Of a stretch of 64,000 bases of DNA, positions 1-64,000 are shown piece by piece; position 1 is the first letter of the stretch; each line of letters opens with the position of its first letter. Made by a program: the position numbers and the translations under genes. The notes beneath the pieces were generated by a model, which had not been told where the DNA came from, searched no databases, and was given only the letters and a program-made list of their open reading frames with translations. Origin of the DNA: Bacillota bacterium (GTDB lineage Bacteria > Bacillota_I > Bacilli_A > RFN20 > CAG-288); the NCBI GenBank assembly GCA_023398335.1, contig JAEWSJ010000006.1, positions 70,446 through 134,445 of the forward strand. Direction: 5' to 3'.

Positions 1-1
1 T

Positions 2-160
2 GTACTTCCACAAACTCCTGAAGCATATGTTTTACATGTGCTTGATGACTTAGATGCAAAGATGAACATTATTGAAAATGCATTGAAGGATGTTGAAGTC
101 GGTGAATTTTCTCAAAAAGTTCCTTTCTTAGATATGAAAGCATATCTAAAAACCAAATAA
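2..160 (+). CDS. C-terminal fragment of an HD-domain 3'-5' exoribonuclease (YhaM-like); 5' end lies outside the window
   Basis: Frame is open from the window edge to TAA at 158-160. The translation VLPQTPEAYVLHVLDDLDAKMNIIENALKDVEVGEFSQKVPFLDMKAYLKTK resembles the YhaM C-terminal tail (TPEA..LH..D.LDAKM ... GE[FY]S). Confidence 0.5.
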   Translation, partial: VLPQTPEAYVLHVLDDLDAKMNIIENALKDVEVGEFSQKVPFLDMKAYLKTK

Positions 161-277
161 TTTTTATTGAAAAAGTTCGAATTTTCGCAATTTGGACTTT
201 TTTTAATGTTTTGATAAAAAACATAAGATATATATATTAAATACTTATGTTATAATATTTTAGATGTAGGTAATATA

Positions 278-2911
278 ATGAACAGTAATAAAGAAGAACA
301 ACTTGAACATAAAATCAATAAAAACAATACATCGATTTTTCTTTCAAAGAGGTGTGTAAATTTTTTATATGGAATCATTTTTGTTTTAATTGGAATTATT
401 GGCTTTTTAAATAAATCAGTGGTTGGTGAAATAGTACTTTATGGTGTCTCTTATGTTTTTGGGAGCTTTGCTTATTTGTTTTTAGCGGTATTAGTTCTTT
501 TAGGATTGTATTTAGTCTTTAAGGGCTACTGGCCAAAGTTTAGAATAAGCTTTACAGGACTTGCAATAATATTCATTTTCCTTTTTGGCACATTAGCGTC
601 AACTATGAGCGTAGAAGGTTTATCGTTTACTACTTATTTGTCTTCTTTCAATACGAAGTTTGGATTAATATCAAAGGGACTAATAATTAATTCAATTACT
701 GATATACCTTCGTTGAATGGCGGTTTTATCGGATACTTTTTATCATCGTTATTCGTTTCCGGACTCGGAGTTATTGGAACGTATGTTTTTACTTATTTGT
801 TCTTGATTTTTGGTTCGGCTTTATTGATTAGAAAACCATGTATATATTTCTATCATTTTATTCAAAAGCAAAATGATAATGCTAAGATTAAGAAAGCACA
901 AAGCAAAGCTAATACTACAGATAAAAAAGTTGAACCTATCGAAGTAAAGAAAGAGGATACTTCAACATATTCTCCAAATCCGTTTAAAGAAAAGAACACT
1001 ATCTTTGTAGAGAAAAAAGAAGTCCCACTTTCAAATAAAGCAGATAATCAAGAAAATGATGTCGAAGATGATGACGATGTCGAGGAATCGCCATTTAATA
1101 AAAATAGAAATTATGTTCCTCTTTCTCAAAGTGGGGTGAATTCACAATCAATTTCTCAACAAGCATCTTCGCCTTTTAAAAGTACTACTTCCGTTTTGCC
1201 ATCTAAAGAAGAAGTACTTAGGGAATATAACACTCCTTCTTTTGAAGAGAGCAAAAAAGAAGTGATTGAAGAAGTAATTAATGAAGAACCACTGGTTCAA
1301 ATGAAACGTACTTTTGAAGTTGATAAACCAGATTATCTTAAGGTTGAAGAAGAGGAAGAGGTGGAAACAGTAGTGGATGATATTGATCGTCACGTTCAAG
1401 AGAGAAAATCTCCGGTAAATTCCACTCCAACACCACATATATTTTCTTCAGGTATTCAGTCTGTTGCTCAAACTAATAACAATTATGTTTTACCATCTAT
1501 ATCTTTATTAGTTAAAAGACAAGATTTCGGTAAATTTGAGCAAAATCAAAGAGATGCTGAGAACAAAATTACTGTAATTAATAGTGTCTTTAAGAATTTT
1601 GATATTCGAGCTTCGGTTCAATCTTTTACTATTGGTCCTACAGTTACTAGATTTAACATCGCTCGTGAACAAGGCGTAAAAGTTAATCAAATAGCTGGCT
1701 TAGCAGAGGAAATGCAGATTGCTTTAAAAGGCGATATGTCAGTGAGAATTGAACCAGTTGTTAGAGGGCAAGATACTTCTGGTGTTGAAGTTGCAAATGT
1801 AGCTCCAACCATGGTTTCTTTCTATGATTGTTACGCTCAATTATTAAAACACCCAGAGCAAAAATTATTGATTCCTCTTGGTGAAGATATCTCATCCGAA
1901 GTTATAACAACATCAATTGATTCTTTACCTCATATGTTGGTCTCAGGAACAACAGGTTCAGGTAAATCAGTCTTTATTCATTCGATATTGCTTACGCTTA
2001 TTATGAGAAATTATCCAAATGAATTAAAATTAATCTTAATCGATCCAAAGAAAGTTGAGTTTATTAGATATACAAATATTCCACATCTTTATTGCCCTAT
2101 TATTGATGATGCTTTACGCGCAGTTGCAACGCTAAAAAAACTTGTAGCTGAGATGGAAAGAAGATACTCATTATTATCATTATGTGGGGCTTCAAAACTT
2201 GAAGAATACAATGAGATGAGAAAGACTAGCCCTGATTTAGAAGAGCTACCAAATCTTATTTGCGTCATAGATGAATTTGCTGATTTGATGATGCAAGCTC
2301 CAAAAGATGTTGATATTCTTACTCAACGCTTAGCTCAAAAAGGACGTGCTTCAGGCATTTATTTAATCATCGCTACACAACGTCCAACAGTAAATTGTAT
2401 TACTGGTACTATTAAAGCTAATATTCCTACTCGTATTGCCTTATCAGTATCTTCTTCGCTTGATTCTCGAACAATTCTTGATGAGAATGGTGCTGAATCA
2501 TTAGTAGGTAGAGGAGATTTATTAGCTCGTGTTCCACAATATAAGCAACTGATCCGTTTACAATCTGCTTATGTTTCTAATGAAGAAATCACAGCGGTAG
2601 TAAATTATCTAAAAGCCCAAAGTAAACCATGCTTTAATCCTGAATTTTTGAACTTTGAAAAGACTGCACAAGATGCATTTTCTTCCGCTGATGATTCGTA
2701 TCACGGAAACGGAGATGATGAATTGTTTGAAGATGTTAAAAGTTTTGTTATTCAAAATAGAGTGGCATCAACTTCTCAACTTCAAAAGGTCTTTAAAATA
2801 GGTTATGGAAGAGCGTCGGGAATTCTTGATGCTTTAGAAGATCAAGGCGTTATTAAAACTGTAGGCAATGGTAGGCGTGAAGTCGTTCAAATGGACGACG
2901 AAGAATTATAA
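278..2911 (+). CDS. ftsK: DNA translocase FtsK/SpoIIIE
   Basis: 877 aa. N-terminal multi-TM region, acidic/Ser-rich linker, Walker A GTTGSGKS, Walker B VIDEFADLM, ATQRP motif, and a C-terminal gamma winged-helix (STSQLQKVFKIGYGRASGILDALEDQGVI). Confidence 0.95.
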   Translation: MNSNKEEQLEHKINKNNTSIFLSKRCVNFLYGIIFVLIGIIGFLNKSVVGEIVLYGVSYVFGSFAYLFLAVLVLLGLYLVFKGYWPKFRISFTGLAIIFIFLFGTLASTMSVEGLSFTTYLSSFNTKFGLISKGLIINSITDIPSLNGGFIGYFLSSLFVSGLGVIGTYVFTYLFLIFGSALLIRKPCIYFYHFIQKQNDNAKIKKAQSKANTTDKKVEPIEVKKEDTSTYSPNPFKEKNTIFVEKKEVPLSNKADNQENDVEDDDDVEESPFNKNRNYVPLSQSGVNSQSISQQASSPFKSTTSVLPSKEEVLREYNTPSFEESKKEVIEEVINEEPLVQMKRTFEVDKPDYLKVEEEEEVETVVDDIDRHVQERKSPVNSTPTPHIFSSGIQSVAQTNNNYVLPSISLLVKRQDFGKFEQNQRDAENKITVINSVFKNFDIRASVQSFTIGPTVTRFNIAREQGVKVNQIAGLAEEMQIALKGDMSVRIEPVVRGQDTSGVEVANVAPTMVSFYDCYAQLLKHPEQKLLIPLGEDISSEVITTSIDSLPHMLVSGTTGSGKSVFIHSILLTLIMRNYPNELKLILIDPKKVEFIRYTNIPHLYCPIIDDALRAVATLKKLVAEMERRYSLLSLCGASKLEEYNEMRKTSPDLEELPNLICVIDEFADLMMQAPKDVDILTQRLAQKGRASGIYLIIATQRPTVNCITGTIKANIPTRIALSVSSSLDSRTILDENGAESLVGRGDLLARVPQYKQLIRLQSAYVSNEEITAVVNYLKAQSKPCFNPEFLNFEKTAQDAFSSADDSYHGNGDDELFEDVKSFVIQNRVASTSQLQKVFKIGYGRASGILDALEDQGVIKTVGNGRREVVQMDDEEL

Positions 2912-2923
2912 GGAGAAAGAAAT

Positions 2924-4153
2924 ATGCGCGAAGTTAGATTTGAAAAATTAGATAAAACATCATTTCAGATGGTCCTTGAAAATGGATTAAAAGTTATTGT
3001 TGCTCCGATGACAAAGGCTAAAGAGGTTACTCTTGGTGTTAGTGTTGGCAAAGGTTTGTTTTTATCTGAAACAAGAATAGGCAATCAAGAAATATTTTTA
3101 GGAACTGCTAGTTACTTACAAGAAATTATTATGAAATATCATGCCAAAGAAGCAGATGTGCTATTTTCTAATGAGGTAAAAAACACTTCTTCTATCAAAG
3201 AAAGTTATACCAACTATAGTTTTACTGTAGGTCATAAAAACTATCTTGATTATATAACTCCATTGTTAACGTTAGTTGATAAATTTGTTGTTACAAATGA
3301 TGAAGTTGAAAATTTTAAGAGTGATTATTTAGCTTATTCCGAAAAGGAAAACGCCGAGATTAATTATCAAGTTAGAAAAAATTTATATAATGATTCACCT
3401 TTAAAGAAAGATTTATTTGGTAATATTTCTTCAATCAAAAATATTCATTTGGTAAGTTTACGTAAATTTTTCAACGAATATTATGATCCAAGTTACCTTA
3501 CTCTTGTTATCACTGGTAATGTTAAAGCGGAAGATATTGAAAAACAAGTTTTAAATTACCTCTATACTCCTCATGTGAAACATGAAGAAATAAAAGTATC
3601 AAAGTATTTTGAAGATTATCTTTCCGTTCCTTGTGCTGAAGATAAATCGTCTTCAAAAGATTTAACTGTTGCGATTAAATTTAATAAGAGAGAAGATTTA
3701 TTCAATGCAAACGGCGATAAAATATTCGCTTTGTATGAAACGTTACCTAATGTTTTGTTTTCAACTAATAATAAGAGTTTTGTAAAAAATGTTCCGTCAG
3801 TTGAAAAAATTGTTAAATCGGAATTTGTTGAGGGTGGAGAAGATGCATTTTTAATGGTATCTTTTAAAACCAACGATAAAGAAGCGTCGAAGAATGAGAT
3901 TGAAAAATATTTATCTCATCCATCAAAGATAATATCTTTTTTCAATATTAATGCGTTAAAAAGTGAAGTGCTACAAGCTAAGAAAGATCGTTATGTAAAT
4001 AATCCATCCGATTATTTTAATGATATTGTTAAGTCATTAGCTAATGGTTATTTTACTTTATCAATAGTTGAATCTATCAGAAGTTTTGGATTCTTTAAAT
4101 TCAATTCTTTTGTTAAAACAGTTTGTTCATTTAAGAGAATATATATAGCGTAA
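2924..4153 (+). CDS. M16 (insulinase)-like protein, zinc motif degenerate (predicted non-catalytic)
   Basis: 409 aa. The N-terminus LENGLKVIVAP...VGKG...GTASYLQEIIMK...NTSSIKESYTNYSF follows the M16 pattern L.NGl.v...G..e..G.aHflEHm.f...NA.T..d.T.Y, but HxxEH is replaced by SYLQEI. Confidence 0.6.
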   Translation: MREVRFEKLDKTSFQMVLENGLKVIVAPMTKAKEVTLGVSVGKGLFLSETRIGNQEIFLGTASYLQEIIMKYHAKEADVLFSNEVKNTSSIKESYTNYSFTVGHKNYLDYITPLLTLVDKFVVTNDEVENFKSDYLAYSEKENAEINYQVRKNLYNDSPLKKDLFGNISSIKNIHLVSLRKFFNEYYDPSYLTLVITGNVKAEDIEKQVLNYLYTPHVKHEEIKVSKYFEDYLSVPCAEDKSSSKDLTVAIKFNKREDLFNANGDKIFALYETLPNVLFSTNNKSFVKNVPSVEKIVKSEFVEGGEDAFLMVSFKTNDKEASKNEIEKYLSHPSKIISFFNINALKSEVLQAKKDRYVNNPSDYFNDIVKSLANGYFTLSIVESIRSFGFFKFNSFVKTVCSFKRIYIA

Positions 4154-4158
4154 TTATT

Positions 4159-5391
4159 ATGCGAGACATAAGGTTAAAGATTAAAGAGAAGGATAGTGAT
4201 GAGAATTTCATTGTTATTCAAGATGAAAAATACGGTGAGAATGTTTTTTCAACATACTTTATTATTAATAAAGTAAAAGTTGATAAAGCTGCTTTGCTTG
4301 TTTTTGTTAATTTTCTTAATTCTTCAACTTTAGTATATAAAAATAAATGGGAAAAGGAAAAAATAGAGGCTAATTTCTTTTCTTCACATTTATCCTTTGA
4401 ATTATCTGAATTTAGTCATGATTATATCTTAAAAGCTTGTGTTGTTTCTCCATTAAATATGGATCAAATAATGTTTAATCATATTAACGACAGAATACTT
4501 GGTTTCATGAATGAGGTTATGGTTAAAGTTCTGACGCGTAAAGAAAGAGATATCGAAAATGCCAAAAAAGAGATACTGCTTCAAAATATATTTCTGAATA
4601 CCCAAGTCAATTATTTAAGAAAATTATTCTATTTGAATTTTGATTCAAAAAACGTATCTTGTGCGTATTTAACTTGCCAAGGAACGGATTTTTCTCATAT
4701 AAAAAATATTAGTTTTACTAATCTTTTAAATAAGATTAAGGAAAGCCAAAGAATTGTTATTTACATAGGAAACACTGAATTTTCAAGAATGCTTAAATTA
4801 AAAAGCATGATGAAGCCAACTGAAAAAATCTTTCCACTTCGAAAAAACGAATTAGAAATAAATACTATTCGTGAACTTGCAAAAATCAGTGATAAACTAG
4901 TGGGAATTACATATGTCTATAAGAAACCAGAGATTGATTCTGAAAAGAATTTTCTGCTTAGTTTATTAGCGAAAGATGTTTTGTTTAATACTCATAATGG
5001 AGTTATTTGTTCTTTGTTAAAGTCTATTGACGGGTTTAATTCATTATTGGGTTATGATTACTCATACTTTGATAATTTTATTAAAGTATATATGTCTTTT
5101 GCGTATCTGAATAAAGAATCTCTTACTGAACTAGATGGTGTTATTAATAAGGTTAAAGAAGCAAATTTGTTGTTGAATTTTAATTCGTCTAAAGCAAGGC
5201 TAAATGATACTTTATTAGCTTCTTGCTATTCTTTATCTGCCCAAGCGGATTTCATTGCTTTGTCACGTTTACTTGGACTTGATTATTCCTTTGATAAATT
5301 AGTTAATTTGTTGTCAAATATTGAATATGACGATTTTGTTTCGTATTTAAGTCGTATTCATAAATGCGCATATATTGGAGCGAACGAATAA
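4159..5391 (+). CDS. Divergent M16-like / hypothetical protein, middle member of a tandem triplet
   Basis: 410 aa, the same size as its two neighbours and separated from them by only a few nt. Weak M16-like N-terminal pattern (..LVFVNFLNSSTLVYKNKWEKEKIEANFFSSHLSFELSEFSHDY) and no HxxEH. Confidence 0.4.
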   Translation: MRDIRLKIKEKDSDENFIVIQDEKYGENVFSTYFIINKVKVDKAALLVFVNFLNSSTLVYKNKWEKEKIEANFFSSHLSFELSEFSHDYILKACVVSPLNMDQIMFNHINDRILGFMNEVMVKVLTRKERDIENAKKEILLQNIFLNTQVNYLRKLFYLNFDSKNVSCAYLTCQGTDFSHIKNISFTNLLNKIKESQRIVIYIGNTEFSRMLKLKSMMKPTEKIFPLRKNELEINTIRELAKISDKLVGITYVYKKPEIDSEKNFLLSLLAKDVLFNTHNGVICSLLKSIDGFNSLLGYDYSYFDNFIKVYMSFAYLNKESLTELDGVINKVKEANLLLNFNSSKARLNDTLLASCYSLSAQADFIALSRLLGLDYSFDKLVNLLSNIEYDDFVSYLSRIHKCAYIGANE

Positions 5392-5392
5392 T

Positions 5393-6619
5393 ATGAAAAA
5401 TATCTTTAACAAATTAAGTGTTGATTCATTTACTCTAGATTCTGGTGTTAAAGTTTTTATGGTGAATTCTAAAACCTTTACATCTAATGTTGTATCTTTA
5501 TATGTTAATTCAGGTAATGTAATAAAAAGTTCTAAAATTGATTCGGTTACGGTTAATAAAGCTTTTCCATATGTTTTAAGTGAGGCTTTGAAGAATTCAA
5601 AATTCGGAGATTTAGATAATCTAACGTATTTACTTAATACGACATTTAATACGAAAATTACTCCTTCGTATTCCTTATATTCAATTTCTACTAAAAATAG
5701 TCTTGATGAAGCAATTAGATATTTGTCTTTTTATTCTGCTTCTTATGATTGCTCAAGTGATATGTTGGAGAATATAAAGAATAAACTTATAGTTAATTTA
5801 GCTTCACAAGACAAAATGCTTAATGAATTGTATTCGCAACTTGATGTATCCGCTAGGTTTACTAAAGAAGATGTTTTATCAATTAATCAAACTTCTATGC
5901 ATAAGTATTATTCAAGATCTTTTAGTTCGAGTAACATTTGTCTCTTTGCAGTTGGATGCTACGATAAAGATCAAATTAAAAATGTAATTAAAGCTTATCA
6001 TTTTGGCTCATTGAGAAAAGAAGAAGAAACAGTGGATTCTTATCAAGAGAGTTACGAAAAAGTTAACAAAATTATTATTGATAGAAACATTAAAGCAAGT
6101 TATTACCATATAAATTTTGGAGTTAAATTACCTAGCAGAGAAATGATGTTTAAAGATTATGGCAATGAATTATTTGCTTTAAATAATTACGCGAAAAATT
6201 TGATGTTTGGAGAACTTTCTCCGCTTTATAAGAAACTTAATGAAAAGGTCTTTGTTTCGCAATATGTTTCAAATGTTGTTGAAGCGAACGAAGAAACATA
6301 TATTAATGTTATGTTTTATGTCGATGATTATGAGACAGCAATTAAATTAATAAATGACCGCTTGAGTCATAATTGTTCACTTAAGGATTATATGCTGTTT
6401 AGGTCGGTTAAAAGAAAACTAGCGTCTTCTTACTTTATGGAACGTTATGATGTGAGCAAATACCTTTCAACCTTAGTTGAATGTTATGCTAATAACATCG
6501 ATATTGATGAATTTTATAAGAGTGTGGTTTTATTGAAGTTTGGCTCTTACAGAAAATATTCAAAGATGATTAAAAATTGTTCTTCAGTAATTACTATCGA
6601 TAAGGAATTAAATATATGA
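5393..6619 (+). CDS. M16 (insulinase)-like protein, zinc motif degenerate
   Basis: The ORF track starts at TTG 5375. ATG 5393 follows GGAG (5377-5380) and sits 1 nt after the upstream stop, so I prefer it. The pattern FTLDSGVKVFMV...VNSGN...KAFPYVLSEALKNS...NTKITPSYSLYSIS fits M16 topology without HxxEH. Confidence 0.55.
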   Translation: MKNIFNKLSVDSFTLDSGVKVFMVNSKTFTSNVVSLYVNSGNVIKSSKIDSVTVNKAFPYVLSEALKNSKFGDLDNLTYLLNTTFNTKITPSYSLYSISTKNSLDEAIRYLSFYSASYDCSSDMLENIKNKLIVNLASQDKMLNELYSQLDVSARFTKEDVLSINQTSMHKYYSRSFSSSNICLFAVGCYDKDQIKNVIKAYHFGSLRKEEETVDSYQESYEKVNKIIIDRNIKASYYHINFGVKLPSREMMFKDYGNELFALNNYAKNLMFGELSPLYKKLNEKVFVSQYVSNVVEANEETYINVMFYVDDYETAIKLINDRLSHNCSLKDYMLFRSVKRKLASSYFMERYDVSKYLSTLVECYANNIDIDEFYKSVVLLKFGSYRKYSKMIKNCSSVITIDKELNI

Positions 6620-6948
6620 TCGGTGTTGATATAGTTTTAATCTCGAGATTTCAGGAATCGTATTTAGATATTGCTTCGCGTTTTCTTTCGGATAGTGAAA
6701 GAGAAGAAATGAAGAGTTATGAAGCGTGTAGACAAGTGACGTATGTTGCCTCTCGGTTTGCCGGGAAAGAAGCGTATATAAAAGCTTCCTCTAGCAAAAA
6801 AGCTAAACTAAGTGATATAGAAATACTAAATTCTATTGACGGAAAGCCACATTTGTATTATAAAAAAAAGGAATGTGGTGAAATATCCTTATCACATGAT
6901 GAGTATTGCGTCGCATTTGTATTATTAAATAAGAAAGAAGATAACTAA
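6616..6948 (+). CDS. acpS: holo-[acyl-carrier-protein] synthase (4'-phosphopantetheinyl transferase)
   Basis: 110 aa. Starts MIGVDIV.ISRF, contains FAGKEAYIKA and ends ..ISLSHDEYCVAFVLL. ATGA overlap with the upstream stop. Confidence 0.85.
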   Translation: MIGVDIVLISRFQESYLDIASRFLSDSEREEMKSYEACRQVTYVASRFAGKEAYIKASSSKKAKLSDIEILNSIDGKPHLYYKKKECGEISLSHDEYCVAFVLLNKKEDN

Positions 6949-6949
6949 T

Positions 6950-9073
6950 ATGGCTTACCAAAATAACTTTGACGCATTTTTAAGAGAGAATGGAATAATT
7001 GAAGTTTCTATCAATAAGAAACTCAATGCCCACGACATCCAAAATGTTCGTCTATATGAAAACAAAAAATTCATCAAGAAATTAGAGCGCGTATCTAAAA
7101 CTGAATCTAAATCGACTTTTATTTACTCATTTAAGTTGGATTACGTTATTGTTCCAGGACGATTATATGAACTTGCAAATGAACATAACGAGTTTTCGCC
7201 TTTAAATATTTCTTCGATTGTTTTCGATGAAGAATTTGAAAGGAAATATCGTTATGAAGGAGAATTAGGTGCGATATATTCTAAAGAACGAACAATATTT
7301 AGAGTGTTTTCTCCTTTAGCTTCTTCCGGCGTTGTTAAAGTTTTTAAAAGAAGTGAAGATGAAGCAGAATATTTTACTTTCAGAAGAATTGAAGGTGGGG
7401 TGTTAGAAGCTGTCGCTGAAGGAGATTACGATGGTGCAGGGTATTTATTTATCGTTAAGATAAATGGCTATATTGTTTCGGTTGTAGATCCTTACGCTAA
7501 AAGTTTAGGCTCAAATTCGCGTTGCGGATTTGTCATTAATGAAGAGAGTGTTAAAGACATCGATTTAAATTACGATAAATTACCAGTGTTAAAGTCATGG
7601 AATGACGCCTCCATATATGAACTTGATGTTCGTGATATGACTTCTTTAACAAATATTGAAGGCAAAGGAACATATAGCGCTTTGTGTCTCGAAGGTCAAA
7701 AAGATCAATGTTGTAATCCAATTGGTTTCGATTATATTACTTCGTTAAATTTTACTCATATTCAACTTCTTCCTGTATATGATTTTCAAACGATTGATGA
7801 TGATAATCCTTCTTCAATGTATAACTGGGGATATGATCCGTTGTTTTACTTTGCTCCTGAAGGTAGTTATTCTTCTTCTCCTTCCTCTGCATATGCTAGA
7901 GTAAGAGAACTAAGAAAAGTTGTTTCCTCATTCCATAAGAAAGGAATGAGAGTGAATATGGATGTTGTTTTTAACCATACATTTTCACCTATGTCTAATT
8001 CTTTTGAAGCTTTATGTCCAAATTACTATTATCGCTTTAATAATGATAAAACAATGTCAAATGGCTCTATGTGCGGAAATGATTTAGAAACACGTAATTT
8101 TATGGTTAGAAAGTTAATCATTGATGCGTTGGTATATTTTGTAAAAATGTATGGCATGGATGGATTTAGATTTGATTTAATGGGAATAATTGATAAAGTC
8201 ACCTTGAAAAAAGCTTGGATGATACTTAAATCAATTAAGCCTGATATTATGTTTTACGGCGAGGGTTGGGATATGCCGACCGCTCTTGAATCTCATGAAA
8301 AATCTTCGATGAATAACGCCTTTGATTTGGAAAATATCGGATTCTTCAATGATAGATTTAGAGATACCGCTAGAGGAAAAAGCAACGATATAAAAGGCTA
8401 TCTTAATGGTGATTTAAATTATAGAGATGGCTTTAAGCATGTCTTCCTAGGCTCGACTATATCAATTGCATATCCACCTTTATTTGCTCATCCTCATCAA
8501 TCGATAAACTACGTTGAATGCCATGATAATTCCACCTTATTTGATAAGATGGTTTGCTCAAATGGGCATGAAGATGAAGTGACAAGATTAAAACGTGTTA
8601 AATTATTTAATGCGGCGATAATTCTTTCTTATGGTATTCCGTTTATTCATGCCGGACAAGAAGTCGGGTTATCAAAAAACGGTGTCGAGAATTCATATAA
8701 TTCGGGAGACTCGATTAACGGGTTTAAATATGATGTAGCTTATTCAAGAAAGAACATGATTTCATTTATTAATGATGCGATAAAATTAAAACGCTATTCT
8801 CGTTTGTTTTCATTGGATAATAAAAATGAAATTGAGAAAGTGTTAGATTTTGAAGATTTACCAAATGGAGCGTTAGCAGTTCATTACTTTGATGCTGAAA
8901 GTGAAAGAAAGATTGTAGCGATTATCAATCCTTCAAATATTACTGTTAAATATCAATTTGATAAATATTACAAGATAATTTTCAATGAAGCTGGGTGGAT
9001 AAATGAAGAGAATTATTCACAATTAGTCCTTGTAAATGGTATAACATTATTAGTAGCTGTATCGACGAAATAG
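6950..9073 (+). CDS. type I pullulanase / glycogen debranching enzyme (GH13), no signal peptide
   Basis: 707 aa with YNWGYDP, MDVVFNHT, GFRFDLMG, YGEGWD and YVECHDN (GH13 regions I-IV plus the pullulanase-specific YNWGYDP). Confidence 0.9.
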   Translation: MAYQNNFDAFLRENGIIEVSINKKLNAHDIQNVRLYENKKFIKKLERVSKTESKSTFIYSFKLDYVIVPGRLYELANEHNEFSPLNISSIVFDEEFERKYRYEGELGAIYSKERTIFRVFSPLASSGVVKVFKRSEDEAEYFTFRRIEGGVLEAVAEGDYDGAGYLFIVKINGYIVSVVDPYAKSLGSNSRCGFVINEESVKDIDLNYDKLPVLKSWNDASIYELDVRDMTSLTNIEGKGTYSALCLEGQKDQCCNPIGFDYITSLNFTHIQLLPVYDFQTIDDDNPSSMYNWGYDPLFYFAPEGSYSSSPSSAYARVRELRKVVSSFHKKGMRVNMDVVFNHTFSPMSNSFEALCPNYYYRFNNDKTMSNGSMCGNDLETRNFMVRKLIIDALVYFVKMYGMDGFRFDLMGIIDKVTLKKAWMILKSIKPDIMFYGEGWDMPTALESHEKSSMNNAFDLENIGFFNDRFRDTARGKSNDIKGYLNGDLNYRDGFKHVFLGSTISIAYPPLFAHPHQSINYVECHDNSTLFDKMVCSNGHEDEVTRLKRVKLFNAAIILSYGIPFIHAGQEVGLSKNGVENSYNSGDSINGFKYDVAYSRKNMISFINDAIKLKRYSRLFSLDNKNEIEKVLDFEDLPNGALAVHYFDAESERKIVAIINPSNITVKYQFDKYYKIIFNEAGWINEENYSQLVLVNGITLLVAVSTK

Positions 9074-9091
9074 ATTTTTGGAGGAATAAAC

Positions 9092-9886
9092 ATGTTTAAA
9101 TATGTTGGTTTTGTTTTACGAGCGGGGCCGAGAATCCTATTTTCTTATCCATGGATTAGAAAATATTCAAATTACCCGGAGAAGTATGATGCTTTTATTC
9201 GTTACTCCAAAGTTCATAAATTAGATGCAATTACTGTTCATAATTTAAAAACTGAATATTACATATCTGGTGAAGAAGGTCTTCCGAAAGATAAAGCAGT
9301 AGTATTTATGCCAAATCATCAATCTAATATGGATCCTTTATCATTGATTGCTATTTATGATAAACCTTTAACTTTTATCGCTAAAAAAGAAATAGTAAAA
9401 TTTCCTTTTGTCGGAAGAGTAGTTAAATCTATCGATGGTATCTTTATTAATCGACGTAATTTAAGGCAAGAAATTATGGTGGTCAAACAAGCCACTCAAC
9501 TTCTTATTGATCGGCCATATCAAAACTTTGTTATTTTCCCAGAAGGAACAAGATCAAAATCACTGAAGCACGATTTAGGTGAGTTTAAACCTGGCTCTTT
9601 TAAAGTTGCATATAATTCCCATCGACCGATAGTGCCAGTAGCAATATATGGAACATTTAGAGTATTGGATAAAAAAGCAGATATGAAGAGGTTCCCAATA
9701 CAAGTCAAGTTTTTAAATCCAATTTACTATGAAGAATATTCAAAATATAATACGATTGAATTATCTAAAATTGTTGAAGATATCGTAAAAAAAGAAGTCG
9801 ATATTTTGCGTAAGAAAGATGAAGAATTAGTTGCTAAGCACAAATATAAAAACTACAAAAAATCACTGGATATTCCAGGCGTATAA
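9092..9886 (+). CDS. plsC: 1-acyl-sn-glycerol-3-phosphate acyltransferase
   Basis: 264 aa. Acyltransferase motifs NHQSNMDP (HX4D) and FPEGTRS. Confidence 0.85.
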   Translation: MFKYVGFVLRAGPRILFSYPWIRKYSNYPEKYDAFIRYSKVHKLDAITVHNLKTEYYISGEEGLPKDKAVVFMPNHQSNMDPLSLIAIYDKPLTFIAKKEIVKFPFVGRVVKSIDGIFINRRNLRQEIMVVKQATQLLIDRPYQNFVIFPEGTRSKSLKHDLGEFKPGSFKVAYNSHRPIVPVAIYGTFRVLDKKADMKRFPIQVKFLNPIYYEEYSKYNTIELSKIVEDIVKKEVDILRKKDEELVAKHKYKNYKKSLDIPGV

Positions 9887-9913
9887 GATGGGTGTTCCCA
9901 TCTTATTTTTTTT
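9886..9913 (+). terminator. rho-independent terminator after plsC
   Basis: AGATGGG-TGTT-CCCATCT hairpin followed by TATTTTTTTT. Confidence 0.8.
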
Positions 9914-9923
9914 GCCTAAATAA

Positions 9924-9952
9924 TTGAAAATATACAGCGGAAAATATATAAT
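9924..9952 (+). promoter_or_regulatory. sigma-A-type promoter of the Mks-like operon
   Basis: TTGAAA (9924-9929), 17-nt spacer, TATAAT (9947-9952). GAGAGGA Shine-Dalgarno sequence precedes the TTG start at 9986. Confidence 0.6.
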
Positions 9953-9985
9953 TAAGTAGTCAGTAAATTAGAGAGGAACATAATT

Positions 9986-11455
9986 TTGAATTTATTTGAA
10001 AAACTACCAGAAAATTTCTTCTCAATCTTATCAAGAAAATTTAAATCCGTTTACGCTTTTTCATTAATAACCCTTTATGAGACCTTGAGAGTATATAAAA
10101 CACAAATAAAGAAATCGGATTATTTAAGTGCGTTAAGAAGTCATGGTGAAGAGATCATGAATCTTTTTGATGTCTCCTTAGATAAACTAGATGATAAAAC
10201 CGATGAAGAAGAAGTAACTTTTGAAGTTGATGAATCGACTTTGGCCGCCAAAACAAATTACATCTTCCGTAAATTGCTTATTACCGGATGGATTTCTGTT
10301 GAAAGGGATGTTAAGACTAATGTCGAATATGTTTATCTTCCGTCGTATTCAATTCGTATGTTGGAATTGTTGTCAAATTTGACTTCAAATTCTAATTTAT
10401 ATATTCCACTTGTTCATCAAACATATTCTGAATTATGTTTGGAAGATGAAAAAGAAGATGATTATATGTTTAAGAGCCTTGTCAGCGCTAGAAAGAATGC
10501 TGATGAACTAGAACTTAATGTTACTTTGCTTCATCATTCTATCTGCGTATTTGGGCATAATTTAAATTCGGTATTTGAACCTAATGAAGTACTTCGTCAA
10601 CACTTTGATATTTATCGTAGTGAAGTAAGTGATAAGATTTATCACCCGATGAAAACTTATGATTCTTTGGGCCTATATGCGATTCCTACAATCGAAATAT
10701 TGAAAAGATGGCAAAGAGATAAAAGAATTATGGGTAAGCTTGTTGCTCAAGCTCGTTTTGATTCTAATTATCTCAAACTTAAAGCGAGTGAAGTGGCTGA
10801 AGTTGTATATAAAATGCTTCAGGAAACTATCGATATATTTGGAAAACTTAATATTGCCTTTAGCGACATTGATAAAGCAAACTCAAAATATACTGAAGCG
10901 GTTCAAAAGAAAGTTAATTTCTTGTCAAACGCTGATAAATCCATAAAAGGTAAATTAGATGCCATCATCTTGGCGATGGCTAAAGGAATATCTTCTTCTA
11001 GTATTAACGACGCTCAAAATGATTATGAGAATGTTGAAATAATCTCCAAAGTAGGAGAGACCATTAATATTTATCATCAAGGTTATTTAGATTCCGATTC
11101 CTTAACATTACCATTCAAGCGTAAAATTAAGGAAAATCTAGATCCGTTACCATTAGAGGATGCGTATTTTGGAGATGATTCCTTGATGAACGACTTCTTG
11201 GACTCCGAAGTTAATAATTTCTCGCAAGATGCAATTATTGATTTCTATTTGAGAAATTTTGGAGATAAGAATGTCGTCACGACTGATGATTTTATTATTG
11301 AAGATGTTGATGAACTTGTTCTTTACATCTTAGGTATTGTTAAAGCTGAATTTGACGAAATGTTCTTCTCAATTGAAAAAGTTGGGGAGAAAACAATTAA
11401 TGGTAATTTCCAAATACCACTATATAAGTTTAAAAGAGTAAGAAAGGGGAGATAA
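9986..11455 (+). CDS. MksF/JetA-like kleisin-type subunit (putative)
   Basis: 489 aa, first gene of a coupled triad. Size, position and acidic helical composition match the kleisin subunit of MksFEB/JetABC clusters. No catalytic motif. Assigned mainly by context. Confidence 0.5.
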   Translation: MNLFEKLPENFFSILSRKFKSVYAFSLITLYETLRVYKTQIKKSDYLSALRSHGEEIMNLFDVSLDKLDDKTDEEEVTFEVDESTLAAKTNYIFRKLLITGWISVERDVKTNVEYVYLPSYSIRMLELLSNLTSNSNLYIPLVHQTYSELCLEDEKEDDYMFKSLVSARKNADELELNVTLLHHSICVFGHNLNSVFEPNEVLRQHFDIYRSEVSDKIYHPMKTYDSLGLYAIPTIEILKRWQRDKRIMGKLVAQARFDSNYLKLKASEVAEVVYKMLQETIDIFGKLNIAFSDIDKANSKYTEAVQKKVNFLSNADKSIKGKLDAIILAMAKGISSSSINDAQNDYENVEIISKVGETINIYHQGYLDSDSLTLPFKRKIKENLDPLPLEDAYFGDDSLMNDFLDSEVNNFSQDAIIDFYLRNFGDKNVVTTDDFIIEDVDELVLYILGIVKAEFDEMFFSIEKVGEKTINGNFQIPLYKFKRVRKGR

Positions 11456-11456
11456 T

Positions 11457-12113
11457 ATGTTTGTTGAAGATTTTGAAAAATTAACTCGTGGTGAGCAAAA
11501 TCAGTTTAAAGCAATTACTAATGACATCTTATACACATGTTTTATCGTTAGAAAAAGCTTTGATAAAATCTCTAATATGAGCAAAATAAATCCGTCATAT
11601 TTATTTATTGAAAGACATTTTGATTTATTTAATAATTATCTTTCTTATATGGATATGGAAATAGTTAAAGATGATGATAATGGTGTTGTGTTTTTAACAT
11701 CTGAGTCGGAGACTAATAGATTAAGACTTGATTCCGTTACAACTTTAGTTGTATATGCTTTACGTTCTTTCTACGAAGAAAAATTAGCAAATAATCCTTC
11801 TTCTTTAGAAGTTTATATGGACTCCGTAAGTTTTAAATTATTCTTAAAGCAACTCGGCTTAACAACAGTAAATAAAAGGCTTTCCTCTGTCTCTTTAGCT
11901 TCATCTTTAAGAAATTTGTCTCATTACAATATTATTTGTCGCGCTCAACATAATTTCTCAGACCCATCTTATTCATTTTACATTTTACCTTCCATTAGAT
12001 ACGTTATTTCTAATGCTAAGTTAAATGCTTTATATGATCAAATAGAGAAAATTAATAATGGAGATTCTTTGGAAGAAGAGAATTCATTACTTAGTGATGG
12101 AGGAGAAAACTAA
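11457..12113 (+). CDS. MksE/JetB-like subunit (DUF4194-like, putative)
   Basis: 218 aa. Starts 1 nt after the upstream stop, and its stop overlaps the next start. The segment ..FIERHFDLFNNYLSYMDMEIVKDDDNGVVFLTSE.. resembles the DUF4194 pattern (L..Y....GLEL..DE..G.AFL). Confidence 0.55.
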   Translation: MFVEDFEKLTRGEQNQFKAITNDILYTCFIVRKSFDKISNMSKINPSYLFIERHFDLFNNYLSYMDMEIVKDDDNGVVFLTSESETNRLRLDSVTTLVVYALRSFYEEKLANNPSSLEVYMDSVSFKLFLKQLGLTTVNKRLSSVSLASSLRNLSHYNIICRAQHNFSDPSYSFYILPSIRYVISNAKLNALYDQIEKINNGDSLEEENSLLSDGGEN

Positions 12114-15100
12114 TGAAAAAAATAGTTAAACTTCGTTTGATAAATTGGCATTTGTTTTTTAATGAAACTACTGATATTGATGATATTACTTTTTTAACTG
12201 GCGCTAACGGCACAGGAAAATCAACAATCATTGATGCCATGCAAATTCTTCTTCTCGGCGATACTTCCGGACGTAACTTTAACAAAGCTGCTAACGATAA
12301 AACCGGTCGTACTTTAAGAGGATATTTACGTGGTGAACTTGGTGAAACTTCTGATGGAAAAATCATGGCTTTACGTCCAGGAAGATTCACTTCATATGTT
12401 GCAATGGAATTTTATGATGATTCAAGCGACTCATCATTTACTTTAGGTATTGTCTTTGATTGCTTTGAAGATGATTCAGAAGAACATCATTTCTTCTTTA
12501 TCAAAGATAAATTTCCAACGAACAACTTTACCAATAGAGAGATGATTGATAAAGAACAACCTCGTCCGTTGGCATATAAAGAATTATCCAAATTCTTATC
12601 TGAAACATATCAACCAAGTCAATTTAAATTCTTTGATTCAAATACGATGTATCAAAACTTTATTAAAGAAGAACTTGGTAATTTACCAGATAAGTATTTT
12701 ACTTTATTTAAAAAAGCTGTTTCGTTCTCACCTATTACAAATATTTCTAATTTTATTACAGAATTTGTTTGCGATATTGATTACAACATTGATATTGAAC
12801 CAATGAGACAAAACATCGAGCAATACAAGTTACTTGAACTGGAAGCTAAACGTATACAAACTAAAGTTGATGCTTTAAATGGCATCAAAGAAGCGTATGA
12901 AAGTTTCAGAAAAAATATCGATAGTATGTCTTTGGCAAATTACGTTATTACTAGAGCTAGATTTGAGGCATATAAACAAGAAATTGATCAATATGAGAAG
13001 AATCTTTCTGATAAGAAACAACGCAAAGATGAAATTAATCAAAAACTTATTGAGAATGACGTTCAAATTAAAGAATTAAAGAGCGATAAAGAGCAATATT
13101 TAGCTAAGAAAGTTGGTTCTTCGGGTTATTCGCTTTCTTCTTCTTTAATTTCTAAAAAGAATCAAGCTTTAGAGAAGATTCAAACCATTGAACAAAACTA
13201 TCAAACGATGACTGCAACTATTACTTCATCAATTAACGATTATGAAAGTATTATTAAACGTATCCAGTCTCGTTTATCTTCTTTTGATGATTCATTCTTA
13301 ACTGATGATGAACAAAATATGTTGGATGAATTTAAGAATATTCAAAACGAATTTGCTCAAACAATATTTGAAGTAAAATCAGCTATAAATAGCAAGTCAT
13401 TAAGTGCTGAAATAATCAAAGAATTACAAGCGGAAATGTCTTCCTATCATTCTTATGCTTCAAAGATGATTCGTACTTTGGAGACTTCAGTCTTTAATTT
13501 ACAAGGCAACATCTCATCTCTTGATATGGAACTTTGTGAGATTAACAGTGGACGTAAACCATTTAAGAATATTTATCTTGAAGTTAAATCCGCCCTTGAA
13601 AATGATTTGAAATTAAAATATCCACATGCGAAAGTTGAGACCTATTGCGACTTAGTAGATATTCGTGATAAGAAATGGACAAAGTCTATTGAAGCTGCTA
13701 TATTCAATCAAAAGTTTAACTTCTTCGTGGAAGAAGATTATTATGAAGAAGCCGCTAAATGTTTAGCTCGCATTGCACGTGAGTATAATTATTACAATAT
13801 TTCTGTCGTTGATACTGCAAAGTTAATCGATCGTAATTTTGAAGCGAATCCAAATAGCGTGGCTGAAGAAATAATTACCGATCATGAAGGAGCAAGAGCG
13901 TATACAAACTTCCTTCTTGGACGTATTAAGAAATGCGATACTTTTGCTGAAGCGAGAGAATCTGGCAACGGACTTTTAGCCAATTGTACCGGATATAGAA
14001 ACTTTGCCTCGTGGTATTTAAATATCAAACTTGCTGAGGTTTCATTTATTGGAACTAAGCTTGATAACTCCACTATTCTTGCTAAAAAAGATGAATTTTC
14101 TTCATATAATAAAGACTTTGAAAAATACAATGAATTACTAAATTATTTTAATAGCATTGCTTTAATTGAAGTTATCAATACTACTCAAGCCCGTACTTTC
14201 GCGGCTGATATTAACGATTATTCACCAAAGATGAAAACCTTGGATGATGAAGTCGAAAGATACGAACAAGAACTAGAAGAAGGTTCACTTGGTGAAGTAA
14301 ATGATTTCGATAAGAAAATCACTGCTATTGATGAAGATATTGCTTCCATTGAAAATGAAAGTAATAACTTACGTGTTCAACTTGGTGGAATTGAAACTCA
14401 AATTCTTCAACTTGAAAACGAATTAATTCCAAATAAGAGAAATCTTCTATCTCATCAAGGGGTCGAACTACAAAAATTTGATGCTGCTTTAGTTGAAGAG
14501 AAGTTTGATCCTTTCTTCGCTAATGCGATGGAGAATTTATCTTTGAATCAAATTGTTACCGATGCTCAAACTCATTATGTTCAAACTCAGAATAAACTTG
14601 GCGCATCAAAATCCAGACTTATGGATTTACGTAGTAAGTACGTGGCAACATACAATTTAAGTTATGATGTTACAAAGGAAAATACAAATGAAGAGTTTGA
14701 TTCGGAATTAACTAATCTTGAAACTGTTTTACTTCCAACTTACGCTTCCAAAATTGATTCTGCACATAAGAAAGCTATTAAAGAATTTAAAGATGATTTC
14801 ATCTATAAACTCAGAACAAGCTTTGAAACAATTAAGGCACAAATTAACGATTTAAATACCGCGTTAAAAGAAGTAAAATTCGGACGTGATTCATATCGTT
14901 TCTCTGTTGAGCCAAATAAAGATTATATGAATTACTATAATATGATTACAGATGATTTATTATTAAATGTTGGTGATGCAGAAGATATATATCTTGAAAA
15001 ATATAAAGATAGCATGGCTGACTTATTCAATATGATCTCTGATTCAACTGATCAATCAGGCGATGTTAAAGCTCAAATACTAGAAAACATTCAAAAGTTT

Positions 15101-15514
15101 ACTGATTATCGAACCTATTTGATTTTCGATCTTTTAGTTAGAAGAGGCGAAAACGAAGTTGAATCATCCTTAGCACGTACATTTAAACGTCAATCTGGTG
15201 GTGAAACTCAAACCCCATTCTACATTTCAATTTTAGCTTCCTTTGCTCAACTTTATCGTTGCCAAGATCAATCTAACAACGATACGTTAAGACTGGTTAT
15301 CTTTGATGAAGCTTTCTCAAAGATGGATGGTAGCAGAATTAAAGAAGCGGTTGGTTTACTCAGAAGTTTCGGCTTACAAGCAATATTATCAACTCCTTCA
15401 GAAAAATTGCGAGATTTATCAAAAGAAGTTGACTTGGTTCTTGTTGCAATTCATGATACTAAGAAGAATAGATCCTATCTTGATAAGTATCAAGAAGTTA
15501 AGAGAATTAACTAA
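12113..15514 (+). CDS. MksB/JetC-like SMC-family ATPase
   Basis: 1133 aa. N-terminal head LINWHLF..ITFLTGANGTGKSTIIDAMQILLLG (Walker A), a long heptad-rich middle, and a C-terminal signature SGGETQTPFYISILASFAQLY plus Walker B LRLVIFDEAFSKMD. Confidence 0.8.
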   Translation: MKKIVKLRLINWHLFFNETTDIDDITFLTGANGTGKSTIIDAMQILLLGDTSGRNFNKAANDKTGRTLRGYLRGELGETSDGKIMALRPGRFTSYVAMEFYDDSSDSSFTLGIVFDCFEDDSEEHHFFFIKDKFPTNNFTNREMIDKEQPRPLAYKELSKFLSETYQPSQFKFFDSNTMYQNFIKEELGNLPDKYFTLFKKAVSFSPITNISNFITEFVCDIDYNIDIEPMRQNIEQYKLLELEAKRIQTKVDALNGIKEAYESFRKNIDSMSLANYVITRARFEAYKQEIDQYEKNLSDKKQRKDEINQKLIENDVQIKELKSDKEQYLAKKVGSSGYSLSSSLISKKNQALEKIQTIEQNYQTMTATITSSINDYESIIKRIQSRLSSFDDSFLTDDEQNMLDEFKNIQNEFAQTIFEVKSAINSKSLSAEIIKELQAEMSSYHSYASKMIRTLETSVFNLQGNISSLDMELCEINSGRKPFKNIYLEVKSALENDLKLKYPHAKVETYCDLVDIRDKKWTKSIEAAIFNQKFNFFVEEDYYEEAAKCLARIAREYNYYNISVVDTAKLIDRNFEANPNSVAEEIITDHEGARAYTNFLLGRIKKCDTFAEARESGNGLLANCTGYRNFASWYLNIKLAEVSFIGTKLDNSTILAKKDEFSSYNKDFEKYNELLNYFNSIALIEVINTTQARTFAADINDYSPKMKTLDDEVERYEQELEEGSLGEVNDFDKKITAIDEDIASIENESNNLRVQLGGIETQILQLENELIPNKRNLLSHQGVELQKFDAALVEEKFDPFFANAMENLSLNQIVTDAQTHYVQTQNKLGASKSRLMDLRSKYVATYNLSYDVTKENTNEEFDSELTNLETVLLPTYASKIDSAHKKAIKEFKDDFIYKLRTSFETIKAQINDLNTALKEVKFGRDSYRFSVEPNKDYMNYYNMITDDLLLNVGDAEDIYLEKYKDSMADLFNMISDSTDQSGDVKAQILENIQKFTDYRTYLIFDLLVRRGENEVESSLARTFKRQSGGETQTPFYISILASFAQLYRCQDQSNNDTLRLVIFDEAFSKMDGSRIKEAVGLLRSFGLQAILSTPSEKLRDLSKEVDLVLVAIHDTKKNRSYLDKYQEVKRIN

Positions 15515-15520
15515 TTATTT

Positions 15521-15550
15521 AAGCGCGTTGATAAATTCAACGCGCTTTTT
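15521..15550 (+). terminator. rho-independent terminator after the Mks-like operon
   Basis: AAGCGCGTTGA-TAAAT-TCAACGCGCTT hairpin followed by TTT. Confidence 0.85.
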
Positions 15551-15650
15551 AGATGAAAAACATATTATTTTCGACTAAAGTCTTTACATTTGTGTAAATA
15601 TATGTTAAAAAAATAAACGTTAACAAAAATTGTTAACATATTTGTCACAA

Positions 15651-15895
15651 AGTAGAGGCGCAATTATTAATTAGTAACAAGTGCTAGTGAAAAGGATTCA
15701 CGTTATGCATTTGCGAAAGGGAATGGTTGCCGAAAGACTTCTTCTAATCCTTAAGAGAAGATCTTGGTCAATTTCATAAGATGAATTTGACTGTCACTTA
15801 ATTTAATTAAGTGGAGAGCTATTGTTGTGTTGAACTAAAAAATTTATTAGTATCAATATAGCGATGGTTCATTAACATGTCCATCGCTTTTTTCT
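15651..15895 (+). promoter_or_regulatory. lysine riboswitch (L-box) with terminator expression platform
   Basis: L-box core blocks occur in order: AGAGGCGC (15654), AGTAAC, GAAAGGGAATGGTTGCCGAAAG, GGTCAA, GACTGTCAC, AAGTGGAGAGCTATTG. The hairpin AGCGATGG(15860-15867)...CCATCGCT(15881-15888) plus a T-run follows, 38 nt before the ABC operon start. Confidence 0.85.
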
Positions 15896-15932
15896 TCTTA
15901 TGGCAAATAGATAATGCATTGGAGGAAATAAT

Positions 15933-16814
15933 ATGAAAAATGCAAAATTTTTAGGAGTCTTAGCTTTAGCTGCTGGACTTGTTGTTGGTGTATCTAGCTG
16001 CGGTGAAAAGAGTGTTCTTACTATCGTACATTTTGATCAAACAATATTAGGTGATACTCAAAAGGACTTAGGAGTTTCGATTGGCTTAAGAAAAACTGAT
16101 ATGGAGTTAAAAGCTAAGGTAAATACATCTTTATCTTCCGTTTCAACCGCTACAAGAAACACATGGATGACTGAAGCACTTGAAAGATCAACGGCAGAAA
16201 TTATCGCATCTGATTCCGCTATTACTACAGCTCCATTTGACTCAGCTAAAGAAACCATCACAGTTGGACTTGAATGTAATTATGCACCATTTAACTGGAC
16301 TGAAGTAAGTGCGAATAATTATTCGTGGCCTATTGAAGGGTCATCAGGTCAGTTTGCCGATGGATATGATATTACTATCGCTCGTAAAATTGCTGAAGAT
16401 TTAAACTGCAACTTAAAGGTTGTTAAAATGGAATGGGATGCTTTAATTCCATCATTAACAAGTAATACTATCGATCTTGTTATTGCTGGTATGACTGATA
16501 CTGAAGAAAGAAGATTATCGATTGATTTTACCGATGAATATTATCGTTCTGAAATGGTTCTCGTGGTAAATTCATCTTCCTCATATGCTACTGCTACTTC
16601 CTTAGAAGACTTTAGGGGTGCTAAGATTGTAAGCCAAACATCAACGGTTACCGATGATGTTATCGAAACTTGGGTTGATTCATTTGGAATCACTCACTTA
16701 AATGCTATGTCTAGTTTTGCTGTTTGTGCGACAGCAGTTACAAGTGGTGCGGCTGATGCGATGACGGCTGAACTTCCAGTTGCCACTTCCATTGTTAATG
16801 GAGCGAATAGATAA
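15933..16814 (+). CDS. amino-acid ABC transporter substrate-binding lipoprotein (family 3), apparently circularly permuted
   Basis: 293 aa. Lipoprotein signal ..LVVGVSSC(23). Canonical SBP_bac_3 core from residue ~107 (ITVGLECNYAPFNW ... DLVIAGMTDTEERR..IDFTDEYY ... ADAMTAELPVA). A C-terminal-type segment (LGVSIGLRKTDMELKAKVNTSL) sits at the N-terminus. Confidence 0.8.
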   Translation: MKNAKFLGVLALAAGLVVGVSSCGEKSVLTIVHFDQTILGDTQKDLGVSIGLRKTDMELKAKVNTSLSSVSTATRNTWMTEALERSTAEIIASDSAITTAPFDSAKETITVGLECNYAPFNWTEVSANNYSWPIEGSSGQFADGYDITIARKIAEDLNCNLKVVKMEWDALIPSLTSNTIDLVIAGMTDTEERRLSIDFTDEYYRSEMVLVVNSSSSYATATSLEDFRGAKIVSQTSTVTDDVIETWVDSFGITHLNAMSSFAVCATAVTSGAADAMTAELPVATSIVNGANR

Positions 16815-17578
16815 TGGGATTTTGGGAAAGAATTGCATATTTATTTGAAAACTATGGTGTTACTTTTGGTAACGGTGTTTGTTCAACATTAATTCTTGCA
16901 ATATTTGGTACGTTTGTCGGTTTGTTTCTTGGTATATTATTGGCATTAGTTCGTAATATTGAATATAAAGAAGCTGATCGAAAGATTACTAGGATAATTA
17001 AAAGATTTGCAAAGACAATTGTCTCGTGTTATATCAATTTCTTCAGAGGAACTCCAATGATGGTTCAAGCGATGATTTTCTTCTTTGCTATTCCAGTATG
17101 GACTTCTATTACAGGAGCGTGGATATTTAACGGATATATGGTTTGTGGATTAATTGTTATTACTATTAATACTGCAGCGTATATGGCTGAAATTGTTCGC
17201 TCTGGCTTAAATGGAATTGATAAAGGGCAAATAGAAGCGGCACGTAGTACCGGTATGTCATATTTTCAAACGATGTTTACCATCGTTATGCCTCAAGCGT
17301 TAAAGAATTCTTTACCAACAATTCTTAATGAATATATTGTTAATGTCAAAGACTCTTCGGTATTAAATGTTATTGGTCTTACTGAATTATACGCGAGTGT
17401 AAGTATTGCCACAAATAAAAATTATTTCAAAGTTGAAGGCTATGTTATTATCGCAGTTATATATTTAATCCTTACTCTTATTGCGACATTTATAGTTAAA
17501 TTAATTTCGATGAAATTAGATGGAAAGAAAATTACTCTTAATCCGTTTAAGCACGCTAAATCAGTGGAGGTAAGATAA
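16814..17578 (+). CDS. amino-acid ABC transporter permease (His/Glu/Gln/Arg/opine family)
   Basis: 254 aa, multi-TM. EAA-type loop region ..[29 protein letters not shown]. Confidence 0.85.
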
Positions 17579-17579
17579 C

Positions 17580-18620
17580 ATGAGTGATAATATATTGTCC
17601 ATTCAAAATCTGTCTAAACATTTCGGCTCTACTAAAGTCTTAAATGATATATCTTTAGAAGTTAATAAAGGTGAATGTATTGCCATTATTGGTCCTTCTG
17701 GCAGTGGTAAATCAACGTTCTTGCGTTGCATTAATCTTCTTGAGCAAGCGGATGGTGGGAAGGTATTATTTACAACTTTGGAATATTACCATGACTCGAT
17801 TAATAAAATTAAAGAAATAGAAAAACACGCTAGAGTTTTAATTAATTCTCTCGATAAAAAATCTGAATCATATAAAGATGATGTTGAAGATATTAATTCC
17901 GAGAAAGATGCTAAATTATCCGAAATTAAAAAGGTCAGAGTTACAAGAAGAATTGATGACAGTGGATTTTTAAGACTAAAAGAAATAAAAAGAGAAATCA
18001 AAGCTTTGAAGAAAGATAATTCGATTGATAAGGATGATAAAGCGGTTAGATTTGAAAATTACCGTGCTGAAATTGCTGATTTAAAAAGAAATGCGGAACA
18101 CATTGATATTAATAAAGTTCGTACTCAAATCGGAATGGTATTTCAATCGTTTAATTTATTCAATAATTTCAATGTTATTGATAATTGTATTATTCCTCAA
18201 AGAAAAGTACTTAAAACACCACATGATATTGCTAGATCTATCGCTTTAGACAATTTAACTAAGGTTGGCATGATTGACCGAATAAATTATCGAGTCAGTG
18301 AAATATCTGGCGGACAAAAGCAACGTGTTGCAATAGCTAGAGCATTATCGATGAATCCTGAAGTCTTATTATTCGATGAACCGACTTCTGCACTTGATCC
18401 TGAAATGGTCGGAGAAGTCTTAAATGTTATGAAAAACTTAGCAAATGATGGAATGACTATGATTGTAGTTACACACGAAATGGAATTTGCGCGTAACGTT
18501 GCTGATAAAGTAGTCTTCATGGCTGATGGTTATGTTGTTGATGAAGGAACTCCTCATCATATTTTTGAAGAATCAACGAATCCTCGTTTATTAGCGTTTT
18601 TAAGAAAAGAAGTTCAATAA
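17580..18620 (+). CDS. amino-acid ABC transporter ATP-binding protein with a large charged insertion
   Basis: 346 aa. Walker [11 protein letters not shown]-loop [10 protein letters not shown], signature [14 protein letters not shown], Walker [12 protein letters not shown] and H-loop VTHEM. About 105 extra Lys/Glu/Asp-rich residues lie between Walker A and the Q-loop. Confidence 0.9.
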
Positions 18621-18633
18621 GATATATTAATAA

Positions 18634-18662
18634 AATCGTTAGTTAATTCTAGCGATTTTTTT
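18634..18662 (+). terminator. rho-independent terminator after the ABC operon
   Basis: AATCGTTAG-TTAATT-CTAGCGATT hairpin (one G-U pair) followed by TTTTT. Confidence 0.65.
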
Positions 18663-18863
18663 GATATGTAACCTTTTGATTGCGATAAAAAATGAATATT
18701 GTTGTTCGTAAAATTATCTTATAGATCCATATATTTGTAATTTACGCACATTGAAAGCGTAGAAGTTGGTATTTTTACCTTAGATTATTCAACATAAATA
18801 TAGATTAATAATCTTTGTCTATTGTATAATGATGTTAGAAAGAAATAGAGGCGTGATGGCATT

Positions 18864-19892
18864 ATGAATAAGAATGTAATTTCTCAATCAGATGAACTCA
18901 TAAAGTTAAAAAAGAAATATAAAAAGAACAATTTACTTGTTAGCATTTTAATATCTTTTCTTATTCTTATTTTGTGCGTAGCGTATTTGCTATGTTATAT
19001 TTTGAGTCAAACAGAATATATGGGAAATGTGATGACCCCTATGCTCAATATATCTTTCTTAGTTTACTTTGATGTTTCTTCTTATATTTTTGATTTTGCA
19101 AATGTTAATAACATCTATCGTATTTTATCAATAGTTGTTGCTTTATTGATTTCTTTCTTTGCCGGGTTTACATATAGTAAATTACACATTAAAAAAATAA
19201 ATAAGAAATTTAAGAGCGATTATTATAAGTTCTTAGTTGCTGAAGCAAAAATCAACGGAATTGTTATTGATGTTAAAACAGATTCTGCATCTAATGACGA
19301 TGCTAAAAACTTAGACTTAATGAATATTTCTTTACCTGAAAGAGAAAAAACTTATCAGTTTTCGACTCCAATGCTTTCATGGGAAGGTGTTCAATATAAA
19401 TATATATTAGGAGATAAAAAGCGCGATGGCTTTTTGATTAATACCAGTTTATCGCGAGCTCGTACTCAAGGACTAATTCAGTTACGTACTTTCGGCAGTC
19501 CTTCTATACATCAATATAACGGGCTAACAATTAATAAATATGGCTTCGGTGAAGACAATAGAATAGCTAATTTTGTTTGCTATACTTCTTTAGGACCGGA
19601 TATTTATTTAGCGGTCAATGTTAAAGTTGCTGAAGCTTTAGCTGATTTAAAGAATTTCGTCCAGTCTGATTTAGTTGTATCTGTAATTGGTGATAGACTA
19701 CAAATTTTCATCGATGGATTTAGATTGAATTTATCGCGTGGAATAAAAGATAAAATTGAGAATGATGCTTTGGAAAGACAAGCTGAAGCAATTGTTGCTC
19801 TTCATCAAGTTATTACTGCTCTTTCAGTTGCATTAAGTGGTGAAATCACTTTTGCCCCTGAGAGTAAAGGAAACGGTATTTCTAGTTATTAA
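18864..19892 (+). CDS. membrane protein of unknown function
   Basis: 342 aa. Basic N-terminus, two or three hydrophobic helices within residues ~25-105, then a ~230-aa soluble domain. No motif I recognise. Confidence 0.5.
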   Translation: MNKNVISQSDELIKLKKKYKKNNLLVSILISFLILILCVAYLLCYILSQTEYMGNVMTPMLNISFLVYFDVSSYIFDFANVNNIYRILSIVVALLISFFAGFTYSKLHIKKINKKFKSDYYKFLVAEAKINGIVIDVKTDSASNDDAKNLDLMNISLPEREKTYQFSTPMLSWEGVQYKYILGDKKRDGFLINTSLSRARTQGLIQLRTFGSPSIHQYNGLTINKYGFGEDNRIANFVCYTSLGPDIYLAVNVKVAEALADLKNFVQSDLVVSVIGDRLQIFIDGFRLNLSRGIKDKIENDALERQAEAIVALHQVITALSVALSGEITFAPESKGNGISSY

Positions 19893-19924
19893 TTATCATA
19901 GTTTTTATAGAAAGGTAGGTAATT

Positions 19925-21037
19925 ATGGGAAATAGGAAAATGGTAGTAATGCTACTTGCGGGTGGAAAAGGAACTAGACTTGAATCTTTAACAAAGAAGA
20001 TAGCTAAACCCGCGGTTTTTTTCGGCGGAAAATATAGAATAATTGACTTTCCACTATCGAATTGTGCTAATAGTGGAATTGATTGTGTTGGTGTATTAAC
20101 TCAATATGAATCAGTCGCTTTAAACACATACATTGGAAACGGATCTAATTGGGGAATTGATGGTAATAAATCAGTTACCACTAATTTGCCACCACGTCAG
20201 ACTGAGGAAGGCGCAACATGGTATAAAGGAACCGCGGATGCAATTTATCAGAACATTGATTTTTTGGATCAACATAATCCAGAGTATGTTGCTATTCTTT
20301 CTGGAGACCATATCTATAAAATGGATTATTCCAAGATGTTAGATTTCCATATAAGCAAAGGTGCGGATTTAACTATTGCTGTATTAAATGTTTCGCTTGA
20401 AGAAGCAAAACGTTTTGGTATTATGAAAGCGGATGAAGATCTTCGTATTGTTGATTTTGCTGAAAAACCAAAACATCCAGAATCAACTTTAGCTTCAATG
20501 GGGATATATATTTTCTCCTATAAGGTTCTTCGTGAAGTTCTTATTAGAGATCATAAAAATCCGGAGTCTGAAAATGATTTTGGTAAGAATGTTATTCCTG
20601 ATTTGTTATCACGCAAAAAGAAATTATACGCTTATCAATTTGATGGCTATTGGAAAGACGTTGGAACCATTAATTCTTTATGGGAAGCCAATATGGATTT
20701 GTTAGATGGTAATTGTAATTTAGATTTATACGAGAACAAATATCGTATTTTCTCTGAAGATACTCACTCAATACCTCAGTTTATCGGACCGACTGGTAAA
20801 GTCTCAAATTCCTTAATTAATCAAGGCGCTATTATTAATGGCGAAGTAAAACACTCCGTTATTTTTAACGAAGTTGAAATTGAAAAAGGTGCGGTTGTTG
20901 AAAATAGTGTTATTATGCCAAGCACAGTTATTAAAGCTGGCGTAGTCTTAAAAAACGCGATAGTTGGTGCCTCGATTGTGGTTGATGAATCACATGAGCC
21001 ACAAGATGGACAAGAAGTAATTCTTGTTAATGATTAA
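19925..21037 (+). CDS. glgC: glucose-1-phosphate adenylyltransferase, catalytic subunit
   Basis: 370 aa. [35 protein letters not shown], and a C-terminal left-handed beta-helix repeat region. Confidence 0.9.
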
Positions 21038-21049
21038 GGAGAACGAAAA

Positions 21050-22162
21050 ATGATTAAAGTAACTGGTTTATTAGATTTACATAATTCTTCTTTTATTGAT
21101 GGACTTACGGAAACTCGTAGTGTTGCTTCCACTTCTTTTTTAGGAAGATACGCTTTTATGGATTTCTCATTATCTAATTTTACTAATAGTGAAATTGATG
21201 ATATTGGTATTCTTGTTAAAGAACATGTTAGATCAATTGTTCAACACACTGGATCTGGTCATGCATGGAACGATAATACAAAAATTGGTGGCGTTTCATT
21301 ACTTTATGATGAACCATATGGAAACCAAGGATTCTATAATCACGATATTAATAACTTGTTAGAAAATTTTTGGTTTATTAAAAAGAGTCAAGCTGATGTA
21401 GTTGTTATTGCTCCAGCTCATATAATATATCGTATGGACTTTAGACCACTTATTGCTGAGCATGTAAAAAACAAAAATAAGATTACTCTTGTTTATCATA
21501 AACTTGATCACGCTAAAACATCCTTCTTAGGGGAAGATATTAGCGTTATAAATAACGATGGTTTACTCGAAGATTTAGTTCCAAATCAAGGAACTGAAGA
21601 TCGTGTTAATATTTCAATGCAAACTTATATTATTGATAAAGAAGTATTTAAGGGACTTATTCAAGTTGGGGCTAAAACATCTTCATTCTACAATTTACGT
21701 GATACGATTAAACTCTTATGTAAAGATATGCCAATCCATACTTATGAACATAAGGGCTATGTAAGATGCTTTGGAACTCTTGAACAATATTTAAAATACT
21801 CTTTAGAATTACTCGATGTTGATACTTGGAATGAACTGTTTGATGATGAATGGAATATCTACACAAAGACTTATGATACTCCACCAGCTAAATATGGCTT
21901 ATCAAGCAATGTTTCTAACGCCTTTATCGCTAATGGTTCACAGATTAATGGTACGGTTAAAAATAGTATTTTAGCTCGTGATGTTATTGTATGTGAAGGA
22001 GCGGTAGTAGAGAATTCTGTTATTTTATCTGGTACATATATATCTGAAGGTACGCACCTTTCAAATGTTGTGGTTGATAAGGAATGTCAAATTTTACATG
22101 CTAAAGAGATTTCTGGTACAAAAGAAAAGCCTTTATTAATTAAAAGAGGAGATATTGTTTAA
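21050..22162 (+). CDS. glgD: glucose-1-phosphate adenylyltransferase, GlgD subunit
   Basis: 370 aa paralogue lacking the GGxGxRL loop (..FLGRYAFMDFSLSNFTNSEI..). Positioned between glgC and glgA as in Bacillota. Confidence 0.8.
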   Translation: MIKVTGLLDLHNSSFIDGLTETRSVASTSFLGRYAFMDFSLSNFTNSEIDDIGILVKEHVRSIVQHTGSGHAWNDNTKIGGVSLLYDEPYGNQGFYNHDINNLLENFWFIKKSQADVVVIAPAHIIYRMDFRPLIAEHVKNKNKITLVYHKLDHAKTSFLGEDISVINNDGLLEDLVPNQGTEDRVNISMQTYIIDKEVFKGLIQVGAKTSSFYNLRDTIKLLCKDMPIHTYEHKGYVRCFGTLEQYLKYSLELLDVDTWNELFDDEWNIYTKTYDTPPAKYGLSSNVSNAFIANGSQINGTVKNSILARDVIVCEGAVVENSVILSGTYISEGTHLSNVVVDKECQILHAKEISGTKEKPLLIKRGDIV

Positions 22163-23580
22163 TGAACATAATATTTGCTGCGGGTGAATCACAGCCATTT
22201 GTGAAAACTGGTGGATTAGCTGATGTTGTTTTTGGACTTTCAAAAGCTCTTGTTGAAAAGAAAAATAAAGTTGCTGTATTCATTCCGTTTTACAGCAAAG
22301 TAAAAGCTCATCAAGAAATGTATGAATGGGTTGATGCTTTTGATGTTGTTCAAGGTTGGAGAATGACACATGCGAATATTCTTCATCTTCTAAAAGACGG
22401 CGTCGATTTTTATTTTGTTGAATGCGATCAATATTTTGATCGCTCTAATGCATATGGCTATCAAGATGACAGTGAAAGATTTTGTTTCTTTTCCTTAGCA
22501 GTAAAGAAAGCAATAATTAGGTTAAAACTTAATCCGGATATTATTCATGTTCACGATTGGCAAGCAGCAATTATACCATTGTTATTAGCGGACGCGGGCG
22601 TAAAATGTCGCTCGGTCTTAACAATTCATAATCCGGCTTTCCAAGGCTATCTTAATCCGGCTTCTTTAGGTGATTTACTTAATCTACCAACCTGGTATTA
22701 CAGCAGTGGATTATTAAGATTTAATGATCAAGTTTCATTGTTAAAAGGTGGAATAAGCACCTGCGATATTATTACTACGGTTTCTCATACTCACGCTAAC
22801 GAATTACTAAATGATAAAACATCATTTAATGGAATTGGCAATGTAATTAATATTAGAGCAAATGATTTATTTGGAATTGTTAATGGCTTAGATGTAGATG
22901 AATTTAATCCATTAACAGATAAGCTTATTGCTAAGACGTATGGAGTAGATGATTACGAAGAAGGAAAAAAATCTAATAAAGTTGCGCTTTTAAAGGCGAT
23001 GGGTTTCTCTAAACCTAACTCAAAAGGTCCAGTATTTGGAATAGTCTCACGTTTGACTACTCAAAAGGGTGTTGAAAGAATATGCCGTAATATTGATCAA
23101 TTGCATAAACTTAATGCTAAACTAGTTGTTCTTGGTCAAGGTGAATATGATATTGAGCAAAGTTTAGAATGGGCTGCTCGAACCTATCCTGATACAGTAA
23201 AAATTTACATGGGATATAACGATTCACTTGCACATCTAATTTATGCTGGTAGTGATTTTTTCTTTATGCCTTCTAAGTTTGAACCGTGTGGATTAGGTCA
23301 ATTGATTGCAATGCATTATGGAACATTACCACTGGTTGCAAAGGTTGGAGGTCTTACAGATACGGTAAGAAGTTATTTTGATTCACGGTCAACTGCGACT
23401 GGTTTTGCTTTTGAACCATGGGATGAAAATTGCTTTGATTATGCCATTGGCTATATGTGTGAAATGTATAAAGATGGTAAATTGAAGCCGTTAATTCAAA
23501 ATGCAATGAACGAAGACTTCTCTTGGAATAGAAGAGTAAACGAATATATTGATTTATATAAAAACATCTTAAAGCGATAA
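22162..23580 (+). CDS. glgA: glycogen synthase (ADP-glucose type)
   Basis: 472 aa. N-terminus ESQPFVKTGGLADVV (KTGGL motif) and a C-terminal GT-B region ..PSKFEPCGLGQLIAMHYGTLP. Confidence 0.9.
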   Translation: MNIIFAAGESQPFVKTGGLADVVFGLSKALVEKKNKVAVFIPFYSKVKAHQEMYEWVDAFDVVQGWRMTHANILHLLKDGVDFYFVECDQYFDRSNAYGYQDDSERFCFFSLAVKKAIIRLKLNPDIIHVHDWQAAIIPLLLADAGVKCRSVLTIHNPAFQGYLNPASLGDLLNLPTWYYSSGLLRFNDQVSLLKGGISTCDIITTVSHTHANELLNDKTSFNGIGNVINIRANDLFGIVNGLDVDEFNPLTDKLIAKTYGVDDYEEGKKSNKVALLKAMGFSKPNSKGPVFGIVSRLTTQKGVERICRNIDQLHKLNAKLVVLGQGEYDIEQSLEWAARTYPDTVKIYMGYNDSLAHLIYAGSDFFFMPSKFEPCGLGQLIAMHYGTLPLVAKVGGLTDTVRSYFDSRSTATGFAFEPWDENCFDYAIGYMCEMYKDGKLKPLIQNAMNEDFSWNRRVNEYIDLYKNILKR

Positions 23581-23581
23581 G

Positions 23582-23619
23582 AAAAAAGCTTCGATTTATA
23601 AAATGGTCGAAGCTTTTTT
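23582..23619. terminator. bidirectional terminator between glgA and the convergent kinase gene
   Basis: AAAAGCTTCGA ... TCGAAGCTTTT hairpin flanked by an A-run and a T-run. Confidence 0.8.
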
Positions 23620-23626
23620 ACTAAAA

Positions 23627-24181
23627 TTATTTCTTTGAATCGAGTTCAGTAAGTTTAGCGTGATATAGTTCAACGATACGATCAGCAACTTCTCTTAAAG
23701 TTAAACTTTCTGTATCAATATTAATTATTCTATCATCGTTAAAGTTGGCATCTGCAAACCATGTGACATCTTTATCTAGACGTTGCTTAATTGATTCTAG
23801 ATTATCTCCTCTTTCGAGCATACGTGAATAACGCATATCTTTAGAAGCGATAAGACGGAATAAAACGATACGAGGATCGTTTAATGAAAGAAATACTTTA
23901 GCACCTGAAGTTTCAACGATAAGAACTTTGTTATCTTCGATTTCTTTTTTACTTGTACCATAGTAATTTCCGTTATATGTCGTTGTTTCTACAAAAAAAT
24001 CTTCTTCCTTTAGTTCTAAAAACTTTTCTTTAGAAACAAAATGATAATCAACATCATTAACTTCACCTTTACGCATATCTCTAGTAGTATGTGTGACGAC
24101 TTTCTTAATCCCATACAAAGTATTTAATACTCTTGCTGTTTCTGTTTTGCCTGAGGCACTTGCTCCGGTTATTACAATCAT
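23627..24181 (-). CDS. guanylate kinase family protein
   Basis: 184 aa. P-loop ITGASASGKT, then THTTRDMRKGEVNDVDYHFVSKEKF (the guanylate-kinase TTR..R.GE..G.DY.FV pattern). Confidence 0.7.
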   Translation of the reverse strand: MIVITGASASGKTETARVLNTLYGIKKVVTHTTRDMRKGEVNDVDYHFVSKEKFLELKEEDFFVETTTYNGNYYGTSKKEIEDNKVLIVETSGAKVFLSLNDPRIVLFRLIASKDMRYSRMLERGDNLESIKQRLDKDVTWFADANFNDDRIINIDTESLTLREVADRIVELYHAKLTELDSKK

Positions 24182-24210
24182 ATTGCTTCCTCCAATAATG
24201 TATATTTAAG

Positions 24211-24239
24211 ATTTTAGTTTATCTAAGTAAACTAGTCAA
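24211..24239 (-). promoter_or_regulatory. sigma-A-type promoter for the kinase gene
   Basis: On the minus strand: TTGACT, 17-nt spacer, TAAAAT. GGAGG precedes the ATG. Confidence 0.5.
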
Positions 24240-24303
24240 GAAACGAAAGTTAATTATTCAATTATCTTTTCATTGTTTGTTTGTTTTATTGCGTTTTTAG
24301 TAC

Positions 24304-24332
24304 TTGCAATTAAAATATTGCTATGTTATTAT
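24304..24332 (+). promoter_or_regulatory. sigma-A-type promoter upstream of the tRNA
   Basis: TTGCAA (24304-24309), 17-nt spacer, TATTAT (24327-24332), about 30 nt before the tRNA 5' end. Confidence 0.5.
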
Positions 24333-24361
24333 TAATAACGAGCGCTGAAGCTCATTGATAT

Positions 24362-24436
24362 CGCGGGGTAGAGCAGTGGTAGCTTGCCGGGCTCATAACC
24401 CGGAGGTCGTAAGTTCAAGTCTTACCCCCGCTACCA
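24362..24436 (+). tRNA. tRNA-Met(CAU), initiator-type (tRNA-fMet), CCA encoded
   Basis: 75-nt cloverleaf: CGCGGGG / GAGC-AGTGGTA-GCTT / CCGGG-CTCATAA-CCCGG / AGGTC / GTAAG-TTCAAGT-CTTAC / CCCCGCT-A-CCA. Three consecutive G-C pairs at the bottom of the anticodon stem and a C1xU72 mismatch are initiator hallmarks. Confidence 0.9.
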
Positions 24437-24513
24437 ATTATAAAACATGTCGTGAGTGATCGCGACTTTTTATTTCTTATTGAGATTTCACAATAAGTAT
24501 CAGTAAATTACCT

Positions 24514-24906
24514 GGGGATGAAAAGGTTTCGACAGGTAAGGAGTAGTTCGAATTGCAGTCGAGCGGTGACGTTATCACTAAAAATAGATAAATGGCAAAA
24601 CAATTTATCAAAATCATGCGCCTGCTTTCGCAGCCGCTGCTTGCTAATTAAGCGTATCGCAGCATAAGTTTGACTCTCTGAGTCACGCATCATCTTATTA
24701 AATCTCGCTCGTCTTTCGGAGCTAGTAAGGTGTAACCAAGAAGGGCTAGTTACATATATGATAGTTATTATGTAATGAAAATAAAATTATCGACCATAAT
24801 GACCTTTTGTTCACTTAGGTTTTTATGGTTATAAAAGTGGACTAAACTGTAGTAGTTTGGATGGTGCCTTATTTGGACAGGAGTTCAACTCTCCTCATCT
24901 CCACCA
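24514..24906 (+). ncRNA. ssrA: tmRNA (transfer-messenger RNA)
   Basis: 5' GGGGATGAAAAGGTTTCGACAGG and 3' GGACAGGAGTTCAACTCTCCTCATCTCCACCA (tRNA-like domain). Tag ORF at 24594-24647 begins GGCAAAAC as in B. subtilis and encodes GKTIYQNHAPAFAAAAC-stop. Confidence 0.9.
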
Positions 24907-24918
24907 AAATGAAAACAT

Positions 24919-24953
24919 AGGTTTGATACATAGTTATCAGGCCTTTTTTCTTT
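24919..24953 (+). terminator. terminator after tmRNA
   Basis: AGGTTTGAT-ACATAGTT-ATCAGGCCT hairpin (two G-U pairs) followed by TTTTTTCTTT. Confidence 0.55.
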
Positions 24954-25050
24954 GGCAGAAAGGTAAGAAAATCCTATCCGCCAGTTTTGATAAGATCAGT
25001 AGTAGTCAGATTTTAGGCTGTTTACTGGTCTTCTTTTCTTTTAGTAAACT

Positions 25051-25083
25051 ACTTTTGAACGATTACTCAACTTTTGAACGATT
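25051..25083. repeat. perfect 14-bp direct repeat ACTTTTGAACGATT x2 (period 19 bp)
   Basis: Copies at 25051-25064 and 25070-25083, in the non-coding stretch between tmRNA and the HTH ORF. Confidence 0.9.
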
Positions 25084-25201
25084 TGAGAGAAACAGGGATA
25101 AAAAAGTAACATATCTTTCATTTAATGGACAAAATGATAAAAACTTGAGTTTAATAGTTAAATTCTTAATTTGTTGTACACACATAAAAAAATTCTACAA
25201 A

Positions 25202-25408
25202 TTAAGAAGTCTTTTTCATGTTTAATATTTTTAACTGCTTGTTCTTATCAATCTCTCTTTTGATGGTAGAAATAGAAACATGAACATACTTAGCTGTATC
25301 AGTTAAATTCATACCTCTTTCAAGACAAGAATATATAGCTTGTCTGTCTGAAAAAGTAAGTTGCTTAGAAGCAACATGAATAGAGTCTTTAAATGTATCG
25401 TTAATCAT
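25202..25408 (-). CDS. small HTH protein resembling the N-terminal HTH of IS30-family transposases (possible remnant)
   Basis: 68 aa. KQLTFSDRQAIYSCLERGMNLTDTAKYVHVSISTIKREIDKN parallels the IS30 N-terminus (LT.eER..I..ll..g.S.r.IA..lgRs.STIsREikRN). No catalytic DDE region follows in any frame. Confidence 0.35.
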   Translation of the reverse strand: MINDTFKDSIHVASKQLTFSDRQAIYSCLERGMNLTDTAKYVHVSISTIKREIDKNKQLKILNMKKTS

Positions 25409-25610
25409 AATAAGTAATCCTTTCTATTAGATAATTTAAAGATGGAGTACTAACAATGAAAAATATAACTTTTACAGTTAGGTTTTGAAGTTAAGATTTT
25501 AATCAAGCAATAACATAATATTTAAGCAATGTAATCATAAAATAACTATTTCTGTTGAATATATTATTTCATGTGATATAACGGAAACAAAAAGAAAGGA
25601 TTTCGTTTCC

Positions 25611-26111
25611 GTGAATAATAAAATTATTGATTACACAATACAAAGTATAAAAAAAGATGGCTTAAAATTTTCGGTAGATGACATTGCTAAAGGACTGAAG
25701 ATTTCAAAGAAAACCATATACAAAATCTTTCCTGACAATGAAGATTTAGCAATGGCTGTTTACAACAAATATTATAATGAAGCATTAAATCGTGCTGAAA
25801 ATATTGTAAGTAATGGAGGTTCAAGAAATAAAAAAGATTTGTTGAATTTATATTACGATACATTTTCGATTCAAAATGAAAATATATTTAACAAATATAA
25901 ATTGAACGATTCAGTTTTAAGATTAGCAACTAATAGGCAACAAGACTTATGTGATGTAATTTCATCAATTTTAGTTAGTGATAATGGTAAATCATTAAAA
26001 CTAATTATTGATGGAGTTTTTACGAATATAATTAATAAAGATATTAGTGATAAAGAGAAAACAGAGATTATAGAAAGACTTGCGACAATATTATGGCAAT
26101 TGATTCTTTAA
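25611..26111 (+). CDS. TetR/AcrR family transcriptional regulator
   Basis: 166 aa, GTG start. N-terminal HTH ..FSVDDIAKGLKISKKTIYKIFPDNEDL. Confidence 0.75.
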   Translation: MNNKIIDYTIQSIKKDGLKFSVDDIAKGLKISKKTIYKIFPDNEDLAMAVYNKYYNEALNRAENIVSNGGSRNKKDLLNLYYDTFSIQNENIFNKYKLNDSVLRLATNRQQDLCDVISSILVSDNGKSLKLIIDGVFTNIINKDISDKEKTEIIERLATILWQLIL

Positions 26112-27319
26112 AAATATTTGCAATCATTTGTATTACGTTAATAGTTGGCAAACTTGTTTCAAAAATTAAACTTCCAGCAATTCTTGGTTGGTTAATTACT
26201 GGAATTGTTTTTGGTCCGTATCTTGTTGGAATTGTATCTTTAGATATATTAAATTCTAATGGTTATAAAATTTTCACAAAATTTTTTGAGTGCTTTGCGG
26301 GTGTAATGATTGGTAAAGAATTGATCTTTAGTAAAATTAAGGCCTCAGGAAAACAAATAATAGGAATAACATTTATTCAATCAATTGGAACATTCATGTT
26401 TGTATCGTTAGTTTTTGCAATTACTTTTATTATTGTTGATATTCCTATTTATCTTGCTTTTATTTTTGGTGGTATAGCTTTAGCTACTGCACCAGCTCCA
26501 GCTTTATCAATTGTATCTGAATATCAAACTAAAGGTCCTGTAACTAATACATTAATTCCTTTAGCTGCGATTGATGATGTAATAGGTGTAGTAGTGTTTT
26601 TAACAGTTATTTCAGTTGTGAGTGCTTGTTATGGAAGTGGTGCTAATTCACCGTTATTAATAATCGCCATGGTTTTATTACCTTTTGTTATTGGAATAAT
26701 AGTCGGCTTTATATGCAGTATAATTATTAAACATATCAAGAATAATATTATCCAATTAGCAACTTTTACAATATTTTTATGCTTATCCACATTAAGTGGA
26801 CTATTAATTGATAAATACATGTTCAATTCATTCTCGTTAAATTATCTATTAATTGGTATGTCGTTTAGTGCGGTGATTGTGAATATGGTAGAGGAAAAAG
26901 AATTGGAGAAGTTATTTAATCTATATAATCCGATTCTAAATATTTCTTTAGTTATAGTTATCGTTAACCTAGGTATGCCACTTGATTACCGACTTATTGC
27001 TGGTGCGGGACTATTTACTTTTATCTATATTATTTCACGAGCATTAGGAAAGATTGGTAGAGCGTATCTAGGTGGTAAAGTAACTAAAGCTGAACCAACT
27101 GTAACAAAATATCTTGGATTTACGTTGCTTCCACATTCAGGAGTATCATTAGTATTTACAGGTATTGCTGTTACGACTTTAACTAGCATAGATTCTTCTT
27201 TAGCAACCATTATTTCTGGTACGATTGTAGCTGCAGCGATAATAAATGAAATCATTGCTGTTATTGTAGCAAAAGTAGCATTTAAAGCTTCGGGAGAAAT
27301 AGAGCAAATAAAAAAGTAA
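26093..27319 (+). CDS. cation:proton antiporter (Na+/H+ exchanger family)
   Basis: 408 aa, about 11-12 TM helices. N-terminus IVGKLVSKIKLPAILGWLITGIVFGPYLVGIV is typical of the family. Overlaps tetR by 19 nt. Confidence 0.75.
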   Translation: MAIDSLKIFAIICITLIVGKLVSKIKLPAILGWLITGIVFGPYLVGIVSLDILNSNGYKIFTKFFECFAGVMIGKELIFSKIKASGKQIIGITFIQSIGTFMFVSLVFAITFIIVDIPIYLAFIFGGIALATAPAPALSIVSEYQTKGPVTNTLIPLAAIDDVIGVVVFLTVISVVSACYGSGANSPLLIIAMVLLPFVIGIIVGFICSIIIKHIKNNIIQLATFTIFLCLSTLSGLLIDKYMFNSFSLNYLLIGMSFSAVIVNMVEEKELEKLFNLYNPILNISLVIVIVNLGMPLDYRLIAGAGLFTFIYIISRALGKIGRAYLGGKVTKAEPTVTKYLGFTLLPHSGVSLVFTGIAVTTLTSIDSSLATIISGTIVAAAIINEIIAVIVAKVAFKASGEIEQIKK

Positions 27320-27328
27320 ATAAACACA

Positions 27329-27376
27329 TTGACATTCATCAATATGTTAAATATAATATTTATGTCTATCAATATG
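27329..27376 (+). promoter_or_regulatory. consensus sigma-A promoter of arsR with two ATCAATATG boxes (putative ArsR operator)
   Basis: TTGACA (27329-27334), 17-nt spacer, TATAAT (27352-27357). Box TCATCAATATG (27336-27346) lies in the spacer and box CTATCAATATG (27366-27376) lies downstream of -10. Confidence 0.65.
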
Positions 27377-27386
27377 AGGTGTAAAT

Positions 27387-27692
27387 ATGACTAATGAAGA
27401 ATTTTTAGAAGTGCTAAAAGTGATTGATGATAATACTCGTTTAACTATTTTACAAATGCTATCTAAAAACGGCACGATGTGTGCTTGCAAAATCTTAGAA
27501 GAATTAAACATTACTCAAGGAACTTTGTCTCATCATATGAAGATGCTACTAAATGCAGGTTTAGTAAACTGTGAAAAGGACGGCAAGTGGTGTCACTATA
27601 CATTAGTGACAAATAATATGCATCAAATAGCAAATTATATTAATAACATCTGCGATGAGGTTTCGAATAGTAAATCCTGCTGTTGTAAATAA
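27387..27692 (+). CDS. arsR: ArsR/SmtB family metalloregulator
   Basis: 101 aa. ..LTILQMLSKNGTMCACKILEELNITQGTLSHHMKMLLNAGLV.. (winged HTH with Cys pair CxC) and a Cys-rich C-terminus SKSCCCK. Confidence 0.8.
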   Translation: MTNEEFLEVLKVIDDNTRLTILQMLSKNGTMCACKILEELNITQGTLSHHMKMLLNAGLVNCEKDGKWCHYTLVTNNMHQIANYINNICDEVSNSKSCCCK

Positions 27693-27724
27693 CTGCCTGA
27701 ATAAGGCTTTTATTTTTAAGTTAT

Positions 27725-27744
27725 ATATTGATAACTATCAATAT
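27725..27744. promoter_or_regulatory. perfect palindrome ATATTGATA-AC-TATCAATAT (putative ArsR operator) upstream of the permease gene
   Basis: 9-2-9 perfect inverted repeat, 18 nt before the ATG at 27762. Same half-site as the boxes at arsR and at 30021. Confidence 0.65.
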
Positions 27745-27761
27745 GACAAGAAAGAGAATAT

Positions 27762-28889
27762 ATGGAAAAGAAGAGAATTAATATCAAACTTCAAATTTTT
27801 ATTGGGGTTATTGTTTCAATAGTAATCATTAATGTATTGATTGGGGTATTTGCAGGATGGGACGTTGCAAAAGTGCCATGGGATTTTTTAAGTGATCAAG
27901 TACTTGGAATGAAATGGCTAAATTCATTAATTGGCAAAATGGTAGTTTCTATTGGAGGTAGTTATGATGTTACTTCATGGCAATTCAAATTAGAGTCATC
28001 AATTCAGTTCTTTATCTATGACTTTATAAAAATTGGAATCTTACTTTGCGTTTTGATTTTTGGTATATCTTATATTCAATCATATTTTCCACCCGAAAGG
28101 ACAAAAAAGATTTTAGGAAAATATCATGGGATAGGCGCAAATATTCTTGGAGCGTTGCTTGGCACTGTAACACCATTTTGTTCATGTTCTTCAATTCCAA
28201 TATTTATTGGCTTTACGAGAGCGGGGCTCTTTTCAGGTGTAACTTTTAGCTTTTTAATCTCGAGCCCTTTAGTTGATTTAGGTTCATTAATGTTGTTGGT
28301 AGGTTTCTTCGGTTGGCCAATCGCTATTGCATATGTCGTTGTTGGATTAATTTTAGCTGTAATCGGTGGAACTATAATTGAAAAAACAGGGCTTGGAAAA
28401 TACGTTGAAGATTTTGTTACTAATGGAAAAGCAGTCGTAGATATAGATTCTCCTTCGTTATCGAGAAAAGAAAGATTAGAATATGCCAAAGATCAGATGG
28501 TGCAAACATATAAGAAAGTATTTTGGTACATTGTAATAGGAGTTGGAATTGGTAGTGTTATTCATAATGTTATTCCTGAGACATGGATAACAAGTTTGTT
28601 AGGTACTGATTCATGGTACGGAGTCTTACTTGCAACTATCTTAGGTGTTCCAATGTATGCGGATATTTTTGGGACTTTACCTATTGCGGAAGCGTTGTTT
28701 AATAAAGGCGCAGGTCTTGGAACTATCTTAGCTTTTATGATGAGTGTTACTGCGTTGTCGTTACCATCGTTAATAATGCTAAGAAAAGCGGTAAAACCAA
28801 AATTATTATTCTCGTTTATGATAATTGTTATTGCTGGAATTATTATTATCGGTTACTTATTTAATGCGTTTGGTTATTTATTAATATAG
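27762..28889 (+). CDS. ArsP-like permease (two-repeat permease family with a CxC motif)
   Basis: 375 aa, multi-TM. GTVTPFCSCSSIPIF motif (the vicinal Cys pair characteristic of ArsP-type organoarsenical permeases). Sits in an arsR-acr3 context. Confidence 0.6.
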   Translation: MEKKRINIKLQIFIGVIVSIVIINVLIGVFAGWDVAKVPWDFLSDQVLGMKWLNSLIGKMVVSIGGSYDVTSWQFKLESSIQFFIYDFIKIGILLCVLIFGISYIQSYFPPERTKKILGKYHGIGANILGALLGTVTPFCSCSSIPIFIGFTRAGLFSGVTFSFLISSPLVDLGSLMLLVGFFGWPIAIAYVVVGLILAVIGGTIIEKTGLGKYVEDFVTNGKAVVDIDSPSLSRKERLEYAKDQMVQTYKKVFWYIVIGVGIGSVIHNVIPETWITSLLGTDSWYGVLLATILGVPMYADIFGTLPIAEALFNKGAGLGTILAFMMSVTALSLPSLIMLRKAVKPKLLFSFMIIVIAGIIIIGYLFNAFGYLLI

Positions 28890-28899
28890 GAGAAATAAA

Positions 28900-29958
28900 A
28901 TGAAAGAAAGCAAGATAAATTTATTTCAAAAATACCTAACAATATGGGTATTATTAGCTATGTCATTGGGAGTCTTAATCGGGTATTTATTGCCAAATTT
29001 TAGTAGATTTCTATCTTCTCTGGAAATAGGCAATGTAAATATTCCTATTGCAGTATTAATATGGTTTATGATTTATCCAATGATGTTAAAAATTGACTTT
29101 ACTAGTATAAAAAGAATCAAAGATCAACCGAAAGGATTGTTCTTAACTTGGACGGTTAATTGGTTAATTAAACCGTTTACGATGTTTGGAATTGCCGTGT
29201 TATTTTTTCAAATAATATACAGTAGCATTATTCCTGCGGATTTAGCAAAAGATTACATTGCTGGAGCTGTATTGTTAGGTGCTGCCCCATGTACAGCAAT
29301 GGTCTTTGTTTGGAGTTCTCTTGTTAAAGGAAACCCGGCGTATACGCTTGTACAAGTAGCAACAAACGATTTAATTATTCTTTTCTTATATGTTCCTATT
29401 GTTGGTTTGTTATTGGGAATAGGTGGCTTTTCAATTCCATGGTTAACTTTGTTTATATCAATAGTTTTATTTATTGTTATTCCTTTGGTGTTTGCAGTAA
29501 TAACAAGACTGATTATTATTAAGAAAAAAGGAAAAGAATATCTGGAAGAAAAAGTAATAAAAAAACTAGATCCTTTTACCAGTGTGGGATTATTAGTTAT
29601 GTTAGTTCTTTTATTCACAATGCAGTCAGCAGTTATTATAGATAATCCACTTCATATATTATTAATAGCTATTCAATTAGTATTACAAACTTTATTGATA
29701 TTTATGGTGTCAGCTCTTGGAAGCAAGTTATTAAAATTACCGTATGATATCGCTGCTCCTGCTAATTTTGTTGGGACAAGCAACTTCTTTGAACTAGCAG
29801 TAGCTGTTGCAATTGCCTTATTTCCTTTGAACCCGGGAGTAAGTCTTGCAACTGTAGTCGGAGTATTAGTAGAAGTGCCTGTAATGCTGATGTTAGTAAA
29901 AGTGACAAATAGATATAGAAGTAAAATGGTGATAGATATTAGAAACATCATTAATTAA
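28900..29958 (+). CDS. acr3: arsenite efflux transporter, ACR3 family
   Basis: 352 aa, about 10 TM helices. YLTIWVLLAM.. N-terminus, conserved LLGAAPCTAMVFVW (catalytic Cys) and ..ELAVAVAIALF. Confidence 0.85.
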   Translation: MKESKINLFQKYLTIWVLLAMSLGVLIGYLLPNFSRFLSSLEIGNVNIPIAVLIWFMIYPMMLKIDFTSIKRIKDQPKGLFLTWTVNWLIKPFTMFGIAVLFFQIIYSSIIPADLAKDYIAGAVLLGAAPCTAMVFVWSSLVKGNPAYTLVQVATNDLIILFLYVPIVGLLLGIGGFSIPWLTLFISIVLFIVIPLVFAVITRLIIIKKKGKEYLEEKVIKKLDPFTSVGLLVMLVLLFTMQSAVIIDNPLHILLIAIQLVLQTLLIFMVSALGSKLLKLPYDIAAPANFVGTSNFFELAVAVAIALFPLNPGVSLATVVGVLVEVPVMLMLVKVTNRYRSKMVIDIRNIIN

Positions 29959-30001
29959 TAAAGTTATTAGTAGAGAAGAAGTACAAAATGATTCTTAAAT
30001 A

Positions 30002-30029
30002 ATATTTTGATAATTATTCATATCAATAT
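30002..30029. promoter_or_regulatory. imperfect copy of the ATATTGATA/TATCAATAT operator upstream of the thioredoxin-like gene
   Basis: ATATTTTGATA-ATTATTCA-TATCAATAT, 47 nt before the ATG at 30076. Confidence 0.45.
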
Positions 30030-30075
30030 TATTGAGGATATATGATGAAATTTTCAGTTATAGGAGGAAAACAAA

Positions 30076-30351
30076 ATGAAAATTCAAGCTTTAGGTGGTT
30101 GTTGTAAAAAGTCTACCGCTAATTATGAAGCGATAGTAGAAGCGGTAAAAGAATTAAGTTTAGAAGATGAAGTAATTCATGTTACTGATATGGATGAAAT
30201 CATGTCTTTAGGAGTAATGGCAACTCCGGGTTTAGTAATTGATGGTAAAGTAATGTCTGCAGGACGAGCGTTAAATGTCAATCAAGCGAAAGAACTTATT
30301 GAAAAAGCGTCTGATAAGACTACTTGCTGCTGTGGTGGCAGATGTAAATAA
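30076..30351 (+). CDS. small thioredoxin-fold protein (redox-active disulfide protein 2-like)
   Basis: 91 aa. MKIQALGGCCKKS.. N-terminus, ..ATPGLVIDGKV.., and a Cys-rich tail TTCCCGGRCK. This family commonly accompanies the CxC permease and ArsR. Confidence 0.6.
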   Translation: MKIQALGGCCKKSTANYEAIVEAVKELSLEDEVIHVTDMDEIMSLGVMATPGLVIDGKVMSAGRALNVNQAKELIEKASDKTTCCCGGRCK

Positions 30352-30370
30352 TAATTTTAAAATCCAATTT

Positions 30371-30415
30371 AGATCTTTATTTGAATTTTATAAGAAGATA
30401 AAGATCTTTTTTTTT
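30371..30415 (+). terminator. rho-independent terminator ending the ars cluster
   Basis: AGATCTTTAT ... ATAAAGATCT hairpin followed by T8. Confidence 0.8.
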
Positions 30416-30489
30416 AAACAATAATTTACATGTTTGTTTTGCTTAAATAATTATTAATGTTATAATCTAAATCAAAAAGAGAAAACAAT

Positions 30490-31410
30490 ATGGAAGTACT
30501 TATTAAGCACAACAAAGACATCATTGATGGAAATGAGGCAAAGTCTTGCTTTATTTATAATGACACTGATTTAAAAGTAAGTCATTATCTAATTTTAAGT
30601 AAGTCTGGAGTTGGTGTTAATAATTACAAAGATGGCGAAGAAAAGTATCCACAAGAGAATATTTATTTTGTTTTGAATGGAAAAATTGAAATAGTTGTTG
30701 GTGACAAAAGGTATATTTTAGATCAGTATGATTCTGTAAGAATATTGGGCTATGGAGCTTTTTCAATTTGGGGAATTGCTCCTAAATCATTGGTTATAAG
30801 TTTAACCGCGGCGAATTCTACTATTGCAGATAACAGCGATGAATTATTTAGCATGATTGAAAAATCTGAAATTAACGATCCATATACTAAAAATCACAAT
30901 TCTCGAGTTGGACGTTTAGCAAGTAAAATTGCTAATGCGCTAATTCCACATAAAGATATTTCTCATATTTCTTTAGCGGGTTCCCTTCATGATATAGGAA
31001 AATCAATGATTAGTGAGAAAATATTAAATAAGCCAGGAAAACTAACAAAAGATGAATTTGATGAGATAAAAAAACATCCAGTATATTCTTACGAAATAGT
31101 AAAAGATAAATTGGATGAGGATATTTCATTTTTGATTAGACATCATCATGAGTATTTAGATGGAACCGGATATCCAGATGGATTAAAAGGTGAGGAGATA
31201 AATATCGAAACTAGAATATTAACGTGTGCCGACATATTTGATGCGTTAACAAGTGATAGAGTATATCGAAATAAATATACCGCGAAAGAAGCAATCCAAA
31301 TAATGGAGTCAATGGGTAAAAAACTAGATGAAAATGTTGTAAGTGTTTTGAAACAACTCCTAGATAATAATACGATTAATTATTACGAAGATAAACAAGG
31401 ATATTGTTAG
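30490..31410 (+). CDS. cupin-like N-domain fused to an HD-GYP domain (putative cyclic-di-GMP phosphodiesterase)
   Basis: 306 aa. N-terminal ~100 aa beta-barrel-like segment (NIYFVLNGKIEIVVGDKRYILDQYDSVRI), then HNSRV...SLHDIGK...HHHEYLDGTGYPDGLKG (HD and GYP motifs). Confidence 0.75.
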   Translation: MEVLIKHNKDIIDGNEAKSCFIYNDTDLKVSHYLILSKSGVGVNNYKDGEEKYPQENIYFVLNGKIEIVVGDKRYILDQYDSVRILGYGAFSIWGIAPKSLVISLTAANSTIADNSDELFSMIEKSEINDPYTKNHNSRVGRLASKIANALIPHKDISHISLAGSLHDIGKSMISEKILNKPGKLTKDEFDEIKKHPVYSYEIVKDKLDEDISFLIRHHHEYLDGTGYPDGLKGEEINIETRILTCADIFDALTSDRVYRNKYTAKEAIQIMESMGKKLDENVVSVLKQLLDNNTINYYEDKQGYC

Positions 31411-31412
31411 AC

Positions 31413-32711
31413 TTATTTTATTTCAATATTGCTGTTATTTACTATGATTGAAGAATCATAGTATTTTTTTGTAAGAATAAGCATATCTTTAAGGTCTTTT
31501 ACTCCGCAGAGTTCGTTTGAACTATGCATAGCTAACTGTGGTAACCCAATATCAATTGAGACTAAAGAAAGATGGTTATTTGAAATGTTACCTAAGGTAG
31601 AACCACCACGTAAATCAGATCTATTTGTAAATTCTTGATAATTAAGTTTATCTTTTAATAATAACGATTTTACAATAGAAGATGATAATGAATCAGTCGT
31701 ATATGATTGATTAGCGTTGTACTTAATTACTATACCTTTATTAATTAGAACTGCAGATGTGCGATCGGCATATTCTGGATGATTTGGATTAATAGCGTGT
31801 GCATTATCAATACTTAATAATGATGATTTAGATATAGCTTGATAATATTCATCTTTCGATAAACCTAAGGAGGGACTTATTCGAGATATAATACTTTCAA
31901 GAAAAGTTGAATCCGCTCCTTGACGGGTAAGACTTCCAACTTCTTCATTATCAAACGCAGCTAATACGTTGATGGAGGAAGGTAAAGACTCGATTAAACC
32001 TAATAATGAAGAATAACAAGAAGTAAGATTATCAATTCTTGGTGATGATAAAAATTCATTGTTTAATCCACAGACTCTAGCCTCGTCGCGATTATATAAA
32101 AATAAATCAAAAGATAATAAAGAATCTTTTGCAATACGCGCTTCGGTTTCAATAAAAGATTTAAAGACAAAATTAGAAGAGGAAGATAAAAGGGGAATTA
32201 AATCCACGGCCGGATTAAATTTGTACCCGGAGTTTACTTCACGATTCATATGAATTGCAACATTAGGAATAAATAGTAAATCTCTATCTATATCAAAACT
32301 TTTTGAACTAACATTTCCTGTTTCATCTTGGTAAACAATTCGTCCAGCTAATGATAAAGGGCGATCTAACCAGGTGGACATTATCATTCCACCATAAGGT
32401 TCAACATTTAATGAAATGGAATTATTAATATTCAATACTGGATTTGGTTTTATTTTAAATGAAGGTGAATCCGTATGAGAGGCTTCTATTTGAAAGTGAA
32501 CATTTTCAATAGAAGAAGGGATTTTAAACGCAATGAGAGAAGAATCGTTACGCGTTACAAAATAAGATGAACCTTTATTAAGAATGAAAGGTTCACTTTC
32601 ATTAAGCTCGATAAATCCATTAGATAGCAATTCATTTTTCATATTCTCCACTACATGGAAAACTGAATGGGATTTATTTAATAAGTCTATTATTTTATTT
32701 ATTTTATTCAT
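31413..32711 (-). CDS. M18 family aminopeptidase
   Basis: ASHTDSPSFKIKP, FDNEEVGS and LPQLAMHS motifs. Start moved to ATG 32711 (MNKINKII), 7 nt after GGAGGC. The ORF track extends 11 codons further upstream. Confidence 0.85.
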   Translation of the reverse strand: MNKINKIIDLLNKSHSVFHVVENMKNELLSNGFIELNESEPFILNKGSSYFVTRNDSSLIAFKIPSSIENVHFQIEASHTDSPSFKIKPNPVLNINNSISLNVEPYGGMIMSTWLDRPLSLAGRIVYQDETGNVSSKSFDIDRDLLFIPNVAIHMNREVNSGYKFNPAVDLIPLLSSSSNFVFKSFIETEARIAKDSLLSFDLFLYNRDEARVCGLNNEFLSSPRIDNLTSCYSSLLGLIESLPSSINVLAAFDNEEVGSLTRQGADSTFLESIISRISPSLGLSKDEYYQAISKSSLLSIDNAHAINPNHPEYADRTSAVLINKGIVIKYNANQSYTTDSLSSSIVKSLLLKDKLNYQEFTNRSDLRGGSTLGNISNNHLSLVSIDIGLPQLAMHSSNELCGVKDLKDMLILTKKYYDSSIIVNNSNIEIK

Positions 32712-32821
32712 GGTATAAGCCTCCGCTAATATGTATTGTATCATTTATTTTTTTTAGTCGCACTACAATTGACTTTATATTTTATTTGAATAATAATATA
32801 GTTAGAAAGGACTAATCAATT

Positions 32822-33373
32822 ATGGAATTAAAAGGTAGTCAAACAGAAAAGAATTTAGAAGTTGCTTTTTCAGGAGAATCGCAGGCAAGAAATAAATATA
32901 CTTTCTTTTCTTCAGTAGCAAAAAAAGAAGGATATGAACAAATATCAGCTATTTTCTTGGAAACTGCTGCTAATGAGAAAGAACATGCTGAACTTTGGTA
33001 CAAAGCTCTCCATGGTGGTAAAGTAGGCGATACAGCTTCATGTTTATTAGCTGCAGCTGAAGGCGAAAACTATGAATGGACAGAAATGTACAAAGAATTT
33101 GCTGAAACAGCACGCAAGGAAGGTTTCTTACAATTAGCAGCACAATTTGAAGGTGTTGCAAAAATTGAAGCTTCACATGAAAAGAGATATAGAGATCTTC
33201 TTGAAAATTTAAAGACGGATAAAGTCTTTATTAGAGAAGATGTTCAAATTTGGAAATGCAGAAATTGCGGACATATACACGTTGGCAAGACCGCTCCAAA
33301 AATTTGTCCAGTCTGTGCTCATCCACAAGCGTATTTTGTTTTGTGCGATGAAAACGGACATGAAATCTATTAA
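32822..33373 (+). CDS. rubrerythrin
   Basis: 183 aa. Ferritin-like diiron domain (GESQARNKY...[10 protein letters not shown]...EGENYEW...ASHEKRY) plus a C-terminal rubredoxin-like WKCRNCGH...CPVCAHP. Confidence 0.9.
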
Positions 33374-33568
33374 TTATTAGTTATAAATAATAGCAATACC
33401 ATGGAAGGAAATTCTTCTGTGGTATTTTTTTTGTAAATGTTTAAAGCGTTAATAATTTAACATTTTTGATTTTTTTGCAAAAATGATGTCACTTAAAAGG
33501 AGAATGATGTATAATAAATGTAAGTGAGAAACAAATTTACATTTTTGTTTCATAAAGGATGGAAGTAT

Positions 33569-34576
33569 ATGGCAAGTAATTTTAAAGATAGAGTAACTAT
33601 TTATGAAGTCGCAAAGGCTGCGGACGTTTCATTAGCAACTGTTTCAAGAGTAATTAATAGACAAAGTAATGTAACGGAAAAAACACGTCGCTTAGTTCAA
33701 GAAACAATTGAAAAATTAGGATATAAACCTAGTGCTTTAGCTCAAGGGTTGGCAACTAATAGATCAACAAATATCGGTATTGTTTTACCAGGAACAAATT
33801 ACGTTTATATTTGTAATATGCTTTCAGGTATGACTGATATTGCTAAAATATATGGTTATCAAACGACATTATTTGTTGCAAGAAGAAATAAAGAAGATGC
33901 GGCCTCGGTTATCGAAAAGTTAATTACTTCTCATGTTGATGGAGCGGTTATATTTGATGATGAACTTGATGAAACAGAAATCAAAACAATTCAAAAATAC
34001 AATATTCCTCTTGTTGTTATTGGTCATGAAATGTCCGGTGACAACCTTTCTTCAATCACTCTTGATTACAATTCCACTCTTATTGATATAGTAAAAAATT
34101 ATTATGAAAACGAAAATGATAATATTAAGTTTTTAGATATATCTATGGCTGGTAATATGATGGATAATTTAAGAGATTCTGTCCTTTCATATTCTAATTC
34201 TGTTGGTAAGAGCATTGAACTTATTCATTGTGATGATTCATACCAAAGATTATATTCAGATATGAAAGTATATTTTGAATCTGATACCCATCGTAAAGGC
34301 TTATTTATTTGTCCACGTGACTCTTTAGCTTGTGCTGTAATTAATGCAGCAACTGATTTAGGAGTTAAGGTACCTGAAGATGTTGAAGTTATTTCTGTTG
34401 TTGGTACTAAGTATTCATATATTGTAAGACCACAAGTCTCTTCTCTTGAAATTGATTTATTTGAAGTGGGAAGTATCGCTATGCGTATGTTGACAAAGTT
34501 ATTGAAGGGAAATCTCGAACAAAAGGTTTATAGATTTAAATCTCAATTTGCTGTTAGAGGTTCAACAAAGAAGTAA
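33569..34576 (+). CDS. LacI family transcriptional regulator
   Basis: Start set at ATG 33569 after AAAGGATGG. HTH VTIYEVAKAADVSLATVSRVINRQSNVTEKTRRLVQETIEKLGYKPSALAQGLA followed by a periplasmic-binding-like sugar domain. Confidence 0.85.
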   Translation: MASNFKDRVTIYEVAKAADVSLATVSRVINRQSNVTEKTRRLVQETIEKLGYKPSALAQGLATNRSTNIGIVLPGTNYVYICNMLSGMTDIAKIYGYQTTLFVARRNKEDAASVIEKLITSHVDGAVIFDDELDETEIKTIQKYNIPLVVIGHEMSGDNLSSITLDYNSTLIDIVKNYYENENDNIKFLDISMAGNMMDNLRDSVLSYSNSVGKSIELIHCDDSYQRLYSDMKVYFESDTHRKGLFICPRDSLACAVINAATDLGVKVPEDVEVISVVGTKYSYIVRPQVSSLEIDLFEVGSIAMRMLTKLLKGNLEQKVYRFKSQFAVRGSTKK

Positions 34577-34603
34577 ATTATTTTCTTAAGGAGTTTTTAA
34601 TTA

Positions 34604-36328
34604 ATGTTTTTACTAATAGAGAACCTTTTTAAAGAAGGTTGGTTTATAGCGGTTTTAGTTATTAGTGCAGTAGTATTTATCGCTCTAATTATTTTTGTGT
34701 CTTTTGTATTGACTCGCCGTAGAATGAGACATCAAGTTCGTGATTTGGAATATAAATACAATAATATTCACGATACCTTCTCTATTGATTGTTCAAATAT
34801 GATTAAAAGAATTGAAGTTATTTCTCAACATAACAAGGATTATGAACAAATATATATTTCTTCTCAAGAAAGATTCTCAAACATTTTAAATAGCAATGAT
34901 AAATGCTGTTATTGCGCAGTGGATTCATTGAAAAAATTAATCGATGAAAAAGATTATAAAGAACTTCCATCAATAATTGAGTCGACTCGCACATCGATGG
35001 ACGAGTTTGATAAAGAATCAAAATTACTTAATTCTGATTTACAATCAATCATGAAGAAAGAAGAAGATTGCCGTTCTAAAATAGTTCCGTTAAAAGAAAA
35101 ATTTAGAAATTTGAAGGAGTGGTATGAAAAAAATTCCACCGCTTTACTTTCATTATCTAAATCATTCAATTTTCTTTTTAATCATATCTCATCTTTGTTT
35201 TCTACATTTGAAGACTTGTTAACGGAAGCTAAGTATAACGAAGCGTTAAAAAGTATTCCTGAGATTGAAAAGTTGTTAAACGCAACAAACTTAGTTACTA
35301 ATGATATTCCTTATCTCAATGCGTTAACTGATAAAGTAATCCCGGAAAAGATTAAAGAACTGAGTGATACTTATTTAGCGATGGAAAAAGAGAATTATCC
35401 TCTTCATAACTTACTTGTTAAATCGAAAATTGAAAAGATGAATGAAATTGTTAAGGATTGTAAAAACAAGCTTAATACTCTTTCTATTACTGGAGTAGGA
35501 GATAAACTTAACAGCATCAGTCTAGAAATAAGTAAAATATTCACTTTGTTTGATAAAGAAAAAGAAGCTAAAAAAGCTTTTGATAAAGAACAAGATTCTA
35601 TCTCTAATTCGACATATGAAGCGGAAAAGCAATATGCTAATTTGAATCGTTCATTACCTACTTATTCTAAAGCTTATGTTATTAATCAAACATATATTGA
35701 TCAAATGCGAGTAATCAAAGATATGATCGATGATATGTCTACTAAAAAAAGAATGTTAGATATGTATCTAAATTCTTCTACTAAACAACCATATACAATT
35801 TTATTAAAGAATTTAAGAGATCTCCAAGATAAAATATCTAAAATTCAAAAAGCTTTTGATGATTTTCACGATTACCTATTAGGGTTAAAGAGAGATTGTG
35901 AGAAGAGCTTTAATTATGTTCGTTCAGCATATGTTCAATTGCGTAAGAGTGAATACAATGTTAGAAAAGTTGATGTTCAAGCTTTAAGTGATGTTATGGC
36001 TCCTCGTATTGAAATGGCAATAAATAAATTATCTAATTTAGATAATTCATTGCGTGTGACTCCAATAGATGTTAATAAACTTAATTACAATTATAATGAA
36101 GCAGTTGAATATATTAATAACCTTAATAAGGATATTGCTGAGTGTGTTGATTTTTCAACAAAAGCAGAAGATGCTATTGTTTATGATAATAATATAAGAA
36201 GAAAAGCAACGGAAGTTTCACAACAACTTGAGGTTGCTGAAAAGTCTTTTTTGGAAGCTGATTTTACCCGCTCATATAATCAAGCTATTCAAATCTATAA
36301 AAAATGGGGAAATGAAGAAACTAAATGA
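34604..36328 (+). CDS. ezrA: septation ring formation regulator EzrA
   Basis: 574 aa. Single N-terminal TM then about 540 aa of coiled-coil repeats. Sits upstream of a cysteine desulfurase and thiI, as in Bacillus. Confidence 0.8.
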   Translation: MFLLIENLFKEGWFIAVLVISAVVFIALIIFVSFVLTRRRMRHQVRDLEYKYNNIHDTFSIDCSNMIKRIEVISQHNKDYEQIYISSQERFSNILNSNDKCCYCAVDSLKKLIDEKDYKELPSIIESTRTSMDEFDKESKLLNSDLQSIMKKEEDCRSKIVPLKEKFRNLKEWYEKNSTALLSLSKSFNFLFNHISSLFSTFEDLLTEAKYNEALKSIPEIEKLLNATNLVTNDIPYLNALTDKVIPEKIKELSDTYLAMEKENYPLHNLLVKSKIEKMNEIVKDCKNKLNTLSITGVGDKLNSISLEISKIFTLFDKEKEAKKAFDKEQDSISNSTYEAEKQYANLNRSLPTYSKAYVINQTYIDQMRVIKDMIDDMSTKKRMLDMYLNSSTKQPYTILLKNLRDLQDKISKIQKAFDDFHDYLLGLKRDCEKSFNYVRSAYVQLRKSEYNVRKVDVQALSDVMAPRIEMAINKLSNLDNSLRVTPIDVNKLNYNYNEAVEYINNLNKDIAECVDFSTKAEDAIVYDNNIRRKATEVSQQLEVAEKSFLEADFTRSYNQAIQIYKKWGNEETK

Positions 36329-37461
36329 TTTATTTTGATAATGCAGCCACAAGCATAGTTGATCCTAAAGTTTTAGATACATACGTAAAATTAGTTAATA
36401 CATTAATTGGAAATCCAGCCGCTACCAATGGCAAAGGTTTAGAAGCTAATAATTACATAGAAAAAGCGCGTTTGCAAATTGCGTCATTTTTTAAGTTAAG
36501 TAATACACAAGAAATAATTTTCACTTCTGGCGCAACCGAATCTAATAACATTGCTATTCAAGGAATTTGCGAACATTACAAAAACAAAGGACGTCATATT
36601 ATTACTACTTCAGTAGAACACCCTTCGGTTAAAGGCGTTTTTACTCGCTTAGCGAAAGAAGGCTTTGAAGTTACTTATCTCAATGTTAATAAATTCGGAG
36701 AAATAAATTTAGATGAATTAAAATCTTCTTTAAGAAAAGATACTATATTAGTATCAATTATGGGTGTTAATAATGAAGTTGGAACTATATATCCTTTGAA
36801 AGAAATAAGTCAGATTGTTCATTCTTTATCCAGTGCGATATTTATGAGCGATGTTACGCAAGCAGTTGGTAAGACTAACATTGATTATTCTTTACTTGAT
36901 GTTGCTACGATGTCATCACATAAGATTAAAGGATTAAAATCGATTGGATTGTTAATTAAGTCTAAGGGAGTTATTTTAAATCCGGTATTTAATGGCGGCA
37001 GTCAAGAACATGGAATTAGACCTGGAACTGAAAACGCACCATTAATTTGTTCCTTAGCTACCGCAATAAGACTTTATTTTAGTTCTTTTGCTGTAAGAGA
37101 AAAGAAAGCGCGAGAATTAAATAAGTATTTGCGTGACGAACTTAGTAAACTCAGCGATGAAGTTCAAATAGTATCTTCTTGTGACAGTTTACCTTTTATA
37201 TTAAATTTTGTTTTATTAAAGCATAAGGCTTCGGTTATTGTTGAAGCTTTATCGAACAAAGATATATACGTATCTACTAAATCGGCTTGCTCTGAACATG
37301 CACATGCGGATTCGAGCGTTTTAGAAGCTATGGGTTATTCAGAGAAGCAGGCTTCAAATGCTATTAGATTAAGCTTTGAAGGTTCGGAAGAACTTGAGGA
37401 TGGAAAGAAGTTTATTTCGGGCTTAAAAGAAGTGTTTAAGACGGTTAAAAGAGAGGAATAA
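36325..37461 (+). CDS. cysteine desulfurase (NifS/IscS class, ThiI partner)
   Basis: 378 aa. FTSGATESNN, PLP-lysine region MSSHKIKG, and active-site loop STKSACSE. ATGA overlap with the ezrA stop. Confidence 0.85.
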   Translation: MIYFDNAATSIVDPKVLDTYVKLVNTLIGNPAATNGKGLEANNYIEKARLQIASFFKLSNTQEIIFTSGATESNNIAIQGICEHYKNKGRHIITTSVEHPSVKGVFTRLAKEGFEVTYLNVNKFGEINLDELKSSLRKDTILVSIMGVNNEVGTIYPLKEISQIVHSLSSAIFMSDVTQAVGKTNIDYSLLDVATMSSHKIKGLKSIGLLIKSKGVILNPVFNGGSQEHGIRPGTENAPLICSLATAIRLYFSSFAVREKKARELNKYLRDELSKLSDEVQIVSSCDSLPFILNFVLLKHKASVIVEALSNKDIYVSTKSACSEHAHADSSVLEAMGYSEKQASNAIRLSFEGSEELEDGKKFISGLKEVFKTVKREE

Positions 37462-37466
37462 ATCAT

Positions 37467-38654
37467 ATGAATTATTCGGAAGACATTGTAATGGTACGCT
37501 TTGGTGAGTTATCGACAAAAGGGAAAAACATCAAAGATTTCATAAAAAAATTAGGGCAAAATATCAAGGAAGCTTTAAAGGATGTAAAGGGTTTAACATA
37601 TGAAATGAGACATGATCATATTTATATTGAACTTCATTCTGTCCCATTTGATGATGTCAAAGACATCATTGCGAAAGTGCCAGGCTTAACTTCATTTTCT
37701 TTAGTTGAATCTTTACCTAGAGATATTGATGTAATTAAAGCTAAGGCCTTAGATATGGCGCGTGAAAGTGATGCTAAATCTTTTAAAGTCATTACTAAAA
37801 GAGTCGATAAGTTATTTTCTTATCATTCAGATGATATTAATAGACAAGTTGCTGGCTTAATTCTTTCAACATTAAACGGAAAGATGAAAGTTGATGTCCA
37901 TGATCCTGAGCTAAAAATAAACATTACCATTAGAGAAGATGTTGTATATATGTATTCTAAAGTTTATGAAGGAATTGGCGGTTATCCGGTTGGAGTAGCT
38001 GGTAAAGGCTTGATGTTGATTTCTGGCGGCATTGATTCTCCTGTAGCGTCATATTTAATGATGAAAAGAGGAGTCAAACTTGAGATGATTCATTTTGCTG
38101 CCCCACCATATACCTCGGATCAAGTTTTAGTAAAAATCGAAGATTTGGTTCATAAATTAAATATCTATCAACCAGCGGTAAAGTTATATATTGTTCCGTT
38201 TACTAAGATTCAAGAAAAAATCTATGAAGTTGCAGGAAGTTCTTACGCGATTACTATTATGCGTCGTATCATGCTTCAAATTGCAGCTAGAGTCGCGTGT
38301 GCTCATAAGGACTTAGTATTAGGCTCTGGTGAAAGCATTGGTCAAGTTGCCTCACAGACGCTTCATTCAATGCGTGCTATTGAAGAAGTGCTTAGAATGC
38401 CACTTATTCGTCCACTTGCAACTTACGATAAGGTTGACATTATTAAGATAGCAAAGCAAATAGATACTTATGATATCTCTATTCGACCATTTGAAGATTG
38501 CTGCACTATTTTTAAAGTGGTAAATCCAACTACAAAACCAAGTATGGAAAAAATACAAGAGATTGAATCAAAATTTGATTTTCAACCTCTTATTAGAGAA
38601 GCAATTGATAATATTGAATCAAGACTTATTAAAAAAGAAGAAGAGTTATTTTAA
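37467..38654 (+). CDS. thiI: tRNA 4-thiouridine(8) synthase ThiI
   Basis: 395 aa. N-terminal ferredoxin-like/THUMP region and PP-loop LISGGIDSPVA. Confidence 0.9.
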   Translation: MNYSEDIVMVRFGELSTKGKNIKDFIKKLGQNIKEALKDVKGLTYEMRHDHIYIELHSVPFDDVKDIIAKVPGLTSFSLVESLPRDIDVIKAKALDMARESDAKSFKVITKRVDKLFSYHSDDINRQVAGLILSTLNGKMKVDVHDPELKINITIREDVVYMYSKVYEGIGGYPVGVAGKGLMLISGGIDSPVASYLMMKRGVKLEMIHFAAPPYTSDQVLVKIEDLVHKLNIYQPAVKLYIVPFTKIQEKIYEVAGSSYAITIMRRIMLQIAARVACAHKDLVLGSGESIGQVASQTLHSMRAIEEVLRMPLIRPLATYDKVDIIKIAKQIDTYDISIRPFEDCCTIFKVVNPTTKPSMEKIQEIESKFDFQPLIREAIDNIESRLIKKEEELF

Positions 38655-38670
38655 ACCCTTCTTCCTTTTT

Positions 38671-40086
38671 TTATCCTTGGTTGAATGTCGTATACATAGA
38701 TGTTATTGTAGGCCAAGTTCGAACTTTACCTATAACATCATCTACTCTATTGTTCACGCCAGTACTATTACCCTTTGTTCGCATGATTGTCATATTAAAC
38801 CACTCGGAGTCTTTTAGTTTAGTAGTGTTGTTTGACCCTTTTACAAATACTTTTCCTGTTCCGTCAGCACGTACAGTAATTATTCCATTTAAGGATTCAA
38901 ATTTCTTAGATGGATATAATTTTCCATTGGTTGTTTCATATTTAACAACGGAGGTTACAAATACATTTGTTGTGTATTTTGCAATATGGTTGATGAAATC
39001 TTGAGTAGGAAATTGATTATCAGTATTATTGGAATATTCATCACTTCCTACGCAGCAACAAACTGCGCAAATTTCTGGAGTAATTTGACTTAATAATACT
39101 TCGTTTGAAGATGTCTTTGAACCATGATGTCCGCCTTTAAATAGTTTGACATGAGGTAAATTACCATTGGATGCATAATAATTTGCCATCTTAGTTTCAC
39201 CATCTTGTTCTAAGTCTCCGGTAAACATAAAATGATTATTTTCACCCTGATTAATCATTACTGAGACGGAGTAATTATTTTCGTCTGAACTTGTGTTGAA
39301 ATAATAGTAGTTATATAGAATATCCATTGATATAGTATCTGTTAATTCAATATGGTTATATGAATTTGGTTCATATTTATCTGTTGTTGTATTTTTTGTG
39401 AAATAATAATCTGCTGTGTGATGAATAGTGCCTTCTGAGACTAATTCATTTCTTTTTGAAATATAAGCTTTACTAATGTTTGAATTAGTATTCTTTAGTG
39501 AAAAATCAATGATGTTTTTAATCTCGTATCTGTAGAATATTCCATCCCCATTTTTATTATCAAAACAAGCAATATGATCTTCATGTGCATGTGTGGCGAC
39601 AACATATTCTAGAACTCCATCATCGCAGTTTTTATCGATAAAATTATCGATGGTTTTCAATGAATCTACTTTACTTCCAGCATCAATTAGTATATCGATG
39701 TCACCTGCTTTAATAAAAACAGAATCTCCCGCATTATAATTTCCAAATTCTAAGAAGTTAATTGATAAATCATCATATAGCAATTCATCAACATGTGATG
39801 TACTAGTTGAAGGAGATGTCGTAGGATTACTGGTGCTTGGTGAAGAAGTAGGTGTTCCCGTAGTCGAGACACTTGTTAATGGATTTTAAGTAGTTGGATC
39901 AGTAGTAGATTGAGGTGTACTACCTATTGTTGTTGATGTTAAGCTAGTTCCTTCATTTGTAACAGAAGTAGGAATAGATGAACTAATACTAGGAACATCT
40001 GAATTCTTAATTCCGCCTAACTGACAGGAAGATAACGAAATAATAAATATCCCTACTAATGCAAATATAAGTTTGTTTCTTTTCAT
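38671..40086 (-). pseudogene. MBL-fold (ComEC C-terminal-like) lipoprotein gene interrupted by one in-frame TAA
   Basis: ORFs 39886-40086 (signal peptide, lipobox LSSC, Ser/Thr linker) and 38671-39783 (THAHEDH metallo-beta-lactamase motif) are in the same frame. The 34 codons between them (39784-39885) are open and continue the Ser/Thr/Pro linker. The only interruption is TAA at 39886-39888. Confidence 0.7.
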
Positions 40087-40112
40087 AAATTATCTCCTCC
40101 ATTTTATTATAC

Positions 40113-40144
40113 TAAAAAACCACACTTCAAAGCGATGTGTGGTT
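40113..40144 (-). terminator. rho-independent terminator after rplT
   Basis: On the minus strand: AACCACAC-ATCGCTTTGAA-GTGTGGTT followed by TTTTT. Confidence 0.8.
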
Positions 40145-40159
40145 AAGTTTAAATAGAAA

Positions 40160-40516
40160 TTATTTTGCTAAAGCTTTTTTAGCTTGTTCAACTAAATTAG
40201 CAAAAGCTTTTTCATCTGCAATGGCGATTTCGGATAACATCTTTCTGTTAAGATTGATATTAGCTTTCTTTAAGCCATTCATAAATCTTGAATAAGAAAT
40301 ATTTTCTTTATGGCAAGCAGCATTAATTCTGGTAATCCATAATTTGCGGAAATCACGTTTGATTAATCTTCTGCTGACATATGAATATGCTAAAGCTTTA
40401 ATTCTTGCTTCATTAGCTGTACGGAATAAACGATGTTTACTGCCGAAGTAGCCGCTAGCGAATTTTAAAACTTTCTTTCTTCTTGCGTGTGTAATTGTTC
40501 CACCTTTAACTCTCAT
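40160..40516 (-). CDS. rplT: 50S ribosomal protein L20
   Basis: 118 aa. [21 protein letters not shown]...RLFR.A. Confidence 0.95.
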
Positions 40517-40534
40517 TTTAAATTCTCCCTTTCA

Positions 40535-40735
40535 TTATCTAGCGATAAGACGGCTTAAACGTCTTGTATCTGCTCTGCTCATTAAGCTGGATTTACGTAA
40601 ATGTCTCTTTCTCTTTTGAGATTTGCTTAATGCTAAGTGAGAAGTATTTTGGTTACCTCTCTTGATTTTGCCTGATGCTGTAACTTTGAAACGTTTGGCA
40701 ACTGCACGTTTTGTCTTCATTTTAACTTTTGACAT
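40535..40735 (-). CDS. rpmI: 50S ribosomal protein L35
   Basis: 66 aa. MSKVKMKTKRAVAKRFKVTASGKIKR...H.L. Confidence 0.95.
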   Translation of the reverse strand: MSKVKMKTKRAVAKRFKVTASGKIKRGNQNTSHLALSKSQKRKRHLRKSSLMSRADTRRLSRLIAR

Positions 40736-40747
40736 CGAAATTTCCTC

Positions 40748-41299
40748 CTATTTCTTTTTGATCGGTGACATGTAGCAGAAGTATTGTCTGCCTTCTAATG
40801 TTGGTTGTTTATCGACAATACCAATGTCTTTGAGCATATCAATCATTTTGTTTAATGCTTCAGCGGCGGTATCGGTTTTTGTAACCATTCTTCCTTTTAA
40901 GAAGACTGTTAACTTTAATCTCCAACCTTTTGCTAAAAGTTTAGCGGATTGATTAACTTTTGTTTCAATATCATGCGCGCTTGTTAATGGTGTAATCTTG
41001 ATTTCCTTGATTAAATCTGGGCGAGCTTGTTTTGATTTATTCTCACGTTCTTGCTTCTTTTTGTCAAACTTGAACTTTGAATAGTTCATAATCTTACATA
41101 CAGCTGGTTTAGCACCAGGAGCAATACAAAATAAATCTAAATTTTGTTCTTCAGCAAGTTGTAACCCTTCGCGTTTAGACATGACTCCAAGTTTCTGTCC
41201 GTCATTTCCAATTACTAAGATTTGCGAGAATGGAATGTTCTCATTGACTAATTCTTTTGGACCTTTCCTTAATGGTGGTCTTTGATCTGGTATAAAGAT
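40748..41299 (-). CDS. infC: translation initiation factor IF-3, predicted non-AUG (AUC or AUA) start
   Basis: The ORF track begins at internal Met 41182. The frame stays open upstream and encodes a typical IF-3 N-domain (..RPPLRKGPKELVNENIPFSQILVIGNDGQKLGVM..). ATC at 41297-41299 lies 8 nt after GGAGGT, and ATA at 41291-41293 is an alternative. Confidence 0.85.
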   Translation of the reverse strand: MFIPDQRPPLRKGPKELVNENIPFSQILVIGNDGQKLGVMSKREGLQLAEEQNLDLFCIAPGAKPAVCKIMNYSKFKFDKKKQERENKSKQARPDLIKEIKITPLTSAHDIETKVNQSAKLLAKGWRLKLTVFLKGRMVTKTDTAAEALNKMIDMLKDIGIVDKQPTLEGRQYFCYMSPIKKK

Positions 41300-41310
41300 A
41301 AGCGTTACCT

Positions 41311-41446
41311 CCTAATTCAAATAAAAGCGGGACAACATTCGTTATCCCGCTATAATTCCTAGATATTTTATCTGTGGCATTTACCTATTCAAACTTACTT
41401 GAATCAGGTGTGAGTGGGAACTCGAACTTTCCGTGATTTATTTTAC
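41311..41446 (-). promoter_or_regulatory. L20-leader-type attenuator of the infC-rpmI-rplT operon
   Basis: About 135-nt leader between the promoter and the infC Shine-Dalgarno sequence. It ends in the terminator hairpin GCGGGATAACGAATGTTGTCCCGC + TTTTATTT (41319-41350) immediately before the SD. Confidence 0.6.
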
Positions 41447-41452
41447 TTAATA

Positions 41453-41481
41453 ATCATACATTACTTGAGTGATTGTGTCAA
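41453..41481 (-). promoter_or_regulatory. sigma-A-type promoter of the infC operon
   Basis: On the minus strand: TTGACA (41476-41481), 17-nt spacer, TATGAT (41453-41458). Confidence 0.65.
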
Positions 41482-41502
41482 CACTATTTTATTACTGCTT
41501 GT

Positions 41503-44500
41503 TTAATATTCTGTAATAACATTATTAACATAATGCCAATATATATATCCAGCGACATCTGGGGTTCCTTCTGAGTAGAAAACCATTTTTGCAGAACTTG
41601 GAGTCCCGTCAAACCAGGAAGTGCTGATGCTATTATTGTCTTTTAGTGTTGTGTACTGATTCAACGTTGATTTTAAATATACTCTTGAAAGTGATGTACA
41701 TCCTGAAAATATTGTGTTGTTCATTTTAATATCTTTGTTAAGTACTACAACATGAACAAGCGCTGTACAATTTTTGAAAAGATTGTTATTTAGTAATGTT
41801 ACCTTTTCTGGAATGTAGAAGTAGTTCGCGGTATCTGCTGATGTTCTATTAAGTCGTGTACATCCATTGAATGCGTTTGGCTCAAGAGTTAACGCTGTTG
41901 TTGATGTAGGGAAAATAAAAGTAGTTAAATATGCACATTTTTCAAATGCATTTGAATTGATTTTACTTAGTTTTGAACAAGCAGATAAATCTACTACTGT
42001 AAAATTTGAGTTTGTACATCCGGAAAACGCTGAGGTACCGATTAAATTAAAATTCGCATTTGCACTGCTAAATTTTATGGAATATAAAGCAGTATCTCCT
42101 TGGAAAGCAGACTGTCTAATTGCAATCAATGATGTCGCACCGGTAAAATCTGCCGTAGCAAGACTAGTACACCCGCTGAATGCGTTTAAATTAATATTTT
42201 TTAAAGATGTTACTCCGGAAAAAGATATTGATTTTATAGAAGTACATGACATAAATGCCGAATCATTAATAGCATTTAATTTAGAAGCGTTCGTAAATGT
42301 GATAGTTGAAATAGAAGAACACGATCTAAAAGAATTATTATTAATGGTAACTAAATTTGAAGCTGATGAAAAATTCAAATTTGTAATCGAAGAACATGAT
42401 TGAAATGCAGAAGTATCAATCATTGTTATTGCAGAAGGAATTTTTATTGTAGAAGTAGCGCTTGTACCAGTGGTGAGACCTTTTAAGCTTGAACAAGATA
42501 AAAATGCGTTGCTATTAATTGAAGTAACACTTGTAGGAAAGTTATATACCGCTATTAAATTACTGCAATTTTTAAATGTTTCAAAATTTATTACTGTTAT
42601 AGCTGAACTTTGTAAGTCAACGTAATTGATTTTTGTACATCCGGTGAAAACTTCACCAGTATGGTTTCCATATCTTTTTCCTAATTCAAGTAATTCTTTT
42701 GGTAATTTTATAGTTCCTGTACTAATATTGCTTAATTCAGCTTCTGTTGGTGCAATTTTTGTTAAGGCTTTGCAACCCCAAAACGCAACAGTACCTATAA
42801 TTGTAACTGTATCTGGAATTACAACTGTAGCAATACTATCGCACTGGTCAAACATAAATCCAGGAACGATTTTTAATCCTGAAGGTAAATATAAAGATGG
42901 TAAAGTTTTACATCCTCTTAAACAATATGAACCTAAGAATGGATTAGCTTCATCTTCTGTATCAATTTTAATAGGTAAATCAAATGTTGTCATACTAGTA
43001 GCTCCATAGAAAGAAAAGTTTCCTAGGTGAGCTAATTTGCTTGTTGATCGATTAGTAAGTTTAAAACTTTTTAGTTTTGTACCATTATATGAAAAGCCAT
43101 TTATGTCAGATTCTACTCCAGCAAAAGCGGCTGCTCCAATAGATTCAAGAGTGCTTGGGGCTTCAAGATAGACAAATAATGTATTAACGAAAGCATAGTT
43201 ATAAATTGCAGTAGTATTATCCTTAATTAAATATGTATATGTAGTTGTAGTAAACCATGATGTTGTTGAGCTCTTACTATTTAGATACATTCCAAACGAA
43301 GTTAGCAATGTATAAGTTGTATTATCAACATTTTTCTTATATATAACAGGAGGATAAAATGTTACAGAATTAATTGTTACTGAATCAGTCCCCACATAAG
43401 TTGTATTTCCAGAATTAATTTGAAAGCTTGTTATTTTGTCGCAATATTTAAATGCAGTAATTATATTCTTAGCTGTAGTATCGCCGGAACTATCATAATA
43501 TCTTTGCGTATAATCTGTTTCGCCGAGATAACTAACGTTTTCCCCAATAGAAACATAATTTAGTATTGATTGGAAAAAAGCGTATTTTCCAATCGAAGTT
43601 ATACTTGAAGCAAAGTCACTGACGGATGTTGAACCAGTAGTGAATAAATTTAGTGATTTGCAGTTTGCAAATGCTGCTGTTCCAATAGTTTTAAGATTTG
43701 TTGTACCTGTGGTCACTTTTGTAATAGAAGTGTTAAAAAAAGCATAGTTGCATATTGTTGTAACTGGTAAACTTTCTAAAGTGTCTGGAATTGTTATATT
43801 TGTTCCTGATAAATACTGTGTAATCCATATTTCGGTTCCACTATTTGCTTTTACATATCTATATTGTCCGTTATACGTATATACTCCATCTGCGAAAGAA
43901 CTAATTGAGTATGTTATAAGCATATTCTGAACTTTAAATACTGAGATTGTTGTTCCTCCACGTGTATAACTTAATTCATATCCGCTTCCATTCGTAAGAG
44001 TATCTTTGCTCAAAACTAAGTTGGAGTTAGCGTTATTTATACCACTATCATTATCTCCTGGCGTATAGGTAAAATTATGATTAGCATCAGCAAAAGCAGT
44101 ATATAAAACAGCTTTATAATGATTGCTAAAGATGAAATTAGATAGTGTAATCTTGTTGTTTGTTACTGGTAAATATACATAGCTTAATACTGAATTAGAA
44201 GAAGTATTAATAGAAAAGGCGTAATTTCCTATTGATGTGATATTTTTACTTAACGAAATATAAGTAACACTTGAGCAGTTATTAAAAGCATACTCACTTA
44301 TAATTACTTTGCTACTTGTATTTGTATTACTATTAAATGAAATAGAAGAGAATTTTCCGCAACCAAAGGCATTCTTCATAATGGTTAATTCTGTGTTAGG
44401 AACTGGAAATACTAATGAATAGCTGGTTCCTTGAATATTTAAATTATAAAATGCGTTTTCACCAATCGATGTTAAACTAGATGCGTTAGTAAAATCAACT

Positions 44501-45903
44501 ATTGCTTTTGTATACCCCAAGAACGCGCCGGTTCCAATTGTTTTTAGTGATGAAGGAAATGTGAGCGTTATTGTGTTTACATTTGAAGTTATAGCATTAG
44601 CATCAGCTGTTGCTGTATTTGAAAAAGCATACTCACCAATTCTTTCCAAAGTATCATTGAAGGTTATAGAGGTTAATCCGGTACAACCATAAAAGGCATA
44701 AATATTTATGTCAGTAAGGTAAGCAGGCAATGTTAATGTTGAGATTTCTGATCGATTTACAAAAGAATTTATATCTAAAACCAATGTTCTTCCATAAGCT
44801 GATTTTGCATCATCAATAGGAAATGTATCTGGAATATCTACATTAGATAGTGTTGTTCCAAGATACTTAATTATTGTAATTTCATAACGTAAATCAACAT
44901 TAGCGTTTGAAGTGTCAATATAAGTATACAAATATAGACCATCATCTGAAAGAAGAACATTTGCAAAGCCATATTGAAGATTTAAATAAATATCATTTGT
45001 TCCAGTATTATATACATATCTCCACGTTGGGTTGGCTTTATACATTTCACTATTTGTATAATCTGTTTCAGATAATTCCATATATGTTGAAGCACCAGAA
45101 TAGCAGCCTCTAAAAACATAATTACCCATAGAAGTTACTGATTTAGGAACGAAAATAAATCTTAAGTTTTTGCATTTATAGAAAGCATAATCTCCAATAG
45201 TAGTGATGCCTTTATTTAAGGTTACACGCGGAAGATTTTCGCAATAAGCAAAAGCACTATATCCAATTTCTCTAACAGAAGAAGCAAAACCAAAAGCAGA
45301 ATTTACACTGATGCAAGAATTAAAGGCGTTATCTTTTACTGTAATTAATGTGGAAGGTAATTTAAACTTTGTTGCGGATGTACAAAACATAAATGTAGAT
45401 TCTTCAATCTCAGTTATGCCTTCTGGAATTGTTATCTCTCCAGGTGGAGAAGATGTTGTACCAGAGTAGTTTCTAACAATTAATGATGTTAGTGAACGAG
45501 TGTTTCCAAAAGCTTGACTATCGATAAGATTAATTGTATTTGGAATCGATACTGAAGTAAGAGAGGTGTAATTAGCAAAAGCACTGTAATCAAGAGCTGT
45601 GACTTGATAATCCTTACCACCATAAGCAAAAGAATCTGGAACTATAACCGTTGTAGAAGTGCATTTACCCATGCTAACGCAGGCTTTTTCCGTTGATAAA
45701 TTTACACGATAAAACAAGCCATTTTCGTCATAATCAGCATTTGTTCCTTCAAACAATCTTGAATAATTATCATTTACATTAATATGGTAATTTGATTCTT
45801 GTTCTACAAAAGGAGAATCACCATTTAACATAAATCCTAAGCATACTCCTGCTGCAATAGTAACTGCAGAACAGAAGATTATATTTTTCATATTTGTTTT
45901 CAT
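41503..45903 (-). CDS. giant BspA-type leucine-rich-repeat (LRR_5-like) surface protein, N-terminal signal anchor
   Basis: 1466 aa. Hydrophobic N-terminus MKNIIFCSAVTIAAGVCLGFML, then dozens of units of the type ..SAFANYTSLTSVSIPNTINLIDSQAFGNTRSLTSLIV.. / ..YAFYKCKNLRFIFVPKSVTSMGNYVFRGC... No LPXTG and no C-terminal TM. Confidence 0.8.
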   Translation of the reverse strand: MKTNMKNIIFCSAVTIAAGVCLGFMLNGDSPFVEQESNYHINVNDNYSRLFEGTNADYDENGLFYRVNLSTEKACVSMGKCTSTTVIVPDSFAYGGKDYQVTALDYSAFANYTSLTSVSIPNTINLIDSQAFGNTRSLTSLIVRNYSGTTSSPPGEITIPEGITEIEESTFMFCTSATKFKLPSTLITVKDNAFNSCISVNSAFGFASSVREIGYSAFAYCENLPRVTLNKGITTIGDYAFYKCKNLRFIFVPKSVTSMGNYVFRGCYSGASTYMELSETDYTNSEMYKANPTWRYVYNTGTNDIYLNLQYGFANVLLSDDGLYLYTYIDTSNANVDLRYEITIIKYLGTTLSNVDIPDTFPIDDAKSAYGRTLVLDINSFVNRSEISTLTLPAYLTDINIYAFYGCTGLTSITFNDTLERIGEYAFSNTATADANAITSNVNTITLTFPSSLKTIGTGAFLGYTKAIVDFTNASSLTSIGENAFYNLNIQGTSYSLVFPVPNTELTIMKNAFGCGKFSSISFNSNTNTSSKVIISEYAFNNCSSVTYISLSKNITSIGNYAFSINTSSNSVLSYVYLPVTNNKITLSNFIFSNHYKAVLYTAFADANHNFTYTPGDNDSGINNANSNLVLSKDTLTNGSGYELSYTRGGTTISVFKVQNMLITYSISSFADGVYTYNGQYRYVKANSGTEIWITQYLSGTNITIPDTLESLPVTTICNYAFFNTSITKVTTGTTNLKTIGTAAFANCKSLNLFTTGSTSVSDFASSITSIGKYAFFQSILNYVSIGENVSYLGETDYTQRYYDSSGDTTAKNIITAFKYCDKITSFQINSGNTTYVGTDSVTINSVTFYPPVIYKKNVDNTTYTLLTSFGMYLNSKSSTTSWFTTTTYTYLIKDNTTAIYNYAFVNTLFVYLEAPSTLESIGAAAFAGVESDINGFSYNGTKLKSFKLTNRSTSKLAHLGNFSFYGATSMTTFDLPIKIDTEDEANPFLGSYCLRGCKTLPSLYLPSGLKIVPGFMFDQCDSIATVVIPDTVTIIGTVAFWGCKALTKIAPTEAELSNISTGTIKLPKELLELGKRYGNHTGEVFTGCTKINYVDLQSSAITVINFETFKNCSNLIAVYNFPTSVTSINSNAFLSCSSLKGLTTGTSATSTIKIPSAITMIDTSAFQSCSSITNLNFSSASNLVTINNNSFRSCSSISTITFTNASKLNAINDSAFMSCTSIKSISFSGVTSLKNINLNAFSGCTSLATADFTGATSLIAIRQSAFQGDTALYSIKFSSANANFNLIGTSAFSGCTNSNFTVVDLSACSKLSKINSNAFEKCAYLTTFIFPTSTTALTLEPNAFNGCTRLNRTSADTANYFYIPEKVTLLNNNLFKNCTALVHVVVLNKDIKMNNTIFSGCTSLSRVYLKSTLNQYTTLKDNNSISTSWFDGTPSSAKMVFYSEGTPDVAGYIYWHYVNNVITEY

Positions 45904-45921
45904 AAAATATTCTCCTTTCTA

Positions 45922-48672
45922 TTAACTTGCTTCCCAAGTTATAAATTCTGTAACATATAGAACATCATCGAAATATACATTTTTGTTAGCATCATTCCAT
46001 ATGATTATTTTTAATAGATTGGCGGGTTTGTTTATATATATTATACCATTAGTTGAGGTTGTTTTTATTGTCCCTGAAGAAGTACTGAAGGATGCTTGAT
46101 AAGTTAGGTATGCTCGACATTCCTCAATTGTTTTAGCGGTGTTTTGATTTGGATCGTAAATAAGGAAGTCAACATTAGCGATAACATCACTACCGAAGTT
46201 GACTATCTTTTCGTCACCTGCATTGCCCGCTTCTTGTCCTTGAGCAGCAATGTAATATATTTGACACGATTTATCAGGTGTACCAATAAAATAATCCCCT
46301 TGAGGTAACTTGAATGTATGTGCAAATAATTTTTCTCCATTTTGTTCAAAAGTTCCAGTGTTAGAAGTAAATTGACCACTGGTTGATTCAAAATTAAAGT
46401 AAGTAAAATCATCTTTTCCTAAAGTGGAAGAAGGAACATACATTGAATATGATGGCTTTTTACCTAATGCGTTTGCAGAAGTATTATATGTAGTATTTAA
46501 AGAGTATTTTTTATCATATACAGAAACATAACTTCCAGCTGTAGCATTTGATGAAGCAATAACGGTGACATTAGCACCATTTTTATTACTAATAGAGAAA
46601 TCAACACTCTTAGTTGCATAAAGGGAATCATTAAGAGTGATAGTTGGAATCGCACCTGTTGAGTTAGCATTTAAAGATAGATAAGAATCAATAGAGGTGA
46701 TATTTGATGTTGTTTCTGTTTCAGTATTAACGTTTTTAATCATCAGTCCAAAATTCTTAGTCCCAGGAGTAACAGATTGACCATTCTTATCGATTAACTT
46801 ATATTTGAAATACTCTTTAATAAAACTATTGTTAACATTGGAAAAATAATTATTTTCAAGGGCGTCAGAAGATTGTAAATCAAACTTCATAATAAAGTTT
46901 GTGTTTTTTTCTAAAGCTGGACTCCATGTATTAGCATCAGCATATGATGGTAATGTAGGGAAATTAAATATTCTATTTTGTAAATTTGTTGAATCGTATC
47001 CCCAACCTCTAACTGGGCTGCTACCATATTCTGTAGAAGTTATATTTGAATCATAGTATTCTGCGGTTGTATAGTAAACACTATTAAAGGCTTCAGAACG
47101 CTTAGTTACGTAATAACGATTTAAACTTTCGTTCTCTTTTTCTTGAACTAAGGCATAGTCATCTGTAATCATTTTAAAAATTCCTAAACCTCTGTTCATC
47201 TTTTCTTCATCTTTAATAAGTTGTTTTCCGACAAAGTGAACAGAATCTGTCGTTGAAGAAATAGGGGATTCTATAACTGTGGCATCAACTGGTTTTAATT
47301 TTTTTACAAGATACTTGTAATAAATGTTCTCAGAATCACCATTTGCAAAATAATAATGGTAGGCAGGATTATTACCAAATTCAGCTGCTTCAATTGTATT
47401 TGTGCCTAAAATTGTATCATAGACGTTTGTGAAGTTAATTAATCCTGTATCTCCAGAATTTGCTAAAGCCTCGGAAGGGGTTATGACATTGTCAATGTTT
47501 ATTCCTACTTCGCCTATGAGTCCAGAATCTGTTTCAGATAAAAGAGCAGTGGAGGCTGAAGTAATATAGTTATTTTCATTAGTTCCTTGATAAACATAAG
47601 CGTTCTTACACGAACCATCACAGTGACCAATAATATAACCAACATTATTGCCATGGATATATGGTGAAGTTGAGTCACCATCTTTTATAGCTTTTAAAGT
47701 AATAACAGGGACTCCATCGGTAATAGTATTTACTATACCAATTTTATAAGATCCTAAAATTCGTGAATAAATAATACCGTTGTAGTATTTTGAAGCGGTG
47801 AAATAGACACGGGTGTATATTGTTGATGTGCTTGAAATGAAATTCGTATTTTCCTTTAACGCAGCTAAATTAATAGCAAAATTTTTATTTGCTAAATTGT
47901 AAGTTAATACATCGTTAGCACAACGAGCATTATAAGTGTAGCCAGTAGTTGTTGGATATGTAACATCAAGAGTATCAGTATCTGTTAATGTAGGTGAAAG
48001 AAACTCTGTAGTAGTGTTAATATCAGTAACACCAGAAGCATTATGGAATCCTAAGCCAATACAGAAGGTTGTGGTATATAAGTCTCCTATGGCGGTGTTT
48101 GAATAACCATTATTTAACATTTTTAGATTTGTAAAACGAATTTGTTCAACATTAGAATTTGAGGCGGTATAGCCGAAAACACCATTATCTTCTGGAGAGC
48201 CATTTATTGTTAAGTTATTAATGGTTAAATTATTCCCATTAAATGAAGAGAAGAATGGTTGACCGGTACTACCGATTGGAATAAATGTTGAAGAGTAATT
48301 AGTCATATCTAGAACGTTTGTAGTTGTGGCATCAGCAGAATCACCTGTATATACAACTGGATTACCACTAGTATCACCTTTAAGACCAACTTTTCCTAAC
48401 TCAAAGTAATATTTTTCATTGGTAAAAACTCCTAATGATTGTAAACGAGTTAGGTTGTAGAAGTGATTTGGTCTTGTAATAACAAATGGATCTTCTTTGG
48501 TACCGACACCTTCTTCAAAGTATGATTGTAAACCAACCTGGCCTTGAATTTTATTTGAGTCATAACCATTAACGTATACCTTAAAAAGAGCGTATGTTGG
48601 TACGATAACAATTGATGAGGCGATGATTAAAGTTCCAGCTGCGCATAGATGCTTTTTCAATGAACTCATCAT
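45922..48672 (-). CDS. large surface protein with a TasA/SipW-type-like N-terminus and a GLUG-like module
   Basis: 916 aa. N-terminus ..LIIASSIVIVPTYALFKVYVNG, then GTKEDPFVITRPNHFYNL...FSSFNGNNLTINNLTINGSPEDNGVFGY...IRFTNLKM (GLUG-motif-like). The rest is Asn/Ser/Thr/Tyr-rich and looks beta-rich. Confidence 0.6.
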   Translation of the reverse strand: MMSSLKKHLCAAGTLIIASSIVIVPTYALFKVYVNGYDSNKIQGQVGLQSYFEEGVGTKEDPFVITRPNHFYNLTRLQSLGVFTNEKYYFELGKVGLKGDTSGNPVVYTGDSADATTTNVLDMTNYSSTFIPIGSTGQPFFSSFNGNNLTINNLTINGSPEDNGVFGYTASNSNVEQIRFTNLKMLNNGYSNTAIGDLYTTTFCIGLGFHNASGVTDINTTTEFLSPTLTDTDTLDVTYPTTTGYTYNARCANDVLTYNLANKNFAINLAALKENTNFISSTSTIYTRVYFTASKYYNGIIYSRILGSYKIGIVNTITDGVPVITLKAIKDGDSTSPYIHGNNVGYIIGHCDGSCKNAYVYQGTNENNYITSASTALLSETDSGLIGEVGINIDNVITPSEALANSGDTGLINFTNVYDTILGTNTIEAAEFGNNPAYHYYFANGDSENIYYKYLVKKLKPVDATVIESPISSTTDSVHFVGKQLIKDEEKMNRGLGIFKMITDDYALVQEKENESLNRYYVTKRSEAFNSVYYTTAEYYDSNITSTEYGSSPVRGWGYDSTNLQNRIFNFPTLPSYADANTWSPALEKNTNFIMKFDLQSSDALENNYFSNVNNSFIKEYFKYKLIDKNGQSVTPGTKNFGLMIKNVNTETETTSNITSIDSYLSLNANSTGAIPTITLNDSLYATKSVDFSISNKNGANVTVIASSNATAGSYVSVYDKKYSLNTTYNTSANALGKKPSYSMYVPSSTLGKDDFTYFNFESTSGQFTSNTGTFEQNGEKLFAHTFKLPQGDYFIGTPDKSCQIYYIAAQGQEAGNAGDEKIVNFGSDVIANVDFLIYDPNQNTAKTIEECRAYLTYQASFSTSSGTIKTTSTNGIIYINKPANLLKIIIWNDANKNVYFDDVLYVTEFITWEAS

Positions 48673-48673
48673 A

Positions 48674-49492
48674 TTATATTTGCTCCGCTACAATTGTGAA
48701 ATTGTAGTCCATATCTAAAGTGTAAGGGTTTGTTAATTCAAGTGCTTGGAAGTAATTAATGCAAGCGGCTTGGTTGTAATCAATACTTAAATAAAATGTG
48801 ATATTTTGAATTTGATCTTCACCTATAGCGGTAATTGAAGGAATCTCATAGAGATTTATCTCAGAAACACTATTAGAGAAAAAATTAACTCTATTAGAAG
48901 AAACACCTTCAAATAATTTTTTGTTAGTATAAAACACTTTATCTTTATCTGCGGTATAAGTAGTATCTACAACAGCGGTGTCATAAGCACTTGAACTAAT
49001 GGATAAAAAATCCATAAAGTCACTTGCTCTTAAAGTCCTTTTTGTATCATCATCGGTAATCCAAGAAGCTTTTTTAGTAGCTTTCATAGTTAGTTTATAG
49101 TTGATGGATGAACGATAATTCAAAGATATTTTAAGTACGACGTTTGTGTTTAAATCTGAAACTGATTTATCTGGGTTAATTGTTAAGTAGGCTGGATCGA
49201 ACATGTTCATCATATATTGGGCGGTAGTAGTAGTTAGTTGATATGGATCGTGTACTGCACCATCTTTAGAATTATAATCAATCAGCGTTGTTCCATTAAT
49301 ATAAGGGAATTCAAAACGATATAATTCGATGGAAGAAGAATCAATAGATAATGAACCTGAAGTAATAATATTTATAATATCAACATTCTTATTGTAATTT
49401 ATCCAAGCAAAAGATACGCCACTAACAACTAGAGTAGTGGAAGAGAAAGCGATAATTCCAAGCTGAAGAAATTTAATTGTTTTCTTATTCAT
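48674..49492 (-). CDS. TasA/camelysin-like small subunit candidate (unknown function)
   Basis: 272 aa. N-terminus MNKKTIKFLQLGIIAFSSTTLVVSGVSFAWINYNKNVDIINIITSGSLSI, paralogous to the N-domain of the 504-aa protein. Confidence 0.55.
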   Translation of the reverse strand: MNKKTIKFLQLGIIAFSSTTLVVSGVSFAWINYNKNVDIINIITSGSLSIDSSSIELYRFEFPYINGTTLIDYNSKDGAVHDPYQLTTTTAQYMMNMFDPAYLTINPDKSVSDLNTNVVLKISLNYRSSINYKLTMKATKKASWITDDDTKRTLRASDFMDFLSISSSAYDTAVVDTTYTADKDKVFYTNKKLFEGVSSNRVNFFSNSVSEINLYEIPSITAIGEDQIQNITFYLSIDYNQAACINYFQALELTNPYTLDMDYNFTIVAEQI

Positions 49493-50999
49493 TGGCTAAA
49501 GTCCACCTTGCATACAAAGTAATATTGTTTGTGTAATTTGAAATTGTTGTTGATGTAACTAAATTTCCACCTAAAGTAGAATCGTACCAACCAACAAAAA
49601 CATAACCTCCTCTTTCAGGAACTGGTAATGTTCCTAAAACATTGCCATAGGTAGCAGTAATAGGAGTACACTTGGTGCCGTTTTGTGAATCGAATGTAAT
49701 TGTTATCACAAGCGGACTAAATTGAGCATAGTAAGTTTTGTCATCGGTAAAATGACAAATATCAATATCTCGTAATTTTGTTCCACCTGTAGCTTTATCA
49801 TACCAGCCGTTAAAGATATGACCTTTTTTGTATGGAACTGGAAGAGAACCGATAGATGAGCCATAAGTAACACCATATGTAGTAACATTTGGTGATATTG
49901 ATGTTCCGCCGTTTGTGGAATAATCTAGGGTTAGAGTTGAGGTATCTGGAGTCCAATGGGCGTAGAGATGCGAAAGACCTTTTACCATTGTTGAAGTAGC
50001 AGTATATTGTGTTCCTCCTTCAATTTTATCGAACCAACCAGCAAAAGTATAACCATTACGTGTTGGATCTTCGAAATTACTTAAGAAAGACATTGCTTCA
50101 CCAACCGAAGGAAAATAAGGCTTTTTGGTATCAATCGTACTGTTTGTTGCGCCGTTAAGTGAAATCCAGACTTCATTTACATTGCGAGGAACAATTGATA
50201 ATTCTTTAATTTCAAAGCTTAATCCAGAATAGGCTGTAGAATTTCCGTTGACGTTTTTAACGTAATTAGTAATATTGTTGTCTGTGGAATATTCCGAATA
50301 ATACGTTGATTCCGAATCGGAGTAACCAATGGTAAAAAGGAATACAACTGTATTTGTAACTGCGGTATATGGAAAAATAAGTGAATTTGATATTTCATAT
50401 GGACCTTTTTCATCTAAATCGAAATTGAATGAATTAACATGAGAAGTAGAATTGATAAAATTAGTAGCAAAAGTACTTGCGTTTTCAGCAGTTGAATAAG
50501 TGAAAGAAGTTCCAGTTATGGAGATAGCAGAGGCTAGACAAATACCGCTTTTTTTATATAAGTCGAATTCAGTTTTAGATGGTAATGAAATAAAATTTGA
50601 AAGATTAAATTTAATTAATTTTTCATAGGTAAAATTAGATATAACTTCAATTGCAAAAGTATATCTAAATTGTGGGGCTGAATTTGCAATATTGAATAAA
50701 GTATTTGTTAATTCTTTGGTTGGTTCAGCAAAATCTGTTTCATAGTTAACAGATTCTATTCCTGAAGTTGTAGAAGTATAACCACAATACTTTTTTGAGG
50801 TGTCACCATCTTTGAAATTGTATTTGTAGTACTTTGCTTTAATACTTAATCCAGATCCAACGGAAATAGAGTTATATGTTAAGTTTGTATTTCTGTTTGC
50901 AATAAACCAAGCAAAAGAAGAAATAGTTAAAACGAACACTGAAAAAACGACCATACATAGGTTTAATGCTAAAACTAAATATCTTTTTTTCAATTTCAT
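49485..50999 (-). CDS. TasA/camelysin-like N-domain fused to three Listeria-Bacteroides (Flg_new / InlB B-repeat) repeats
   Basis: 504 aa. N-terminus ..VFVLTISSFAWFIANRNTNLTYNSISVGSGLSI. C-terminal repeats contain GYTFAGWFDKIEGGTQY, GHIFNGWYDKATGGTKL and GYVFVGWYDSTLGGNLV. Confidence 0.65.
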   Translation of the reverse strand: MKLKKRYLVLALNLCMVVFSVFVLTISSFAWFIANRNTNLTYNSISVGSGLSIKAKYYKYNFKDGDTSKKYCGYTSTTSGIESVNYETDFAEPTKELTNTLFNIANSAPQFRYTFAIEVISNFTYEKLIKFNLSNFISLPSKTEFDLYKKSGICLASAISITGTSFTYSTAENASTFATNFINSTSHVNSFNFDLDEKGPYEISNSLIFPYTAVTNTVVFLFTIGYSDSESTYYSEYSTDNNITNYVKNVNGNSTAYSGLSFEIKELSIVPRNVNEVWISLNGATNSTIDTKKPYFPSVGEAMSFLSNFEDPTRNGYTFAGWFDKIEGGTQYTATSTMVKGLSHLYAHWTPDTSTLTLDYSTNGGTSISPNVTTYGVTYGSSIGSLPVPYKKGHIFNGWYDKATGGTKLRDIDICHFTDDKTYYAQFSPLVITITFDSQNGTKCTPITATYGNVLGTLPVPERGGYVFVGWYDSTLGGNLVTSTTISNYTNNITLYARWTLANE

Positions 51000-51309
51000 T
51001 AAAGCTCCTTTTTTTGTAGACGTTGCGATAGATTATGGTTGCAACTGGCTATCCTAACAAAAAAGAGGATCCTTTAGTTTTGCGTCACTAGATTACTCTA
51101 GTTTTGCCTTTTTTTAACGTTATTAGTATCGTACTTTTTTCAAAAAAAATCAAGTGCTTATATATTATATATATACTTCTTTCAATAATTACTCTTTTAT
51201 CAAGTTAATAATTTATTTAATTTTCAACTGCTTTTTTGTTAAAAAGCATTCCTTTTCATTGAGTTTACGAAATGTATGTATTATATTGATAAAAGATTGA
51301 GAGGAAAAA

Positions 51310-54204
51310 ATGAATAATTATTTAAAGATTGAGAGCAAATATATTAAAGATATTGACTCGGAAGTCACAATTTATCGTCATATTAAATCAGGTGCGAGAA
51401 TATGCACAATGAAAAATACTGATCCAAATAAAGTGTTTGCAATTGCATTTAGAACACCTGCCAAGGATTCAACTGGTTTAACCCATATTTTAGAACACTC
51501 TGTTCTTTGCGGATCAGATAAATATCCGGTGAAGGATCCATTTGTTGAATTACTTAAGGGTTCGCTAAATACTTTTTTGAACGCATTTACTTATCCTGAT
51601 AAAACTTGTTATCCAGTAGCTTCATTAAATTTGGCGGATTTTAAGAATTTAATGAGTGTTTATCTTGATTCGGTTTTTAATCCTAACATTTATAAGCATA
51701 AGGAAATATTTTTACAAGAAGGATGGCATTATCAAATAACAGATAAAAATGATCCATTGACGATTAATGGTGTTGTTTATAATGAAATGAAAGGATCATT
51801 TTCAAGTAAAGATACAATTCTTTTTAATGCTGTTCAAAGCTCATTATTACGAAATACAAGTTACAACTTTATCTCTGGTGGTGATCCAAAACATATTCCA
51901 GAATTATCTTATGAAGATTTCTTAGATTTTCATAAGAAATACTACAGTCCATCAAATTCTTATATTTATGTTTATGGTGACATCGATATGGAAGAAAGAC
52001 TAGAGTATCTTGACCAAGAATATTTATCTAAGTACGATATTGTTGATTTTGATACCAAGATTAAGACGCAACGTAGCTTTACTAAAACTGTAGAAGTTAC
52101 AGAGTATTACCCAATAAGTAATGAAGAAGATGAAGAAGAGAAAGCCACAATAGTTTATTCATATTTACTTCCAAAAAATATTGATCGAATTGCACTTGGT
52201 ATTCTTGATACAGTCATGATTGATTCTCCAGCGTCATTATTTACCAAGAGACTTCTTGAAAGAAATTTATGTAAGAGTGTTTCTGGTGGCTTTGAATCTG
52301 AGATTAACCAACCATGTTTCTTAATAATTTGTGAAGGAAGCGATGTTTCAAAGAAAGACGAGATAAAACGTACCATTGATGAAGTGTTTGAAGAATACAT
52401 CAATGGAGGTTTAGATCACTCCTACATTGAATCAACAATATGTTTTGAAGAATTTAAGCAAAGAGAAAAGAATGCTGGATATATTCCAGTTGGGCTTCTT
52501 TATATCATGTCCTCATTGTCTTCTTGGTTGTACGATGATTCAAAACCATACGCACATCTTGAAAATTTAAAACATTTTAAGAAATTGAAAAAAGTATTAG
52601 ATACAGATTATTTTGAAAAAGTATTAACGAAATGCTTTGTCGATAATAAATCACGCTCCTTAGTGTGTCTTGTACCTTCAAAGACTTTAAAAAGCAAGAA
52701 TGATATAAAACTTAAAAAACAACTTGCGGACTATAAAAAATCCTTGTCTGATAAACAATTAGATGAACTAATTGAAATGAATAAGAACTTAGTAAAGTAT
52801 CAAGAAGCAGAGCCAACTAAAGAAGAAATAGATACCTTACCAAAGCTTACTATTGATGATATCAAAGAAGGCGAAGATCTTCTCGAATGTAAAAAAGATA
52901 AAATTGATGATATTGTAACTTATAAAGCTTTTGATAACTCTAAAGGCATTGGTTATTGTAAATACTTTTTTGATGTATCAGATATCGACAAGAAGGATTT
53001 ACCATATCTTAAAATATTAAGTTCGTTATTATTTGAATTAAGAACTGATAAGAAAGATGAAACCGAACTTGATAAAGAAGAAAACATCATTTCTGGTGAA
53101 ATGAAAGCTAAGATAAATAAAAGCTTTAATAACAATATTAAATTATTTTTCGAAGTTGGTTATAGTGCTTTATATGAAAACATTGGAAAATGTAATAACT
53201 TAGTTAAAGAAGTTTTGTTTGAAAGTAAACTTGATAATAATTCTAAAGTTAAAGAAAAGGTTGATGAATTATGTATCGCATTTGAAGATAAAATTATATC
53301 TCGTGGCGACGTATATGCTTCCTTAAGAGCTTCTTCTTACGTAGATGAAAATTACTATAACAATGAATTGATATCTGGAATTTCTTTTCTTGATTTTGTT
53401 AAGGATTTGTCTAAGAATTATGCATCAAGAGAGAAAGAATTAATGGCAACACTAAAAAGACTTATAGCTACATATTTTGTTTCTTCGCGATTATTTGTAA
53501 GTTATGGTGGTGAGAAAAAAGGATATAGAGAATTTGTTTCTAGCGTCAAAGACTTTGTTTCTTGTCTTCCACAAGGTGAAAAGGTCAAAGTTACTAAATC
53601 TTCTTTTGTTCCTAAATTAGTTAATGAAGCAATCGAAACTGAAGGAGACGTTTGTTATGTTGTTCGCGCGATGAATAATTTAGTGGATAAAATTAATTAC
53701 AAAGATATAGGGGCATATTCAGTCTTAAATGTCTTAATTGATTTTGATTATTTATGGGCGAACGTAAGAGTAAAAGGTGGCGCTTATGGTTGTAGTTTAG
53801 CTATGACAAAATTTGGTCAAATTAGATTAAGTTCATTTAGAGATCCTAATTTAGCAGCAACTGATAAAGTATATATGAACACTCCAAAATTCATATCAAA
53901 TATTAAATGCAATAAGGAAGAATTATTGAAGTTTAAGATTGGTGCTATATCGAGAATTCAAGGTCCGTTTAATGCCGTTGGTAGATTATCACAAGCATTG
54001 GAATATAAACTTGCAGGTTATACAAATGAGATGATTAAGCAAAATCGAAATGAAATTATTCTAACTACCGAACAAGATTTGGTTGATTCGGCTAAGATGA
54101 TGGAAAAAGCTTTAGAAATATCAAATCTATGCGTTGTTGGCAATTCGAAAATTATTGAAGAGAACAAAGACAAATTTGATGTTATTCGTAAATTAGTTAA
54201 GTAA
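51310..54204 (+). CDS. M16C family metallopeptidase (PreP/presequence-protease-like)
   Basis: 964 aa. GLTHILEHSVLCGSDKYP (HxxEH) and VVYNEMKG. Size and four-domain layout are typical of M16C. Confidence 0.85.
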   Translation: MNNYLKIESKYIKDIDSEVTIYRHIKSGARICTMKNTDPNKVFAIAFRTPAKDSTGLTHILEHSVLCGSDKYPVKDPFVELLKGSLNTFLNAFTYPDKTCYPVASLNLADFKNLMSVYLDSVFNPNIYKHKEIFLQEGWHYQITDKNDPLTINGVVYNEMKGSFSSKDTILFNAVQSSLLRNTSYNFISGGDPKHIPELSYEDFLDFHKKYYSPSNSYIYVYGDIDMEERLEYLDQEYLSKYDIVDFDTKIKTQRSFTKTVEVTEYYPISNEEDEEEKATIVYSYLLPKNIDRIALGILDTVMIDSPASLFTKRLLERNLCKSVSGGFESEINQPCFLIICEGSDVSKKDEIKRTIDEVFEEYINGGLDHSYIESTICFEEFKQREKNAGYIPVGLLYIMSSLSSWLYDDSKPYAHLENLKHFKKLKKVLDTDYFEKVLTKCFVDNKSRSLVCLVPSKTLKSKNDIKLKKQLADYKKSLSDKQLDELIEMNKNLVKYQEAEPTKEEIDTLPKLTIDDIKEGEDLLECKKDKIDDIVTYKAFDNSKGIGYCKYFFDVSDIDKKDLPYLKILSSLLFELRTDKKDETELDKEENIISGEMKAKINKSFNNNIKLFFEVGYSALYENIGKCNNLVKEVLFESKLDNNSKVKEKVDELCIAFEDKIISRGDVYASLRASSYVDENYYNNELISGISFLDFVKDLSKNYASREKELMATLKRLIATYFVSSRLFVSYGGEKKGYREFVSSVKDFVSCLPQGEKVKVTKSSFVPKLVNEAIETEGDVCYVVRAMNNLVDKINYKDIGAYSVLNVLIDFDYLWANVRVKGGAYGCSLAMTKFGQIRLSSFRDPNLAATDKVYMNTPKFISNIKCNKEELLKFKIGAISRIQGPFNAVGRLSQALEYKLAGYTNEMIKQNRNEIILTTEQDLVDSAKMMEKALEISNLCVVGNSKIIEENKDKFDVIRKLVK

Positions 54205-54206
54205 AC

Positions 54207-54244
54207 AAAAAGCCAGTTCGGAATTGTACAGAGCTGGCTTTTTA
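54207..54244. terminator. bidirectional terminator between the M16C gene and pfp
   Basis: AAAA-AGCCAG...CTGGCT-TTTTT. Confidence 0.75.
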
Positions 54245-54248
54245 AATC

Positions 54249-55463
54249 TTATTTTATTTTAGAAAATCTAACAACTCCATTGACAAACTTAGAGTTGTTT
54301 TCACCTATAAGCAATGGAGTAATATAGGTTTCAAACTCTTTTGTCATGAAGTTTCCTTCTTTGTTAATCATGCTGATTGGAACGATTTTTTCAACGTTAG
54401 CTACATTTTCTAATTTACAAGTAACGTATTTAATTTTGTATGGAAGAGAAGATACTCTTTCTATACAAACCATCTTTCCACTTTGGCCTTTAAGTGCAAA
54501 CTCCAAGGCTTTTTCGCCTGTCTTAATTGCTTCTTTAACATCGGTTAAAGAAGACAAATGTGTGGCTGAACGTTGGAGTAAAGAAGGCTCAATACTTCTG
54601 GTGTTATATCCTTTTTCTTGTAATAAATTTGAAAGATATAATCCAACTCCACCCATTTGTGAATGTCCAAAAGCATCTTTAGATTTTTGTTCGGAAATAA
54701 AGTTTCCATTCTTGTCTTTAATACCTTCTGATACTGCAACTAAGCAGGAATTTTTATTGTTGTATATTTTTGTTACATCAGCAATAAATTTATCTAAATC
54801 AAATGGTACTTCAGGAAGATAAATTAAATCAGGACCATAGCCATTGATGGAAGCAATATAACTAGATGCTGTTAACCATCCAGCGTTACGTCCCATAATC
54901 TCAACGATATTTATTCGTCCTTTTGGATAACACTTTGAATCATATCCTAATTCCATAATCGAATTAATTAAGTATTTTGCAGTTGAGGCGAAGCCAGGAG
55001 TATGGTCAGTTAATGGTAAATCATTATCGATAGTTTTTGGAATACCAATAACGCGACAATCGTATTTTACTGTTTTTAAATATCGATTTATTTTATCGCA
55101 GGTATCCATCGAATCATTTCCACCATTGTAGAAAAAATAACGTATGTTATACTTTTGAAATATTTTCAAAATAATTTTATAGGCGGTATCGTCTTCTTTG
55201 AAGTCTTTTAATTTGTATCTAACAGAGCCGAAGGCAGCACCTGGAGTGTGAGGAAGAAGCTCGATATCCTCTTTATTTTGCGTATCAATGTCGTAAAGGT
55301 TATCTTCTAAGATACCTTTAATTCCATTTTTTGCAGCGTAGATTTTACCGATTACATCACGGTGCTTATTCGCACATTTAATTACTCCATAGGCAGAAGA
55401 ATTGATTACTGGAGATGGTCCTCCAGATTGTCCGTAAAGAACGTTTCCTTTTAATACCGACAT
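54249..55463 (-). CDS. pfp: 6-phosphofructokinase, pyrophosphate-dependent type by signature residues
   Basis: 404 aa. YGQSGGPSPVIN, GGNDSMDT (Asp at the position equivalent to E. coli PfkA Gly104) and IGIPKTIDNDL (Lys at the Gly124 position). Confidence 0.8.
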   Translation of the reverse strand: MSVLKGNVLYGQSGGPSPVINSSAYGVIKCANKHRDVIGKIYAAKNGIKGILEDNLYDIDTQNKEDIELLPHTPGAAFGSVRYKLKDFKEDDTAYKIILKIFQKYNIRYFFYNGGNDSMDTCDKINRYLKTVKYDCRVIGIPKTIDNDLPLTDHTPGFASTAKYLINSIMELGYDSKCYPKGRINIVEIMGRNAGWLTASSYIASINGYGPDLIYLPEVPFDLDKFIADVTKIYNNKNSCLVAVSEGIKDKNGNFISEQKSKDAFGHSQMGGVGLYLSNLLQEKGYNTRSIEPSLLQRSATHLSSLTDVKEAIKTGEKALEFALKGQSGKMVCIERVSSLPYKIKYVTCKLENVANVEKIVPISMINKEGNFMTKEFETYITPLLIGENNSKFVNGVVRFSKIK

Positions 55464-55479
55464 AAAGATTTCCTTTCTT

Positions 55480-56613
55480 TTATAAGTCGACTAAGCAATC
55501 ATCAAAAGCTTTTTTAATCTTATCTACGTTAATATCTTGTCCTATAATAACGATTTCTTGTTCTCTGTCTCCATAACGTAAATCCCAGTTGTCTTTAATT
55601 TTTTTATTTTGTTTCAAAATTGATTTAATATCTTTGGCATTAGTTGAAGCGACCCATTTACCAAATGGTTCGATAGTTCTTTGCTTGCCTGCCGATTCAA
55701 AGACATAGGCATGTTCGGCATCAATGCTGAACCAACATAAACCTTTAGCTCTTATAACCTTAGATAAGCACTCATCTTTATAGACCATAGACTTAAACTT
55801 TTCTAAATCAAAAGGCTTTCTAGCACGATAGATGAAGGTTTCAATATTATACTCATATTTCTCGCCTTCTTCATGTTCTTCTTCATGTTCAAGTCCTTCT
55901 TTCCATTCTTCAGTTTGACTTTCCTTTTCAAACACAAAAGAACTAAGGTCAAGAATTTCTTCGACATTAACTTTTGAATGAGAACAAGGAATGATTTTTG
56001 CTCCTGGTTGAATCGCTTGAATAGCGGTAAAGACTTTAATTCTATCGTCAACTTCTAGTTCATCCATTTTATTAATGATGATTGTTTGACATAAATCGAG
56101 TTGTTCTTTCATCAATTTTCCTAAATCATCATCCTCGTATTCTTTGTCGATTAAATCTTGTCCAAAGTTATACGAGTCTTTAAGTGATATTGCATCAACA
56201 ACACAGATAACTGAATCAAGTTCCCATAGTTTTTGATTGTTTTGATCGATGAATTGATCTTCGGATAAACAGATATTTTGAACTATTGGTAATGGTTCAC
56301 AAATACCGCTAGCTTCTATTAAAATATGATCGAATTTTTGAGTTTTGACAATTTCAAATATTTGATCGATGAGTTCGCTTTTTAAAGTGCAGCAAATGCA
56401 GCCGTTAGTTAACGATATTAAATCGTTGTTTTTTACTGTGGCATAACCGCCTTTATCAATTAATTTCTCATCGACATTGATTTCACCAATATCATTTACT
56501 AATACTGCAAACTTGAAATTTGAGTTATTGGCTAAAATATGATTGACCAACGTGGTTTTACCAGCGCCAAGAAATCCGGTAATCAAAGTAATTTTACATG
56601 GCTTTATATACAT
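55480..56613 (-). CDS. CobW/COG0523 family GTPase (putative zinc metallochaperone)
   Basis: 377 aa. ITGFLGAGKTTLVNHIL, the CICCTL (CxCC) motif, and a His/Glu-rich stretch EGLEHEEEHEEGEKYE. Confidence 0.85.
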   Translation of the reverse strand: MYIKPCKITLITGFLGAGKTTLVNHILANNSNFKFAVLVNDIGEINVDEKLIDKGGYATVKNNDLISLTNGCICCTLKSELIDQIFEIVKTQKFDHILIEASGICEPLPIVQNICLSEDQFIDQNNQKLWELDSVICVVDAISLKDSYNFGQDLIDKEYEDDDLGKLMKEQLDLCQTIIINKMDELEVDDRIKVFTAIQAIQPGAKIIPCSHSKVNVEEILDLSSFVFEKESQTEEWKEGLEHEEEHEEGEKYEYNIETFIYRARKPFDLEKFKSMVYKDECLSKVIRAKGLCWFSIDAEHAYVFESAGKQRTIEPFGKWVASTNAKDIKSILKQNKKIKDNWDLRYGDREQEIVIIGQDINVDKIKKAFDDCLVDL

Positions 56614-56632
56614 TTTATTTTTCCTCTTTTCC

Positions 56633-57172
56633 TTAGTAATTTATTTTACTTGTAATATTATCTGTAACTAAATCGTGAACTTCTATCGAGTTTTCATCAA
56701 CGATGAAGAAGTTACGGGAAGAAGAATTACGTGGAAGAGAAATACTTCCAGGATTTGCGAGAAGTAGTCCATCTTCATTTTTTATATCAAAGATGTGTGA
56801 ATGACCGTAGAATAATACTTTTCCGGAATTCTTTTTCATCTCACTATCAATATGGTGACCATGGGTGAAACTAAGCTTATCACCTTTGCTATTCAAGGTG
56901 TAGTAATAAAGATTAAAGGGGAAAGATGATATCATTTCATCTACTTCTGCGTCACAATTACCTTTAAGAACAATTATTCGATCTTTAATACTATTTAATA
57001 CTTCGCATACTTTCATTGGGGCATATCCTTCGGGTAAAGAATTACGCGGACCATGATAGTATAAATCTCCGAGTAAAACTATTTTATCAACGGCATATTT
57101 TTTCTCTTGTTCTAATAAGATATTCAAGTACTTTAATGATCCGTGAATATCAGATGAAACTAATAATTTCAT
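56633..57172 (-). CDS. YfcE/MJ0936-family metallophosphoesterase
   Basis: 179 aa. SDIHGS, GDLYYHGPRN, GNCD and GHSH motifs. Confidence 0.8.
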   Translation of the reverse strand: MKLLVSSDIHGSLKYLNILLEQEKKYAVDKIVLLGDLYYHGPRNSLPEGYAPMKVCEVLNSIKDRIIVLKGNCDAEVDEMISSFPFNLYYYTLNSKGDKLSFTHGHHIDSEMKKNSGKVLFYGHSHIFDIKNEDGLLLANPGSISLPRNSSSRNFFIVDENSIEVHDLVTDNITSKINY

Positions 57173-57174
57173 AA

Positions 57175-58224
57175 TTATTTAATATCTTTCTTTGGATTTG
57201 AAGGAGCTTTCTTTTTGGTTATTCTATTAATTTTTTTCTTGGCGGAAATAATTATTTCATCGAGTTCGTCTTCTTCTTTTTTAGGAACTACGGTTTTAGG
57301 AATAAGATTCTCCGCCTTTATTCCAGAAAGATTGATTTTCTTTTGTGGAATGATTTTTTGATTATATAAATTAACATCAAGTTGATTAAATGGAATGTTG
57401 ACGTTTCTATTTGTGAACTCAGTTAATATTTTTTCGTTTAAACTGAATAAGGTATCCCAATAACATGAAGTAGAGCAATAACCACGAACTGCGAAATCAA
57501 TCGAAGAAGAATTCATGGTTTTAACTGCGATAGTAATTGGCATATCTTGTCTAATTCTTTCATCGCTTAGAACGATGTATTTTAATATTTTCTTAGCCGC
57601 GTCTATATCTGTTCCATATGCCACGGAAGCGACTAGATCAAGACGACGGGTTTCGAGTCCATTGTAATTAGTAACTTTTCCTTTTGTAGCGGTTGAGTTT
57701 GGTATTGTGATAAGAATATTATTTGGAGCAACTAGTATTGTAGCCATCATTCTTATTTCTTTAACTGTTCCAGCAATGGTATCATTGATTTCTACGTAAT
57801 CTCCTTCAACATATAGTTTTGTTGAAAGAATAACAATTCCAGCCGCAAAATTTGCTATGACATCTTGTAAAGAAACACCAATAGCGAGGATAGCAGAGGA
57901 GAGAACTGTTGTAATACCTGACAAATTAATTCCTAGTATTGATAAGACTGAAACAAATAAGACAAAGTACAAAAATGTTTTTATACAGGATAAGATGAAT
58001 CTAAAAGCTGTTTTTGAAGTACTTCTTTTCTTTTTGCTGCTTTTTAGCGATCTTTTTAGTAAAGCAAATACTAATTTAATAAGGAAATAACCAATAATTA
58101 ATACGATAACTGCTAAGATAATCCTATTGTACATTGGCATTGCTTTGCCATCTGTTCCTTTATCAGTAAAAAATGTACTGATATTATTCCATAAATCATT
58201 CCAAAAATTAATAAAATCTTCCAT
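57175..58224 (-). CDS. mechanosensitive ion channel (MscS family)
   Basis: 349 aa. Three N-terminal TM helices, the pore-helix region ..LQDVIANFAAGIVILS.., a beta-domain ..GDYVEI....GTVKEI.., and a Lys-rich tail. Confidence 0.8.
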   Translation of the reverse strand: MEDFINFWNDLWNNISTFFTDKGTDGKAMPMYNRIILAVIVLIIGYFLIKLVFALLKRSLKSSKKKRSTSKTAFRFILSCIKTFLYFVLFVSVLSILGINLSGITTVLSSAILAIGVSLQDVIANFAAGIVILSTKLYVEGDYVEINDTIAGTVKEIRMMATILVAPNNILITIPNSTATKGKVTNYNGLETRRLDLVASVAYGTDIDAAKKILKYIVLSDERIRQDMPITIAVKTMNSSSIDFAVRGYCSTSCYWDTLFSLNEKILTEFTNRNVNIPFNQLDVNLYNQKIIPQKKINLSGIKAENLIPKTVVPKKEEDELDEIIISAKKKINRITKKKAPSNPKKDIK

Positions 58225-58243
58225 AAAGCAAACTCCTATCTAA

Positions 58244-58289
58244 CAAAAAAAGTATAACATATATTTCAATAAACATAGCTGTTATACTT
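58244..58289 (-). terminator. rho-independent terminator after the HAD gene
   Basis: On the minus strand: AGTATAACA...TGTTATACT hairpin followed by TTTTTT. Confidence 0.7.
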
Positions 58290-58296
58290 CATATAT

Positions 58297-58932
58297 TTAA
58301 TCGATGAAATTAGAAATTTCGCTTAGAGAGTCAACTACAGTAGTATTGGCCTTTAATAAGCGTGCTTTTGATTGGTGACCCGAAGCAACAAGAATGCATT
58401 TGCACTTTAAGACATCAGCTACTTCTTTATCGTGGAGTGAATCACCAATCATCAATGTGTGCTCACTATCTAAATTGTGCTTATCTAAAAATTCTTGAGC
58501 GATAATTGTTTTACCATGGGCTTTAATGCTTGTCGTACCAAGAACATATGCAAAGTATTTATCAAGTCCTAAGAGTTTTACCTGATTGTTCAAATTGTTT
58601 TGTTCTGAGGCTGAGAGAATAATTATATTTTTATTATTTTTATATTTTTCCAAAACTGGAATTACATCATCAAATAATTTAACCTGAGGGAATAATTCGA
58701 GATAACGGCGATTGAAAAACTCTGCTAATTCTTTAAAATCTAATTTATCAAGATCAATTCCAGCTTTGATATAGTAATCTTTTACAGGAAAGGTAAATAT
58801 TTTTAAATATTTATCCTTGCTTACTTTAGGGATGTTGTGGTTTTCAAGCATTTCATTAAGTATTTGCAAACAAACATCAACATCATCAATTAAAGTTCCG
58901 TTGAAATCAAATATTAAATTATTTATTTCCAT
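58297..58932 (-). CDS. HAD-superfamily hydrolase (phosphoglycolate phosphatase-like)
   Basis: 211 aa. Motif I LIFDFNGTLIDD (second Asp replaced by Asn), ILSAS, and GDSLHD. Confidence 0.7.
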   Translation of the reverse strand: MEINNLIFDFNGTLIDDVDVCLQILNEMLENHNIPKVSKDKYLKIFTFPVKDYYIKAGIDLDKLDFKELAEFFNRRYLELFPQVKLFDDVIPVLEKYKNNKNIIILSASEQNNLNNQVKLLGLDKYFAYVLGTTSIKAHGKTIIAQEFLDKHNLDSEHTLMIGDSLHDKEVADVLKCKCILVASGHQSKARLLKANTTVVDSLSEISNFID

Positions 58933-58978
58933 TTTATCTACCTCATACTGAAAATATTAACATATATCTATGGCTAGT

Positions 58979-59076
58979 AAAATGATTATTGTTAAAAAAA
59001 ATGATTATTTTGTAATATAAATTTACATTTTTGACATAATGTAAATCTATGAAACCATTTTCATTATCTATGAAAC
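58979..59076. repeat. cluster of short direct and inverted repeats in a divergent intergenic region
   Basis: AAAATGATTATT x2 (58979-58990, 58998-59009). Inverted repeat ATTTACAT/ATGTAAAT (59021-59028, 59039-59046). ATCTATGAAAC x2 (59045-59055, 59066-59076; period 21). Confidence 0.85.
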
Positions 59077-59140
59077 TACTTACATTTACCATTTATTTTT
59101 TTATGAGTAATAATGTAGTTGTTCAAAGGAGGAACACAAT

Positions 59141-59356
59141 ATGGAACAAAGAGAATTATTACAAGAAGAGCTAAGTTCAATCGATATTCAGATCGATGAC
59201 ATCGTAGTTCAAATGATGGAAAAGTACGGTACATTCTTATCATATAAAGACGCCAAAGATAAAAATGATTCCTACAAAGAAGTCTTAGTAAGAAATTATA
59301 ACTACTTAATGAATCGTAAAGATAACATTATTAGACAAATCAATAGTAATTATTAA
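59141..59356 (+). CDS. small acidic helical protein, unknown function
   Basis: 71 aa. AAAGGAGG Shine-Dalgarno sequence 7 nt upstream, and a strong terminator follows. Confidence 0.5.
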   Translation: MEQRELLQEELSSIDIQIDDIVVQMMEKYGTFLSYKDAKDKNDSYKEVLVRNYNYLMNRKDNIIRQINSNY

Positions 59357-59376
59357 TAGTTATGATTGAAACAAAC

Positions 59377-59438
59377 AAAAAACTGCGGACAAAGTAATAA
59401 GTAAATAAAAACAGTTATTACTCCCGCAGTTTTATTTT
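59377..59438. terminator. bidirectional terminator
   Basis: AACTGCGG..AGTAATAA...TTATTACT..CCGCAGTT long hairpin flanked by an A-run and TTTATTTT. Confidence 0.75.
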
Positions 59439-59446
59439 GCAATAAA

Positions 59447-60250
59447 TTAGATTTTCTTAAATTCTAGTTTGTCGATTAAATTTAGATTATGCTTACGAGC
59501 AAAGAGAATTGCTTTGATATTAGCTTCTTCGTTTGATATCTGTGAAGGGGAGTGAGCATCAAGTCCAATAATACATTTAGCACCCATTTTTCCTGCAATT
59601 TCAAAGAAGGTATCAGTTGGATAAATATATCTTGTGGTATTTCCTACTTTTCTGAAACCATTTCTAATACCTGCAACATTGACTTCTAGAGGTATATCTA
59701 GTTCCATACAAACTTCAATCAGTTGCTTACAAACGGTTTTAACTTCTTTATCAACCACTTCAATTGATGACATAAAGTAATCTGGGTGAGCAAAGCAAGA
59801 AAATAAACCTGTTCGTAAGGCAGCTATAGCTAAATCACGATATTTATACATAGATTCTTTGTCGCTAGTCTTGCCGAAATACTCGGATATTTCTTTAGAT
59901 TCATTCATGCTGCTATGGTTACCTAATATTAAGTAGTCAATAGTTTTTGTTTCGAGTAATTCACGGTAATAAGGAAAATACAATTGAAAGGATTCCGCTT
60001 CAAATCCTAAATGAATATTGATGCGATTCTTATATTTTTCTTTGAGTTTATTAATGCTGACAAAATAGTCTTGACAATATAAATTATAGTCTCCACGTAT
60101 ATTAGGTTGAGAGAATCCCGGTAACATTATGTGGTCAGAAAAGCCTAACTCAGTCATTCCTTGACCAAGCGCTTCTAAGACATATTCTTCATCTTCTCCA
60201 AAAGCATGTCCACATCTTTTGGTATGAGTATGGTAATTAGCTTTTAACAT
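59447..60250 (-). CDS. PHP-domain histidinol-phosphatase family (HisJ-like)
   Basis: 267 aa. NYHTHTKRCGHA, FSDH, GFE and LDAHSP motifs. Confidence 0.75.
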   Translation of the reverse strand: MLKANYHTHTKRCGHAFGEDEEYVLEALGQGMTELGFSDHIMLPGFSQPNIRGDYNLYCQDYFVSINKLKEKYKNRINIHLGFEAESFQLYFPYYRELLETKTIDYLILGNHSSMNESKEISEYFGKTSDKESMYKYRDLAIAALRTGLFSCFAHPDYFMSSIEVVDKEVKTVCKQLIEVCMELDIPLEVNVAGIRNGFRKVGNTTRYIYPTDTFFEIAGKMGAKCIIGLDAHSPSQISNEEANIKAILFARKHNLNLIDKLEFKKI

Positions 60251-60995
60251 TTTTACTTCTTTCTAAATCGTATTTAATGTTCTCTAAATACAATCCTTCA
60301 CCTGGAGCTTTATATTTTAAGACACTAAATTTTGTTGAATTTAATCGTTCTTTAATTTCATTGATATCAAGACGTGATGCGCTGACTTCGTAGGCCGCAC
60401 CGACCATAAAACGAACTTGATATTTTAAGAATGAATGTCCAGTAATTCTAATCGATATTATATCATCTTTTTGCGAAAGAGATATAGCGGAGATTGTTTT
60501 ATGAGGATTATCATCTTTTTCCGATGTGAAAGAAGAGAAATCGTGAGTTCCTAAGTAGAGATTAAGTGCCTCTTGTAATTTGTTAATGTCAGGTTTAAAA
60601 ATTGGAGTCCATTCTAAAAATGAAGTGATAGGATTCTTTTCACCGTTGTTAATGCGATATAGATAAGTTTTTTCATAAACATCGTAGCGTGAATCGAAAT
60701 CTTCCGGTACTAACATCGCGTCTTTTACATACATGGTATTATCTAATAATCTATTTAATGAATAACGAAGATGATCAGGTTCTAATTTTTGCTCTTCATC
60801 TTTAAAATTAACCGCCCACATTAATGCATGAACGGAGGCGTCAAGACGGGAACATGGTCTGACTTTAATTGGCTTTCCATAGATTATTGATAATTTATTT
60901 TGTATAAGTTTTTGAGCGGTTGGTAAATCCTTTTGAATTTGAGAGCCCTTAAATGCAGTACCAAGATAAGAAATAATTAGGAGAGTATTATACAT
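60237..60995 (-). CDS. truA: tRNA pseudouridine(38-40) synthase TruA
   Basis: Start set at ATG 60995 (MYNTLLIISYLGT.F.G.Q.Q), 1 nt after the ecfT stop. Catalytic region SRLDASVHA. Confidence 0.85.
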   Translation of the reverse strand: MYNTLLIISYLGTAFKGSQIQKDLPTAQKLIQNKLSIIYGKPIKVRPCSRLDASVHALMWAVNFKDEEQKLEPDHLRYSLNRLLDNTMYVKDAMLVPEDFDSRYDVYEKTYLYRINNGEKNPITSFLEWTPIFKPDINKLQEALNLYLGTHDFSSFTSEKDDNPHKTISAISLSQKDDIISIRITGHSFLKYQVRFMVGAAYEVSASRLDINEIKERLNSTKFSVLKYKAPGEGLYLENIKYDLERSKNVKS

Positions 60996-60996
60996 A

Positions 60997-61845
60997 TTAA
61001 ATTGCCCCTGAAATAAGACCAACTATATCTGGTTGAAAGACCGCCATAGTAATAACTCCGGCTAAAAATGCAGAAATTACAATGATATCAATCGTATCGT
61101 TAATTGACCATTTACGGCGGTTGAATTTTGTTCTTTTACCTGTTGGATTATAGCCTCTGGCTTCCATGGCATCAGCAAGTTCTCCTGAACGAATAAAGCA
61201 GGAAACAAATAGGGGAATAATTAAGGAAATAATAGCACGGAATTTTTCTTTTAATTTACCTTCTTTAAAATCAACACCACGGGAGGCTTGAGCACGCATA
61301 ATTTTATTAGCTTCTTCTATAAGAGTAGGAATAAAACGAAGGGTTAAAGATAAGGTCATTGCAATAATGTGAACTGGTAATTTTACGAGCTTGAAAGGGG
61401 ATAATATCCATTCAAGAGCAAAGGTAAGTTCAAGGGGCTTAGTGGAGGCAGTAAGAATCGTAGTTAGCATTATCATCAGCATTAATCTAACAATAATGTA
61501 TAAAGTACGAATTATTCCTTCCCAATAAACAACAAAGTCCCACATGGTAAAAGCTGGTGTACCACTTCTGGTAGTAAAGATGTTGATAATCAATAAGAAA
61601 ATAATCATCAACCATAAGGCTTTTAACGATTTAAATATTGAAATAAAACTTATTTTTCCAATTATCATTATCGTTAGAAGAATAAGAAAAATTAGCGCGT
61701 AAAAAATAAAGTTTGTTGTAACCGTGCCGAAGTTTAAGAATATAGTCACCATTAAAACAATCATACCCACTAATTTAATTCGTGGGTCGAGTTTATGAAT
61801 GATAGTGTTAGCAGGAATGTAACGTCCTAGAGCGATATTATTCAT
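60997..61845 (-). CDS. ecfT: ECF transporter transmembrane component EcfT
   Basis: 282 aa, multi-TM. DPR.K N-terminal motif and the coupling-helix region ..MRAQASRGVDF.. / ..AMEARGY... Follows two EcfA genes. Confidence 0.9.
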   Translation of the reverse strand: MNNIALGRYIPANTIIHKLDPRIKLVGMIVLMVTIFLNFGTVTTNFIFYALIFLILLTIMIIGKISFISIFKSLKALWLMIIFLLIINIFTTRSGTPAFTMWDFVVYWEGIIRTLYIIVRLMLMIMLTTILTASTKPLELTFALEWILSPFKLVKLPVHIIAMTLSLTLRFIPTLIEEANKIMRAQASRGVDFKEGKLKEKFRAIISLIIPLFVSCFIRSGELADAMEARGYNPTGKRTKFNRRKWSINDTIDIIVISAFLAGVITMAVFQPDIVGLISGAI

Positions 61846-62767
61846 GTGCTTTTACCCTACTAGTCTCATCAGCTAATGATTTTATGTCTTTAATCTTAGC
61901 GATATCTATTGCTAAACCATGTTCAATCAAAGCTAAAGCAGTTTTAAATACTAAAGGTGGTTCAATGGCAACTGAACGTAAAAATTCAGTATCTTGGAAT
62001 AACTTTAGCGGTGTAGTTTCTTTCATCATTATTCCTTTTGACATAACGCAGACTTCTTCAGCGTATTTAAGTACAATTTCCATATTATGTGTAACTAGAA
62101 TGATTGATTTACCTAAATCATAAATTGATTTAAATAATTTCATCATTTCTTTTTCGCCTTGTGGATCTAGTCCAGCTGTTGGTTCATCTAGAACAAGTAC
62201 TTCTGGATTTAATGATAGAATTCCGGCAATAGCGACACGTCTTTTTTCTCCACCGGATAATTCAAAAGGAGAACGTGAAAAGTACTCTTCATTAATTCCG
62301 ACTTCTTTCAAAGCCTTTATGGCCATTTCTTTAGCTTCATCTTCACTAGCACCGAAATTTAATGGACCAAACATAACATCTTTCAAAACTGTTTCTTCAA
62401 ATAATTGATATTCAGGGAATTGGAAAACAAGTCCGGCGTATTTTCTTAACGCTTTGATATCAAATTGTTTGTTTTTTTGTTTGCGTTTTAATTTATTCAA
62501 TTGTTCTTCGGTTAAAGATAGATCTTTTAAGACTCTTTTTCCGTCTTTAACTTCGATATAATACTTATTCATTTTTATCGATCCACTAGTAGGAGTAGAT
62601 AATCCGTTTAAGGTTTGAACTAAAGTGGATTTACCACTTCCAGTTTCACCAACCAACGCTAAAAATATATGATCACCAATGGTGATGTTGACATCGTGAA
62701 GAGCGTGATGTTCAAAAGAAGTGTGGGGTGAATAAATATAGTTTAAATTTTTTACTTCAATGGACAT
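61838..62767 (-). CDS. ecfA2: ECF transporter ATPase EcfA2
   Basis: 309 aa. GETGSGKST, LSGGEKRRVAIAG, LVLDEPTAGLD and VTHNM. Confidence 0.9.
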   Translation of the reverse strand: MSIEVKNLNYIYSPHTSFEHHALHDVNITIGDHIFLALVGETGSGKSTLVQTLNGLSTPTSGSIKMNKYYIEVKDGKRVLKDLSLTEEQLNKLKRKQKNKQFDIKALRKYAGLVFQFPEYQLFEETVLKDVMFGPLNFGASEDEAKEMAIKALKEVGINEEYFSRSPFELSGGEKRRVAIAGILSLNPEVLVLDEPTAGLDPQGEKEMMKLFKSIYDLGKSIILVTHNMEIVLKYAEEVCVMSKGIMMKETTPLKLFQDTEFLRSVAIEPPLVFKTALALIEHGLAIDIAKIKDIKSLADETSRVKAHE

Positions 62768-63582
62768 AATTGTGTTATTAACCCTTCTATAGAAGATACG
62801 GAATCAACGTTGATTCCGCGTTTTTGTAATTCGGAATCAAGTGATTTAAAAAATGGGATATCAAGATTGAGTTTTCTTAATTTATCAATATTAGAAAAAA
62901 CTTCTTCCGGGGTGGAATCCAAAACCTTTTTACCTTTTTCTAGGACGATAACATGGTTAGCTTGGTAGGCCTCTTCGATATCGTGTGTGATAGAAATAAT
63001 TGTAAGAGAAGGATTCTCTTGCTTCATTTTATGAATCAATTCAGTAATCTCTCTTTTTCCTTTTGGATCCAACATAGAGGTTGATTCATCCATCAAAAGA
63101 ATCTTCGGATTTCTAACTAGTGTTCCAGCAATCGCAACACGTTGTTTTTGACCACCAGAAAGAGCAGAAGGCTCACGATCTAAATAATCAAGCATACCAA
63201 CCTTTGTGGCGTATTCTTTGACTAGTTCAGGCATTTTATCTTCAGGAGTGGAATCGTTTTCTAAGCCGAATGCAATATCGTCTTGAACAGAGGCACCGAT
63301 AAATTGGTTATCAGGGTTTTGAAATACTATTCCGATATTTTTTCTCAACTCTAAAACATTGTCATCAGTCATCATTTGACCGAAGATTTCAATGCTTCCA
63401 CTGCGTTGGAGAAGAAGACCAATAATAAGCTTAGCTATCGTTGATTTACCAGACCCATTATGACCAATAAGAGCGAGATACTCGCCTTGTTTTACTTTAA
63501 ATGAAACATTATCAACGTTTGTAACTGATTCTTCATATCCAAAAGATAAATTTCTTAATTCAACTGCAATAATATCGTTCAT
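62752..63582 (-). CDS. ecfA1: ECF transporter ATPase EcfA1
   Basis: 276 aa. [33 protein letters not shown] and ITHD. Confidence 0.9.
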   Translation of the reverse strand: MNDIIAVELRNLSFGYEESVTNVDNVSFKVKQGEYLALIGHNGSGKSTIAKLIIGLLLQRSGSIEIFGQMMTDDNVLELRKNIGIVFQNPDNQFIGASVQDDIAFGLENDSTPEDKMPELVKEYATKVGMLDYLDREPSALSGGQKQRVAIAGTLVRNPKILLMDESTSMLDPKGKREITELIHKMKQENPSLTIISITHDIEEAYQANHVIVLEKGKKVLDSTPEEVFSNIDKLRKLNLDIPFFKSLDSELQKRGINVDSVSSIEGLITQLCPLK

Positions 63583-63584
63583 TC

Positions 63585-63815
63585 TTATTTGTTTTCATCC
63601 TTGCTACTATGTTTTTTTTCATACATATATCCATAAATCCAGTAAGCGACTAATGAAACTCCGGAAATACATGAATAGATGATAAAGAATATTTTTCTTG
63701 CGTCATCACTTCCGTTAGTAACTAAGCCGTAGAAAGAAACAAGAATTAACACTAAACATAGAATAATCATTCCAGTTCCACGGAGATATTTTTTAATAAA
63801 AGTTTTTTTATTCAT
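63585..63815 (-). CDS. small two-TM membrane protein, unknown function
   Basis: 76 aa from ATG 63815 (the ORF track uses TTG 63827). Two hydrophobic helices. Confidence 0.45.
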   Translation of the reverse strand: MNKKTFIKKYLRGTGMIILCLVLILVSFYGLVTNGSDDARKIFFIIYSCISGVSLVAYWIYGYMYEKKHSSKDENK

Positions 63816-63816
63816 A

Positions 63817-64000
63817 TTATTCTCCAAAACTAAGTTGAGGAATTCTTCCTTCGTATTTAGTTATTTTTACATTGGCGGTATTTAGCAATCTTTCAGAAGC
63901 TTTACATTCGAGACTCCCAACATGTTTATTTGAAAGATATATTATTTCCTTGATACCTGATTGAATAATTGCTTTGGCACATTCATTACATGGAAATAAA
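63817..64000 (-). CDS. C-terminal part of dCMP deaminase (ComEB-like); 5' end lies outside the window
   Basis: The minus-strand frame is open to the window edge, with TAA at 63817-63819. It encodes ..PCNECAKAIIQSGIKEIIYLSNKH.. (zinc-binding PCxxC of cytidine/deoxycytidylate deaminases). Confidence 0.65.
   Translation of the reverse strand, partial: LFPCNECAKAIIQSGIKEIIYLSNKHVGSLECKASERLLNTANVKITKYEGRIPQLSFGE

What the first reader, a model, noticed from the sequence alone, without database searches (positions are those of the whole stretch)
9924..15550. Self-contained MksF/E/B (JetA/B/C)-like SMC triad with no JetD/MksG nuclease gene
Seen in sequence: three translationally coupled genes (489, 218 and 1133 aa; junctions 11455/11457, and a shared base at 12113). 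The unit is bounded by a terminator plus a near-consensus promoter (TTGAAA-17-TATAAT) upstream and a strong terminator (15521-15550) downstream. A fourth gene therefore cannot belong to the unit. The large protein has an SMC-type split ATPase head (GANGTGKS ... SGGETQ ... LVIFDEAF) around a long coiled coil. The 218-aa protein shows a DUF4194-like pattern. Established knowledge: Wadjet/MksBEFG anti-plasmid systems have the order jetA(DUF3375)-jetB(DUF4194)-jetC-jetD and need the Toprim nuclease JetD/MksG for DNA cleavage. MksBEF without MksG acts as an auxiliary condensin in some Proteobacteria. Inference: three readings are possible. It could be a second condensin in a lineage expected to rely on SMC-ScpAB. 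It could be a Wadjet derivative that lost its nuclease. Or it could be a variant that uses a nuclease encoded elsewhere. The flanking genes are housekeeping (plsC and a lysine-regulated ABC transporter), so it does not sit in an obvious defence island.
Basis: partly seen in the sequence, partly recalled or inferred. Interest (0 to 1): 0.65.

Follow-up and report, generated by a model that had tools for sequence, protein, structure and literature searches.

The report
Nuclease-less Wadjet SMC complex, chromosomally fixed
This three-gene operon encodes a DNA-looping SMC motor descended from the Wadjet anti-plasmid system that lost its DNA-cutting subunit and the site where that subunit docks, and an entire lineage of uncultured gut Bacilli has kept it as a core chromosomal gene set, so it most likely now organises the host chromosome.

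Summary
Window 9986-15514 holds a coupled jetA-jetB-jetC operon (489, 218 and 1133 aa) of type I Wadjet, bounded by terminator hairpins and a near-consensus promoter. No jetD is present in the window or in about 10 kb of scaffold beyond it.

The triad belongs to one JetC clade with 99/100 bootstrap support: 90 sequences, 81 non-redundant, from uncultured reduced-genome Bacilli.
- None of the 84 clade loci with enough flank has JetD or a JetD remnant. 57 of 63 relatives outside the clade have jetD directly after jetC.
- The clade triad sits in conserved housekeeping synteny (pul-plsC-jetABC-unk342/glgCDA).
- It co-diverges with its neighbours and shows dN/dS of mostly 0.02-0.08, like glgC, glgA and plsC. 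ATPase motifs are intact.
- E. coli JetC F919 inserts into JetD, and F919E inactivates the nuclease. At the aligned position JetD-bearing JetCs have a hydrophobic L/I-F. The clade has a conserved acidic D/E-A/D-E.

Best reading: a domesticated, nuclease-less Wadjet working as an MksBEF/MukBEF-like loop-extruding condensin. This is a natural example of the proposed Wadjet-to-condensin transition.

I could not test whether the lineage still has Smc-ScpAB. That test decides how important the finding is.

The parts
9883..9913 (+). Intrinsic terminator of the upstream plsC gene (10-bp stem, 4-nt loop, T8); left boundary of the unit
   Evidence: Scan hit. Folds at -17.6 kcal/mol, z -4.7, with 0 of 200 shuffles as stable.
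9924..9952 (+). Sigma-70-type promoter TTGAAA-17-TATAAT for jetABC
   Evidence: 11 of 12 consensus matches, the best site in 8800-16200. This is a consensus match only; transcription was not tested.
9971..9977 (+). Ribosome-binding site GAGAGGA, 8 nt upstream of the TTG start of jetA
   Evidence: Read directly from the sequence. The PADLOC JetA1 model aligns from residue 1, which supports this start.
9986..11455 (+). jetA: kleisin subunit, type I Wadjet JetA (PF18982/DUF5716), 489 aa
   Evidence: Pfam JetA at E 5.6e-65, model positions 17-433 of 434. PADLOC JetA1 at 297.7 bits, residues 1-484. dN/dS 0.02-0.07 in clade pairs.
11457..12113 (+). jetB: KITE subunit (DUF4194, MukE-like), 218 aa, starting 1 nt after the jetA stop
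   Evidence: Pfam DUF4194 at E 5.8e-18. PADLOC JetB1 at 233 bits, full length. Pfam MksE scores only 16.5 bits, below its cut-off of 27. dN/dS is 0.02-0.11 in most pairs, with one pair at 0.18.
12113..15514 (+). jetC: SMC-family ATPase (MukB-like), 1133 aa; its ATG shares a base with the jetB stop
   Evidence: PADLOC JetC1 at 1028 bits, residues 1-1130 against model 1-1089 of 1097. Pfam AAA_29, SbcC_Walker_B and MukB_N. PDB JetC heads at E about 1e-10. A -4 or -1 overlap with jetB is conserved in half of the clade loci.
12200..12226 (+). JetC Walker A (residues 30-38, GANGTGKST)
   Evidence: G30, G35, K36, S37 and T38 are each 98% conserved in 90 clade sequences.
13649..14065 (+). JetC hinge region (residues about 513-651). 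It is remodelled relative to JetD-bearing relatives: clade ...EARxSGNGLLxxCTGYRNFA...
   Evidence: Weak Pfam SMC_hinge match at 513-616. 9 of the 30 most clade-discriminating columns fall at 593-651.
14957..15004 (+). JetC head 'larynx' segment (residues 949-964, LLLNVGDAEDIYLEKY). The site equivalent to E. coli F919, where JetD docks, is acidic here (D955-A956-E957).
   Evidence: phmmer against 8AS8 and mafft --addfragments both place E. coli F919 at residue 956. JetD+ relatives have L/I at 955 (97%) and F at 956 (80%). The clade has D/E (89%), A/D (89%) and E/D (94%) at 955-957. Column 955 ranks 5th of 1083 discriminating columns.
15194..15211 (+). JetC ABC signature motif (residues 1028-1033, SGGETQ)
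   Evidence: S, G, G, E and Q are 100% conserved in the clade.
15293..15328 (+). JetC Walker B and D-loop (residues 1061-1072, LVIFDEAFSKMD)
   Evidence: D1065, E1066, A1067, F1068, S1069, K1070 and D1072 are 100% conserved in the clade.
15521..15550 (+). Intrinsic terminator after jetC (AAGCGCGTTG / CAACGCGCTT stem, 7-nt loop, T-run); right boundary of the unit
   Evidence: Read from the sequence. Folds at -19.0 kcal/mol, z -5.6, with 0 of 200 shuffles as stable. The consensus scan did not flag it.

Best explanation
This is a domesticated, nuclease-less descendant of a type I Wadjet (JetABCD) system. JetA (kleisin), JetB (KITE dimer) and JetC (SMC ATPase) should still assemble into the usual ATP-driven, DNA-entrapping, loop-extruding motor. 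The JetD Toprim nuclease gene was lost once, at the base of a large lineage of uncultured, mostly gut, reduced-genome Bacilli. The hydrophobic JetC head residue that JetD plugs into was then replaced by a conserved acidic patch. With no cutter, the motor cannot restrict plasmids by cleavage. It has become a fixed, vertically inherited core operon, and I infer that it works on the host chromosome as an MksBEF/MukBEF-like condensin that compacts and resolves sister chromosomes by loop extrusion. Shown here: family identity, absence of JetD, a single JetD-less clade, fixed synteny, co-divergence with neighbours, strong purifying selection, intact ATPase motifs, and substitution of the docking site. 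Inferred: complex assembly, loop extrusion, and the chromosomal role.
For: Identity: Pfam and PADLOC type I JetA/B/C matches over full lengths. No JetD: tblastn and phmmer. A JetD HMM on six-frame translations scores at most 8.3 bits (E 2.8) in 1.75 Mb of clade loci plus the scaffold, against at least 362 bits for real JetDs. Scaffold Pfam calls show no JetD or Toprim. Single loss: in an NJ tree of 153 JetCs, a clade of 90 (81 non-redundant) has 99/100 bootstrap support. 0 of the 84 members with at least 1.5 kb after jetC have JetD, while 57 of 63 outside do, including all nearest outgroups. Chromosomal fixation: pul-plsC-jetABC-(unk342)-glgCDA synteny. 66-95% of clade pairs share flanking gene families, against 1-7% of JetD+ pairs below 75% JetC identity. 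Vertical inheritance: JetC pairwise identity correlates with that of GlgA (rho 0.84), PlsC (0.73) and GlgC (0.69), and mean divergence equals that of GlgA and GlgD. Function maintained: dN/dS is 0.02-0.08 in most pairs for all three genes, the same as glgC, glgA and plsC. Walker A, signature and Walker B motifs are 98-100% conserved and the overlapping junctions are conserved. Docking site: E. coli JetC F919 inserts into the JetD aCAP pocket, and F919E inactivates JET in vivo (preprint 10.1101/2023.11.03.565488). Two alignment methods map F919 to window residue 956. JetD+ JetCs have L/I-F there and the clade has D/E-A/D-E. [quoted passage not shown] No alternative effector: genes next to the triad vary and none matches a nuclease or a defence family.
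Against: There are no functional data; the chromosomal role is inferred from evolutionary behaviour and analogy. Only about 10 kb on each side of jetABC was examined per genome, so an effector elsewhere cannot be excluded. The acidic larynx patch is itself conserved, which could mean a new partner rather than simple loss. The E. coli to Firmicutes alignment around F919 is at low identity (domain score 21.5 bits), although two methods agree. The nearest JetD+ outgroups have L/I followed by S/A rather than F at 956, so only the hydrophobic 955 position is near-universal. The tree is neighbour-joining and unrooted. Loss rather than gain of JetD rests on parsimony, given that all Wadjet types carry JetD. 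Whether Smc-ScpAB coexists in the lineage is unknown.
Confidence: 0.65

Rival explanations
1. It is still an immune system against plasmids or other mobile DNA, but without JetD. JetABC would recognise small circular DNA by loop extrusion and then either recruit a different effector encoded elsewhere, perhaps through the new conserved acidic patch or the remodelled hinge, or silence or destabilise the element without cutting, as proposed for Smc5/6.
For: The proteins are type I Wadjet by sequence. The replaced docking segment is conserved rather than drifting (G-D/E-A/D-E), and the hinge is systematically remodelled; both could mark a new interaction. Only about 10 kb of flank per genome was searched.
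Against: In tested Wadjet systems all four subunits are needed for restriction (PMC10586767; 10.1101/2022.10.04.510915). No nuclease or defence family lies next to the triad in any sublineage, and the adjacent genes vary. Fixed synteny across genomes down to 33% JetC identity, co-divergence with housekeeping neighbours and dN/dS of mostly 0.02-0.08 are unlike the JetD-bearing relatives, which share flanks in only 1-7% of pairs below 75% JetC identity.
Confidence: 0.2
2. It is a canonical Wadjet whose JetD is simply encoded elsewhere in the genome and acts in trans.
For: Whole genomes could not be scanned. The JetB N-terminal motif, predicted elsewhere to touch JetD, is still conserved.
Against: In all 57 JetD-bearing relatives jetD lies immediately after jetC. 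No JetD or remnant occurs within the flanks of 84 clade genomes. The JetC position equivalent to E. coli F919 is acidic or alanine throughout the clade, and F919E abolishes JET activity in E. coli.
Confidence: 0.06
3. It is a decaying or non-functional remnant of a defence system, or an assembly artefact that dropped jetD.
For: The source is a metagenome scaffold.
Against: All three ORFs are intact in about 80 non-redundant genomes, with dN/dS of mostly 0.02-0.08 and ATPase motifs 98-100% conserved. The look-up found the JetC protein on four contigs whose neighbouring genes are mostly the same. A terminator and a riboswitch-led operon follow jetC directly.
Confidence: 0.02

Closest known systems
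Type I Wadjet / JetABCD (MksBEFG, EptABCD) anti-plasmid SMC nuclease, e.g. E. coli GF4-3, P. aeruginosa PA14 and Firmicutes operons such as Cohnella herbarum plasmid NZ_CP051681
   Same: Same three protein families in the same order (JetA PF18982 kleisin, JetB DUF4194 KITE, JetC MukB-like SMC), full-length matches to PADLOC type I models, coupled operon and intact ATPase.
   Different: It has no jetD gene or remnant. The hydrophobic JetC larynx residue that docks JetD is replaced by an acidic patch. The hinge is remodelled. The locus is fixed and vertically inherited instead of mobile and patchy. JetC is at most 44% identical to any JetD-linked JetC sampled, and 35% for the window protein.
MksBEF condensin of Pseudomonas aeruginosa (nuclease-less Mks system)
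   Same: Kleisin-KITE-SMC triad without the Toprim subunit. [quoted passage not shown]
   Different: The origin is independent, within Firmicutes type I Wadjet. JetB scores below the Pfam MksE cut-off (16.5 against 27 bits). MksBEF is described as scattered by horizontal transfer, whereas this triad is a syntenic core operon of a whole lineage. The chromosomal function is untested here.
MukBEF of gamma-proteobacteria
   Same: A Wadjet-like SMC complex fixed in a lineage as a chromosomal condensin. The first ~60 residues of JetC match Pfam MukB_N (35 bits, cut-off 23) and PDB MukB heads.
   Different: No MukE or MukF family match. It is not known whether Smc-ScpAB was replaced here, as it was in MukBEF lineages. 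The phylum is different.
Smc-ScpAB
   Same: General SMC architecture: split ABC ATPase head, long coiled coil and hinge.
   Different: SMC_N and SMC_hinge matches fall below the Pfam cut-offs (25.6 against 40 bits, and 14.8 against 22.5). TIGR02169 scores 34 bits against a cut-off of 729. The partners are JetA and JetB, not ScpA and ScpB.

Membership tests
Type I Wadjet (JetABCD) | JetA kleisin of the PF18982/DUF5716 family | tested here: met
   Pfam at E 5.6e-65, 220 bits, model 17-433 of 434. PADLOC JetA1 at 297.7 bits.
Type I Wadjet (JetABCD) | JetB KITE subunit (DUF4194) | tested here: met
   Pfam DUF4194 at 65.6 bits against a cut-off of 32.7. PADLOC JetB1 at 233 bits, residues 1-209.
Type I Wadjet (JetABCD) | JetC SMC ATPase with intact Walker A, signature and Walker B motifs | tested here: met
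   PADLOC JetC1 at 1028 bits, full length. Motifs are 98-100% conserved in the clade.
Type I Wadjet (JetABCD) | JetD Toprim/aCAP nuclease gene in the operon, directly after jetC | tested here: not met
   No hit in the window, the scaffold flanks or 84 clade loci. The positive control found JetD in 57 of 63 non-clade loci at 362 bits or more.
Type I Wadjet (JetABCD) | Hydrophobic JetC larynx residue (E. coli F919) that inserts into JetD aCAP | tested here: not met
   The aligned position is A956, flanked by D955 and E957. The clade has D/E 89%, A/D 89% and E/D 94%, against L/I 97% and F 80% in JetD+ JetCs. F919E is inactivating in E. coli.
Type I Wadjet (JetABCD) | JetB N-terminal helix predicted to contact JetD | tested here: inconclusive
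   A short acidic/aromatic N-terminal motif is conserved both in the clade (MFxE[DE][YF]EKL) and in JetD+ relatives, so it does not discriminate.
Type I Wadjet (JetABCD) | Restriction of small circular plasmids by cleavage | not testable with these tools
   Needs transformation or plasmid-stability assays.
MksBEF-type nuclease-less condensin | Kleisin-KITE-SMC operon with no MksG/JetD | tested here: met
MksBEF-type nuclease-less condensin | Sequence membership of the Mks families (Pfam MksE PF21980) | tested here: not met
   MksE scores 16.5 bits, below the cut-off of 27. The proteins are Jet type I by sequence, so this is a functional analogue of independent origin rather than a member of that sequence family.
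MksBEF-type nuclease-less condensin | Contribution to chromosome organisation or segregation | not testable with these tools
   Inferred only, from fixation, synteny and purifying selection.
MukBEF | MukB with MukE and MukF partners | tested here: not met
   Only the first ~60 residues of JetC match MukB_N. There are no MukE or MukF family hits for the partners.
Smc-ScpAB | Canonical Smc (TIGR02168/9) with ScpA and ScpB | tested here: not met
   TIGR02169 scores 33.8 bits against a cut-off of 729. SMC_N and SMC_hinge are below cut-off. No ScpA or ScpB is seen in the scaffold stretch examined.

The most novel reading that the evidence does not exclude
JetABC is the only SMC-type condensin of this order-level lineage of reduced-genome Bacilli, having replaced Smc-ScpAB. 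That would be a second, independent MukBEF-like takeover of chromosome segregation by a domesticated defence system, this time in Firmicutes and with its JetD-bearing sister systems still extant for comparison.
Probability: 0.25. Interest if true: 0.85.

Novelty: new member of a known kind. Interest (0 to 1): 0.6.

Why it matters
The field's working hypothesis is that MukBEF and MksBEF arose when Wadjet plasmid-defence motors lost their nuclease and were domesticated for chromosome maintenance. That hypothesis rests on very old, highly diverged examples. This clade offers a cleaner case. It shows a single, well-supported loss of JetD, JetD-bearing sister systems at up to 44% JetC identity, an identifiable substitution at the JetD docking site, a remodelled hinge, and a switch from mobile to fixed, housekeeping-like evolution. 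That makes the transition testable: add back a sister JetD, revert D955/A956 to L/F, swap hinges, and try to complement smc or mukB mutants. It also warns annotators that type I JetA/B/C hits in these gut Bacilli should not be counted as a Wadjet defence system. If Smc-ScpAB proves to be absent from the lineage, the importance rises sharply.

Tried and rejected
1. Smc-ScpAB status of the lineage. Motif searches of the roughly 1.75 Mb of clade loci, plus the JetD-bearing loci for smc, found no smc, rnc, ftsY or parB. That is uninformative, because only about 20 kb per genome is held. I judged that a generic Smc query to the protein database would return only close relatives of the query, not this lineage, so I did not spend that search.
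2. JetB N-terminal 'IFDR-like' motif as a marker of JetD binding. It is conserved in both groups and is not diagnostic.
3. PDB sequence search for JetA and JetB gave no hits. For JetC only the head segments match. I did not run structure prediction, because the HMM evidence was already decisive and an allowed alignment for JetA or JetB would have needed further expensive searches.
4. Alternative fourth subunit. I clustered the gene after jetC in all loci and scanned recurrent neighbours with Pfam and PADLOC. They are glgC, an unannotated membrane protein, small hydrophobic ORFs, an SF2 helicase and a GGDEF protein, with no nuclease.
5. Replication terminus near the operon. Gene orientation and GC skew change at about 38-54 kb, but the skew change is weak and there is no dif-like site.
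6. Expression or habitat from sequencing runs.
7. Literature. I found no paper describing this clade or any JetD-less Wadjet in RF39-type Bacilli.
Full report
**Observation**

There is a 1-nt gap between the first two and a shared base at 12113.
- Upstream, the plsC terminator hairpin at 9883-9906 with a T8 run was found by the scan and folds at -17.6 kcal/mol, z -4.7.
- It is followed by the best promoter match in the region, TTGAAA-17-TATAAT at 9924-9952 (11 of 12), and a GAGAGGA ribosome-binding site 8 nt before the TTG start.
- Downstream, the hairpin at 15521-15547 with a T-run was missed by the consensus scan but folds at -19.0 kcal/mol, z -5.6.
- A lysine riboswitch at 15645-15829 (100 bits) then heads the next operon, an amino-acid ABC transporter.

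The unit is therefore self-contained.

**Identity**

- Pfam assigns JetA (PF18982, E 5.6e-65), DUF4194 (E 5.8e-18), and AAA_29, SbcC_Walker_B and MukB_N for the large protein.
- PADLOC assigns JetA1, JetB1 and JetC1 over full lengths at 298, 233 and 1028 bits. This is a type I Wadjet core.
- The canonical Smc model scores far below its cut-off, at 34 against 729 bits.
- Solved proteobacterial JetC structures match only at the heads, at E about 1e-10. JetA and JetB have no PDB sequence match.

**No JetD in or near the window**

- I took two JetD proteins from canonical jetABCD operons on Bacillales plasmids. They find each other at E about 1e-37 but find nothing in the window.
- Precomputed Pfam calls on the source scaffold (ENA ERZ28599291, scaffold_27, 140.6 kb) cover the window, about 10 kb upstream and 1.5 kb downstream. 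They show only housekeeping genes, with no JetD, Toprim, SMC hinge, ScpA or ScpB.
- The look-up found the JetC protein on four contigs whose neighbouring genes are mostly the same, so a dropped gene is not credible.

**The triad is not a one-off**

- A scan of one genome per species found 484 matching stretches. The best 80 are all uncultured Bacilli MAGs with names typical of the reduced-genome RF39/RFN20-type gut lineages: Candidatus Enterosoma, Candidatus Scatoplasma, CAG:568, CAG:288, CAG:826 and 'Mollicutes bacterium'.
- In these loci jetA-jetB-jetC sits in a conserved setting: pul-plsC upstream, then an unannotated membrane protein ('unk342') and/or glgC-glgD-glgA downstream. A fourth jet gene never follows.
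- The gene after jetC varies, and neither it nor other recurrent neighbours match a nuclease or a defence family.

**Positive control and phylogeny**

- I ran a metagenome scan seeded with the most divergent clade member plus the canonical systems. It returned 80 loci at 81-28% identity.
- About 55 of them carry a JetD gene of roughly 410-460 aa directly after jetC. Every locus in the plsC/unk342/glgC context lacks it.
- In a neighbour-joining tree of 153 JetCs, one clade of 90 sequences (81 non-redundant at 99%, 70 clusters at 90%) contains all 78 syntenic loci and has 99/100 bootstrap support.
- I built a profile HMM from 56 JetDs and searched six-frame translations at maximum sensitivity. 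The best score in 1.75 Mb of clade loci plus the scaffold is 8.3 bits (E 2.8), against at least 362 bits for true JetDs.
- The same search also revealed truncated JetDs at the contig ends of six previously undetermined outgroup loci.
- Final tally: 0 of 84 assessable clade members have JetD (69 of them have at least 7.5 kb after jetC). Outside the clade, 57 of 63 have JetD, including all the nearest outgroups (L093, L096, L097, L098, L101, L156).
- All Wadjet types carry JetD, so a single ancestral loss is the parsimonious reading.

**Evolutionary behaviour**

- Within the clade, JetC pairwise identity tracks that of neighbouring housekeeping proteins (Spearman 0.84 for GlgA, 0.73 for PlsC, 0.69 for GlgC). 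Its mean divergence of 46% equals that of GlgA and GlgD.
- For close pairs dN/dS is 0.02-0.08 in most comparisons for jetA, jetB and jetC, the same as for glgC, glgA and plsC.
- Walker A, signature and Walker B/D-loop residues are 98-100% conserved. The overlapping -4/-1 junctions recur in half of the loci.
- At matched JetC divergence, 66-95% of clade locus pairs share flanking gene families, against 1-7% of JetD-bearing pairs below 75% JetC identity.
- The nuclease-bearing relatives therefore behave like mobile defence cassettes. The nuclease-less clade behaves like a fixed core operon.

**A molecular correlate at the JetD docking site**

- In the E. coli JET structure the JetD aCAP domain attaches to the JetC head 'larynx'. 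JetC F919 inserts into a hydrophobic pocket there, and F919E inactivates the nuclease in vivo (preprint 10.1101/2023.11.03.565488).
- The phmmer alignment to PDB 8AS8 and an independent mafft fragment addition both map F919 to window JetC residue 956.
- In JetD-bearing JetCs this site is a conserved hydrophobic dipeptide: position 955 is L 84% or I 13%, and position 956 is F 80%.
- In the JetD-less clade, positions 955-957 are D/E 89%, A/D 89% and E/D 94% (window G954-D955-A956-E957).
- In an unbiased Jensen-Shannon scan of 1083 columns, column 955 ranks 5th and columns 956-958 rank 36-42.
- The sporadic JetD-less loci outside the clade (L115, L117, L167 and an Agathobacter rectalis replicon) keep a hydrophobic residue there. 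This fits recent or apparent loss. L150 had no full-length JetC and could not be assessed.
- Caveats: the cross-phylum alignment is at low identity, and the nearest outgroups have L/I followed by S/A rather than F.
- The other main cluster of discriminating columns lies in the hinge, at residues 593-651. A recent preprint assigns the hinge a role in obstacle bypass during extrusion. I leave that link as unexplained.

**Interpretation**

The literature states that all four subunits are needed for plasmid restriction. [quoted passage not shown] The triad here fits that scenario step by step, so I propose that it is a domesticated loop-extruding condensin (confidence 0.65). The rivals are:
- A nuclease-independent or re-armed defence system (0.2). 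The conservation of the new acidic patch keeps this open.
- A canonical JetD acting in trans (0.06). The docking-site change and the universal adjacency of jetD in relatives argue against it.
- A remnant or an assembly artefact (0.02). Selection and replication across genomes refute it.

**What is not known**

I could not determine whether this lineage retains Smc-ScpAB. If Smc-ScpAB is absent, this would be a second MukBEF-like replacement event, in Firmicutes. I put that at 0.25.

I found no paper describing this clade. Nuclease-less Mks systems are known, so I file it as a new member of a known kind, of independent origin. Its value is that it makes the Wadjet-to-condensin transition experimentally tractable.

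Noticed in passing
window 15645-18620: A lysine riboswitch (100 bits) plus a substrate-binding protein, permease and ATPase of an ABC transporter. This block is inserted between jetC and 'unk342' only in the window lineage and its closest relative L004. In other genomes unk342 or glgC follows jetC directly.
   Followed up: partly
window 18864-19892 (+): 'unk342' is a 342-aa protein with N-terminal transmembrane segments and no Pfam or PADLOC match. It lies directly after jetC in at least 11 clade genomes and before glgCDA in many more. Its function is unknown.
   Followed up: partly
window 41503-51118 (-): A c-di-GMP-I riboswitch (51037-51118, 58.7 bits) heads a minus-strand operon encoding a Flg_new-domain protein (504 aa), proteins of 272 and 916 aa, and a 1466-aa LRR_5 protein. 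These are probably c-di-GMP-controlled giant surface proteins.
   Followed up: no
window 24514-24906 (+): tmRNA (137 bits). The tag peptide predicted by ARAGORN is GKTIYQNHAPAFAAAAC, which ends unusually in Cys. This may be a misprediction of the tag end.
   Followed up: no
window 2924-6619 (+): Three tandem ORFs of about 410 aa. Two of them give Peptidase_M16_C matches (one weak) and the middle one has no Pfam hit. They lie directly after ftsK (278-2911). ftsK recurs within 10 kb of jetABC in 16 clade loci.
   Followed up: no
window about 38600-54000: Gene orientation switches from + to - near 38.6 kb, and cumulative GC skew flattens after about 54 kb. This is reminiscent of a replication terminus about 25-40 kb from jetABC, but the skew change is weak and no dif-like site was found.
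   Followed up: partly
L084 (Agathobacter rectalis NZ_CP143948, 251-kb replicon) 2762-8354: A type I jetA-jetB-jetC with no jetD, followed by a carbonic anhydrase gene, in a cultured Lachnospiraceae strain. It lies outside the clade and keeps F at the docking position. It is a separate, sporadic nuclease-less case.
   Followed up: partly
L115, L117, L150, L167: Metagenome loci outside the clade with room after jetC but no JetD or remnant by HMM. L115, L117 and L167 retain a hydrophobic residue at the docking site. L150 had no full-length JetC ORF and could not be assessed.
   Followed up: partly
L145 about 7073-14503: A jetABCD operon immediately followed by a second jetA-jetB pair. This looks like two Wadjet systems in tandem, cut by the contig end.
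   Followed up: no
L010 13508-14722; also L099, L100: In the CAG:568-like sublineage an SF2 helicase (DEAD, Helicase_C and ResIII domains; ComFA-like by eye) starts 21 bp after jetC. It matches only generic helicase domains and no defence-specific family.
   Followed up: partly
JetD-less clade loci overall: The clade loci range from 24% to 62% G+C yet keep the same jetABC synteny. This implies large compositional shifts within the lineage after the operon became fixed.
   Followed up: no
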